The position numbers and the translations under genes were made by a program. The notes beneath the pieces were generated by a model, which saw nothing but the letters and a program-made list of their open reading frames with translations, was not told where the DNA came from and did not search any database. From assembly GCF_964355755.1 (NCBI RefSeq), contig NC_092673.1, positions 29,509,648 through 29,573,647 of the forward strand: a DNA stretch of 64,000 nt. The letters run 5' to 3'. Origin of the DNA: Antedon mediterranea. Its lineage: Eukaryota > Animalia > Echinodermata. Positions 1-64,000 of the stretch are shown here, piece after piece (positions within the stretch are counted from its first letter, which is position 1; each line of letters starts with the position of its first letter).

Positions 1-115
1 TTTCCGGTAATTCTTCTTATTCCTATTTGGTGAGATAATTGCAAAATTTACCATTTTCTCCAATGTATCATGCTATGCAAAATTATTATTTTTTTTCTAT
101 TTTTTAAACTTCTAG

Positions 116-3100
116 ATACTACAGCACCAGTATTCACGTGCCCAACAATGGTGAACAAGTGTAACGACTATGGCCTTCCTTATGCTACCAACTTGACGTT
201 CTTTGACAGTATCACAGACAACTGTTGTCCTCAAAGTATATCAATGTCTATGGAAGAAACAATCAGCCAATTTGATATTGGAACCACAAATGCGACAATA
301 CTTATTGAAGACTGCAATGGAAACACAATAATATGTACAACTTTAGCTTATATTGAAGGTAAACACATAGCCTATGTACAGCCACAGAAAACACAAAAAA
401 CATGAAATCTGTCTATTCACAAAAGAATCTATACTGTATTTCACTTTACTTCTGTTTTATTTTTTGTTACCTTCTTAGTTTAGTTGTTTTGTATTTGTTG
501 TCTTGTTTTGCCCTGCATATGCTTGGTTCTCCAAGCTGTGACCTGGGATGTTTGTTACATTCTTAGTTTAGTTGTTTTGTATTTGTTGTCTTGTTTTGCC
601 CTGCATATGCTTGGTTCTCCAAGCTGTGACCTGGGATGTTTGGTACCTTCTTAGTTTAGTTGTTTTGTATTTATTGTCTTGTTTTGCCCTGCATATGCTT
701 GGTTCTCCAAGCTGTGACCTGGGATGTTTGTTACCTTCTTAGTTTAGTTGTTTTGTATTAGTTGTCTTGCTTTGCCCTGCATATGCTTGGTTCTCCAAGC
801 TGTGACCTGGGATGTTTGGTACCTTCTTAGTTTAGTTGTTTTGTATTTATTGTCTTGTTTTGCCCTGCATATGCTTGGTTCTCCAAGCTGTGACCTGGGA
901 TGTTTGTTACCTTCTTAGTTTAGTTGTTTTGTATTAGTTGTCTTGCTTTGCCCTGCATATGCTTGGTTCTCCAAGCTGTGACCTGGGATGTTTGGTACCT
1001 TCTTAGTTTAGTTGTTTTGTATTTGTTGTCTTGTTTTGCCCTGCATATGCTTGGTTCTCCAAGCTGTGACCTGGGATGTTTGTTACATTCTTAGTTTAGT
1101 TGTTTTGTATTTGTTGTCTTGTTTTGCCCTGCATATGCTTGGTTCTCCAAGCTGTGACCTGGGATGTTTGTTACCTTCTTATGTTTTTACTTTACAAATC
1201 CTTGCCAAATAGGAGGGTTGTTTGAAAGTTTTCCGTTTTGGAATTTTCTTATGTGGGGGATTTCTGAATAATAGTTTAATTGTATTAAACAGATGCCAGT
1301 AACTGGGATTTTCATAATTTAAGCAGAATTCAATTGAAATATACGTATTCCACAAGAATTTCTTCTTACAAAATTCCACTTTAAAGTTTTCCTCTCACCA
1401 TAGTATACCAATGGCACCCTATTATTAACATGGAATTTTTTTAATAATTAGGATCTTAACTCAAACAAATTGCAAGATACATTTTCTGGTGTTTGTATAT
1501 GTCGTGACGAAATGTGTTCCACTTATTGCTAAACATTACAGAAATATAAATTATTATTTCAGATTGTGATGCTCCACAGTTGACTTGTCCTGATAATTTT
1601 AACCTAACTGCTGATGAAAATTGTGAGGCTTCTATCACATGGGACCCAATTGATGTGTATGATAATTCTGGAGATATTCTTACTGTTGAGTGTGATTTTG
1701 ACAATGGTACACTTGTTACAACTGGAGATTACAATATAGCGTGCCGGGTGCAAGACTCTACTGGCAACAATGGCACCTGTGAATTTAACGTTGTAGTTAC
1801 AGGTATAATATCAATATTTAAGTGCCAGATCCACTGCTTCCAATTAATCATAAATATTATACTATATTGCTTGCTGAATTTAGAACTATATTATCAAACT
1901 TTATGTCTTGACAACATTGCTACATATAATATACACAATGCAAATAAAGCATGGAATACCTCCATGAATGCATAGCCATGAATTTTTAAATGAAGTTATG
2001 CATTTTGGAATAATGTAATGTAATTTTTTTGGGTAGAGGTTGGTCGGAATAACATCTCATTTCAAAGTATTCCACCCGGTCTTAAACTTATTGTAATACC
2101 TTCCACCATGCCTAATTTCAACAAACTTTGGTTAAATCTGTTTTATATTTTTCTACTCACCCCCTCACTTTTCAAGTTGCATGCTGCTATCAACATCACA
2201 TGTTCATATTCTTATATTATATTTTTACATTCAAAGAGTCCACTTCAATTAAATACATCACAGCATTTTCAAATTTTACTAAATCGTTTTCATATTCTGA
2301 TTTGTCAGATTCAACAGGTCCAGTACTGACTTGTCCTTCGGTAGTTGAAGGATGCAATGATGATGGACAAGCCAATGCTACTGTCATTTGGAATTTTGAA
2401 AATCCAACAGACAATTGCTGTGATAATATTAATGCAATCTCAAGTAACCAAAACGGAAGCATTTTTGATATTGGAACTACATTAGTTACGATTGAAGCTG
2501 CAGATTGCAATAACAACTTACAGATTTGTGAATTCAATGTTATTGTTAATGGTAAATATTTTCCATTTTTTTCATTCTGTATTCTTTATAAATTTTTCAA
2601 GATAATTTCATGCAGTCATCTTTTATTATGTGTATTCTGTTTGTTGTATGTCAAGTATATCAAATCCATTTTGACAACTCATAATATATTTGACAGATTG
2701 TGAAGATCCTGTAATCACTTGTCCCGATTCAGTTGAGTTGGTCGCTGGCCCTCAATGTACTGCTGTGTACACTTGGTCAGACCTTAATGTTGAGGACAAT
2801 GACCCAGACTCAATTGAGGTTGAATGTGACTACACATCTGGAGAAGCATTTGACGTTGGTACAACTTCTGTGGGTTGTACAGCTGTGGACAGTGCAGGCA
2901 ATCAAGATAATTGCACATTCACTGTCTATGTGTCTAGTATGTGATTAGCTTTTTTTACAAGGTCAAACAACTTTATAAATAGCAAAACATCTGGCAACAA
3001 AGTCTATTTAAGGCTCTGTACCTAGTCATTCTAGCCCAGTGATCTATTCAGGAAAGTTTTTCAACCTTAGTTAATTTGCAAATATACACATAGTATTTTG

Positions 3101-5400
3101 TGGAGTATCTACTTCTAATAATTTAGCAAACTTCTATTTATTTCCATTTAATGTTTTTTTTAGATTGTTCGTATCCTACTGTTAAATGTCCTGATGATGT
3201 AGAATTGGAGGCTGATGAAGATTGTAATGCTACTCTTTATTACAATGTCACTGCAACAGACACTGATAGCAATACTCTGGACCATGAATGTTCTTATGAG
3301 AGTGGAGTGGAGTTTAGTCTAGGAGAAACGGACGTAGTTAACTGCTCAGCCACTGATAATGGTGGTCGTGTAGGATACTGTCTCTTTGAAGTAGCAGTAA
3401 TAGGTTGGTATACTAATATGATATGAAATATCGGTTTGGTTTTTAACTACTACTGTATATAAACACTGGATTTTTAATTTAAGGTTAATACACAACACGC
3501 TGTCCCTGACTATACCTGTAGGTTTCATCCTTTGGATAGGATGTAAAGCTGTTGATCATATGTACATACATTGCACATGTGCACAATAAGGAAATTGGTA
3601 GACTACTTGAAAAGAGATTGTCTACTAGTGTGCTTAACATGGTCTTCTACTTAGCATTCTATGAGAACAGTCTTGTCCCAAATAAGTCACCCAGTATAAC
3701 AAAAATACATATTTTTTTTAAATCAAATATTTAAATTGTTATGAATGTACTTTTTATCATAGCCTCATTTGTTTAAAAGTTTCAGTTTATGTCCATGTTA
3801 GTTATAGTATAGTGATATTCCAAGCCTGATAACGTTTTGTGTTTTGTTTAGATACAACACCTCCGCTCATAGAATGCCCATTGGACCTGTCAGTATGTTC
3901 TGAACCTGATATCAATGGGAAAACGGTTTCTTGGAGTATGCCGAATGCTACAGATTTGTCCTGTACAAACATCACCATTAGTCCTAATACAAGTTATCAA
4001 TTTTTGGAAGTAGGCACACATCCTATTACATACTCTGCAGTAGATGGTTCTGGTAACAGTGAAAACTGTTCATTTAATGTCATAGTTATGGGTATGTATT
4101 CATATTTTAATTATTGGGCTAGCTTAAATTGCATTCACTTGTCCAATTACAGGAAAAGAAAAGGTTACTTCCTGGTGTCCAAAAGCGTCCTAACGTTGAT
4201 AGTTGGTCTGTAGGGTCCAAAGAACATAATTATTTCATCAAAAAAACCTTTTCTTAACATTAGATTGATTTAAAAGTCTATTTCCTGTTGATTAACGTGA
4301 AGAATTAAAACTTGGCTACATGACTGCACCATTTATTCAGAATTTCCTAAATAATTCTTCTGTATTCTTGATGTTTGTTCACAATAGTTATAAATTTTTT
4401 TTATTTCATTTTTTTTTCAGATTGTTCACCGCCAAACATTTCTTGTCCTAATACTATCACACTAGAAGCAGATTCCGAATGTAAAGGATACCCAAGGTAC
4501 ACTATTGAGGCCTCGGATAATGTGTTATTAGATTTACTGCCAACTTGCAGTGTAAACACTGGTTTGGAAGTACCATTAGGTTTAACAACTATTACTTGTA
4601 TTACCAATGATACGTCAGGCTTGGCATCCAACTGTTCATTTATTGTTGAAGTTGTAGGTGAGTATATGCTTAGTTTTTAAGTAGCTATTAGAAAATACTT
4701 TTTACCAGTGTACTTTCCATATGCACTTCTTAAAATTAAGCTGGTTCTTTTTTGTATGAACGAGACTCATGGTCACATGACCATTAGGAAAGAACAAATA
4801 AATTTTCCAAAAATGTTTTCCTCTTGTTTTTATATTAACTATCATTGGCAATTGCCAGATGAAGATTTGTTGAAAACAAATCGAAACGTCGCACACATAC
4901 ATGTTCATAAATGGTTTAACATAAAGAATTATATACAGATAGATTCCTACAGTATATACATAAAAATACATGACTTGAAATCATTGCTAAAAATTCACCT
5001 AACATTTTGAGCAAACAAAGCTGTGGTTTAAGATTTAGCAAGTGAAAACATTTACAATGCTAATAATTAGTAGAGTATCTGAACAATAACACCCTAGAGT
5101 GCACCAGATCAAGGTTCACACTTCATTACCATAAGACTTTTACAAGAATATTTTTTTTAACAGATGTAACTCCTCCAACGGCAGTTTGTGATGGACCAAT
5201 TTTTGTGACGGTTAACGATACTGACTCTTTACACTACGTTGAGTGGGATGCTACTATGTTTTCAGACAATTGTAGAGATGATCCATGGTTTAGTCCTAAT
5301 AGATCAGCGTACCTATCAGTAGGAGTCCATTATATACCATATATAGTAACAGATGATTCAGGAAATACTGAAAATTGCACTGTCATGATTGATATTGGGG
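116..5400 (+). CDS. Eight HYR-domain exons
   Basis: Exons 116-358, 1563-1802, 2309-2551, 2697-2936, 3164-3403, 3852-4091, 4421-4657, 5164-5400; each 237-243 nt and phase 1-1. Pattern D..P...CP ... G.T.V.C.A.D.SGN...C.F.V.V is typical of HYR. Confidence 0.9.
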
Positions 5401-8400
5401 GTGAGTTTGGTGTTTTCTTTTCTTCATGATATTCTTTGTGGAATAGTTTGTGACATCAACACTAGTTGATCATTCCTAGTACATTTTGGGAAAGTAACAG
5501 TAGTAACAATTGAATTAACAAAAATGCTGTCAATTTTTTTTCTTCATGAGACCATGCCAGTACACTATATAGTGTGTTTCTATTATATTGTTTTGTTTCA
5601 TTTGGACTGTTACCTAAAAAGGATTGTACATTGTAAAGTAGAAACAATGTACTAGAATGGTTTATAGTCAGCAGATTACATGGAAAATTCTTGACTTGTG
5701 TGCATAAACAGCAGCCCCTTAAGCTACTTTCACATCATGCCCGGATTCGGTCCGGTGCCCTGAGATGGGTTCAGTGGCAAAGCATAGCATCGTTAACACC
5801 AAATTCGTACAATTTTAATGTGTACCTGATTCCGAATTCGGTGAATTGATCAAGAAGCCAATTGTTTGCTAAAATCGTACAATTTTGTTCTTTTGACCAA
5901 TCAATAGTGAGCATGAATTACCTCGCTCGGATAACCGCATTCGTGCTTGTTGTGAAAGCAGCTTTAGTCCTGTACACACAGCATTTAATCATGTACATCC
6001 ATTTATATCCACTGCTTCCTTTGTTTACACATTAATGTATGTATAGTGGTGTAATATGGTAATCTCATTTGTTTATGAATACTTTTCATTGTTAAAATTG
6101 ATAATTCTATTATTTTCAGGCCCAACAACCACTCCACAAGTTACAGGTATTGGTTTGATAAAAATATTATATTTCTTTAACTATATAGCCTTTTTGAAGA
6201 AGCATATCCATAAGTAAAAATATATGTATAAATTGCAAGGATTAAGATGTTACAAATCTACTGAAAAGTGTGAAAATTACATGAAGTTAAAATAAAAGTC
6301 TTTGTAATATATGTGTATGTTTTAAGTGCTACTATTGGAATCTACCTGGAAAAATGAAGTTAGAAATGCAAATGGTCTTTGATTCCTGTTAAATCTTTTT
6401 TATTTAAAAAAAAAAAATTTAAAATTCTAGTTTTAAATACATAATGAGTTTTGCTAAAACCAGGATTTAGACACTTATTTAAGTGATTTTATTTCTACCA
6501 ATAGGAACTACAGACATTATTTTTACCGATATAACTGAAATAACGACTGAACAAACTACCATAAGTAAGTAAACAGGTAGAACTTAGAATCTAACATCTA
6601 CTAATACAACTGCAGTTAGAAATAAAACTAGTTAAGTTAATCATCTGATTAAACTATTTAAGTAAAGTGAATGGGTAGAACTTAGAATCTAACATCTACT
6701 AATACAACTGCAGTTTAAAATAAAACATGTTCAGATTAGACATATTTACAATAATTTACTTCTCACTGTAATAGGAACTAATGTCATTGCAACCGATATA
6801 ACTGAAATAGCGACTGATCAAACTACCTTAAGTAAGTAAACAGGTAGAACTTAGAATCTAACATCTACTAATACAACTGCAGTTAAAAATAAAACTTGTT
6901 CAGATTAGACATATTTAAAATAATTTATTTCTCACCGTAATAGGAACTAATGTCGTTGCAACCGATATAACTGAAATCCCCTCGACTGATCAAACTACCT
7001 TTAGCAAGTAAACAGGTAGAACTTAGAATCTAACATCTACTAATACAACTGCAGTTAAAAATAAAACTTGTTCAGATTAGACATATTTCAAATAATTTAT
7101 TTCTCACCATAATAGGAACTAATGTCATTGCAACCGATATAACTGAAATAGCGACTGATCAAACTACCTTTAGTAAGTAAACAGGTAGAACTTAGAATCT
7201 AACATCTACTAATACAATTGCAGTTTAAAATAAAACATGTTCAGATTAGACATATTTACATACTTCTCACTGTAATAGGAACTAATGTCATTGCAACCGA
7301 TATAACTGAAATAGCGACTGATCAAACTACCTTTAGTAAGTAAACAGGTAGAACTTAGAATCTAACATCTACTAATACAATTGCAGTTTAAAATAAAACA
7401 TGTTCAGATTAGACATATTTACATACTTCTCACTGTAATAGGAACTAATGTCGTTGCAACCGATATAACTGAAATACCATCGACTGATCAAACTACCTTA
7501 AGTAAGTAAACAGGTAGAACTTAGAATCTAACATCTACTAATACAACTGCAGTTAAAAATAAAACTTGTTCAGATTAGACATATTTAAAATAATTTATTT
7601 CTCACCGTAATAGGAACTAATGTTGTTGCAACCGATATAACTGAAATCCCATCGACTGATCAAACTACCTTTAGTAAGTAAACAGGAAGAACTTAGAATC
7701 TAACATCTACTAATACAACTGCAGTTAAAAATAAAACTTGTTCAGATTAGACATATTTCAAATAATTTATTTCTCACCGTAATAGGAACTAATGTTGTTG
7801 CAACCGATATAACTGAAATCCCATCGACTGATCAAACTACCTTTAGTAAGTAAACAGGTAGAACTTAGAATCTAACATCTACTAATACAACTGCAGTTAA
7901 AAATAAAACTTGTTCAGATTAGACATATTTCAAATAATTTATTTCTCACCGTAATAGGAACTAATGTCGTTGCAACCGATATAACTGAAATACCATCGAC
8001 TGATCAAACTACCTTTAGTAAGTAAACAGGTAGAACTTAGAATCTAACATCTACTAATACAACTGCAGTTAAAAATAAAACTTGTTCAGATTAGACATAT
8101 TTCAAATAATTTATTTCTCACCGTAATAGGAACTAATGTCGTTGCAACCGGTATAACTGAAATAGCGACTGATCAAACTACCTTAAGTAAGTAAACAGGT
8201 AGAACTTAGAATCTAACATCTACTAATACAACTGCAGTTAAAAATAAAACTTGTTCAGATTAGACATATTTAAAATAATTTATTTCTCACTGTAATAGGA
8301 ACTAATGTCATTGCAACCGATATAACTGAAATCCCATCGACTGATCAAACTACCTTAAGTAAGTAAACAGGTAGAACTTAGAATCTAACATCTACTAATA

Positions 8401-11400
8401 CAACTGCAGTTAAAAATAAAACTTGTTCAGATTAGACATATTTAAATTAATTTATTTCTCACCGTAATAGGAACTAATGTTGTTGCAACCGATATAACTG
8501 AAATCCCATTGACTGATCAAACTACTTTTAGTAAGTAAACAGGTAGAACTTAGAATCTAACATCTACTAATACAACTGCAGTTAAAAATAAAACTTGTTC
8601 AGATTAGACATATTTCAAATAATTTATTTCTCACCATAATAGGAACTAATGTCATTGCAACCGATATAACTGAAATAGCGACTGATCAAACTACCTTTAG
8701 TAAGTAAACAGGTAGAACTTAGAATCTAACATCTACTAATACAATTGCAGTTTAAAATAAAACATGTTCAGATTAGACATATTTACATACTTCTCACTGT
8801 AATACGAACTAATGTCATTGCAACCGATATAACTGAAATACCATCGACTGATCAAACTACCTTTAGTAAGTAAACAGGTAGAACTTAGAATCTAACATCT
8901 ACTAATACAACTGCAGTTAAAAATAAAACTTGTTCAGATTAGACATATTTAAAATAATTTATTTCTCACCGTAATAGGAACTAATGTCGTTGCAACCGAT
9001 ATAACTGAAATACCATCGACTGATCAAACTACCTTTAGTAAGTAAACAGGTAGAACTTAGAATCTAACATCTACTAATACAACTGCAGTTAAAAATAAAA
9101 CTTGTTCAGATTAGACATATTTAAAATAATTTATTTCTCACTGTAATAGGAACTAATGTCATTGCAACCGATATAACTGAAATACCACCGACTGATCAAA
9201 CTACCTTTAGTAAGTAAACAGGTAGAACTTAGAATCTAACATCTACTAATACAACTGCAGTTAAAAATAAAAATTGTTCAGATTAGACATATTTCAAATA
9301 ATTTATTTCTCACCGTAATAGGAACTAATGTTGTTGCAACCGATATAACTGAAATCCCATCGACTGATCAAACTACTTTTAGTAAGTAAACAGGTAGAAC
9401 TTAGAATCTAACATCTACTAATACAACTGCAGTTAAAAATAAAACTTGTTCAGATTAGACATATTTCAAATAATTTATTTCTCACCATAATAGGAACTAA
9501 TGTCATTGCAACCGATATAACTGAAATAGCGACTGATCAAACTACCTTTAGTAAGTAAACAGGTAGAACTTAGAATCTAACATCTACTAATACAATTGCA
9601 GTTTAAAATAAAACATGTTCAGATTAGACATATTTACATACTTCTCACTGTAATACGAACTAATGTCATTGCAACCGATATAACTGAAATACCATCGACT
9701 GATCAAACTACCTTTAGTAAGTAAACAGGTAGAACTTAGAATCTAACATCTACTAATACAACTGCAGTTAAAAATAAAACTTGTTCAGATTAGACATATT
9801 TCAAATAATTTATTTCTCACCGTAATAGGAACTAATGTCGTTGCAACCGATATAACTGAAATACCATCGACTGATCAAACTACCTTTAGTAAGTAAACAG
9901 GTAGAACTTAGAATCTAACATCTACTAATACAACTGCAGTTAAAAATAAAACTTGTTCAGATTAGACATATTTAAAATAATTTATTTCTCACTGTAATAG
10001 GAACTAATGTCATTGCAACCGATATAACTGAAATACCATCGACTGATCAAACTACCTTTAGTAAGTAAACAGATAGAACTTAGAATCTAACATCTACTAA
10101 TACAACTGCAGTTAAAAATAAAACTTGTTCGGATAGACATGTTTCAAATAATTTATTTCTCACCATAATAGGAACTAATGTTGTTGCAACCGATATAACT
10201 GAAATAGCGACTGATCAAACTACTTTAAGTAAGTAAACAGGTAGAACTTAGAATCTAACATCTACTAATACAACTGCAGTTAAATATAAAACTTGTTCGG
10301 ATTAGACATATTTCAAATAATTTATTTCTCACCATAATAGGAACTAATGTCATTGCAACCGATATAACTGAAATAGCGACTGATCAAACTACCTTTAGTA
10401 AGTAAACAGGTAGAACTTAGAATCTAACATCTACTAATACAACTGCAGTTAAAAATAAAACTTGTTCAGATTAGACATGTTTCAAATAATTTATTTCTCA
10501 CCATAATAGGAACTAATGTCGTTGCAACCGATATAACTGAAATAGCGACTGATCAAACTACCTTTAGTAAGTAAACAGGTAGAACTTAGAATCTAACATC
10601 TACTAATACAATTGCAGTTAAAAATAAAACTTGTTCAGATTAGACATATTTCAAATAATTTATTTCTCACCGTAATAAGAACTAATGTCGTTGCAACCGA
10701 TATAACTGAAATAGCGACTGATCAAACTACCTTTAGTAAGTAAACAGGTAGAACTTAGAATCTAACATATACTAATACAACTGCAGTTAAAAATAAAACA
10801 TGTTCAGATTAGACATATTTACAATAATTTATTTCTCATCATAATAGGAACTAATGTCGTTGCAACCGATATAACTGAAATAGCGACTGATCAAACTACC
10901 TTTAGTAAGTAAACAGGTAGAACTTAGAATCTAACATCTACTAATACAACTGCAGTTAAAAATAAAACTTGTTCAGATTAGACATGTTTCAAATAATTTA
11001 TTTCTCACCATAATAGGAACTAATGTCGTTGCAACCGATATAACTGAAATAGCGACTGATCAAACTACCTTTAGTAAGTAATACAGCTTCAGTTAAAAAT
11101 AAAATATAAAACTTGTTCAGTTAGATCAAACCACTTGCTGTAAGTAAATGGCTAGAACTAGATTGCAGTAAAGTTCCTCTATATCGCTCTGTCTTTTGCC
11201 GTCATCTCTTCAACAATTAGAGAAATTATGTTTATTGAAATGCTTTGTTGTCTGTTTTATGTTTGTGAACGAAAATTATGTGTTTAATTTTACTTTAGTA
11301 CAAATATAGTCTATGGCATGACTACTTTTATCTTGCTTTTTAAAACAGCTTTCTGCAAAATGTGATCAATTATTATTGATGCCTACTTTCATTTAAGTCC

Positions 11401-14400
11401 AAACTTAAGTGTTACTTGGACCACAAATAAGATGAATATTAATAAACACTTCATTAACTCAATTTCTTTTTAACAACTAACATTCTTGATTTATTTAAAA
11501 AAAAAAAATCCTCTATACTGTATGTTTTTTTTTCTATTATCATCTTCATCTAATGATATACACATTTATTTTTGCAGCACTGATCTTTTTCTGTTGTATT
11601 AACAAAAGCATCATTTTTTCTACATCAAATGCATTTATCATAGAAGTTTGCATTCAGCAGCATATTTACATACAGTATATATAGTATAATATTAATAATT
11701 TGTTTGATCCTCCCACTAGCAGGAATATTACTGGCACAATAATAATAATCAGCAAACAATAATATATTGACAAAAATGGTGATAGCGGGTAGCTAATCAA
11801 AGCTTATTAACATATTTTTTTCTAATAGGAGCCGTGTGGATTTTAAGCTTGGTTCTAACTTGGACACAGCGCAACAATGATGGGCAATCACAAGTGACAG
11901 TGATGATCCATGTTACTTGCATTGCGCTTTCATCTTTGCATTGCGCTTTTATCTTTGCATTGCGTCCCAATGGGAACCAAGCTAGGGAAGTAGACCTGCT
12001 CTAAGCCAGACGTACTTGTATAAGGAATTCTAAATATTTGAAGGGTTGCTACTACAGAAATAATGCTGAAAGTTCTTACCAATAAAGTACCACCAACTGT
12101 GGTGTTTATATTATCATTACTAAATAGATTATTCTTTGAGGGTACTATTTTTCGAATAGTTCCTTGATAAAACTGTACCTACCTATCCTCCTTGGACCCT
12201 TTGTCCCATAAGGCTACACATTTGCGATGCATTTGGTCTTTAGCTCTGTCCAAGATTCCTTTTCCATTTCAAAGCGTCCAGCTGTTTATTTAAAGATGTC
12301 CTGTTTCCTCCAGCCTTCTGGACACATGTTAAAGCTGTTGTACATTTATTTTTTTAATAAAAAAATTGGCAAATAGCCCAGATGTGGATACCTCTTGAAG
12401 TGCCTCTTTCGTGCAGTGCCTCAACAGTGGCAGCTATTTTCCATTCTCATGTACCCAATCCAATTACAATGTTATACTATTATGCTTTTTTGTATAGCTC
12501 CTGAAACGATAATCTACAAAGTGATCATTGCAATTAATGGTATTGATGGTATTGCAGACGATGCAATATTTGATAACAGTCTTGATGATGAAACCTCAGA
12601 TAGATACTCCTTATTTGCTGGATACACATGCTCAGCTGTAAGCAATAAATATAAACTTTTAACATTTTTATTCTAATCACTTTTTGTCATTATATAATTT
12701 TTTTTTTCTTTTTTTGCTTTCTCTTAACTTTCAAAATGGTAGACTAATGAATGGATTCAGTCATTATTGTAATAATCTTTGTCTTTTTTAGATTGAAAAT
12801 TCCCTCGACAATACTTTTGATGACTATGTAAATTGTAATGCAACAGGATTTTCCAACGGAAGCATTATAGCAAGTGCTGATGTATGGTTTTTGGCAAACA
12901 CTAATATATCTGCTGCTATGGTACAAAATCAGTTGAGGGTAGATGCAGAGGATGACCTCACTACACTTGAGGGTGTTGTTATAAATGTTATAATATCAAG
13001 CATAATAGTAACAGGTGAGAATATTTGCCAAATGAAGGGCCATCTGACCACTTGACAGAACTCACTTACCTATAACCCAAACATACTCCTAAACATAGCA
13101 GCTCTAGGGCTTTTATAAATCATGGAATATAGAGTAATTGCAAAATACATAAATGATTTATTACACCTATCTATGTAATACAAGAAATGGAAGTCAACTT
13201 TTGGAAACTATGGGCTACTTATCAGTGTATCAGTAATCGGTTAGGTACATACTGTAAGATATCAAGTCCTCCTTCAAAATATGTCTCAAAGAAATTGAGG
13301 TCATTAAGGTCCGCCTCTATCTAAAATGCAAATCTTACACAATAATTCACTAACTAAATTTTTTTTCTTCTTTTTCTTTCCGGAAACAGACCCAGGTATG
13401 AATTTTTAATTATTATTTAAAGTTAATAATATGGTGCATTTTGGACAATCGTATCTTTATTTATATTACCACAGGTGTACAAATTTAATGAAATATTTTA
13501 TTTTATTTTTCACAGCTGACCTAGCCATAACAACTGAAGTCACAACAAGTAAGTCTAATATTTCAAAGTAGTGAAACTATTTAATTATTTTACATATATG
13601 ATTGTTGACTCTAGATGTAACCAGTACAGGTGTACAAATTTAATGAAACATTTTATTTTAATTTTCACAGCTGACCTAGCCACAACAACTGAAGTCACAA
13701 CGAGTAAGTTTAATATTTCAAAGTAGTGAAATTATTTAATTATTTTACATATATGATCGTTGACTCTAGATGTAACCAGTACAGGTGTACCAATTTAATC
13801 ATTAATCTTATTTTATTTTACACAGCTACCCCAACTCCAACACCCGAAGTCCTACGTAAGTCTAATACATTAGTAGTGATACTAACAATTTAACATTATT
13901 TTGTTAAATAGGATTTTTTTTACCAACTGGATCAAGTAAAACAATTATTTATCTGATAAAATCGGAATTTTTTAAATAAAAAAAGTAAACTTCTTGTTTT
14001 TTTTTATATAAATAGAATCATTGTTTGATGCTTCTTTTTTTTCTTTTAAAGTCTGCTTTGCTTTTGAGTTTCAATGTCAGTCGGGTGGTGTTCAAACATG
14101 TTTCCCAGATTTCTGGATTTGTGACTACATTTCTGACTGTGATGACAATGCAGATGAGATTAATTGTAAGTTGTTGGAAGTTTTTCGGTAGAATGTGTAA
14201 ACCTTAATTTTAACGCTAAATTTGGACAGAGCAGTATGGTATAAAATGCTGTATATACTACGAACAATACTGAATGACAATAAACAGATAAATAGAGTTT
14301 TCTTGCATAAAACAAAATTAATTGGAAAAGTTTTTGATCAAATAACGATATTATGTGTTGATCAAGGTTCTATACTGAGGAGAACAATTCTTTGTTTTAA

Positions 14401-17400
14401 ATTCGCCCATTTTGTAAAAATACATTGAGAACCATATTTTCACGAATTTAAAATGAAAACTTTAACTGAAGGGTATAAAAAATGGAAAAATATGTTTTGC
14501 CAAATAGTAAAAAAAATTCTCTTTTGTTTAATCATACAAGATCAATTCTATCTATTATTATAATGTTGTTTATGTAAAATAATTAATAAACTGTTTTGTA
14601 CTAATTTTGTACAATAAATGTTGTTTACCATTTTAATAGGTTTTACAATTAATTTTGATTTGTTTATGATGAGAGCATGTCATATCTTTGATAGGTCCTC
14701 CGTGTGGAGAAAATAGTTACCAGTGTCCGTTCGACTCTTGTATCCCAGACAGCTGGCTTTGTGATGATATTGCAGATTGTTTCGATTTCTCCGATGAATC
14801 ATTCGAGCTTTGCGCAGGTAACATTTTCTTTTTGTTAAGTTAGACTAGGCTTATTGAAACTGATCATCAAGAAAATGTTTAGTTTCTATCCTATTTATAT
14901 TTCTTATACCCAAAAATGTAATTCTGTCTTTTTTGCTACCATAAACTACAGAATAGGAATTTTTTTTGTAGAAAACTTTTTTTTAATAAACATGATAACA
15001 TTAGAAAAATGTTACGCAAGTTAAGTATACATTATATGCGTAATTGTTTACACAAAGCAGTATATATTACACCCTCATTATAATATAATACGAATGTGTA
15101 ACGCACCAATTCCAGCAGTAAGTGAGGAGCGGTGTATGAGAGAGCTCAATCTGAAAGAAAAAGATGAGTTTTCAAGGCAGATTTAAAGGTGATAGTTATA
15201 GCAAAAATCAACAATTATCTCAGAAGAGATATTAAACTAAAAATATTTTGATGCATTTTGAAATAGAATAGAAATCTGTTTGATCTTCTGTGCCATTCAG
15301 TACACATGATAACGCATTGTTGAAAGAATAAGTATTAATATATATGCATCACTTTTGGTTTACTCAAAGTTTATATACTTTGATACAATTCTATACAATT
15401 CTACTTTCCTTTAAATTCAATTTAAAAACACACCTTTTTTTAGAATTTGTATTGACCTAATTACTTTATTCTCAATTTGGAATTGGCGCTATATAAATTT
15501 CTGTTATGAATATTATTATATACCTACAGCAATGCATGTCCTAGTTGATTAACATGTAAACATTATTTTACAGGCCAATGTATTTCACCATTCCCTCCGG
15601 ACAATGGCATTATTTTGGGAATAGCATACGAGTTCTACTTGAATGGCGATACTATAGGATATGACTGTTTTAGTGGGTACTCATTGATAGGACCATCCAA
15701 TAGTACTTGCTTAAATGGAAATTTCACGGAAGTTCCAACTTGTCGAGGTGAGTAAATTCTTGTGATCCGGTTCAATGGCTGGGAAAAAAATCATGGAAAA
15801 TGGGATTAGTATCAAAATAAAACCATTCACACTATGTCATTCCAGACTAAGTGTATGTGTGTAATCAATGAAATGTAACACAGCTTTACTCTCATTGCCT
15901 CGTTCTTTAGATGGAACATAAAGCTGTTGGTCCTGTATATATACTTTGACTCATTACACTATTGAATGAATGAGTAGGTAATCATCTACCAATCATATAA
16001 TAGTCTTACACACTGGACCCTTTGAGAGAACAGTCTGTACTAAAGAGGAATAAATAGTAATAATAAATAAACTTGTTTTACAGAGGATTGCTCGCTTCCA
16101 CCAGCTCCAGATCAAGGAACTGTATCAGGTTCTATAGTTCATGGCCAGAACATAACCTTTGAATGTGAAGAGGGGTATGTTACTACAATGGGTCCAAGCA
16201 CAATCACGTCTCAGTGTATGGATGGCGGTTATGATGTTACAACAGTAGTCTGTAAAGGTAGCTAAGTTACAATAAATTAAACAATTTTCCAAATAAAGTT
16301 TCGTTTTTAGTGTTTGTGTGTGAAGATCTTTGGTGTGCGGTCACCTCTTCCTATGTTGTGTAATTTATTGAGTATGGTCTAATGATTAACATTTTAAAAA
16401 GCGAAAACATCACATAAAAATGGTAACAATTAAAAAAGAAAATAAACATAATTTGTTTGTTTCAGATTTCAATGAATGCACATCTGGGGAAAACAATTGT
16501 CACAACATGGCGATTTGTACCAACATATTGGGTAGTTTCTCATGTGAATGTATGGGAGGCTATACTGGTGATGGAACCAGCGACTGCACAGGTAGGTACT
16601 ACTGTACACTATACCTTTAAGCTCTGTCTACACTATCAAACTTTATGTGACAAAAAAATGTGATGTGCCCATATATGGACACGATGTCGTATCAAAAACA
16701 TATTTACTTTGGTAATGTAGACAGACCTTTACACAACCTACGATTTTTCAGATTTATCTTAATATATAAAGGTTAAGTTTTATAATAATTTGTAGGTGCC
16801 TTTAACATTTTGGAATTGGCACTAACTTTTGGAACTAGTCACAATTAAAATAGATTAAGAAATCTCTAAATCTTGTAGTACATGAAAAACATTTTGTGTA
16901 GATGATAATGCTGTTTAACAATGACATCAATGACAAATGACAGATATGTATATAAAAGTTTTGACATTTTTTTTATGTAAAATGTTACTGTATAGATATT
17001 GATGAATGTAAGAACAACGACACCTGTCCACTTCTTACTAGTACATGTACCAACACAAATGGAAGCTTTTATTGTGTTTGCAATGAAGGGTATGAGGAGT
17101 CTTATGGCCAGTGTGTCGGTATGTGAAACATCTAATATTTCTGAATTGTTTTTGTGTGTCTAGGTATGTCAAAGGTCATTCAATTTGTTAAATTATGTTC
17201 AAAATTATACACACAATTGTATTTTATTGACGATGAAGGAAATTCAGTTAATATCCCTTTTAATGCCCACCATATCCTCAATGAAGTGCCTACCATTATC
17301 ATTATATTCCCAACGGCAATATTCTTTTCGAAGGTAGGTAGAAATTGTCTAAAGGTTTGCATGGCGAAATCAAATGTTGATATAAAGTTTATGGTACACT

Positions 17401-20400
17401 ACATATATTAGTTCGGAAAAGAACTGTTGAGTTTCTCTACGTTTTGATCAATATGTTTTGATCGTCCTCAGTAGTGTTGTATCGCAAATTTTAAATCAAT
17501 ATAGAATTTATGTCTTCCTCTATCTTAAGTGTTGAGTGTACATGTTGTCTAACTGAAAACACTTTTCAACGTCTGTGTAGCCATCCAATCACTCATAAGC
17601 AGACGCATTTTGATGCAGATGCATTCACACACATCATTCCAATTACATTAATATAACATCTTAAGAAAACATTCCTAGAAAATTGTAAACCTTCTGTGAA
17701 TTAACAATTTTGTTTTGTGTTTCAGAAATTGTATTGTGTGATTATGGAGTGGAAGCTGGTGATTTATTGCTGAGTATGCACGGAGGTGATTCTGGAAATT
17801 CTGTAGAAGACCTTATTTCTGAACGATTCTTTCCTCCTATTGGTTTTCCATTTGGAAGTCAATACTTTGGTGTCATTTATGTAAGACTTTTGTTTAGTTG
17901 AATAAAACATCTCAGTTTTATGATTATGATTCATGCAAAGCACTGATTCTGAACGGTTCTTTGGATTGTATGCATCTAATTCATATTTATTCTATTTTAG
18001 TTTACTGAAAATGGTTTGATACTATTTGCACAAAAAGGTCAAACTCTATATTCAAATCCTCATCCACCCCAGAATGGACTAAGTGCGATGACTGATAGTC
18101 CTCTTGTTGCACCATTCTGGGCAGATGCTGACAATACACTTAATAGTGGAGAAGTGTACTACCAGGTAAGTTAATTTACCTACCGAGCTAGCTCTACCTA
18201 ACTAGCACTGACTAGCTACCTAGGTAGCTACCTAACTAGCTACCTAGCTAATGCTACTTTAGTTAACTAGCTACCTAACTAGCTACCTACCTACTGTAGC
18301 TAGCTACCTAACTAGCTACCTACCTACTTAAATCAATCAAATACGTTTCAACCCCTTTTTATCCTCACCTGATCTAGAATTTATCAACAAAAGCTCCGAT
18401 GGAAAAACACAACACCCAACAAAATTATAACCGCCAACAAAATGCAAACTAATAGTTTTCACAAAATGTTACATGTGGAACCTCTGTTTGCAGTCCTCTC
18501 AATCAACAAGCTTTGATTAGAAAACAAAACGCATAAACAAAATTAACTTTGTGAATTAAAAGAGAATAATACTGAACTTGGAATTAAATAGTGAAAAAAT
18601 CTCACCACACTCGGCTGGAAAGTAGATTTAACTTACTCATATTTAAAGTGTGTTAGTCCTTTGATTGTGTCACATACATTATTTCATTGCTTTTACATTT
18701 ACTTTAAGGTATATGACATGAACAACAATCCTGGTCTTCTCAACAAAGTATCAGCAATAGTGCAAACATCAAATGTTTCAGATGATTGCAGTTTTGTGAA
18801 AGAAAGTTTTAGTGGCACCTGGATGTTAATTGTGACCTGGACGGGAATACCGCAGCAACCAGCTGAAAGTAATCCAGATACGGTATGTCAATTATTACAT
18901 TAGAATTTAAATTATTTGTTTAATGATAATAATTCTCTATATTATACATAGCTAGCTATGAAAAGTATTGTAATGTTTAGTTCGTTTTTGTTGTAGTACA
19001 TAGTACATTTTATGTGTATCCTCACCGTTTGATTGGTTGTACATATCACATGGTGCAGTGTATTATTTCGAACCATTCTCACGATTATGTACTGTAGTAC
19101 ATTACTTTTTTTTAAACAAAAAAATGTTTGGGAAATGCAAGGCTGGCGACTGATAGAAAAGTGTGCATCATTTGAATCAGCTCTACTCTAAATTTTGATG
19201 CCTAGCTTGCCTAAATATTGTTATAAAACAAATAATGAATGATAATTTATGAGTGAAATGGATAGAATATGTTTATTATTTAAAAGATAACCTGGTCTGT
19301 TGAACCTTACATACTATATGTTGTTTTTTTTTACAGGTCAACACATATCAGGCTATTTTGATAACGGATGGTACATATTCATTTTCCTTGTTCAACTACA
19401 GGATCAATGCAATGAGGTGGAACGCTGATGTATTGATTTACAAAGATGTCATTATAGGCTTTAATACTTTATATGATGGTACACAGGAATATGTCAATGC
19501 TCAGTACAGTTTCCCAAATGAAACAAGTCGTTACAGACCCGATCAATTCATAGGTAATACAGGTAACCAGGCTCGTTGGATCTACCGGCTTGAAAAGAAC
19601 TGTCCATGGACACCCAATCCACGCCAGGTGTGTTTAGACTGGTATAATATGCAGATCAATCCAATCTTTTGGAACAGTAATCGATTGGTTTGCCCATGGA
19701 CTTTTGGCCAAGCAAGATCAGATTCACGGTACTCCGACGCAACAAGCATTCAGAAATTGGCCCGTTTTATGATTCGATTTGCTGCTACAGAATACGAAGT
19801 AGAAATTCTAAATCAAATTGACATTCAACAAGGTAAAGGTCAATTTTATACCTTAGATATAAACTCAAATGGAAACTTTTTAATGTAATTTTTAATCCCT
19901 TTTGACATATAATAAACAGTAGGCCTAATTCCAATTCATAAATTGCCAATTTTTACAATTTGTTTGAGATGGTTTAATCTAATAATAAGTATATAATAAT
20001 TGTAAGTTATGATTAAAAATTAATATTTTTACATTTTGATATTTTCAGCAATCATTATTTCTCCTACAATCCAGGAATTAATGTTTAAGTCTAATATGCT
20101 ATCGTTAAATTTAATCGAACCATATTAACTTATATTAACTGTGATGTATGTACAAAAAATATCAAATTATTTTTGCAGAGGATGCAAGGTGTTTTCAATT
20201 GGCAACCCCATCACGAAGGTATTCTGGTGCGCGATGCTGTTACCGTACCAATGGTACATTTATTGCTGGATATGAAAAGTTTTGGAGAAGTAGCTTCTTG
20301 GAACGTTTCCATATTAACCGAGGTTTTTGGAATTGGCTCTGTAAGTAATTTTCGGTTTTGAAATAAGTTTACTTGCTTGTTGTATAAATACTAAATTTGA

Positions 20401-23400
20401 TTTTCACTAAAATGATGATTCCAGGTGGCTTGTACAGGTGCATTCATATGATGGTGCATATGTTAATTTATTCAATTAATTACTGTTAAGCGAAGCATAT
20501 AAATAAAACGTTATTAAATTAGGATCAAACATGGATTACAACATTAGCTCTCATAACCTCAATTATCTCAGTTACATCTTTACCTTGAAAAATGGAATCC
20601 AATCATTTTTTGGTATTTTTTTTCTTTTATGTGATCCATTAATGTTCGTTAAAAATGTAAAATATTGAAATGATATATTGCTAATCTTTAACTATTTGCT
20701 ATTGTAAAAAGACAGCGTATCCACCAAAAAACGTGATCTCACCTAAAATTTTTATTTTATGGAAATCATTGGATTTTTTGTTTAGAGTTCAATTTATAAG
20801 GAGTTCACCATATTTGATATTACTTAACTTTTAATAGATCAAGAAGTTGTACCACAATATTCCTGTTGCACACAATCTCAGGATGAAGATTTCTGCAAAC
20901 TGTATGAAGAACAACGCCCTGAAGCTTCATTCATTCGTTACAGACCCCCAAGAACTTGTAAGTCATAGTTTTTAAGCAAATCAAAACAACTTTAATCAAT
21001 TCAATTCAATTTATTCCGGGTTTTACAATACAAACAATAATATCATCATTGTATGCTAGAACTGGGGGACCCCAACAGCAAACTCTGGCTCTTATAATGT
21101 ATTAAAATGTATAACAAATTATATTTTTTCTAAATCTTATTTATATCTTGATCCGTACTTGTCTTTTCCATACATTTTTTTTTTATGACCTATTCATTAT
21201 CATATCTATTTTTTTAAGGCTAGCCCAACACAAGATTCATCCTTCAAGGCATCTACCTTTAAACTCTGACCTATTGCTTTTTACTCTCATTCACTAATTA
21301 TTTGTTTAATAATTTTTATTTTTTTTAGCCTTTACACGTGGGGATCCTCACATGACGACTCTAGATAATTACGATTACACATTCAACGGTCATGGCGAAT
21401 TTGTTCTTGAGGAAGTAGATTTAGGAGATGGTAGAGTGTTTATTGTCCAGTCCAGAATGGAAACACCGCAGTTTGATTCAAACAGTGACATAAAAGCTAC
21501 CATTTTCACCTCTTTTGTTGGAGCTATCGATGATGGAACTAGGGTAAAATACTTTGTCTTTTGTAAACTAAAACTATTTAAATATGGATATTTTGACTGT
21601 GGATAAAGCATGAATGACTCTCCTAATGCCCCATCCTGACCGTCGTATACAGACACCTACTTTCTATTGAGAGTAATACACTGTAATAGGTCACATCAAA
21701 TCCAGATATGTTTTTTGGCAAATGGATGAATGATCTTCTTTCCCGGGGAGGGTGGGGGTGCAACAACCACTTCCTGGCAAAAAGGGAACCATATGTGACA
21801 GGGTTTTCGATAACATAGGTGGCTAATTTTTATTGATTCAAAAGTAATATTCCTTTAGCTTAGCATCTAGTATAGCTAATATTGTGCGATAAATCGTGAC
21901 ATTTTGACACATTTGACCTATTTTAGGTTGAAATCAGATTGACTAGCAATAGTCCAGAGATTGGACTTTTTTTTAAACTTTTATTTTACTTACTCTGGAT
22001 GCACCTTCATTCAAGATTCTTATTATTATTGCTAGTACACTGTAATAGCCCATAGTCATGTCCAAAAAAACGTTTTTTAATGAATGAATGATGTTCTGTA
22101 GAACTAAAGGTTTTTTCACCTAATTTAGGTTGAAATCAGGTTGACTAGCGATAGTCTGGATATTGAAATATTAGTTAACGGAACACTAATTGACAAGGCT
22201 GCATTAGACAATGGTAAGAATCTTCTTGTTTTACCCAATGATCAAAATTACTAGTAAAATTAATCTTTCATTACTCGACAATGATTATTAAAGAATTTGA
22301 TATTTTACTATCCACTGTTTATACAGCTTATTTGATCTTGTCCAAGCTTTTATTTGAATAATTTGAATTTATCTGTATTTCATTGTGAAATAAAATCGAA
22401 TGAATGGAAGAGCATTGAAAATCATGATATGTTTTTGTATGTCTTTTAGTTACTTACACAAGTGAGTTGGACTTTGATTTCACTGTGTCTAAAATATCTG
22501 GTGAATACATAAATGCAAATGGAACTGATCGTTACATTGCTACATGGAATTCGGATGTTGGATTTTCTGTGGCCGTTTCTGAAAAGATGTTAAATATAAT
22601 GTTCCAACTTGATGATGTCTACTTGGGAGATGCCAAAGGTCTTTTCGGTAATTATCATCATTATTATTATCATTAATTCTTATTGACCTTATAAATCATC
22701 ATCATTATCTATATAGTTTTTTTATTAGTGCCATAACTTTAACTTCTAAATCTAAGTAGTGTCCCAGTAGATTAACTTATATTGCTTCTAGTGCGGGCCC
22801 CAGTTATTATTGTCAAATAACTGAATGTGTGTGTGTATGAATGAATGAATTAATAATAAATTATTTCAACACGGTAAAGTTGAATCACACAAAAGTGTTT
22901 TTCATCAAGGCGCAAGTCTGTAAATGAATTTTAACATGATGATAACAATATAAGTATACCTTGGTTGTGTTATCAGCAATGATACTATGGACGAACTGGA
23001 TATTAAAAGCCAATATCGATCATTATGTATTAGAGGTAACTCTCTGTGTAGAAAATTTAGTAAATGCTCAACAGATGTTAAGATTACTTTGTTTAAGTCA
23101 TACTGTATTAGTATGTATTGTGCGGCCTTATGGTGCGATTTTAATGTAAAAACTATGAAGTCATTACAGGTCTGTTATAATAACGCACTTAGAAAGATTT
23201 TAAGACGCTCAAGGAGCTGTAGTGCTAGTGCTATGTTTGTTGATAACCATGTTCCCTCCTTCTATGAGTACATTCGGAAATCAATTTTTTGTTTCAAAAC
23301 AAAAATTGAAAAAAGCTGTAATACTTTAATTACATGTGTTTTTTCTCGTATTCTAAAAGATTCAAAGTTGCATAGAAAATGGATAGAACTTTTGTACATA

Positions 23401-26400
23401 TAATCTCATGTATACTTTTACGTGTGTTAACTAGTATCAGTATAGCCATAATAATGTGTTGTTTTGTAAACTACAGTAATCAATAATATAATAATGTCTA
23501 CAGTCTACATCCAATAAATCCCAAAACATAATCCACATGTATTTTAAGAGGCACTATATGTCAACAAATAATTATTAGTCCTCTCTCCATGACGGTTGTC
23601 ACATAATGCCTTGTATTATTTTTTATTGTATTTATATGTTTCATAAAGTTGAATTGAATTGAATTGAATTAATAAAAAACTAAAGTCAATATGATAAAGG
23701 AAATATTATAAAATCGATCATTGATTATTAATATGATTTAGAATTTTCGTAAATATATACAAATTTATCTGTAAATTTGTTTTGACAGGTCGATGGGATG
23801 ATGATGCATCAAATGATTTAGAGATGAGGAACGGGACAGTTCTTACACCATCACCAGGACAAAACTTAACTGATATGCAGATCTTTGAATTTGGACTTAC
23901 ATGTAATTCATTTCTTTATAAATGTTTTGCCTTAATCTGACATGTACTTGGTAATAAGTACATTTGCAAGTGACTCTCCAGTGGAAATAAAACCTACAAC
24001 CTTCAGATCACTAGCCTGGTGTTCATATCTCTAGACCAACACTGATAACAGCCTTATATGATGATATCATTCAAATTGATAGTGTTCATAAAATTCATGT
24101 TCATGTATTGCTTTTGCAACAAACACATTTTTGTTTCGTGTACAATTTTAAAAATAAATGAATCAATGAATATATTGTTGTTTATCCAGAATTGAAAGGT
24201 AGAGAGGGTAAAATGCATTTGGTTATTGCCCTTTGATGGCTGTCTCAAAGTGCAGTTTTTGTTTTGTTTTTACTCATTTGTTTTCCAATTGTTCATAGGG
24301 AGAATAACTGAAGAGGAATCGCTCTTCACTTATGATGATGGAAGGTCATACAGCAATATCAATGACCTGACCTTTGAACCAACCTTCCTTAGCGATCTTA
24401 TAGCAGAAAATGAGAATACTGACTTATACAGCAATGCTCAGGCAACTTGTGGATCCAATATGCAGTGCTTATTTGATGCTCTTGCTACTAAAAATGTTAA
24501 TATCGGTGCAAATACTCTCAACACGGATCAAGTCATTATTGAAGATATCAATTTGTTAGGTAAGATGCAAGCATTAATTCTAAAACAATTGGCACATTAA
24601 GCTGAGGCATGGTTGTCTATTAATTACGTTATTTTGTAGTTTTTTAAGTTTATTTACGATGTAAACAAAACTTTATTGTCACAGTGGAATCAGCTATGAG
24701 ACAAGATCTTTATTAAATGCAATCAAGTTTGTAAAATCACTATTGTTTATCACTTTACTTAAAATTCCTAAAATATTTTTTTCTAGAAAATTTTCCACCA
24801 AATATCACTAATGTGATTGATCCTGATAACATATTGAATGGCACAGACGTCTTGAAGGTAATGGTAGGATCCACATATTCCTTCCAAGTTGAGGCAAATG
24901 ACCAGAATGGTGATCCAATTACTTTTGGTTTGCTAAATGCTGTTGGAGGAGCTTCGGTAGATCCCTCTAGTAAGTAATGTATTTATTTATTTATTAGTGC
25001 ATAATAAATATTTAAGAGTTGAATGAGAAGAATATTTTCAGAGAGATCAATTTTCTTTTAAATTGAGACAAAGTAGAACCATTTAATAGAACTTTGACTG
25101 TGTGGTAGAAACTGAGCAACACATGATATAAATTAACCAATCAGAGAGTAAAGACACTCATAATCGTAAACATTGTATTAGCCTATCATGCATAGTCTCT
25201 CTGCTATTTTCAATTAGGAATTTTTAAATAAATTTAGGTAAGGATGTAGAAAGAAAAAGAAAGAAAAGTTCAAGATAGGAGTCTGTGTATAAATTTGTTA
25301 TGGAATATAATATAATATTTATACTATTTGAATTTTGTTGTTGCGAATATTGTTTCATGCATAATAGTATTGTGTTATTCATTGTTCTATATTTAGCTGG
25401 TGAAGTTACCTGGACACCAGGAAATACCAATTCAGTCAATTTTGGCGTTGTAGCCTCTGACGGAATGGCCAGTAGTGCCTTAGTGTTTGAAGTGCGGATT
25501 TGTGAATGTCTAAATGGTGGAGTCTGTGATTTCAACACATTGGCTCAAGGGTCACTTGTATTGGATAACAAGTTTGCAGTTAGTATTATGTTCTATTTTT
25601 ATTTTATTTCTAAAGAAGTATATTTTGTCTTAAGCTCTGTCTACACTCTTAAACAACAAAATGTGATATGCCCACATATGGACACAATGACATCATATCA
25701 CATTTGGGCACATTTGTTGTCGAACTTCTGTAGTTTAATAGTGTAGACAGAGCTTACATTAACTATGGTGGTTGTCAAGTAATCGGCACTTTCTGTGATT
25801 GCTGAATGTTACAATACAATATATGTTATTCTTTGCAATTGCTTTTTACAATAAATGTCTTTCTTTCCTCTAAGGTTGTGGTTTGTGACTGCCCTGCAGC
25901 ATATTCAGGCAATAATTGTGGGGAGGACTTTGATGCTTGTCTTGATAGTCCATGCTTTCCAACAGTCTTATGCACAGATAATCCGGCACCCAATCCGAAT
26001 GCTACTTGCGATAGCTGTCCAGAAGGGACTGTTGGCAATGGATTTAAGTGCTACGGTTAGTATTTGCTTTGTATATTACTCTGTTCTGTACTTCTTGAAA
26101 GAGAGAGACTCTATTTTACAACAAACTCAAGAAAGTCATTCATACTGAGTTTGGGGGAAACACATGCTAAACAACATGTCTACACTATCAATCTAGTGTG
26201 ACAAAAAGTGTGATGTGCCCATATATGGACATATTATATATTATCATTACTACCATATTTAGGCACATCACACTTTTTGTCACACTAGTTTGATAGTGTA
26301 GACATAGCTTTATAGTGTGAGTCAATTTCAATCTCAATCAATACAAACAACTATAAATTTTGTGTATAGAGCTAACTTATTTTACACATAATGTTCTTTA

Positions 26401-29400
26401 CTGTCGATATAATAAAATAGAACTTATACTAATACATTTCACCATTTGCTTTCTCAAGACTGTTGAAATTTTCATACTTTTTTAATCTTGTAGATTATGA
26501 CGAGTGTTTATCTGAGACTGATAGCTGTGATCAGGTCTGCACCAATTCCTTAGGATCTTATGAATGTAGTTGCAACTCAGGCTATCAGCTTCAAAATGAT
26601 TTAAGGTCATGTCAAGGCAAGTATTTTTGGATTAGTTTATTAATTATTTTTTGTCTTAACCATTATTTTATGTCTTAACCATTATTTTAAGTCTTTTAAG
26701 CACCATAAAATGACTTCTAAATTATATTGTACGTCGCTTTTAACTTAAGATGGATGATACATGTATAAGTAAGTTCAGCAATTATTAATGTTTGGATTTT
26801 GTTTTAGTTTCAATATTTGTTCTAATATCTGTTTCCTCTTTTTTCTTAGACATAAATGAATGTTTACTTGACACTAATGACTGCAGTGCTAATGCTGACT
26901 GTACTGATTTTGATGGAGGGTATAATTGTACATGTAGAATGGGTTACCAGGATATCAATGGAGATGGATCTGTATGCAATGGTAGGTGGAATTATTTATT
27001 ACTTATGCTAGACCTCTAAAAACCAGAATTATAAAAGATTGTAATCAGATCAGATTTTATAAGTCATAGTCACATGGTCTAATTATCTCTGAATTTTTCA
27101 CACTGCTGTGCTTCTTTGAGAAACATGCTGCCACACTGGACAACAGTATTTAAAGGTAGTCTAGAGAAAAGATAGACATATTTTGTTTCTTACAGTTTAA
27201 GAGTGGTGACTTGATTTTTATTGTAGAAATGAAAGTTGAAATCAATTAAATTTTATTTTAAAGACATCAATGAATGTATTCAAGATGAGTACCCATGTGC
27301 TGCCATAGCAACGTGTACAAACACCGTAGGCTCATTCGTTTGTACATGTTCACCTGGTTACATTGGCACTGGAAAGCTATGTGCTGACATTGATGAATGC
27401 ACACAGAACATGGATGACTGCAACGATAATGCTGTCTGCTCAAACACTGTTGGATCGTATAAATGTATTTGTGCAAGCGGGTATTCTGGGAATGGAACGT
27501 ATTGCGAAGATATTAACGAGTGTGACGATATGTTGGCTAGCTGTAGCAACGTAGCTACATGTATCAACATCATCGGTAGCTATAGTTGCGAATGCAACTC
27601 TGGTTACATTGGGGACGGTCGAAGTTGTGAAAGTAAGTAAACAGATATGTCCAGTGTAGGTGCCTCTCACTAGGGTAAAATTTCCATTATGCATTGTTTC
27701 TTTTATAGAGACTGCATTATGCCATCTAATCTTCAGTTTTAAGTCAATTAAAAACAATTATATTACACACGTGATTGTATTCTTGCAATTTGATTTGTTA
27801 ATTACATAACAAGTGTCAATTGGAATTAGCCCTACCTTAACAAACCTAAGCTAAGTCTTTGTTTATCTAGAGCATCTTGTGTATATGTTTGTCTTGTGGA
27901 TTTCCACCTTTAAGAAGGATAGTGAATGAATTACTTGTGATTATCCTTGGTAATTTGCCTAAAATAATAATTTAAACAAAATGATTGATTGGAGAGAATA
28001 TTTCATTTGATGAAAATTGACTGGTATATTTTCAACTCATCAAATATTCTCACCATCCAACACATAAACATTCATTATTTGTATTTTCTCAGCACAGACT
28101 ACGAGGATTGTATTGTTAGATAGTTGAGAACTATGACATAAGCCTTTATTCATCCCCATCTATTAAATTCAATTGATTCTGGATTTTACAATACAAACAA
28201 TAAAACATACATCACACATGCTAAATCCGGAGAACTCTTCTTTCGATGACGTCAGCAGAACACCTATCTATTATTAATGAAGATAGCAAAAGTTTGGCGA
28301 TAGTTCTTAAATGACAGCTCTTGTCTGTCATCAGTGCTTCATTTGTATGTTTCACTGAAAGGAATAAATATTCATAATTGATACAATTGATGATTTTTTT
28401 TTCAGATGAGGATGAATGTATGACAGGTGTTTACAACTGTTCTGATTCAAACACTATATGCATTGATACACCTGGATCATATCTATGCAGATGTTCCAGT
28501 GGATTACAAGACAACGTAAATGGAACTTGTGTTGGTATGTGTATTTTATTATTCACATTGTGTACGTCATGGGCAGGTTGGAGTAGAGATTATTTTATTA
28601 AGTGCTTGCCTTGCAATCCCAGGGTAATGAGTTCAAACAGGGTTGTGACTCATGTCTCTTTCTACTGCACTCCATAAGCCTCAAATGAGTTTATAAGCGT
28701 AATCAATTATAGTTTAAAAATAAATAAATGTAAAATACATTTAAACAAAATTAATCTAGCACATGCTTATTGGTTTCAGTGGTCATCAGAACAATTAATT
28801 ACTTTAAATGTATGTTATACTTTATCTTAGATATTAATGAGTGTATTAACAGTCCATGCGATGCTCTGGCAACCTGTACAAATACATTTGGCTCTTATTC
28901 TTGTGAATGTCCATCTGGCTACACTGGAGGACTTGTTTGCACAGGTTAGTATCATGAAAACACACCTATATATAAATAGAATAATCCATCACATTAGGCA
29001 GTATATCTCACTGTGAAATTAAAATACTTTATTTGAAACTGAGCAGCATGAAAAAATATCAAAATGTTATTTAATCATAAAATAACAACATAAAAAACAC
29101 ATTTAAATCATTCCTCCTTTTAAATGTACTTTTGAATAAAATTTAAGTTTCTTTAAATTAAATGTTCTGTTTTTGGAGAAGATCTAGTCCCTCACATTCA
29201 TCACTGTTTCTACCTGAACAGCGTGAGTAGATCTTCTGCATATCCATGCAGTTTGAGGACTTTAAGTGACCAGTTAAATACTCCTGTAGAATCATAATCA
29301 TTCTAATTCTAATTCTTTCATTTTTGTTATTCATTTTAGACATTGATGAATGTAGCCTAAACTCTGATAATTGTGAACAAGTCTGCACCAACAACAATGG

Positions 29401-32400
29401 TAGTTTTGTGTGCAGTTGTGATTCTGGTTTTGTGCTTAGCAATGATGGAATCACATGTACTGGTAAGTTATTGGTTTTGATTTGCGATGACCTACCTATG
29501 ACCTAGGAACTGGTTACAGCATGATAATTTCACTGTGAGCATGCGGGGACATTTGGACGTCTTTCTTCATTTGATTCCCCGATTTAGTTTCGGTGGATTC
29601 TAGGTCCAGAAGACCATTAACACAATATGTATAGGTCATATGTCATTTACTACAGTTTATACTAATGTGCAACCAAACTACCAAAGATTTTAAGAAGATG
29701 GGATTACTGTAGCTATCCTGAATTTTTCCAGTAAGAAAACATCCATTAGTTGATAGGAGAAATTCTAATATCTAGAAACAGACACTTAATATCTCTTGTA
29801 AAATATGAGGCCTGACATATTTACCGTTTTGTAAACTAACCACGAAACTTAAAAACATAAATGGAAAATGCTGTATTTTATCATTCTGACTAAATTGTTA
29901 GTTACTAAATGATGAACCTTGACATTTCAAATGATAACCTTTGACATTTCACCTCGTATAGCTTCCATGACGTGTTCAAGTACTACATGTGTCAATGGCG
30001 AATGTTATGTTGATGGCGGGGATGAATTATGTCGATGTAACAATGGATTTGAAACCGCTAATGCTACTTCATGCACAGGTAATATATTGGAATATGTCAT
30101 TTTAGGAGACACCACTAATTAGGGGAAACTTTCCTATGAACCTAATAAGTAACAGTATATATGTCTGAACAATACGGCCAACCCCTATTCAGAAGACACC
30201 CAATGAGGAAACTTGTTTTGGGTCCCAAAGGTGTCCACTTAATAATGGTTTTACTGTATTTATGAATCAAAATTAGAGGGTCAATGTGGTTTTCTTAAAA
30301 GGGATGGTCACTTCCGTAATATGGGCTATAGATTTGGCATTGTAAAAATAATTGTTATTGTCAAGAAATACATTTGAAAATTGAATGAAAAACATTCAGA
30401 CTCATTTGTGAGATCTTGCATATACATAATATAGTAATTTATGTTTTTAAAAATCTAATTTATCTTAGACATTAACGAATGCTCTAACAATGCTGATAAC
30501 AATTGTGATGTGACCAACGGTGGATGTAAAAATACCTCACCTTTTTATACCTGTACATGCAATAGTGGATATAGGATTATCGAAAACTCATTCACTTGTG
30601 AAGGTAAGTACACATTTTTTATCATTTTAATTTTAATGTTGCCTTTTAGGGAAAACTTTATGATATATAAGGTGAGTAAACCCAGAGTTCTCAACAGACA
30701 GCTTGCTAGTTTTTGAAATGAAATGAAAAGTATTGTTAAAAAGGGGTTCATGACTTATGAGCTTTCAGACTCTCTTGGACTCCAATATGGTAGTGATATA
30801 CCCAAATATGGTAGTGATATGACATCATCATGCCCATATATGGACACATAACATTTTTCTGTCACATAAAGTTTTATGTAGACAATGCAAAACTTAAGAT
30901 TATTTGTAAAATCAAGAACTCACTTGAAGCTTTTGAGAACCCCTTAAGCAATGCATCGTATATGCTATATATGGCATCATAATGAACTATTATATCTTAT
31001 ACAAAATTCAGATATTGATGAATGTGCAGAAGGATCACATGACTGTCATGACCATGCAACCTGCGTCAACACTGAGGGCGGTTTCAACTGCTCTTGTAAT
31101 GATGGTTTTACACAGGGATCTACAGATTGTGAAGGTAGTGTTTTTTCCAAATACATTAAAAGTACAATATATGTGTGAATGCAAGTTTAATTTATTATTT
31201 ATTTATTTATTTTACAAGAGCTGTATATTATTCAACTTTGTTTTACAAGAGCTGTACTACAGTAGTACAGCTGACTTGAAGAGGGCCTCTTAAAACTAAC
31301 AACATAAGGTTATACCAAAGAACTTATAACACAAGTTCTTCTGTTCTTCAATTTGCATTAAAAACACAGTATCGGAAGTACAGGGTTAAAAGGTCAAACT
31401 GGGCGACGCCATTTCATAGTATGGAGCAGCACCCTCTCCAAACTAGGAAGTCAAAACTATTATTTCCTATAGAGTGCACAGTCAATTACTCTATCCCCCT
31501 ATAGTATAGCAGATCCCCTCTACAGATTTTGACTTTCTAATTTGATGAGGGCGCTACTCCATGGCTCACAATGGCGCCACAAATTAGCTGTATTTTATCC
31601 TACAATGCCTTTCAAAATTGTTACACGCGTTGGACAAACAGGAGATTGTTGTGTTATAAACTTCTTTGGTTATAATGTGTAAAGCTTTTGTTATGATATT
31701 CAATTGATGTTAAATAGTAACATGATTAATACAAATGTATTTTTTTACAGACATCAACGAGTGTTCTGGTGTGAACAACTGTCATTCCAATGCAAATTGC
31801 ACTAACACAGATGGCTCTTATACATGTGCCTGTAACAGTGGATTTGTAGGCAGTGGCACTAGTTGTTTTGGTAAGATCAATATTATCAGTAGTATTAAAA
31901 TCATCCAGAACCAACATCATCCTCAGTATTGAAATCAATATCACAGATTGTAATTATCATTGAGAGAAATCATTACGAAAAAGATATATCATTAAAGATA
32001 TCACTCTTGTAGTATTTCACAAATGTAACAAAATTCAATGAATACGGGCTCAGTTTAAACGCAGATTAAGGCCAACAAGTAATATACAAATCACAAAGAA
32101 CCGGCATCCACAAAATCTTACCAAGTTTCAAACATTTGTTTGTCATTGTGTAGTGTAATGTAATTAAAAAAAACACATTAGAAATATATTCATATACAAG
32201 TATTACTGCTAGTGTGTTGTATCATTGTAGTCTATAACAGACATCAGTGAGACCTATAAAGATTGCCGTCTTGATATTATATCGATGAAACACGCAAATA
32301 CTTTCATACGTGTTACAAAGATTTTACATTTTGCAAGATTTGTGAATCACAGTCTATACACTCATGATGCTCACATGATATTGTAATGTCACAGTCTATA

Positions 32401-35400
32401 CACTCATGATGCTCACATGATATTGTAATGTCACAGTCTATAATACACTCATGATGCTCACATGATATTGTAATGTCACGGTCTATACACTCATGATGCT
32501 CACATGATATTGTAATGTCACAGTCTATACACTCATGATGCTCACATGATATTGTAATGTCACAGTCTATACACTCATGATGCTCACTTGATATTGTAAT
32601 GTCACAGTCTATACACTCATGATGCTGACATGATATTGTAATGTCACAGTCTATACACTCATGATGCTCCCATGATATTGTAATGTCACTGCAGGGAGGT
32701 ATACCTCCCTGGTCACATTGTAGTACTTTTTTTTGTACTTTTGATTGAAATATAAATTTAATGTTTACAGATATCATTGAGTGTGAAGATGAATCTGCAT
32801 GTCCTGGTGAGAACGTAGCTTGTGAAAATACTGTTGGTAGCTTCACATGTTCATGTATGGAAAACTACATGAAAGACAGCAACGATACATGCATAGGTAA
32901 AACCAATTTTACAAATACTTTCGAAAATATGTGACATATTTTAAATATACCATATATAAATAATAGAGATAACACAGATTTGTACTGTAGCTACACTGTT
33001 TACACCAATTCTAGCCCTAGTTTCAATTTCTTGGTTTGTTTGGGACACCCCTATATGTTATATGTTACAGTATATTGTATTTCCTGTTAAACAATAGAGA
33101 GGCAATAAATGTTTTGAAAATATAGGCAACCCCTATTCATGTGCACCCTATTAGGGGAACACCTTTGGTTTCTGAAGGTGTACCCATAACAGCTGTTCTA
33201 CTTGTATTTTAATAAAATATAAATTTGTATATCAAAATTCTTGCTAGATATCGATGAATGTGAAATGGAAGACCGATGCCCTACAAATGGAATGTGTGAA
33301 AACATGCCAGGTTCATTCACATGTACATGTAACCAAGGTTACCGTCTTGAATCAGGCAATTGTAGCGACATCAATGAATGCTTAGAGGCACTTGACGAGT
33401 GTCATTTTGACGCTGATTGTGAAAATACTGAAGGAGACTATGAATGCATGTGTCATGATGGTTTTACTGGAAATGGCTTCAGCTGCATGAGTAAGATTTT
33501 AACATATCTGGAATACTTGCAACCCAATTAGATACATCCTGAAGGATGAAACTAGTCAGCAATATAATAATTATAATAATAATAATAATAACGTTCAATT
33601 TATATTGCGCAAAATGTAGCATGTCTCTAAACGATGAACAATCAACAGAAAATGTAAAGAGCACAAAATTAATTTGTTGATGACTGTTTAATGTTACCCA
33701 TAACAACTAGTTACATCACAACAACTAGTTTGTGAAAACGACACTTCTCAATTAAAAGATTATTTTAGTGTGATATAATTTGTCTTTGCCCTGTTTTTGT
33801 TTAATTATTTCCTTTGTATTCCACAATGAATGTAAATAAGTTTTTGCAGGTAGGCAGTCATTTGTAATCTCCAATATTTCGCAAATATTATTCTATTCTA
33901 TTTTACATCTCATCAAATTTTCTTTTTACATATACATGAATACTGTATGTTGAGACTCAATACAGTTTGCCTTTAAGTTGCTAATATTGTCAATAAATGC
34001 TTCTTTTTTTTAGATATTGATGAGTGTGATATGGATTCTGATAATTGTGATGTAAATGCAGTATGTACAGACACAGCAGGTTCATTTAGATGTACTTGTC
34101 TTGATGGTTATATTGATCTTGATGGCACTGCTACAACAGGCCAATGTTCAGGTTTGTAGGATATCCATGCTAAAGCTCTGTCTACACTATCAAACTTTAT
34201 GTGACAAAAATAATGTGATGTGCCCGTATATGGACACGATGATGTCATATCACTACCACATTTTTTGTCAAACTAGTTTGATAGTGTAGACAGAGTTTAA
34301 GAATACAATTTAGTTCATTTCATTACTAATTAATTTTGTATTGGTTAAACACTAAGTTTTATTCTTTTAATCACTAATTTACAAACTTGTTGACTTGCTG
34401 ATTGTTTGACTCTATGGGCCTGTTCAGACTTAGATATTTACTCTTGTAAGTTACAGGTAGTTTCATTGGCCAGTTACCACTACCGTAACTTTGGTGAGTA
34501 GGTCATCAGCTTACTTGAGTTATTAACTAAGCCTGAATGGACTATGAATGACTGACGACACACAGGCTCATTGATTAACTGAACCAAGCATAGATTGATT
34601 GATTGGTTTGTTATTTCATTATTAATTTTCTATAAATGTTAATGTTATTTTAGATATTAATGAATGTACATTGAATATTGACAACTGTCATCAAAGAGCT
34701 ACTTGTAATAACACAAAAGGAAATTTCATGTGTCAATGTGATGCTGGATTTGAAGGAGATGGCGTACTCACATGTACAGGTATTAATCAACTTATTTTTT
34801 TTTATAAAGCTATCATATCATTTATTTTGACAAATTTTAAATGCAGTACAAAGTAAGACATAAAAACATTACAAAAGTAAATCAATTAGGCAAAATCACT
34901 TAAAAAGTTATAAATAAAAATTACCGTCGGGAGGCTCTCCATAAAATGAATTACATGCATAAAAGACATGAATTGTTTTGATGCATTTACTTTGTTTTAG
35001 GCCTGATGTCCATTAAGCAAATTTATTCGCAGGAATCAAAATATTAATATTTGCATCTACTTTTTGTGATATGAACAATTGCACAACCAGTCGTAACTCA
35101 GGAATGTAATGGAAAACTAACAATAGTACAATATTAGTAATACTATACTTAGTTTATTTTGTAACAATGCAGGATTATTTAATCCTTCACATTTCATCAC
35201 CCTGCTCATGATTACATTACATTTAGATGTGGATGAATGTACTAATTCATCGCCATGTGTTGGAGAACATGAAGTATGTACAAATTCAATTGGATCCTAC
35301 AGCTGTATGTGCGGAGATGGTTTCACAAGAATCGGTAATGATTGTGAAGGTAGGTATCTGTTTGAATACTTGTACTATAATAATTCATTCAACAAAGGTT

Positions 35401-38400
35401 ACTTATGAAGGTTACTTATTAAAGTTGTTTTATTATGTCTGAAACCTACCCAAACTTAAGGTAATATCTACACTATCAAACTAGTTTGACAACAAAATTG
35501 GTTGTATCCAAATATGGCAGTGATATGATGTCATTGTGTCCATATATGGCCACATCACACTTTTTTTGTCAAACTTTGATAGTGCAGACAGAGCTTTATA
35601 CTAGGGTGGGCGGGCTGGAATGGAAATGTTGATGATAGTATGATTATGGTGGAGTAAAAAATAAATGTTCTTAATGATGGAACCATATTAATTATTTTGA
35701 AAATACATTTTTTAGGAGCTGTAACTGCGTCTGTCACCTTATCTTTCCAATACATTGATGGTTCATTAGTAACTGCTACTTCAATGTTAACAGATGCAAG
35801 AAAAGAAGCTTTGGCCTTGGATGTGAGTAACTGAATAATCATTCAATAGGGAGCTTTTGATTTGCAACGACCTACCTTGGTCAGGTCAATTAATGTCTCG
35901 TCGGTTGTCACTTGGACCTAGAACTATCAAAACTTTGTTGAGGTGGAGAGTGAGGAAACACGATCCCTCTGACATATTTTGTTCAAAAGCTTCAAAGATT
36001 CTCTTGTATACGGTTTTTTTTCTTGCCATGACCAGACCTCAATCTTTCCACTTCTTGAAAACTCTCCAACTTGGTTAGACTTACCTGCAGTATAACAGAA
36101 AATATTTTTTGGTAGAAAAATCAATTTGTTGATGTAAGCCATTTGCGGTACACCACATATATTTAGTTCTGAAATAAACTAATGGGTTTCTCAACATTTT
36201 GATCAATATACGTTTATCGTCCTCAGGAGTAAGAATGAGATAAGAGAATTCTCAGTCCTGAGGACAATCAAAGTATATTGATCAAAACGTTGTTTTAGAA
36301 CTAAATATACATTTAGAATATGATATAATTATTATTTATTCAGCTTGAAGAATTATTGTTAAGCACAAGCCTGATGTCTAGCTTCCTTGATGCTCATGTG
36401 TTATCAGTTACTCCTAATGATATGTGTGACTGTTTAGCGATACAATTTAGAGTAGATTTTGAAGCTGGCACAATGGTGACCGATGAAGAGCTGGCTGACA
36501 TTGTCAATATGGCTATTGGCACTGATAATCAGTTTGCTAATAATGTTGTAGTAGGTATGTATATCTCCACTTCTCTTTTTCTTTTTTAATTTACATTTTA
36601 CTTTTAGATTTCCCAGGAAATTGGTATAACGTGGATGAGAACAGAGTAAAGGCTAGCAATGATGATGTCTTAAGCTCTGTCTACACTATCAAACTTTATG
36701 TGACAAAAAATGCGATGTGCCCACATATGGACACGGTGATGTTATATTACTACCATATTTGGGCACATCACACTTTTTGTCAAGCTAGTTATAGTTTAAA
36801 CAGAGCCTTAAGAGTGCTATTGACAGTGGCACATCTAATATCTAGGTCACAATTACACAACAAAACTCATGAATCACCACTTGATGATATTAATACTGTA
36901 TTGTTTTAATTGTAAGGCATGGATATAGCTACAACACCATCTGGAACAACATCTGGAACAACAGAAGAACAAACGTCTGTCGATTCAACTACTGCTGATG
37001 GTACAACATCTGAGAGTACCACACCTCCAAGCACAACATCACCAAGCACCACACCTACCGCAGGTACAGTTTAAAAAAATTGTTGTTCATTGTTTTTTGT
37101 TTAAAAAAAATGAAAGAAAAATAGTGTATTTCACTTCTTAAGTCATGCATACTTTTCACTTTACAGCTCAGAGTACCACAGCCCAGGGTACCACAGCCCA
37201 AAGTACCACAGCCCAAAGTACCACATCCCAACGTACCACATCCCAGGGTATCGCATCCCAAGGTACCACAGCCCAAGGTACCACACATCAGGGTACCACA
37301 CCTCAGGGTACCACACCTCAGGGTACCACAGCCCAAAGTACCACAGCCCAAAGTACCACAGCCCAAAGTACCACAGCCCAAAGTACCACAGCTCAGGATA
37401 CCACAGCTCAGGATACCACAGCTCAGGGTACCACAGCCCAAAGTACCACATCTCAAGGTAGATTTTTTTTTAATGTATAAATGCACTATCTATATACATG
37501 CACTATTTCTATGGCAGGTAGGTTTAATATATTAACTTAATTCATTGATCATCCATTAGGATGAACAAATTTCACCCTTAACACCTTAATTCATACATAA
37601 TTATAATGGATATCACATCGCTATAATTATATAAATACACTTTTACTATGACAGGAAGATTTAAGAGATTAACTTAATCCATTGATCATCAATTTGTATT
37701 AACAAATTTCACTCTTAACACCTTAATTCATACATAATTATAATAGATATCCCATCACATATTAATCCATATTTAATCTGGAGACTATATTATTCACTCA
37801 TTTTAACTATAAATGCATATATTGCTATGGCAGGTAAGTTATAAAAATGTTTTACTGTCTCTTTGTTCATTTTTGTTTGTTTGTCTACCATTTCATCTTT
37901 TTACTGCAATGAATTCCTGCAGTTGTTTGCGAGCATTGCTCATTGACATTAATTTCTTTTAAAAAACTAACATTCAATAATATGCAAATTTATCTATTGC
38001 AGCATTTTCACTGGGTGTTTTTTCTCTTTCTGTTTTGATTGATAAAGCTTGGTTCCCACAATGTGATGTAACGCCAGTGATGGACCATACGAATTGTCGC
38101 CTGTGATTGGTCAAATTTCTTGCTGTGCGGATACGTTCTTGCATTGCATCCAAGTGGGAACCAAGTTTAATTAAGCATCATTATAACTAAAAAATTTCAA
38201 TTCATATTATCATATTTATATATCTGCATATTTACCAGAATATTGTTTACTTCCCACAATGCAGTGTGTCAGCACATAATAATTCTTTATCACAATATTT
38301 ATTTCATAACTCATCTAACTAACACTATTTGGTTTACTAGATACCAGGTTGCAAAAGAAACTACGAATACCCATCACTAATATTAATGTTGTATTCGTTA

Positions 38401-41400
38401 ATTATGGACTATTAACTTGATTTAAAGGATCAAGTTATGTATATGATTGAAGGCTATCCTCTCTTAATGGCATAATGTTTAAATATCTGACTCATAGAGT
38501 ATCCACAATTTTGGTGTGTTATACGTACATAGCTCCTTTGAGGGTCCTATTTTCCAGTAGTATATTAATTGCTTTTTCTGTACTATTAGCTCCTGGAGTA
38601 ATCTACGAAGTGACCATTACAATTGTTGGTATTGATGGTAATGCAGATGACGCAGCATTTGATAACAGCCTTGCAGATGAAACCTCAGAAAGATACATTC
38701 AAATTGCTGGATATGCATGCTCAGCTGTAAGTGAAAAGAATTTCTTCTTCTCCTACCTTTTTCACTCTTTCTTCTATTTGTGTGTGTGTGTGGGGGTGGT
38801 TGGAGTGGTGTGGCGGAGAGGGATTGTGCGCTGATGGAGTATCAAAAAGACCACATTTTAATGGGATAATGACCGGAATTTGTACTAAGAAGGTTTTAAT
38901 CAAGGAAGAGTAAAATTCACTTTTCCTATTACAATTAAAAACTGCCCTGTACACTGAATTCAATCGGGCTAAGATTGATTATTTTTTACTTTCTCTAAGA
39001 ATTTTGAATTGATTAAAATATAAATAATAGTTTACTTAGACTGTCTCAACACATAACCTGTGAAACAATCTTTTTCTTTTTATTTAAAGATTGAATATGC
39101 CCTGAACACTGCATTTAATGACTATGTCAACTGTGAAGTGACAAGTTTGACAGATGGAAGCATTATAGCAGAAGCCAATGTAGGCTTTGTGACGAGCACT
39201 GATGTATCGCCCACCATGGTAGAAGAACAGTTGAAGACTGCTGCCGAGGAAGGCCTGCCTACATCTGATGATGGTGTTCTTTTAAATGTTGAAATATCAA
39301 GCATAACAGTTGATTTAGGTGAGTACATTTACACAATGCACTGTACATACAGAAAAATTATCTTTAAAGCTCTGTCTACACTATCAAATTTTATATGACA
39401 ACAAAATGTGATGTGCCCATATATGGACATGATGATGTCATGTTACTACCATATGTGGGCATACGACTACCATGTTTGGGAACATCACACTTTTTTGTCA
39501 ATCTAGAGCTTAAGATTACTGAGATTAATTTTAGAAAGTTGAGAAATCTGACATTTATGTTGAGAAAGAGATATATATACTATATGGGATCCTACATTCC
39601 TTTTTTAACCTTTCAAAGGTGGGTTCAACTAGGCTATAAATCTCTTTTAATGACATTAACATAACATAACATATTGAGACCATTTCCCAAATACAGCAGA
39701 TTTTTTAAAAAATTAATAACATAATGTTGTGCTTTGTTTTATGGTTCTATTAATTAGTGTAAATAATTTTTATTTCAATGATATTCAATCTAAAATAATA
39801 TTATATTTTAAATAAAATATCAATAAATAATTTAATTTTTTCCTTTTCTTTTTCCAGTACCAACAACAACAGAAGGTATGACAATTTAATTATCATTATC
39901 ATGCATTTATAGATCTCTTTTATTGATGTTAACATAACAAATATTGGGACCATAACAATAATTTCCCAAATACAGCAGAATGTTTTTGAGACTGATAACA
40001 TATTTGTGTGCTTTTTTTTATATTTCAATCACAATTCATAATGTTTTTTTGCTTCTATTATTTACTGAGAATAATTTTATTATATAATATATAATATTAT
40101 ATAATATATAATATTATATATATATATTATATATATATATTATATATTCAATGTAAAATATAATTATTTTGTAAGAATAATTTTATTTTTCCTTTCTTTT
40201 TTCAGTACCAACAACAAAAGGTATGACCTTTAAATTATCATTATTAGTAGTGCATTTTCAGAACCTTATATTCACCACATATTTAGCATACTAAATGTAT
40301 ATACATATTATGAAGTACTGTCCACCCAGGCAGCACTTGCCAGCTCTTATACTATGATGTTATCCAAATTCCTTCACTTGCACTGATGAAGGGCTATGTG
40401 TTGCCCGAAAGCTCTGCTAACTTTTCTGGCTGTTTTACTTATCGTTTTGATTTAGCTTTTCGCTTTTTTTTTGTATATCCATTGAGATCCAGCCACTGAT
40501 ACCCACAGCATTGTCATTTTTTCAGTAATTTGCCTTTGGATTCATATTATGAAGTACTAATATATTTTTTAAAATATTTAATAATTAATTCCTTCTTTTT
40601 TTCAGCACCAGGAATAGGTATGAACTTTGAATTAGTTAATTTATTTAATATATACGATTATTTAAAACATAAAAAAACACTACAATAACATTTGAAAAGA
40701 ATAATCAGCTGAGATTCAGCATAGCCAATGAAAGTCCTAATGTGAAACTTATTTCCAATTGAATCCTATTAACAACAAAAAAGCAAGCAAAAACAACAAT
40801 GGAAACACATACATAGATAATATGGGACATATTTAATCATTTTTAAGAAATTCTATTTCTAATTTATTATTAACTATTTTTTATCTTATCAGATACTGTT
40901 GTAATTATTATAATTGTGGCATCAGCAATTGGGGTGTTCCTCTTTGTGTTAGTGTTAATGTTATGCATTATGGGTGCTGCACTTCGTAGAAGAAGACATC
41001 TTCATGCAAGACCATTCTCCAAATATCCCACACCACCTGGAATATATGCCAGTAGGGTTGTACACAATCCTTTGGGCGTGAAATACGATGATGTAGATAG
41101 CTTCTATGAAACGGAGAGCGTAACAAGCAGTGAGGAGAGTCGAATGCGACATATGGCTAATGTTATACGGAATGCTCCAAGGATTGAGGTTAGTACAGAC
41201 CCCACAATTCTCCTGATAGTTGCAAGAGTTCTTGGATACTGAAGCCTGTTTTCCTGTCGACGTTATTCGATGCTGTCGTCGTTGATCGTTCAACGACGAC
41301 AGCATCGAATAATGTCGACAGGATCAACGACGATCATTTGAAAACGATCAAGTTGAAATGATGACAATATGGGGTACCTTTTCCAGTAAATCATTTACAT

Positions 41401-42777
41401 AGAAGATCGCCGATTATTGTTAACGATAGCGTCGATCTAACATCGACAGGAAAACAGGCTTAAGAAGAAAATGATCTCATATTTCCTGTTTAAAGCAAAT
41501 CACTCCCCTCTCACTAATAATGGAACAATCCATTAAGAGAACTTTCTTGAAATAGCCATTAATTCTAGTGGGCTGAGGTGTCAATCTTGATCATGATAAA
41601 GCTCTGTCTACACTATCAAACTAGTTTGACAAAAAAACTTTGATGTTCCCAAATATGGCGGTGATATGACATTATTGTATCCATACGGTATATGGGCACA
41701 TGACATTTTTTTGCCACATAAAGTTTGATAATGTAGGCAGAAATTGAAGTACAATTTCTCCTGATTGTTAGTGATATACTAAAACCTCTTTTTAGCATAT
41801 ACTATTGGGTAACTATTTGGAACATTTTTCCTCTATGTTTGGATGTAATTATTATAGTGTTCTCTATCGATTGGCCACGCACTCACTAATATGAGTCCTA
41901 TCCTGTGATATAAATCCATAATGTTGACTCATTGATTTGGTGTTTATATCAAATAATACAAGTGTTATTAACTTTTACTTTTGTTACTTTTCAGAGAATG
42001 AGTGGTAGCAGAATGAGCATGTCCGAAGGTTCTCCCAGCTCCTACTACAATGACTTTGTACGACCATATATAGCTACTGGAGCCGAAGAAGAAGAACTAG
42101 TATGTATTATTGTTTAATCTAAAGCTCTGTCCACACTATCAAACTAGTTTTACAAAAAAGTGTGATGTGCCGAAATATGGTAGTGATATGACATCATCAT
42201 GTCCATATATGGGCACATCACATTGTGTTGTAGCATAAAGTTTGATAGTGTAGACAAAGCTGCTTTAAGAATAACAGCAGGGTGGATCTATAGCAATGCT
42301 CTAGGTAACAGTTCTCAATTGACCTAGCAACATACAAGCTGTGAGTGACAGAACGTAGATCTAGATTTATATAAAAACAATCTGTAACTGTTGCTAGTTC
42401 TCAGTTGAAATATCAATAAGAATTTGAAAAAAATATATATGTATACAAATATACTTTGCCTTAAAATCTTGGCGTACTATTCACTGAAGCTTATCAAAAC
42501 TTAAAAATAAATGGTAAATAAAAATACTTCATTTGCTATCCAATCGAATTTGAACATTTTCATGAAAGCCCCAGTGGTATAATGGTTAGGACATCTGCAT
42601 ATCATGCAGAAGGTTCCGGGTTCAAATCTCAGTTGAGGCAGTTTTTTCTTATTCCCACTAATTTCCTCATCTTTATCGTTTTAAATTATATTATGCATAC
42701 AAATATTTCCACTTTTTTTACAGTCACAGTCTTATTACAATCGTGGATTTACACGCAACTATAATGCCAACAATTAA
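116..42777 (+). CDS. Giant multi-exon type-I transmembrane mucin-like protein (MUC4/SUSD2/Mesh-type NIDO-AMOP-VWD core plus HYR, SEA, LDLa, CCP and about 22 EGF modules); 5' end lies upstream of the window
   Basis: Chain of AG..GT-bounded exons with compatible phases (mostly 1-1) from 116 to the TAA at 42775-42777. Domain motifs were read from translations (see sub-features). A single-gene model is inferred from phase continuity and the absence of an internal stop or start exon. Confidence 0.8.
463..1180. repeat. Intronic minisatellite, 88-bp unit, about 8 copies
   Basis: ttcttagtttagttgttttgta...ccaagctgtgacctgggatg recurs at 472, 560, 648 and onward. Confidence 0.95.
5721..5964. mobile_element. 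MITE-like element with terminal inverted repeats (PIF/Harbinger-like)
   Basis: aagctactttcaca ... tgtgaaagcagctt, with TAA/TTA flanks. Confidence 0.55.
6120..6146 (+). CDS. 27-nt micro-exon (GPTTTPQVT)
   Basis: tattttcag|gcccaacaaccactccacaagttacag|gtattg; phase 1-1. Confidence 0.75.
6505..11073 (+). CDS. Tandem array of Thr-rich micro-exons: one divergent copy plus 26 repeat units of 163-172 bp
   Basis: Each unit is aatag|gaactaatgt...caaactacc(t)tta|gtaagt, a 57- or 60-nt exon encoding RTNV(I/V)ATDITEI(A or PS)TDQTT(F/L). Exon starts: 6505, 6775, 6944, 7116, 7279, 7442, 7614, 7786, 7958, 8130, 8299, 8471, 8643, 8806*, 8978, 9150, 9322, 9494, 9657*, 9829, 10001, 10172, 10341, 10510, 10679*, 10848, 11017 (* = acceptor mutated). 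Confidence 0.8.
11845..11983. mobile_element. MITE family B copy (degenerate)
   Basis: aagcttggttct...tgggaaccaagct; related to the copies at 38045-38168 and 45346-45527. Confidence 0.7.
12498..13014 (+). CDS. SEA domain 1 (exons 12498-12637 and 12792-13014)
   Basis: [13 protein letters not shown]...[12 protein letters not shown]; contains the SEA G-S-I-I motif. Confidence 0.8.
13390..13855 (+). CDS. Micro-exons 13390-13395 (6 nt), 13516-13548, 13671-13703 (33 nt each) and 13826-13855 (30 nt)
   Basis: All bounded by a pyrimidine tract and AG upstream and GTATG/GTAAG downstream; phase 1-1; encode [24 protein letters not shown] and [10 protein letters not shown]. The last three have a 155-bp period. 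Confidence 0.7.
14052..14817 (+). CDS. Two LDL-receptor class A exons (14052-14165, 14695-14817)
   Basis: [38 protein letters not shown] and [32 protein letters not shown]. Confidence 0.9.
15574..16257 (+). CDS. Two CCP/Sushi exons (15574-15747, 16084-16257)
   Basis: [10 protein letters not shown]...[20 protein letters not shown]...PTC and [10 protein letters not shown]...FECEEGY...C. Confidence 0.85.
15880..16065 (+). mobile_element. Degenerate SINE fragment
   Basis: 3' part cactggaccctttgagagaacagtctgtactaaagagg matches the tail of the minus-strand SINE at 50.8-51.1 kb and is followed by an A-rich tail. Confidence 0.5.
16466..17118 (+). CDS. Two calcium-binding EGF exons (16466-16591, 16996-17118)
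   Basis: [12 protein letters not shown]... and [11 protein letters not shown]... match the cbEGF consensus. Confidence 0.9.
17380..17475 (-). mobile_element. Penelope-like terminal fragment with a decayed hammerhead motif
   Basis: Minus strand reads ctgagga-c-gatcaa-aacata-ttgatc-aaaac-gta; homologous to 36130-36230. Confidence 0.45.
17726..20957 (+). CDS. NIDO and AMOP-like domains (exons 17726-17880, 18001-18165, 18709-18882, 19337-19832, 20179-20340, 20838-20957)
   Basis: GFPFG...FTENG...VAPFWADAD...VYYQ...[20 protein letters not shown] (NIDO); [14 protein letters not shown]...GARCCY...CC...[10 protein letters not shown] (AMOP-like). Confidence 0.85.
18180..18330. repeat. Low-complexity (CTAG/CTAC)n repeat
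   Basis: agctacctaactagctacc iterated. Confidence 0.8.
21329..24969 (+). CDS. VWD domain and downstream linker (exons 21329-21543, 22129-22213, 22450-22647, 23789-23902, 24299-24559, 24787-24969)
   Basis: [21 protein letters not shown]...[15 protein letters not shown]...FEFGLTW...CLFD; matches the MUC4/SUSD2-type VWD. Confidence 0.85.
21927..21965 (+). pseudogene. Partial, dead duplicate of VWD exon 22129-22213
   Basis: ttttag|gttgaaatcagattgactagcaatagtcc versus tttag|gttgaaatcaggttgactagcgatagtct; the homology breaks off into a T-rich tract with no donor. Confidence 0.65.
22940..23672 (+). mobile_element. 5'-truncated non-LTR retrotransposon (C-terminal part of ORF2, 3' UTR and (GAATT)n tail)
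   Basis: YKYLG motif upstream of ORF 22987-23403 (…[22 protein letters not shown]…YNNALRKIL…CSASAMF); tail ataaagttgaattgaattgaattgaatt. Clade not determined. Confidence 0.8.
25397..35349 (+). CDS. About 20 tandem EGF/cbEGF modules
   Basis: Exons 25397-25578, 25875-26055, 26494-26616, 26850-26981, 27264-27632 (3 EGF), 28406-28534, 28831-28944, 29340-29462, 29962-30078, 30469-30603, 31012-31134, 31751-31870, 32771-32896, 33248-33490 (2 EGF), 34014-34151, 34654-34779, 35227-35349; D(I/V)(D/N)EC...C.N..GS(Y/F).C.C..G(Y/F). Confidence 0.92.
31400..31580. mobile_element. Palindromic MITE-like element
   Basis: atggagcagcaccctctccaaactaggaagtcaaaa versus ttttgactttctaatttgatgagggcgctactccat (imperfect inverted repeat). 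Confidence 0.55.
32347..32690. repeat. Intronic minisatellite, 42-bp unit, about 8 copies
   Basis: cacagtctatacactcatgatgctcacatgatattgtaatgt repeated. Confidence 0.95.
35716..36554 (+). CDS. Divergent SEA-like domain (exons 35716-35822, 36344-36554)
   Basis: Same two-exon phase 1-0/0-1 layout as the other SEA modules; ...AIQFRVDF...; lacks the GSII motif. Confidence 0.5.
36130..36310. mobile_element. Penelope-like fragment with inverted pair of decayed hammerhead motifs
   Basis: ttttgatcaatatacgtttatcgtcctcagg ... cctgaggacaatcaaagtatattgatcaaaacg (inverted). Confidence 0.45.
36917..37457 (+). CDS. Ser/Thr-rich mucin exons (36917-37063; 37167-37457 with 15-bp [10 protein letters not shown] repeats)
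   Basis: ORF 37145-37480; ttacag acceptor and caag|gtagat donor. Confidence 0.88.
38045..38168. mobile_element. MITE family B copy
   Basis: aagcttggttcccac ... gtgggaaccaagttt. Confidence 0.75.
38590..39318 (+). CDS. SEA domain 2 (exons 38590-38726, 39090-39318)
   Basis: [13 protein letters not shown]...[12 protein letters not shown]; close paralogue of SEA 1. Confidence 0.82.
39858..40617 (+). CDS. Juxtamembrane micro-exons 39858-39875 (18 nt), 40206-40220 (15 nt), 40606-40617 (12 nt)
   Basis: Long pyrimidine tract and cag upstream, gtatga downstream; phase 1-1; encode VPTTTE, VPTTK and APGI. Confidence 0.78.
40320..40542 (+). mobile_element. Penelope-like retroelement terminal fragment with a minimal hammerhead ribozyme and a 16-bp target-site duplication
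   Basis: TSD catattatgaagtact at 40304-40319 and 40543-40558; core gca-CTGATGA-a-gggc..gccc-GAAA-gc-TC-tgc at 40380-40417; the 3' part recurs at about 53208-53275. Confidence 0.7.
40893..42777 (+). CDS. Transmembrane and cytoplasmic tail exons (40893-41188, 41995-42099, 42724-42777)
   Basis: [29 protein letters not shown] followed by RRRR stop-transfer; Tyr-rich tail ending [17 protein letters not shown]. Confidence 0.85.
41242..41462. mobile_element. MITE with TIR aagcctgttttcctgtcga
   Basis: aagcctgttttcctgtcga ... tcgacaggaaaacaggctt; internal inverted cgacgatc-type repeats. Confidence 0.75.
42568..42640 (+). tRNA. tRNA-like sequence (Asp-like, anticodon ATC); probably a pseudogene or SINE head
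   Basis: 73 nt; A box tggtataatgg; anticodon arm tctgc-atatcat-gcaga; B box ggttcaaatc; imperfect acceptor stem gccccag/ttgaggc; T run downstream. Confidence 0.55.
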
Positions 42778-43132
42778 GGTTAGTTTATTTTAATGCCAAA
42801 AATAAATGACAATATCAGAAAATATATCTTTTTAAAGACATTTAAAAAACATAGAATAAATGTTGTTTTGTATAATTCTGCTTTTTATTTGGGATTTTTT
42901 TAGTTTTCATTAAAATAATTTGGAAATATTGTTAAACTAAACTAATTTTTATTTTTTGCAGGAATGACTGAAAACTAATGCGACTGAAATCAAGTATATA
43001 CAAATATATAAATAATCATGTAGTTTTTTATATAAAAAAGATATTTATATGTAATATACAAAAAAATAGGAATTTTATATGTAAAGACTAGGGGTTTTTA
43101 TATGTAAAAATAGTTAATTTTACCAGTACTAA

Positions 43133-43138
43133 AATAAA
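43133..43138 (+). terminator. Candidate polyadenylation signal of the mucin-like gene
   Basis: AATAAA downstream of the putative 3' UTR exon starting at 42962. Confidence 0.35.
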
Positions 43139-43934
43139 TACTATTGCATACGTTGTGAGAAAAATATTACTTTGGCTTTTCTGGAGATTGTTACCAAAGA
43201 AATCTTCCTTGATATATTGTCAACAAAAAAACATAAATAATATTAACAAATAATATGGTGACAAGGTGTACTAATTTAGCTAATCAAATTAGCATCTAAA
43301 TGATCTATAAGACATATTTCTTAAATTATTATAATATAAACGATAGGACATTTGTAAGCAAGATTAACAATCATAACAATGAACAATTAAAAATCATAAT
43401 TACAACAAACCAACAAACAACTGTTAGATAGTAGTAATAATAATTTTTATACTCTAAGAATTATTAAATAACAATTTCTTTTAGTTTCTGAATTTAAAAA
43501 AATATGAAACTCAAGCATAAAGTGTTAGAAGGCTAAACCAATAGTAAACCACCTAATCCGGTTGAATTTTTAAAGTGTTTCGGTTTGTATGCAAAAGCAT
43601 ACATAATATGAATCATAATAAACGTAGTGTTAATAATGTGTAGGCAACATGCTTGCTTACTTTAGACAGCGTGGTTTAACGGGTAAAATATATATTTATA
43701 TAGTCTATGCAAACTACACTATTATTCAGACAATCACTTTTATTATAGTGAAATAAAATAATATTTGCAATAATTGTTCAACTTGTGTGTTTGATTGTGT
43801 ATACGCGTTATTAGTTTGGGAAGAAATCTATCTAATCTATTTTGCAAATGATTTGGTAGGAGGAATTTCTCTATAATAAATCAACTACAGTACAATAGTA
43901 TACAGTGTGACCATTGTACAAGCAGGACGAAAAC

Positions 43935-44162
43935 AAGTACAACCAATAAAATTGCTATCATAATTTTAGACATCTATTTGTGGTAATAGTTGTCTATTAT
44001 GTAAATAAGTTAGCAACAAGCCCAACTTCTTTATATAGTATGATCATGAATATACGTGAAATAAAGTCTGCTGATTGGTTAATAGTTATGCAATTACAAT
44101 CTATAGAGGGCGTCTTGCGGGAGTTTACAAAATAAAAAAACGTGACTGAAATTGAAAAGAAG
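43935..44162 (+). promoter_or_regulatory. Putative FIGNL1 promoter and non-coding first exon
   Basis: CCAAT boxes (ccaat near 43943, attgg 44074-44078), E2F-like gcggga near 44117, donor aag|gtaaag after 44162. Confidence 0.45.
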
Positions 44163-44664
44163 GTAAAGTTGCCTAGTTTAAAAAACGTATTTCAACGACA
44201 TAAATTATGAATCATATAGCAAATAGGCCTAGCCTAGGCCTATATGAAATGTAGTTAGTACCAAAATCAACGGCATATTATTTTATCAGATATAGGCCTA
44301 GCCTAGGCCTACTCTTATCATAATATTAGCCTAGGCCTAGCCTAAAAGAGGATGCCTAGCTAGCTAGCTGTAGAAGTAAGTAGGGCCAGGCTAGGCCTAC
44401 CTAGCTAGGCCTAGCCTAGTAGTAATATTACTACTAGGTTAGGTAGGGGCTAGGAGGCCTACCAGCCTAGCCAGGTAGTCTGAGATGGCATAGCCTAGGC
44501 CTAGACTAGAGACGGAATTTGAGTTGAGTATTGTTTTGTTACTAAATACTAGGCTAGCTACTACTAGGCCTAGGCTATATTATTATTCATATTTGCCCAG
44601 GTTAGGCCAACTATGTATGTAGTACTTTCTCATATTTTCAGAATTGGATAAAGCCTACTACAAT

Positions 44665-47600
44665 ATGAATCTGTCTACAACAGAAACCTTTTCGTTGAAT
44701 AAATGGCAAAGATGTTATTTTCATTTAAAATCAAGTGATGCAACTTGTGTTCAAAAGGCTAATGCAATCAGAGGTATCCTGGCACAAATTGAAGTCGCAC
44801 ATGCCAATAAAAGGTTTGTTGTAAAAAAGGGTCAACTATCCCTTCATCCTTTTCTCCCCTCTCTTCTTCTCTTTCTCCAGAAAGTGAGGTTTTCTCAGTT
44901 CATTTTAAATTATGGAAAAGCATTTTTTGCAAATTTTATTTTCAAAAATCCTGGTTTGGTAGTTTAGAGAATCCTGTTTTTTATTTGTTACTAATATTGG
45001 TAAAAAAATATAATCATGCATCATTGGAGATTTTTAATGGTTAAATTGTTTGTTTTTGATTTTTATATACTCATCCTTTAATAAATCTTAATTAAATGCG
45101 TATATTGTATACTTACATTTGTTTTAACTAGCCACATTATATGTACAGTATTACATTGTGCATTGTTTTCATTACATTTTTTAGCATTTCAAACAGTGGT
45201 GCCATGCATCTAACCAAACAGTATGGGGGTTTACTGTCCAGCATCGTTGATTCGCAAACAGGACTTAATAACTACGCTGAGCAAACTTTAACTTTATGCG
45301 CTAATCATAGAAATGGTAATTGCATCGCTAGTTAAAGTTACTTTAAAGCTTGGTTCCCACTAGAACGTAACGCAAGGACGTAAACGCAACGCAAGCGCGT
45401 TGACCAATGACAAGCGAAGTTATAGACAGTTAGCAATCACAAGCGAATAAGCCAACGCTTGTGATTGGTCAATTCACTTGCGTTGCGTTACGTCCTTGCG
45501 TTGCGTCGCTAGTGGGAGCCGCGCTTTAACAAGTAAATACTTAAGTGATAAGAGTACACACTTTAACTAGACCAGTTCAAGCTGTACTAAAACACACACT
45601 ACTAAAACCAAATTAGAGTATGGTGCAAATTGATACCAAATCATTTTACCTACAGTACTGTAAACAAAGAGCGTTATTTTTGTTAGTTGCCTAAATGATG
45701 TATATTTATAAATTAAAAAATTTAAGAAAAAAGGATAATATTGAAAGCAAAAAAATTGAAAATATTAATGATTAAATGTTTTTTATCAGAATATCATACA
45801 GAGACAAATATAAGAAAATTATAAAAAAGGAGAAAATAATGTATTATTGATAATTGTATTGATCATGACATTATGAAAGAATAAAAATGGTGGTTCACGC
45901 CACTAAATAAACAAAGAGCATGTTTAAGAGGTGGTTTTAATTTTGACTTTTATATGACCACACTGTGAAGGGTCAATAAAATACAGAGAGAGTTTTTTTA
46001 GGCAACACATTTAATATGTTTGATTAATTGTATTGTAAGTAATAACAAAAATCTTTTTGTACTGGCAGAAAGTCAAGAATGGAGGAGTGCTTTGACATCA
46101 GAAAGTTTGCTTGAAAATGAACATATACAAAATATGCTGAAACATTCACAGGTGAGATACTTTATTACACATTAAGGTTGAGTTAAACATTTGATGAATA
46201 TCAATATTTAAATGTTTGAGCTACAGAAGCTAGGAGGTAGGTGTAAAGAACATTAAAATGAATGAATCATTATAATAATCACCATCATTATAATCATAAT
46301 CATCATCTTAATCATCATTGTCATCATCATAATAATATGGTGATGAATGGATGGTGTTAGCATGGATGGAAAGCTAGCACTAAGCTTTAGGTTGGGTAGA
46401 AGAATTCTCAGCCCAGCTGTTTATGTTATTATTCTCTACTTGGCGGTATGAGACTATTTTAGAGTACGATTTGTGACACATTTTTGTTTTGTTTCTCTCT
46501 TCACAAACTCAGGATTTTAAGACAAATCAAATGAACCAGTCTACCATCGTTGTTAGAACCAAACAACCAGGAACCAACAGAGTACAAAATCCAGTTACTG
46601 CTTGTCAAAATCAACCAGAAAGTGCAAAGCCAGCTACAATCTCACATCAAGTGTATCATCAGCAGAACATTAATGTTAAAACAGAGGGAGGACATTACAA
46701 GCAACAGAATTGTAGTACTTATTCTACCTCTGGTCAAAGTTCAAAGTTTAATCCTACATTGTCTGTTTTTGAAAGTCACTTTAAGTCTGATCTTAAAGTG
46801 AAATCAAGTTTGTTGAAGTCAGATAGGAACTCAAATGTCAACCATAATAAATTGTTTTATGATTCAGAATCGGGGCCTAGTAACTCAAACAGAAGATTGT
46901 ATAATTCAGATTCAGGGCCTAGTACATCAAATTCATGTCTTAATAATGTAGATCTAAATAGAAAATATCCAGATGCAGGGCCTACCGCAGATTCTGGAAG
47001 ACAAAATCTACACAGAAGCAGACTATTTGGTGGTGACTTGCTGCAACAACAAAGTGCGAATAAGAGAACATTACATGGTAAATATTTTTAAATAATAAAG
47101 TTTGTATTGTTTGTAGCATTACAGACTATGTTTGTACAAGCTTTTCTCAGTAGTCTAGGTCCTGTATTTTGACTATATATTACTAGTAAAAAGATAAATA
47201 TTTTGACACACATGGCATTTCATACATAAATACTTTAGCTCGACAAAAATAGTAATGCCAACTGGTGGACTAACATAAAAGAAAAGCAATGACTTTAGAT
47301 TTCCTTTCAATAAAGGGTTTTAAACATTTTATATTCAAATATATAGACATGTATGAATGTGACATGAAAAAGTCATCCCATGTAAGCAGAACATTGAATC
47401 AAGATGATGTTACTCACCCTAAGCAAGCTAATAACTTTCTGACAGCCAGAGACCAATTGGTGAGACATCTCATTCATTCCGAGTGTTGCACAACTGGATT
47501 CAAAACGGGTGAAACTTGATCCAGGTTTTCATAAATTAATAAAACACTATGTTTTAGTTTTGACGATTATACAGGTGGAATGCCATCCTGAGATTAGAGC

Positions 47601-50600
47601 GCGTCGTCGTCGTCTCAGTTTATTTGTGTTATTTTATACATAATTTATACTTTTTATTGACCAGAGATTCCAAAATAAATGATTGAAGGAATGATGAAGG
47701 ATAGAACAATAGCTTGAACATTTCATTTCACAATTTGTAGGCCCACCCACTCTCCCAAAGCCTTATTTCAAAATCCTGGATCTGGAAATTATCCCTGACC
47801 ATGCTCATGTTGGCATGCATGAGTACTGCATGCTCATGTTGGCATGCATGAGTACTGCATGCTCATGTTGGCATGCATGAGTACTGCATGCTCATGTTGG
47901 CATGCATGAGTACTGCATGCTCATGTTGGCATGCATGAGTACTGCATGCTCATGTTGGCATGCATGAGTACTGCATGCTCATGTTGGCATGCATGAGTAC
48001 TGCATGCTCATGTTGGCATGCATGAGTACTGCATGCTCATGTTGGCATGCATGAGTACTGCATGCTCATGTTGGCATGCATGAGTACTGCATGCTCATGT
48101 TGGCATGCATGAGTACTCCATGCTCATGTTGGCATGCATGAGTACTGCATGCTCATGTTGGCATGCATGAGTACTGCATGCTCATGTTGGCATGCATGAT
48201 TACTGCATGCTCATGTTGGCATGCATGAGTACTGCATGCTCATGTTGGCATGCATGAGTACTGCATGCTCATGTTGGCATGCATGAGTACTGCATGCTCA
48301 TGTTGGCATGCATGAGTACTGCATGCTTGTATTCATACAATCTTTGAGAAAAGCTACCAATAATAAATCTGTTGCATTTATTTACTTGCAGACAATTAAC
48401 AACCAGAAGAAGAATAGAGGAAGAGAAGAAAGCACTAGCGGGTCAACAACTTGTTACGGGACAAGTCGTAAAGTGCTTGGAACAAGGTACAGTAGAACCT
48501 CCATTTTACGTACGGTACGGGACCGAAAGGCGTACGTAAAACAAAGGATTCGTAAAATCAAGGTTGACCTTAAATTGACCCCAAATACGTAGAGATCGTA
48601 GCTGGCCGTGTTTGCCTTCTGTACATTATGCAGGTGGTCACTAGCTAGGCCTTGCCTAGACTATTCAGGCCAGGCTAGCAGGCCTAGCAAGATGTGAGGC
48701 CTAACTAGAAAAGTACAGTATATACAGGCTGTGCGATGTTTAAATAAAGTGTAAAATATAATTGTTTTCTATAAAAAAAAAAACAGTCGCTGCTTTATGG
48801 GGAATGCACGTGCGTAGCTTGTCCCACACACAGCAGAATTCCTCACACAGCCATGCTTGTGGCTTTGTGTGCTTTGTTGTTGTTAATTTGCGCCCTCAAT
48901 GTAAGAAAATGATGACGTCATCGGTTATTTTTAGCGTACGTAAAATCGAGGGAACGTAAAATCAGGGTACGTAAAACACAGGTTCTACTGTATTAAGTAT
49001 TTTATTATACTAACTAGAAGCATGATAATGATGATGCATGATAACAGGATTATTACCACTAATATTATTGGTTATCCGCCTCAAGCGGATAAGCCCTTGG
49101 AATTGTAGTGTTTCTTTTTTTTTTTTTTATTATTCTTTCTTTCCGCCACTTTTGTACGCGACGTTTCTCTGCAACGTGTTAACATAACATGTTGTAACTT
49201 GGTAAACATTTAGACATTTAACTGAAGTTGTGCAGCCAAGCTTTTGGACGCTGTCAGAGCCGCGTAGCGTAAGTTACGCGCGAGTTTATGAAAATCTTAA
49301 ATTGATCATAACTTCGAAAACCGATAAATATTTTTTAACGTAACTTTCAGCCACGTTTTCTTCACATCAATGGCTAACTTTTTCAATCTTTAGCACATTT
49401 TTGGACACTAGAAAGTTTGCGCGTAAATTGCGTTTGAAATTTTAAAATACTCCAAATTTGTACACGCTGTTTCTCTGCAATGCGTTAACATAACATGTTG
49501 TAACTTGGTCAACATATAGACATTTAACTGAAGATGTGCAGCCAAGCTTTCTGACGTTGTCAGATACGCGTAGCGTAAGTCACGCGCGATTTTCTTAAAA
49601 TCTTAAATTGATCATAATTTCAAAACAGATAAATATTTTTTAACGTAATTTTCAGCCAGGTTTGGTTCACATCATTTGTTAACTTTTTTATTCCTACCGA
49701 ATTTTGTAACATTAGAAAGTGCGCGCGTAAACGGCGTTTGAAATTTTAAAATGCTTCAAATCAATTTCTGATTAATCAATCAATCAATCAATCAATAATT
49801 TTTATTTCTCAAATAAAAACACAAAAAAACAGTTAACATTTTCTAAAAATAATAGATAATAAATGAGAAAAAGGAATTAAATAGAGCACGTTTCAGGTCA
49901 TTTTAAGCGTTTAAAAATTTACCACTGGTGCGCACATTTTTACGCGCGCACGGCGCAGGGAACACGTATGAGTATTTCTTTTACACGATTTGTGTTTTTA
50001 AATCTTTGGTTAACAATTTTACGTTATTTTATTCACTATTCAACTTGAAATGCCGTTCTACGAGCACGTTAAACATGACTGGTTGCGCACAAAAACGTCA
50101 AAAAATTGTGAAAATGTTACAAAATATGTCTACTTTTAAAAACGATACAGTTCATCAGAATGCAAGGTTACCCCCATTTCTTATTTTTATTTCTTGCAGT
50201 GTATGAATCATAGGTATGATTTATTATAGTGTTGAATACTAAAACGTGTTTGATGGCTACATTATTTGCATATTAAATATAATTTTTGAAATTTTTATCA
50301 TCAAACAAACATAAACTTTTTCAAACAGCAAAACAATAAACATAACGTTTATCTTTTTTCTTTTCATGTTAATATATAAAACTTGAAAGTATGTACTTTC
50401 ATAAAATGTCAGCGTTTAAAATTTGTGAAGATTTCATCATAGTAAAATTTATGATTTAAGTTTGATATGTAATAATCAACTTGCATCGAGGGGGTTCACG
50501 ACATACCGAATGAACGAGGACTCTTTCTTCGGATTCTCTTCAGCAGGTGCTCATATGGCTCGATGTGTAATGCAACCGACTTTGGTATCGGAGGTACCGG

Positions 50601-53600
50601 GTTCGAATCCCATCACGGGAAAACAATTAAATAAAAGGATTTGTTTGGTTATTACACTGAAAGGGCAGTTGTAATTTTGAATAGGCTACTTTTTGGAAAA
50701 GTCACAACTGAAAAGTACTTGAATGCGCAAGATACGTTTTGTTGCGGGCGGATAACCAAACTCGTCCTCAAGTGACAAGTTTAAGATCTAGTTATTTTTT
50801 ATTCTGGGTAGCCTTTTCAGTAAAAGACTGTTCTCCCAGAGGGCCCAGTGTACAGTACTATGATGAGTTTGTGACAGTGACTGTGTGTGAACTAGTACTC
50901 TGGGTAACCCCCTACTCATCTCAAGAGATGTACTAGGTTCTTTAAAGTGCACATGAACCAGATGTGTACACTGGACCTATGGTTTATAGTCCTTATCTGG
51001 GAAGACTCATTCTACCACCAGAACCATGGAGCGAGTGAGCCTCGAACCCTTGCTGATAATGTTATGGCTACGTATTACGGTTTCATGGTCTTAACCGCTC
51101 AGCCACTCACTCGCTTAATGGATGGTGTCCGGGATTAAAAATAGGATGGAATGGTCAAGAGATTCCTAGATAAGGAGTTGGCGGTGGTGGCGGTGGTGGC
51201 ACATGACTAAACCAACACCTCAACCTATGCACAACCTTGTGAATTTTACCTGTAAAGATTTTTATTCTATAAATGTTGTAATTAATTTCAGACGTGGACT
51301 AAACAGTAAATTTGTTCCTCCAATTATGAATAAAGATGAAGTCACTCAAGAGACAAGGTAATCTTTATTAAATTAATTTAAAAGTTTTCCATAAAACCAC
51401 TTTTATATATGTCTTTTATATTTGTTTTTTTCTGTATCAATGTTTTTATGGAAAGTTGGTCTATGTTTATCCATGGAGAAATAAGTTATTTTTCCATGGT
51501 TTATCAAAAGTTATAATGCATGTGATAATTGATTGTGTTTAGGAATACCAGTCATTCAGGTAGTGCTGATAGCAATGAATGCATTGATGAACGTTTAAAG
51601 AATATCGACCCTAAAATGATTGAACTTGTCATGAATGAGGTAATTTTTATATTTACTTTTAACTTCAGAAGTAATGCAGTGAACATTTGTGATTTTATTT
51701 TAAATAGGAGAAATTTGTCATCATTTGTGAGTCTAGGAGAGGTTCAGTAATTGAATGAATGATAGATGGATGGAGGGTTGGCTGATGGGATGGGAAATTG
51801 TTGTATGTGTTGATGGTATAAGGATCTTCTTTGATGGAATGGGATGGATATATGTAAAACCAATTAAAAATACCAGTGGGAAAAATGTTACATAATATGT
51901 ACATAATATGCAAATTCTTCTGGCTGTCAAACATTACGCGGTCTACGCGCGATTTAACAAAATCACGTTTGTAATCATATCTTCACAAGCATGAATCACT
52001 TTTAAACAAAATTTGGTACTCATAAATTTCAGGTCATATTTCATCATATGGGAATACAATTGGTACGTGCGTAGCGCATATAACACATGCGTACGCGCGC
52101 TTAAAATGTTCAAAATTTTCAGAATTTATTTTCGATGAAATTAGAGTACGTTTCAGGCAATTTTAAGCGTTTAAAAAATTGCCATAAGTGCGCAGATTTT
52201 TGCACGCGCACTGCGCGTCAAACGTTATTGCGCACTGTTTTTGTCCGATTACTGTTGTACTGTATAACCTTTCTTTAACAATATCATCATATTGTATTAA
52301 CTTTTCAACGCGAAACAGCGTTATACGAGCACATCAAAAGTGACAGGCTACGCACGTGTAAGTTAACAAAATGGTGAAAATATGCAAAATTTTAAAATTA
52401 ATATATATCGTTAGAATGCTCGGGAACACCGATTTTTTATTTCATTTTCTTGAAGTGTATGTATCATATGTATGATTTATTATGAAATTAAGAGAACAAA
52501 AGTTGATTAAGTCATCATTAATGGCATATTAAATTTACAAAAATTTATTTCGACAATCAAACAAATTATAACATTTTCTTAGGCCGAAATAACAAACTTA
52601 ACATTAACTTTCTTCCTTAAGAAGTTCATATATTAAAGTTAAAAGTATATAGTTTGACAGTGCATCATTTTTAAAAATCTTTAAAGATGTCATCATAGTA
52701 AAACATTATAATTCATTGCGGTATGTAATAATCTATCTGCACCAAAGTGGTTACTGCATAGTAAATACACGGAGGAATATTTCCATAATTTTTAGTCAGT
52801 TGTGTATGGCTCGGTGGTCTTTGCTCGTGTCTACAGCATTCAAGCTACCGAGTTCGAGGCTTACCTTGGGAAACGTAACGAAATAAGATTTTTTTTATTA
52901 CCCGTATTGTTTGTTCAATTGTATTTCTTAGTGCTTAGATTATACAGATGATTTATAATGAAATTTATTTAAAAACACAAATGTGGTTTATGACATTATA
53001 TACGCAGAAGGATCTTTGATCGGATTATGATACCGGCTATTGTATTTGCGTTAGCAAGATCCTATCATATATTATAAATAACTAAAGATTCTGAGAAAAT
53101 CAATCAATCAAAATATCTTAAATCAATCAATTATCTTTATTTAAATCAATGCATATAACCTATAATTCGTCATAGTGACGAATTAAATCTAGTTTTATTT
53201 TGTATCTTCATTGAGATCCAACCACACTGATACCCACAGCATTGTCATTTTTTTCCGTAATTTGCCTTTGGATTTATTAATATAATATTTACATATTTGT
53301 CAGGTGATGGATAACGGTCCACCAATTCATTGGGATGACATTGCAGGTCTTGAATTTGCTAAGTCAACCATTAAAGAAATTGTGGTGTGGCCAATGCTTA
53401 GACCGTAAGTACCATTTTAACGTCATTATTTCATATTCTTATTATATTGGTTAAGGTGAGTGCATTTCCAAATATGTATACTGTATGTATATATCATACA
53501 CCACTGTAGTTAAGTTACTTCATATATAGAGCAAATGAGATGTTTTATTTTTTATTTCATACGCATCCGCAAGTAACTCACCAATACAGGATGGATAAAC

Positions 53601-56406
53601 TATTTAATAATTTATTGTGCTTTTCTTGCAGAGACATTTTTCATGGTTTGCGTGGACCACCAAAAGGTCTATTACTGTTTGGACCACCTGGAACCGGCAA
53701 AACACTCATAGGTAATTGAAACATCTAGTTTATAAACAATTTTATTCTATTATTTTTTTTTTTTCCAAAATAACTACTATAAATTTAATTGACGATTTAT
53801 TATTTATTTTGATAGGAAAGTGTATTGCCAACCAATCAGGAGCAACGTTTTTCAGTATTAGTGCTTCGTCGTTGACATCTAAATGGATCGGTGAAGGAGA
53901 AAAGATGGTGAGGGCGCTGTTTGCTGTATCCCGTTGCCATCAACCAGCTGTTATCTTCATTGATGAGATTGATTCGTTATTATCGCAGAGATCAGCTGAT
54001 GAACATGAATCGTCAAGAAGAATTAAAACAGAATTTCTTGTGCAATTGGTAATAAAAAATAATTCATGCATTTCATCATAAAGATATATCTTATACCCAT
54101 TTCACACCAAAACACTCGGGTTTTAAGACCATTCAAAACATCGATAAACTCCGGAGATACCCCTTTCACACCAACCTAGCAACACCAGGGTTTATAAAAT
54201 AAAATTGTAAATGTCGCCCTTTGTTTTATTACATAGCGACGATTATTAGAATCATTTTAATTAATAATATTTTTAATTTGATAATTAATTTCAAAAGTCT
54301 CAGAATTCATATAATGATTTATTGATACCACGTATTATTTTCTAGACCCGCTATTATTTTTTACAAATACTTAAAGTATTTTGAAATAATACTAAAGCAA
54401 TGAGTGATTGTGTGAGGATGACTTTTTGACCTCAAAAGTTTGATGTTGGTACCTTTCACACCAAAACACTGGGGTGTCTCCGCAGTTCACTCTCCGGAGA
54501 ATGTTCAGCTGTTCAACCCCGCAGTTTTAAACTCCGGAGTTGCTTGATTTTACCTTTCACACCAAATAACCGGGGCGTCAACTCCGAAGTGTCTCTCCTT
54601 TGTATAATCATAAAAATATTATCCAGGCCTTGTCTTTTGCAAATTGTAGGTGTGCTACAAATTGCACTCCTCAATACATTCAGGGGTGCTGTAGGTGTGC
54701 TGTTTGTATTTTGGTGTGTAGAAATTTAAGCTTGTTGTAAATCGCACTCCTCAAGGGCATTTTAGGTGAGTGATCGCACTCGCTCGCCTTAAAAGACAAG
54801 GCATAATTATAGTGTACTATAATATCTCTACGGTATAATACTTTTTTTATTTCCAAAATTTATCAGAATTATTATTTTTTTATGGTATCTTATGATGTGG
54901 TCAAAGTCTCTCGATGATCACATTATATTATTGATATTTATTTCTTTACAAGGACGGTGCTACAACAAATTCAGAGGATAGACTGTTAGTGGTCGGCGCT
55001 ACAAACCGCCCTCATGAGATAGACGAGGCTGCCCGAAGACGACTGGTCAAGAGACTTTATATTCCTCTACCAGATGCTGCTGCAAGAAAACAAATTGTAA
55101 CCAACTTGCTGAGCACACAAGCGTATGTGCTAAGCGAAAGTGAACTAAACAACATACAGGAACAAACTGAAGGTAATTATAATGTATGAGTCATGGTGTT
55201 TTAAGAGATACTACTACTGGAGAAAGTTTTAGAGAAATGCCCAAAAAGGTTAATTCATTTAAAACAAATATATTGTACAGACAAAAATTGGAAACCAACA
55301 TTTAATTTTATTTTATACAAATAATAAATGTTTATGAGTGTAATGGTACAAATAATGGCATGAGGTGAATGATGAAAGGTTATATTTCAATATGATTATG
55401 TGACCCACAATTGTCCAAACAAATGACAGGAATTTATTTAGGTGTGTAGTGATTTATTTAAGTTGGTTCCGAGCTTTCTCAGGCGTATATAACTCCACGC
55501 GACGTACACTGTCACTGAATGATAACTCATACAAAAGTATATTTAATTCAACTAGAACTTTTATTCCTTGTAACTCGATTAATACATCTTACTACCAGTC
55601 AAGCCTTATTTTCTTTATCATCTTTCCATTTATCTACTCTGATCTTATTCTCTCTTCTCTTCTAATATCTATAACATTCTACTTTTATACTGGATATGCA
55701 AATTTTAGGCTTCAGAGGAGGATAACATTTTCCCTCCAAAAATTATACGATTTTGATTGGCTAATAATATAAGGCGGACCTGGTCTAAAGCATCCTTCTC
55801 TAAACACAGAGAATCACAACATAAATAATATGACAAGGTGTTATTATAATATCTTATATTACATAATGCATGTTCTATCAACTTTACCCCTAAATAATCA
55901 ACCTCACCCTTAAATATAACAAAACCTAACCCTATAAATATTCCCTAAAGTACTAAAAAATGAATTACCACCCTCCGAGGGGTGTGTGGTACCACTATTA
56001 TGTATAGTGTTTTGTAGTGTTTAGTAGGACCAATCAATACTGTGGTTGGCACTGTTAACTTTATACCAAGGTGGAATCTTATTTCTACTCTATTAGGTTA
56101 TTCAGGCGCTGATGTTGCTAATTTATGTCGTGAGGCTGCTCTTGGCCCAGTTAGATGTATCAAAGATATCCAACAAGTTTCTGCTGATCAGGTAATACAT
56201 TTTAAAATACAGTATGTACTGCATATGACCTGGATCTGCCCCCATTTCCTTGCAGTGTACTTATTGTGCTTTTTTCTTTTTTTCAGGTTCGTCCCATGCT
56301 TTTTAAAGATTTCCAGGCAGCTTTAAAAACTGTTAGACCAAGTGTTTCTCAGCAAGATCTTAATATTTACCTAGAATGGAATAAACAATATGGAAGTGGT
56401 ATTTGA
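44665..56406 (+). CDS. FIGNL1: Fidgetin-like protein 1 (AAA+ ATPase, RAD51/DMC1 anti-recombinase)
   Basis: Coding exons 44665-44813, 45185-45315, 46069-46151, 46513-47077, 47347-47459, 48392-48486, 51292-51357, 51543-51639, 53304-53404, 53632-53711, 53816-54048, 54953-55172, 56097-56191, 56287-56406. N-terminal KWQRCYF...GLNNYAE; FLTA and FVPP RAD51-binding motifs; [44 protein letters not shown]; C-terminal WNKQYGS. Confidence 0.95.
45346..45527. mobile_element. MITE family B, best-preserved copy
   Basis: Long imperfect palindrome gcttggttcccactag..aacgcaaggacgtaa / ttacgtccttgcgtt..ctagtgggagccgcgc; TAA/TTA flanks. Confidence 0.8.
47798..48328. repeat. Intronic minisatellite, 29-bp unit, about 18 near-identical copies
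   Basis: catgctcatgttggcatgcatgagtactg repeated. Confidence 0.97.
48490..48990. mobile_element. Tc1/mariner (pogo/Tigger-like) non-autonomous element
   Basis: TA|cagtagaacctccattttacgtac ... gtacgtaaaacacaggttctactg|TA. Confidence 0.85.
49066..50791 (+). mobile_element. Helentron/DINE-like non-autonomous rolling-circle element
   Basis: Sub-terminal IR ggttatccgcc / ggcggataacc; 5' hairpin partner gcggataa; 3' stem-loop aaactcgtc..gacaagttt ending ctag-tt; internal duplication of about 307 bp. Confidence 0.65.
50795..51113 (-). mobile_element. tRNA-derived SINE with Deu/Nin-like core
   Basis: Minus strand: gtggctgagcggttaagacc (A box), gggttcgagg (B box), gataaggactataaaccataggtcc...gtgcactttaaagaacc...gagtaggggt core, A-rich tail. 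Confidence 0.7.
51905..53192 (+). mobile_element. Second, related Helentron-like element (5'-truncated)
   Basis: Shares blocks with 49880-50620 (cgtttcagg..attttaagcgtttaaaaa; catcatagtaaaa); 3' hairpin aattcgtca-tag-tgacgaatt followed by ctag-tt. Confidence 0.6.
54095..54802. mobile_element. DNA-transposon remnants (ttcacaccaa repeats) and a MITE at 54626-54802
   Basis: Four tttcacacca(a) motifs; gccttgtctttt ... aaaagacaaggc inverted ends. Confidence 0.5.
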
Positions 56407-56463
56407 ACACACATGTTCTAAGAAAGAAAGACAAATGTACTTAATTGTTATCAAATGTTCTGA

Positions 56464-56469
56464 AATAAA
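56464..56469 (+). terminator. Candidate FIGNL1 polyadenylation signal
   Basis: AATAAA about 60 nt after the TGA. Confidence 0.5.
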
Positions 56470-56839
56470 ATAAAAAATTAACAAAAACAATTAACATGTT
56501 TTTTATTAATAGTATTATAATGCACTGGTCATTTTTTTAAATACTAGGCTATTTTGATATCACATAAAACAATGGATGGGAAATGATGATTTATATACCT
56601 GATAAAAAAAATGTGAAGAAAAACTAGCCATTGTTTTTTTAATTTTATACCTTAATGATTTTTTTGTTTTTTCAACTGTTTATTTTGTATTTTTTATAAG
56701 CGAAACCATTGAGATTTTGTTTGTCACACACACCCTTCCCCTAAGACAATGCAGAACAAAGAAGGGATGGTTTATTATGAGGATAAAATTACATTTTCCG
56801 TATTTGGCAATATTATACCCATATTTGGGGAGATAGCAA

Positions 56840-57179
56840 AGAAGTAGCCAATGAAAATCCTACGCGCATGAATTCAAACGGCCATACTTATTACGTAGAC
56901 TAAATATAATTGTCTCCCGTAGATTATTCCGCCGGAAATACACTATGACAATTTAATGTTTTTTCCTAAATATTATAACAATTCTTTTAGGTACTTTACT
57001 AAATATTAAATTATTTAAAAATGATAAGATGTAAAATAGAGATATAAGTTTAAAATTATGCTTAAAAAACGCCATTGTTTTCAAGACCTACTTTGTTTAC
57101 GCGGATGCTTAATATTTTCAAATTGCTCTCCGTCAGTTACAAATTACTCGCGCGGAAGTGGTTTTTACATGTTTGTCAA
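56840..57179 (+). promoter_or_regulatory. Putative MKI67-like promoter and non-coding first exon
   Basis: CCAAT 56848-56852; TTCAAA (CHR reverse complement) 56873-56878; tcgcgcggaa near 57148; donor caa|gtaagt after 57179. Confidence 0.45.
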
Positions 57180-57909
57180 GTAAGTATGCAATACAAATTC
57201 ACATTTTAGTGATATAAATGAATTTTAAATATTTTAAGTATATATAGTCGGTAGAATATATAATAGCTCATCACTGTATGGCTAAATATTGTATGAAATT
57301 TGTTGTATGTTTGCTGATTGTGCGATTTAATTTATCAATTTAGGCCTACATAATGCTTGGCATGATCAGATTAGGCAAACCGTTTTAACCGCACAGCCAG
57401 TCGGCCATTCACGGCCGCTTTGAATTTAATCATGTCTTCCGACTGGTATAGGCTAGCCTGCCGGCCTAGCACTTAATTATGACTAGGCCTACGTTTTGAT
57501 TGACCTAGCTAGGCGGATAGATCCCTAGAGTGACTCTTAGCTTATAAATAATTTAATTATTAATTTAAATAAATTACCATTCTATAAAAAAAAATAAATT
57601 GTGATTTTATTTGTGTGGTCTGTTAGTTATTAAAAGACACCTGAAGAATTATTCAAGATATTGCCTCCGAATTTTGTTCTATGTTGATTCGTTGTAGCCT
57701 AGAATATCCTCAACCATTAAATAAAGTACATATTTTAGGGTTGACAAAAATAGGTGAAATGAGTTATTCTGAGCATTAAAACAACCACAAATCAACAAAA
57801 ATATCAGAAATTTTTCCAAATTTTCCATACATGTATGTCTAGGCTAGAAAATGTGTTAAATTTTACAATTACAGTATCTTTTCATTTCAGCTGAAAGTAA
57901 GTATTGAAG

Positions 57910-60900
57910 ATGCCACTTCACGGTAAGATTGTGGTTATCAAAAGAAATGGAGCAGATGGGGCACATTTTCCATTAACTGCAGATCAGTGTTTATTTGGAA
58001 GGTAAACTATTAGTTAAATAGATAAAACTGGAATAGCATTTACAAAAGAAACAAACAACAAATAGGCCTATGTTATTTGATGGACGACTCGCTGACTATT
58101 ATTTATGAATTGTGTACGTTGTGTTCCTAATTTTTGGGTATAATATCTGGAAAATGTCTGTTTTTCACATGTACAGTGTCACCTACATTGATGAAAAATA
58201 TTGCCATATCTGGTACTATGATTACATCTTCAGTCAACTTTCCCAGAATCGTAATGCTTGTAAACCACAGTGCCAATAATATATTTAAGGACTGGTATAT
58301 TCTGTGTGAGCTGGAGGCAGACTGATGGTACAGTATGTTGAGTTTATAATATTATCATCAATAGATTTTAAAGCGGTGTACATTTTTCTTTTAGAACGAA
58401 TGAATGCGATATCAGGATTCAATTAGCTAATGTGTCTGTGGAGCATTGCAGAATCTCTGTGAAGAAAAACTCTGAGGTTGGTGGTTGAATGATTTGTCAT
58501 AGTACTATTAAATTACGTAGAATTAGTCACAGTATTTACTTGAATGACTACAGTATATGATTTGACACTTCCACTTAGTTATACCCACCACCCAAAGAAG
58601 ACTATTGTTAAAATCAAACAATCCTCTATTACAGTCAACTCTCCCAATACCGGACACCCTTGGGCGGGCATATATTTTCCGGTTTTTCGAAAGTCCGGTT
58701 TCCTGAAAACATATTTTTAAAGTCATCACGTTGTCACTGAAAATGCTTTGAATCACCGGTCCGAATGCTGCCCGGTTCGGTCTCCTAGCGTAGGGAAGGC
58801 CTAGGCTAGGTAGGCTATGATTGTGTCAATCTAGTTTTAATTAAATAAATACTGATAGGCCTAGGCCTACCTTATTAATATTAAGCTACAGTAATTCAAT
58901 TTACCTTTTTTTAAAAGTTACATTATTTACTGTACCAATAAAACATGTTACAATAGTAAATTATTGTTTCTCAATGTGTTTTTAACGGCAAAAAGGCCTA
59001 CGTACGTACGGTGAACATAATTTCGGTCTGTTTATTGTTTTTCGTGAGCTAGCTAGCAGCAGCAGCATGGGTGAATTGAAGGGCTTTGATTGATGCGCAT
59101 GTGCAGAGGTGTCATAATCAAATAAAAACGCCCACACCTAGACCACATGTTTTTTAAGCTCCTTTATTTTGACGTAATTTGATAGCAATGATGAAAATTG
59201 ATTAGGTAAACGAGCCAAGCAATAATGAAACAATAATTAATTGGTAACATTTCAAAGTTTATTAACACTAGTTAAGTCAAGTTCATTCCGTTTACGTTTT
59301 GCCATAATGATTTCCAAATTTATAATGATGCACATTTTTAGTGAAACATTCCTTTTTAAAGTCCTATTGCAATTGTGAATTTAACAATAATTTAAACAAA
59401 ACAAAGACACAAAGTGGAATGTAAATTGAACTTTATTAAAAAACAATTCATATGCTAAAAAACATTGTTAACAACTCCCTGCTAAAAACAATAGACATTT
59501 AAGACATAGCGCTTCGATGTGAAAAAGCCCACCGCAGTTCGATACGCAACAAAGCAATTGCCGCCTCGTGGGTTAACAATGAACTGACCTGTCAATCACA
59601 GTGTAGCGCTCCATGGCAACATTATTTGATCGTACCGCAAAACGTTGCGCACTTCATGCATGGTGAGGGTATGGTTAAAAGCTTTTGTACATTGTGAATG
59701 TATTGAATCCGAGTCAGCGACGACGATGTTGCGTTGTTTTCGTAAATATTTGAGTTTTTTAACTGTCAGTCCGGTTTTCAGACGCTAATTTTCGTGTTTT
59801 GTACTTCATAATTTGTCCGGATTCCGGAATTGGGTATTCCGGTTTTCATAATAAATTACAGTACATTTAGAATAGGGACAAATTGGGCCCTTCAAAAAAG
59901 TCCGGTTTTTCATGAATTCCGGTTTTGGGAGAGTCCGGTATTGGGAGAGTTGACTGTATTCAGATCAAAGAAGCATCTATTGTTACTGTACTGTAAGGTT
60001 GTCAATAAGTTGAGGGTAGTAATATTGTTTTTAACACCATAAACCAGCGGATTTATCTGGGTGTTTGGTCTTGTGGATGAAGATTGATCATCTAACTTGA
60101 GTATATAAGTAAATACTTTTATTTATCATTTTTATTTTCAGATAATCCTTACCAATCTCAGTGCAACTAACCCAACGCTACTGAATGGAAAGGCAATAAT
60201 AAAAAATGAGAAAATTAATCACATGGATGTGTTTACAATCAGTGATAGATCATTCAGGTTAGTTTGTCTGCAGTAATTATGTTTTTTATTATTTTAACTT
60301 CTCAATAACCAATTGGTAATAGCCTTCTGAAATTTCAGATTATCGTAGCAACATTTAATTGCTCGTTTTAAAATACTGTAATAGAATAAAACTTGAAAAT
60401 AGCAATTTACCATCTATTACTAGATAAAGTAAATATGATTGTCTGTGTCTGTTGCAATTAGGCCAAATAAAAAAACATACTTGTTAAGCGTCACCGCCCG
60501 CTCCTGATTATCCAGCCGCCTCTCTTTTTATTTTTATTTTTTTTTTACCCATATACAACGGAAAGTTCAGCGGCCCGGCCCAGCTCCAGAGCAGGGCTCA
60601 AAATTCACGCTAGCAAACTAGCATTTTGCTAGTAGATTCTTCATAATTGCTAGTTGAAAATTTCAAAACTAGCAAATGTTTGCTAGGCTGGTGTAATTTT
60701 TGAAAAATACGTACTGTACTTCTTAGCTTAGCCACGCTAGCTAGCCACCGATCGCTCTATGTCGACAACGGCAATTTGGTGAAAACAATTGTTTCATTTA
60801 CACACCGCCGATTTACGTCAAGGAAACGCGAATCATGTAATGTGGTAAACAGCAAGCTTTTTCCCCAACACATTAAATCACGTGCATTTAGTACGTCGCT

Positions 60901-63900
60901 GAGGATGACATCATCAGTCACGTGATTACAGAATACACGATTATCAATTTAGGGATTTAACGAAATAAATATTTTGCCTACACATTGGTCGAAGCGCGTT
61001 TTTTATAGGTTCGTAAATAGGAAACACCCCATACATAATGGACTCTACCAATTTTGTTTACGATGATCTCGCGCTCGAGATCGGCACACCACAAGGTCCT
61101 GTTGGGGCGATGGGCCCGGCGATGCGTTTCATCACAACTTTAAATACTGATTTACACAGCAATTGGCAAAGGATTCATCAAAGAAGAATGAATACGTTGA
61201 ATAAAAATTCACTTAAGAAATGCCGTAAGCTGTTTTCAAAATCAGCCCACTATTTAGTATTATTGAGACCAACATCATGCTTCTCGCGATAGGGAATTTC
61301 CTGGATAGATGAGTCGAGCGAGAGACGGCGGACCATGGCCGATGAGTGAGGCGGGGGTGGCAGTTTGGACGGATTAGCCTAGGGCCTACAATTTCGCTCG
61401 GTGGCAATTAAATTTAATGTTTTAATTACGTCTGGATTTAAACAATACAAAACTCAATTTTGTCATCGGCAATAATATTTCATACATAGTCAATTTTGTT
61501 CTGTTTCGCATTTTAAAAGTTTGACGTTTCGTCCTAAAAAAAAGTGGGCCAAAACGTCCATCGCACAAAATTATACCTCCAGAAAAAGTATAAAAAAAAA
61601 CCGTCCCCCCGCCCCTGAAAATTTATGAGGGTGTGACGCTTAACAAGTATTTTTTTTTATTTGGCCTTATCTAATGTTGATAGATCTAAGTTTTAATGTT
61701 TGCCTACTACTTTTACTTAGATTTGAGTATCCTCCTGGTTCAGTGATGCGTGGTTCTCCCAAACCTGGTGGAAAGAAGGTTATTCAAAGTCCTATTGTGT
61801 CGAGTAGTACAGACAGGTCAAGAAGACTGTCATTGCAGGCCTCAAAAACTCCATCAAAGACCCCAGCGAAGACAGCTACTCCAGGAAAGAAAACCCCTGT
61901 AAAGACTCCTACAAAGGCAGCACTATCTAAAACACCACTAAAGTTAGATACACCAGTAAAGAGTACTAGTAAGAAAACACCAGGGAAGACGTCTCCAAAG
62001 ACACCCCAAACCAAGACACCGACAAAGGCAGCTACACTTGCAAAGAAAACACCAGCAAAAACTTCTCCAAAAACACCACAAACAAAGACACCAACAAAGG
62101 CGACCACACCTGCAAAGACACCAACAAAGGCGACCACACCTGCAAAGACTACCCCGAACAAAACACCTGCAAAAATAGTTACACCAAAAGCATCTGCAAA
62201 GAAAAGTCCTGCAAAGACACCTGAAATGGTAGACACTCCAGCCAAAAAATCCACTTCTGCTAAAAAAGGCACTCCAGCAAAGACAACCCCTGCAAAAAGT
62301 TCTGCTAAAACTCCTCCTAAGACACCTGAAGAATTGTTTAAGATCTTAACTCCAAAGGTTAAATCACCAGTTGCAAAGACACCGCCAAAGTCGACAGGAA
62401 AGAAGTCTCCAGGAAAGTCACCAGCAAAGAAATCGCCAAAAGGTAAATATCCAATTTTATTATTAACTGTCTTACATCTACTGTAGTGTAGCCGCATATC
62501 ATAAAAGTTTTTATTGAAAAATAGTTCATTCTGCAAGCTGATGCATAATATATAAATATACAGAATAAGTTTGTCTTTTTAATGGTAACACAGTAAACTC
62601 TCCCAATACCGGACAGCTTTGTGATTGCCAAATATATCTTGTTTTCCGGAAAGTCTGGTATTCAGAATGTGTTTTTAATGGTAAAGAGGAATTTCGGACC
62701 TTTTTGGAAAAGTCTGATTTTGGGAGAGTTTCAGGTTTTCTGAGAGTCTGGTACTGGGAGAGTTTACTATTAGTATAGTATTCTAGTTTTTTTATATATA
62801 TATATTTATATGTTTTTTTGTTTTTAAGGCACAACTCCTCAAATTAAAAAGTCTCCTAAAAGACTCAGTGGATCTCTCAAGAAGATCAAAGCTAAGGTGA
62901 GTTTTTCAATTAATTTTTTATTCGCTGTTATTGTTATTTTATTTATGTTATTGAATACTGAATTACTATCAACACGTATATTGATAATTGTACTTGGTTT
63001 ATAAATATCTCTAACAATTTATTATTAGGGTGTGCCTTTTGGAAGCCCGCGTCAGCCCAAGTCAACTCCACTAAAAACAGCCATGGATCAGCTGAAACGT
63101 CGCTCTGCGCCTGTAGTTGAAGAATCACCAAGGACAAAGCGGTCACCAGGTATTTTAAATTATTACTATTAATCACTTTTTTTGATTTGTTGTTAATATT
63201 CTATAAATATGCAGTATATATATTTGATAGCATGTAACTGTAGATTGGATAATGTGTTAACATCTCCAAACAGATTTACATTTTTACTTGGCATAGCCCT
63301 GCCGCATAACAACTATTTGTTCAGGGAATAGGTCGTTCTAAAATGTTTAATCCTCCTTGAATCGAAACCAATTTGTTTCTGCTTACTTTTATAGCTGTGA
63401 AACCTGTGAGTGTTGAAAAGAAGAAAGCTACACCAAAACGCAAGTCTATTGAAAGTATTGCACCATCAGCAAAGCGAAAAAGAGTGTCATTTGGACCAAA
63501 CCTCAGTCCAGAACACTTTGACAAAAAACTGCCGCCGTCTACACCACTTCGACGAGGTGCAGCTCCACGTAGAAAAACAGTGGGTGAGTTTAAGGTTCGT
63601 AGTCCAGGTGCTACACCAAAAATAAAGAAGAGAGCATCGGTTGGAACTCAACTACATCCCGTGATTCCAGAAGAGAGGTTGACACCAGTAAAGTCACCAA
63701 AAGGCCAGAAATTAAAGACACCATCCCCTAATAAAGCAAGTCCCAAAACCAAGACTCCATCTCCAAGAAAAGCAACACCCAAAACAAAAACACCACCTAA
63801 GTCCTCCACTCCAGTGAAGTCACCTAAGAAAAGTAGCACTCCAAAAGCCTCTACTCCTGTGAAGTCACCCAAGAAAAGTAGCACTCCAAAAGCCTCTACT

Positions 63901-64000
63901 CCTGCGAAATCACCCAAGAAAAGAAGCACTCCAAAAGCCTCTACTCCTGTGAAGTCACCCAAGAAAAGTAGCACTCCAAAAGCCTCTACTCCTGCGAAGT
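57910..64000 (+). CDS. MKI67: Proliferation marker Ki-67-like protein (FHA domain, PP1-binding motif, basic S/T-P repeats); continues beyond the window
   Basis: Exons 57910-58001, 58395-58476, 60142-60257, 61721-62442, 62829-62896, 63029-63149, 63395 to beyond 64000. FHA reads MPLHGKIVVIKRNGADGAHFPL...CLFGR..ECDIRIQL..VS.EHC...NLSATNPTLLNG...DRSFRFEY; KRKRVSFGPNLSPEHFDKKLPPSTPLRRG matches the Ki-67/RepoMan PP1-binding domain. Confidence 0.88.
58632..59956. mobile_element. Tc1/mariner-type non-autonomous element (about 1.3 kb)
   Basis: TA|cagtcaactctcccaataccggac ... gtccggtattgggagagttgactg|TA; sub-terminal tccggtttt repeats. Confidence 0.88.
60461..61666. mobile_element. PIF/Harbinger-like non-autonomous element (about 1.2 kb)
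   Basis: TTA|ggccaaataaaaaaacatacttgttaagcgtcac ... gtgacgcttaacaagtatttttttttatttggcc|TTA. Confidence 0.85.
62591..62769. mobile_element. Short MITE related to 58632-59956
   Basis: cagtaaactctcccaataccggac ... gtctggtactgggagagtttacta. Confidence 0.75.
63805..64000 (+). repeat. Coding 45-bp tandem repeat (STP(V/A)KSPKK(S/R)STPKA)
   Basis: Period 45 nt (63811, 63856, 63901, 63946); continues to the window end. Confidence 0.92.

Follow-up and report, generated by a model that had tools for sequence, protein, structure and literature searches.

We analysed a window of 64,000 nucleotides from Antedon mediterranea (NCBI RefSeq assembly GCF_964355755.1, contig NC_092673.1, positions 29,509,648 to 29,573,647 of the forward strand); all coordinates below are counted from its first letter. 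The forward strand carries a predicted gene with one open frame of at least 3,734 amino acids in 86 exons, 24 of which are units of a tandem array. The exons of this model were picked by hand and with a script. The N terminus lies upstream of the window, and the model extends from the start of the window as far as a stop codon at about 42,777; of its 85 introns, 83 have AG/GT sites and 2 have AG/GC sites. RNA-checked joints of the model are only those leading from the HYR exon through a linker exon into array unit 1 and those between array exons. The predicted domain order is eight HYR domains, the linker, the array, SEA, a set of micro-exons, two LDLa, two Sushi, two EGF, and NIDO, followed by an AMOP-like domain, a VWD-like domain with a GDPH motif, a series of EGF domains, Ser/Thr-rich exons, SEA, a hydrophobic segment, and a tail. 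The features are given below, where X1 is an RNA-type sequencing run (see below) and P0001 (XP_033122076.1) and P0002 (XP_033125734.1, "hyalin-like isoform X3") are automatic protein models from separate contigs of the crinoid Anneissia japonica.

116..5400, + strand: eight HYR-type exons of 237 to 243 nt, phase 1-1 (Pfam HYR above the cut-off in 3 of 3 exons scanned)
6120..6146, + strand: linker exon of 27 nt, rich in Thr and Pro, phase 1-1 (X1 record 1 joins it to the end of the HYR exon on one side and to unit 1 on the other)
6505..6564, + strand: array unit 1, a diverged exon of 60 nt that occurs once in the window (spliced in X1)
6645..6680, + strand: remnant of a decayed unit (3' end of the exon and donor region) inside intron 1 (alignment; 98-bp duplication)
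6775..11073, + strand: array units 2 to 27, with exons of 57 or 60 nt and introns of 106 to 112 nt (parsing and alignment; exon-exon junction in X1)
12498..13014, + strand: SEA-like domain in two exons, with a GSII motif (48% identity to P0002)
13390..13855, + strand: second small cluster of putative micro-exons rich in Thr (6, 33, 33, and 30 nt), partly a 155-bp repeat (prediction)
14052..17118, + strand: exons for two LDLa, two Sushi, and two EGF domains (Pfam LDLa and Sushi above the cut-off, one exon of each scanned)
17726..24969, + strand: NIDO, AMOP-like, and VWD-like module with GDPH (Pfam NIDO above the cut-off; GDPH motif)
25397..42777, + strand: EGF series, SEA-like region, Ser/Thr-rich exons, SEA, tiny exons, hydrophobic segment, and cytoplasmic tail to the stop (collinear with P0001)

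The domain assignments differ in strength. NIDO scored 40.4 bits against a Pfam cut-off of 25, and the single-exon matches to AMOP (17.8 against a cut-off of 25; E value, 0.0037) and VWD (19.8 against 22.9; E value, 0.0011) fell below their cut-offs; neither of these two Pfam families was found in P0001 at an E value of 0.05. The SEA-like exons at 12498..13014, scanned singly, gave no Pfam match, and the three SEA stretches of P0002 pass the cut-off. Thr-rich spacers flank each SEA domain of the host gene, and one of the Ser/Thr-rich exons within 25397..42777 holds a 15-bp repeat in 19 copies. The single hydrophobic segment, identified by eye, lies in exon 40893-41188. The host is likely a predicted membrane protein that is MUC4-like in layout only, and its cleavage at SEA and GDPH is a purely motif-based prediction.

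A protein search with the NIDO exon returned a single match, P0001 (55% identity), which is collinear with the host from NIDO to the tail. P0002 has nine HYR and three SEA domains and a tail closely similar to that of the host; its HYR domains are joined to SEA via about ten residues. The array repeat is in neither model. The short gap between HYR and SEA in P0002 suggests that the stalk encoded by the array may be a lineage-specific expansion, but P0002 is without the central NIDO-EGF part and is possibly a paralogue, or a model missing its own stalk. A search with a HYR exon, which is a weak search, found nothing among 6 candidates, and an ESM Atlas search with residues 20 to 640 of P0001 gave no usable match. 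Proteins P0003 to P0008 were set aside; P0003 is an axolotl "mucin-1," and P0007 looks like an unrelated repeat protein.

Anatomy of the tandem array

TRF reported a tandem array at 6645-11086 with a period of 172 bp, 26.2 copies, and 94% matches. Parsing resolved 6505-11073 into 27 exon-like units, all of them 57 or 60 nt long and free of stops in the phase 1-1 frame, which bears out the count and the exon lengths in the initial annotation of this DNA. As was also described there, the array exons share their phase with the flanking HYR exons; the linker exon has this phase too. Unit 2 has stops in both alternative frames, and read-through from an exon into its intron gives Ser-Lys-stop in all 27 units.

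The statement that every unit has an AG acceptor and a GT donor proved right for 23 of the 27. Unit 3 has a GC donor (AG/GC), and AG is missing before units 14, 19, and 25, where the intron ends in TAC (units 14 and 19) or TAA (unit 25). Nearby upstream cryptic AGs of these dead units are all frame-shifting; the dead units are harmless if skipped. Likewise, the spacing of 163 to 172 bp applies throughout with the exception of the step from unit 1 to unit 2, which is 270 bp. The introns of the array are 106 to 112 nt long, apart from the first, which is 210 nt and holds the decayed unit. The 27 exons comprise 15 sequence types, which would allow long reads to identify the exons present in each transcript.

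Counting the units with AG and either GT or GC, 24 of the 27 exons are usable, and these encode 469 amino acids (Thr, 31.1%; Ser plus Thr, 33.3%; Pro, 2.8%; Asp plus Glu, 15.4%). These figures agree with the 24 copies, about 470 residues, and roughly 30% Thr and acidic composition proposed from the sequence. In the strict PTS sense, the term "mucin" was an overstatement. The translated repeat, which begins with Arg in every copy, is Thr-rich and mucin-like, but it misses the usual composition of a PTS domain, for which the accessible text of one source gives at least 40% Ser plus Thr and often more than 5% Pro (PMC4948705). As translated, then, the stalk is mucin-like and not a textbook PTS domain, and its O-glycosylation is predicted.

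Splicing of the array exons in RNA

Five sequencing runs cover the region, four from one sample and X1 from another sample and study. The type of X1 was labelled "RNA? (a guess)," and its spliced contigs bear this out. We compared the contigs of X1 with those of the DNA runs X2 to X4 over 6440-6940 only (501 bases at the 5' end of the array). In X1 record 1 (178 nt at a depth of 35.1), the 5' end is loose, and the 30 letters shown there comprise the final 5 nt of the HYR exon and 25 nt of the 27-nt linker exon. The record then enters unit 1 with 0 mismatches. The HYR exon, linker, and unit 1 are thus contiguous in X1, with two introns removed at their GT-AG ends. Further, X1 joins the end of an array exon to the start of an array exon (6829 to 6775; depth, 155.8). 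Neither of these joints was listed in any of the three DNA runs at 6440-6940. The ratio of exon depth to intron depth, for which contig depth is a crude measure, was 11.7 in X1 versus 1.7 to 2.2 in the DNA runs.

X1 contains unspliced exon-intron contigs as well (depth, 23 to 79), and the X1 records shown, beyond which there are 91 more, do not include the joint between unit 1 and unit 2 found in the reference. Two other measures were rejected, namely, zero X1 depth on unique introns as evidence of splicing, as the DNA runs X2 and X4 share the same holes, and summed contig depth as a guide to how many exons a transcript carries.

The array units are real spliced exons of the HYR...SEA...NIDO gene, as checked at the 5' side. 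Chance is excluded because RNA-type contigs join exons at the predicted sites, and not because of the motifs. The exon-end/exon-start junction that had been predicted is found in X1 and unlisted in the DNA runs, and the contrary picture, transcripts in which no reads join adjacent repeat exons, is contradicted by the exon-exon joint of X1. A noncoding satellite is ruled out, since the units are spliced into the transcript.

In X1 record 1, unit 1 runs into a second unit-1-type exon, which is identical over 56 nt, with the last five letters of the record different. The window has one unit-1-type exon, and X3 covers unit 1 with one unbranched contig. A longer allele in another animal is the simplest reading of this join, which may otherwise come from exon repetition in RNA or from a graph-walk effect in the contig. 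Because the last letters of the second copy differ, a second genomic copy fits better than repetition of one exon.

Probable turnover of the array and length of the predicted spacer

Among units 2 to 27, diversity was equal in exons (0.040) and introns (0.039). The near-equal diversity and the block duplication described below indicate that exon and intron were duplicated together and homogenised. Indel events numbered two in the exons (both 3 nt) and two in the introns (6 and 1 nt). The contrast between exon and intron indels that was pointed out initially is therefore weak, with two events on each side and no difference in diversity, and it was rejected as evidence of exon skipping.

Units 12 to 15 differ from units 17 to 20 by 1, 0, 1, and 0 differences, against a mean of 7.4, and an offset of five gives the lowest mean distance between units. 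Units 14 and 19 have the same dead acceptor. The near-identity and the minimum at offset five thus indicate a recent duplication of a five-unit block, with one dead acceptor copied along, and this duplication supports the unequal crossing-over that the initial annotation had suggested. Block duplications, dead units, and the extra unit-1-type exon of X1 point to copy-number turnover. It is important to note that the DNA depth of X3 per assembled copy was 12 to 16, versus 24 in the unique flank, so that 27 may not be the number of units on both chromosomes.

Our preferred explanation, to which we assign a probability of about 0.7, is that the array consists of small coding exons that are spliced into the host RNA and form a spacer, with its length set mainly by the allele and most live exons included. 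A single exon-plus-intron unit would have been multiplied and homogenised by unequal crossing-over. As the units are in phase 1-1, they could be gained, lost, or deprived of an acceptor without a break in the frame, and with such frame-neutral units the main determinant of stalk length would be the allele, through its copy number less the dead units. Most live exons are probably included in the mRNA, with some leaky skipping likely because their acceptors are weak (see below). Placed between the HYR repeats and the first SEA domain, the spacer given by the 24 exons would then be Thr-rich, acidic, probably O-glycosylated, and up to about 470 residues long, and in the glycocalyx it would separate the HYR head from the body made up of SEA, NIDO, AMOP, and VWD.

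Alternatively, length may be tuned mainly at the RNA level, with variable subsets of exons skipped and perhaps repeated so that a ladder of lengths arises within one animal. We consider this unlikely. The acceptors of the array are weak: they average 0.2 bits, whereas the 61 other acceptors have a leave-one-out mean of 8.9 (minimum, 2.1), and in a set of 1,728 decoy AGs the array acceptors rank at the 72nd percentile. The matrix, however, was built from the other exons of the same gene (n = 61) and is crude, as it prefers an AG 40 nt upstream (6.2) to the AG used in RNA. The three dead units must be skipped already, and the X1 join of unit 1 to a unit-1-type exon is missing from the window, but the differing end of that second copy favors the genome as its source, as noted above. 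Moreover, the X1 contigs have no skipping joint at 6440-6940, a stretch able to show few of them. The phase 1-1 symmetry that had been put forward as evidence of skipping is the default of this gene, shared by 45 of 61 exons outside the array. More doubtful still is a ladder of glycocalyx stalk lengths made from one allele in a free-living deuterostome by RNA-level skipping together with micro-exon repetition. If it were true, the unit-1/unit-1 join of X1 would reflect exon repetition of the SmPoMuc type (see below) instead of a longer allele, with the weak acceptors serving as a tuning device.

It is very unlikely that the array is a near-neutral expansion, in which the exons are spliced because each unit brings its splice sites and the spacer is tolerated without a particular function. 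The matching diversity of exons and introns, the common nonsynonymous variants, the dead units, and the absence of a stalk from the Anneissia model P0002 are consistent with such an expansion, but selection among copies would be masked by concerted evolution. All 27 exons, including the diverged unit 1, are without a stop or frameshift; unit 1, though diverged, stays Thr-rich and acidic; and Thr-rich spacers occur beside each SEA domain of the host gene. Finally, a switch between membrane-bound and secreted forms, in which intron retention or an upstream cryptic acceptor leads to an immediate stop, so that a HYR protein whose tail varies in length is released, is highly improbable: read-through to a stop in 27 of 27 units, a better-scoring AG 40 nt upstream whose use would make the next codon a stop, and the exon-intron contigs of X1 would suit it, but the unspliced signal per copy is low (about 7 for one intron contig, compared with a spliced-contig depth of 35) and is consistent with pre-mRNA or DNA carry-over, and transcripts with a premature stop are probably degraded by nonsense-mediated decay.

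Comparison with known mucins

Xenopus FIM-B.1 is a precedent for the splicing of repetitive units in mucins. Polymorphism by alternative splicing is described for FIM-C.1 in the accessible text of PMC7177656, and chicken MUC2, with one in-frame PTS splice variant and repeats of 69 amino acids (PMC3549977, accessible part), is a looser parallel to the Antedon array. A search of the literature for the splicing of repetitive units in mucins returned no papers. Among the papers listed for crinoid mucins, and in the accessible part of a review (PMC10381214), no description of the gene was found.

The SmPoMuc genes of Schistosoma mansoni, in the parts of Roger et al. 2008 that were accessible (PMC2576457), have up to about 20 tandem copies of an exon with its flanking intron; the introns are >93% alike, concerted evolution is described, and repeat number varies between individuals. 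There, a 27-bp exon lies in 1-kb units of a parasite multigene family, and transcripts have up to 100 repeats (PMC2576457). The Antedon array is likewise made of homogenised tandem exon-plus-intron units, but its exons are 57 or 60 nt long in 170-bp units, and one locus was seen.

In layout, the host gene resembles MUC4/SUSD2-type proteins, as far as the accessible descriptions go: it has NIDO, AMOP-like, VWD-like with GDPH, and EGF domains, one hydrophobic segment, and a Thr-rich repeat N-terminal to NIDO. Unlike those proteins, it also contains modules of the HYR, SEA, LDLa, and Sushi types, and its EGF exons number about 20. The repeat of MUC4 is in one large exon.

Another close likeness is to chicken Muc13. 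The design of the array is already known. In the accessible text of Lang, Hansson, and Samuelsson 2006 (PMC1552070), chicken Muc13 has a repeat domain N-terminal to SEA with one exon per repeat and at least 12 repeats of 20 amino acids, a structure backed by one expressed sequence tag (EST). According to that text, the repeat lay in one large exon in all mucins described by then, and a divided PTS domain was noted in zebrafish (PMC1552070). Its authors proposed that length varies via recombination and splicing, which is the hypothesis raised initially for Antedon, and the same combination of splicing plus recombination has been published for SmPoMuc (PMC2576457). Both the Antedon array and chicken Muc13, to judge from the part of the 2006 paper available, have a membrane mucin-type stalk with one exon per repeat before SEA. 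Muc13 is a small vertebrate protein of PTS, SEA, and transmembrane parts, whereas the Antedon host is a mosaic of ∼3,700 amino acids with HYR, LDLa, Sushi, NIDO, AMOP, VWD, and EGF modules, and its repeat is Pro-poor and acidic. In addition, the Antedon array is fully assembled, with its dead units visible. What the locus adds is a fully assembled, RNA-supported coding array that resembles satellite DNA, and with it a warning that coding exons can be lost to repeat masking. The question posed by Muc13 in 2006, whether splicing or recombination alone sets mucin length, becomes directly testable in the Antedon array.

Exon-encoded repeats in the host gene

The array, 27 tandem units carrying 57/60-nt phase 1-1 exons, would encode a Thr-rich stalk within a predicted MUC4-like membrane protein gene, in which two further Thr-rich stretches lie:

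13390-13855, + strand: the gene's second, small cluster of predicted Thr-rich micro-exons (6, 33, 33, and 30 nt)
37167-37457, + strand: Thr-rich 15-bp repeat, 19 copies, all within one exon

The 13390-13855 cluster looks like such an array at its start. Two of its micro-exons are contained in a 155-bp exon-plus-intron repeat (2.3 copies). Because the 15-bp repeat lies within one exon, the host gene combines the single-exon design with the design in which each repeat is a separate exon.

In the DNA run X3, depth was 12 to 16 per assembled array copy versus 24 for the unique flank (positions 6440-6940). Possible causes of this low depth per copy are a second allele with a shorter array, a bias in coverage, or an assembly that is too long here.

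SEA exon pairs

The SEA-encoding exon pairs at 12498-13014 and 38590-39318 are clearly similar and have the same phases, which suggests that they arose by internal duplication. Tiny exons follow both pairs (6 to 33 nt after the first; 18, 15, and 12 nt after the second).

Other repeats and neighboring genes

Three other tandem arrays occur in the window. By eye, many introns carry a recurring short interspersed element (∼130 to 170 nt, inverted ends), which we take to be MITE-like. Also by eye, the start and acceptor of exon 22129-22213 are partly copied ∼200 nt upstream, at about 21925-21975. Two genes follow the host gene; the first is presumably fidgetin-like and the second, we assume, Ki-67-like.

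463-1186: tandem array, 88 bp, 8.2 copies
32347-32689: tandem array, 42 bp, 8.1 copies
47800-48327: tandem array, 29 bp, 18.2 copies
About 16620, 25630, 26180, 34175, 36670, 39370, 41600, and 42125: interspersed element
About 44640-56410: putative AAA ATPase gene, GPPGTGKT Walker A motif
About 57910-64000: probable FHA-domain protein gene, Lys/Thr/Pro/Ser-rich repeats and KRVSF motif
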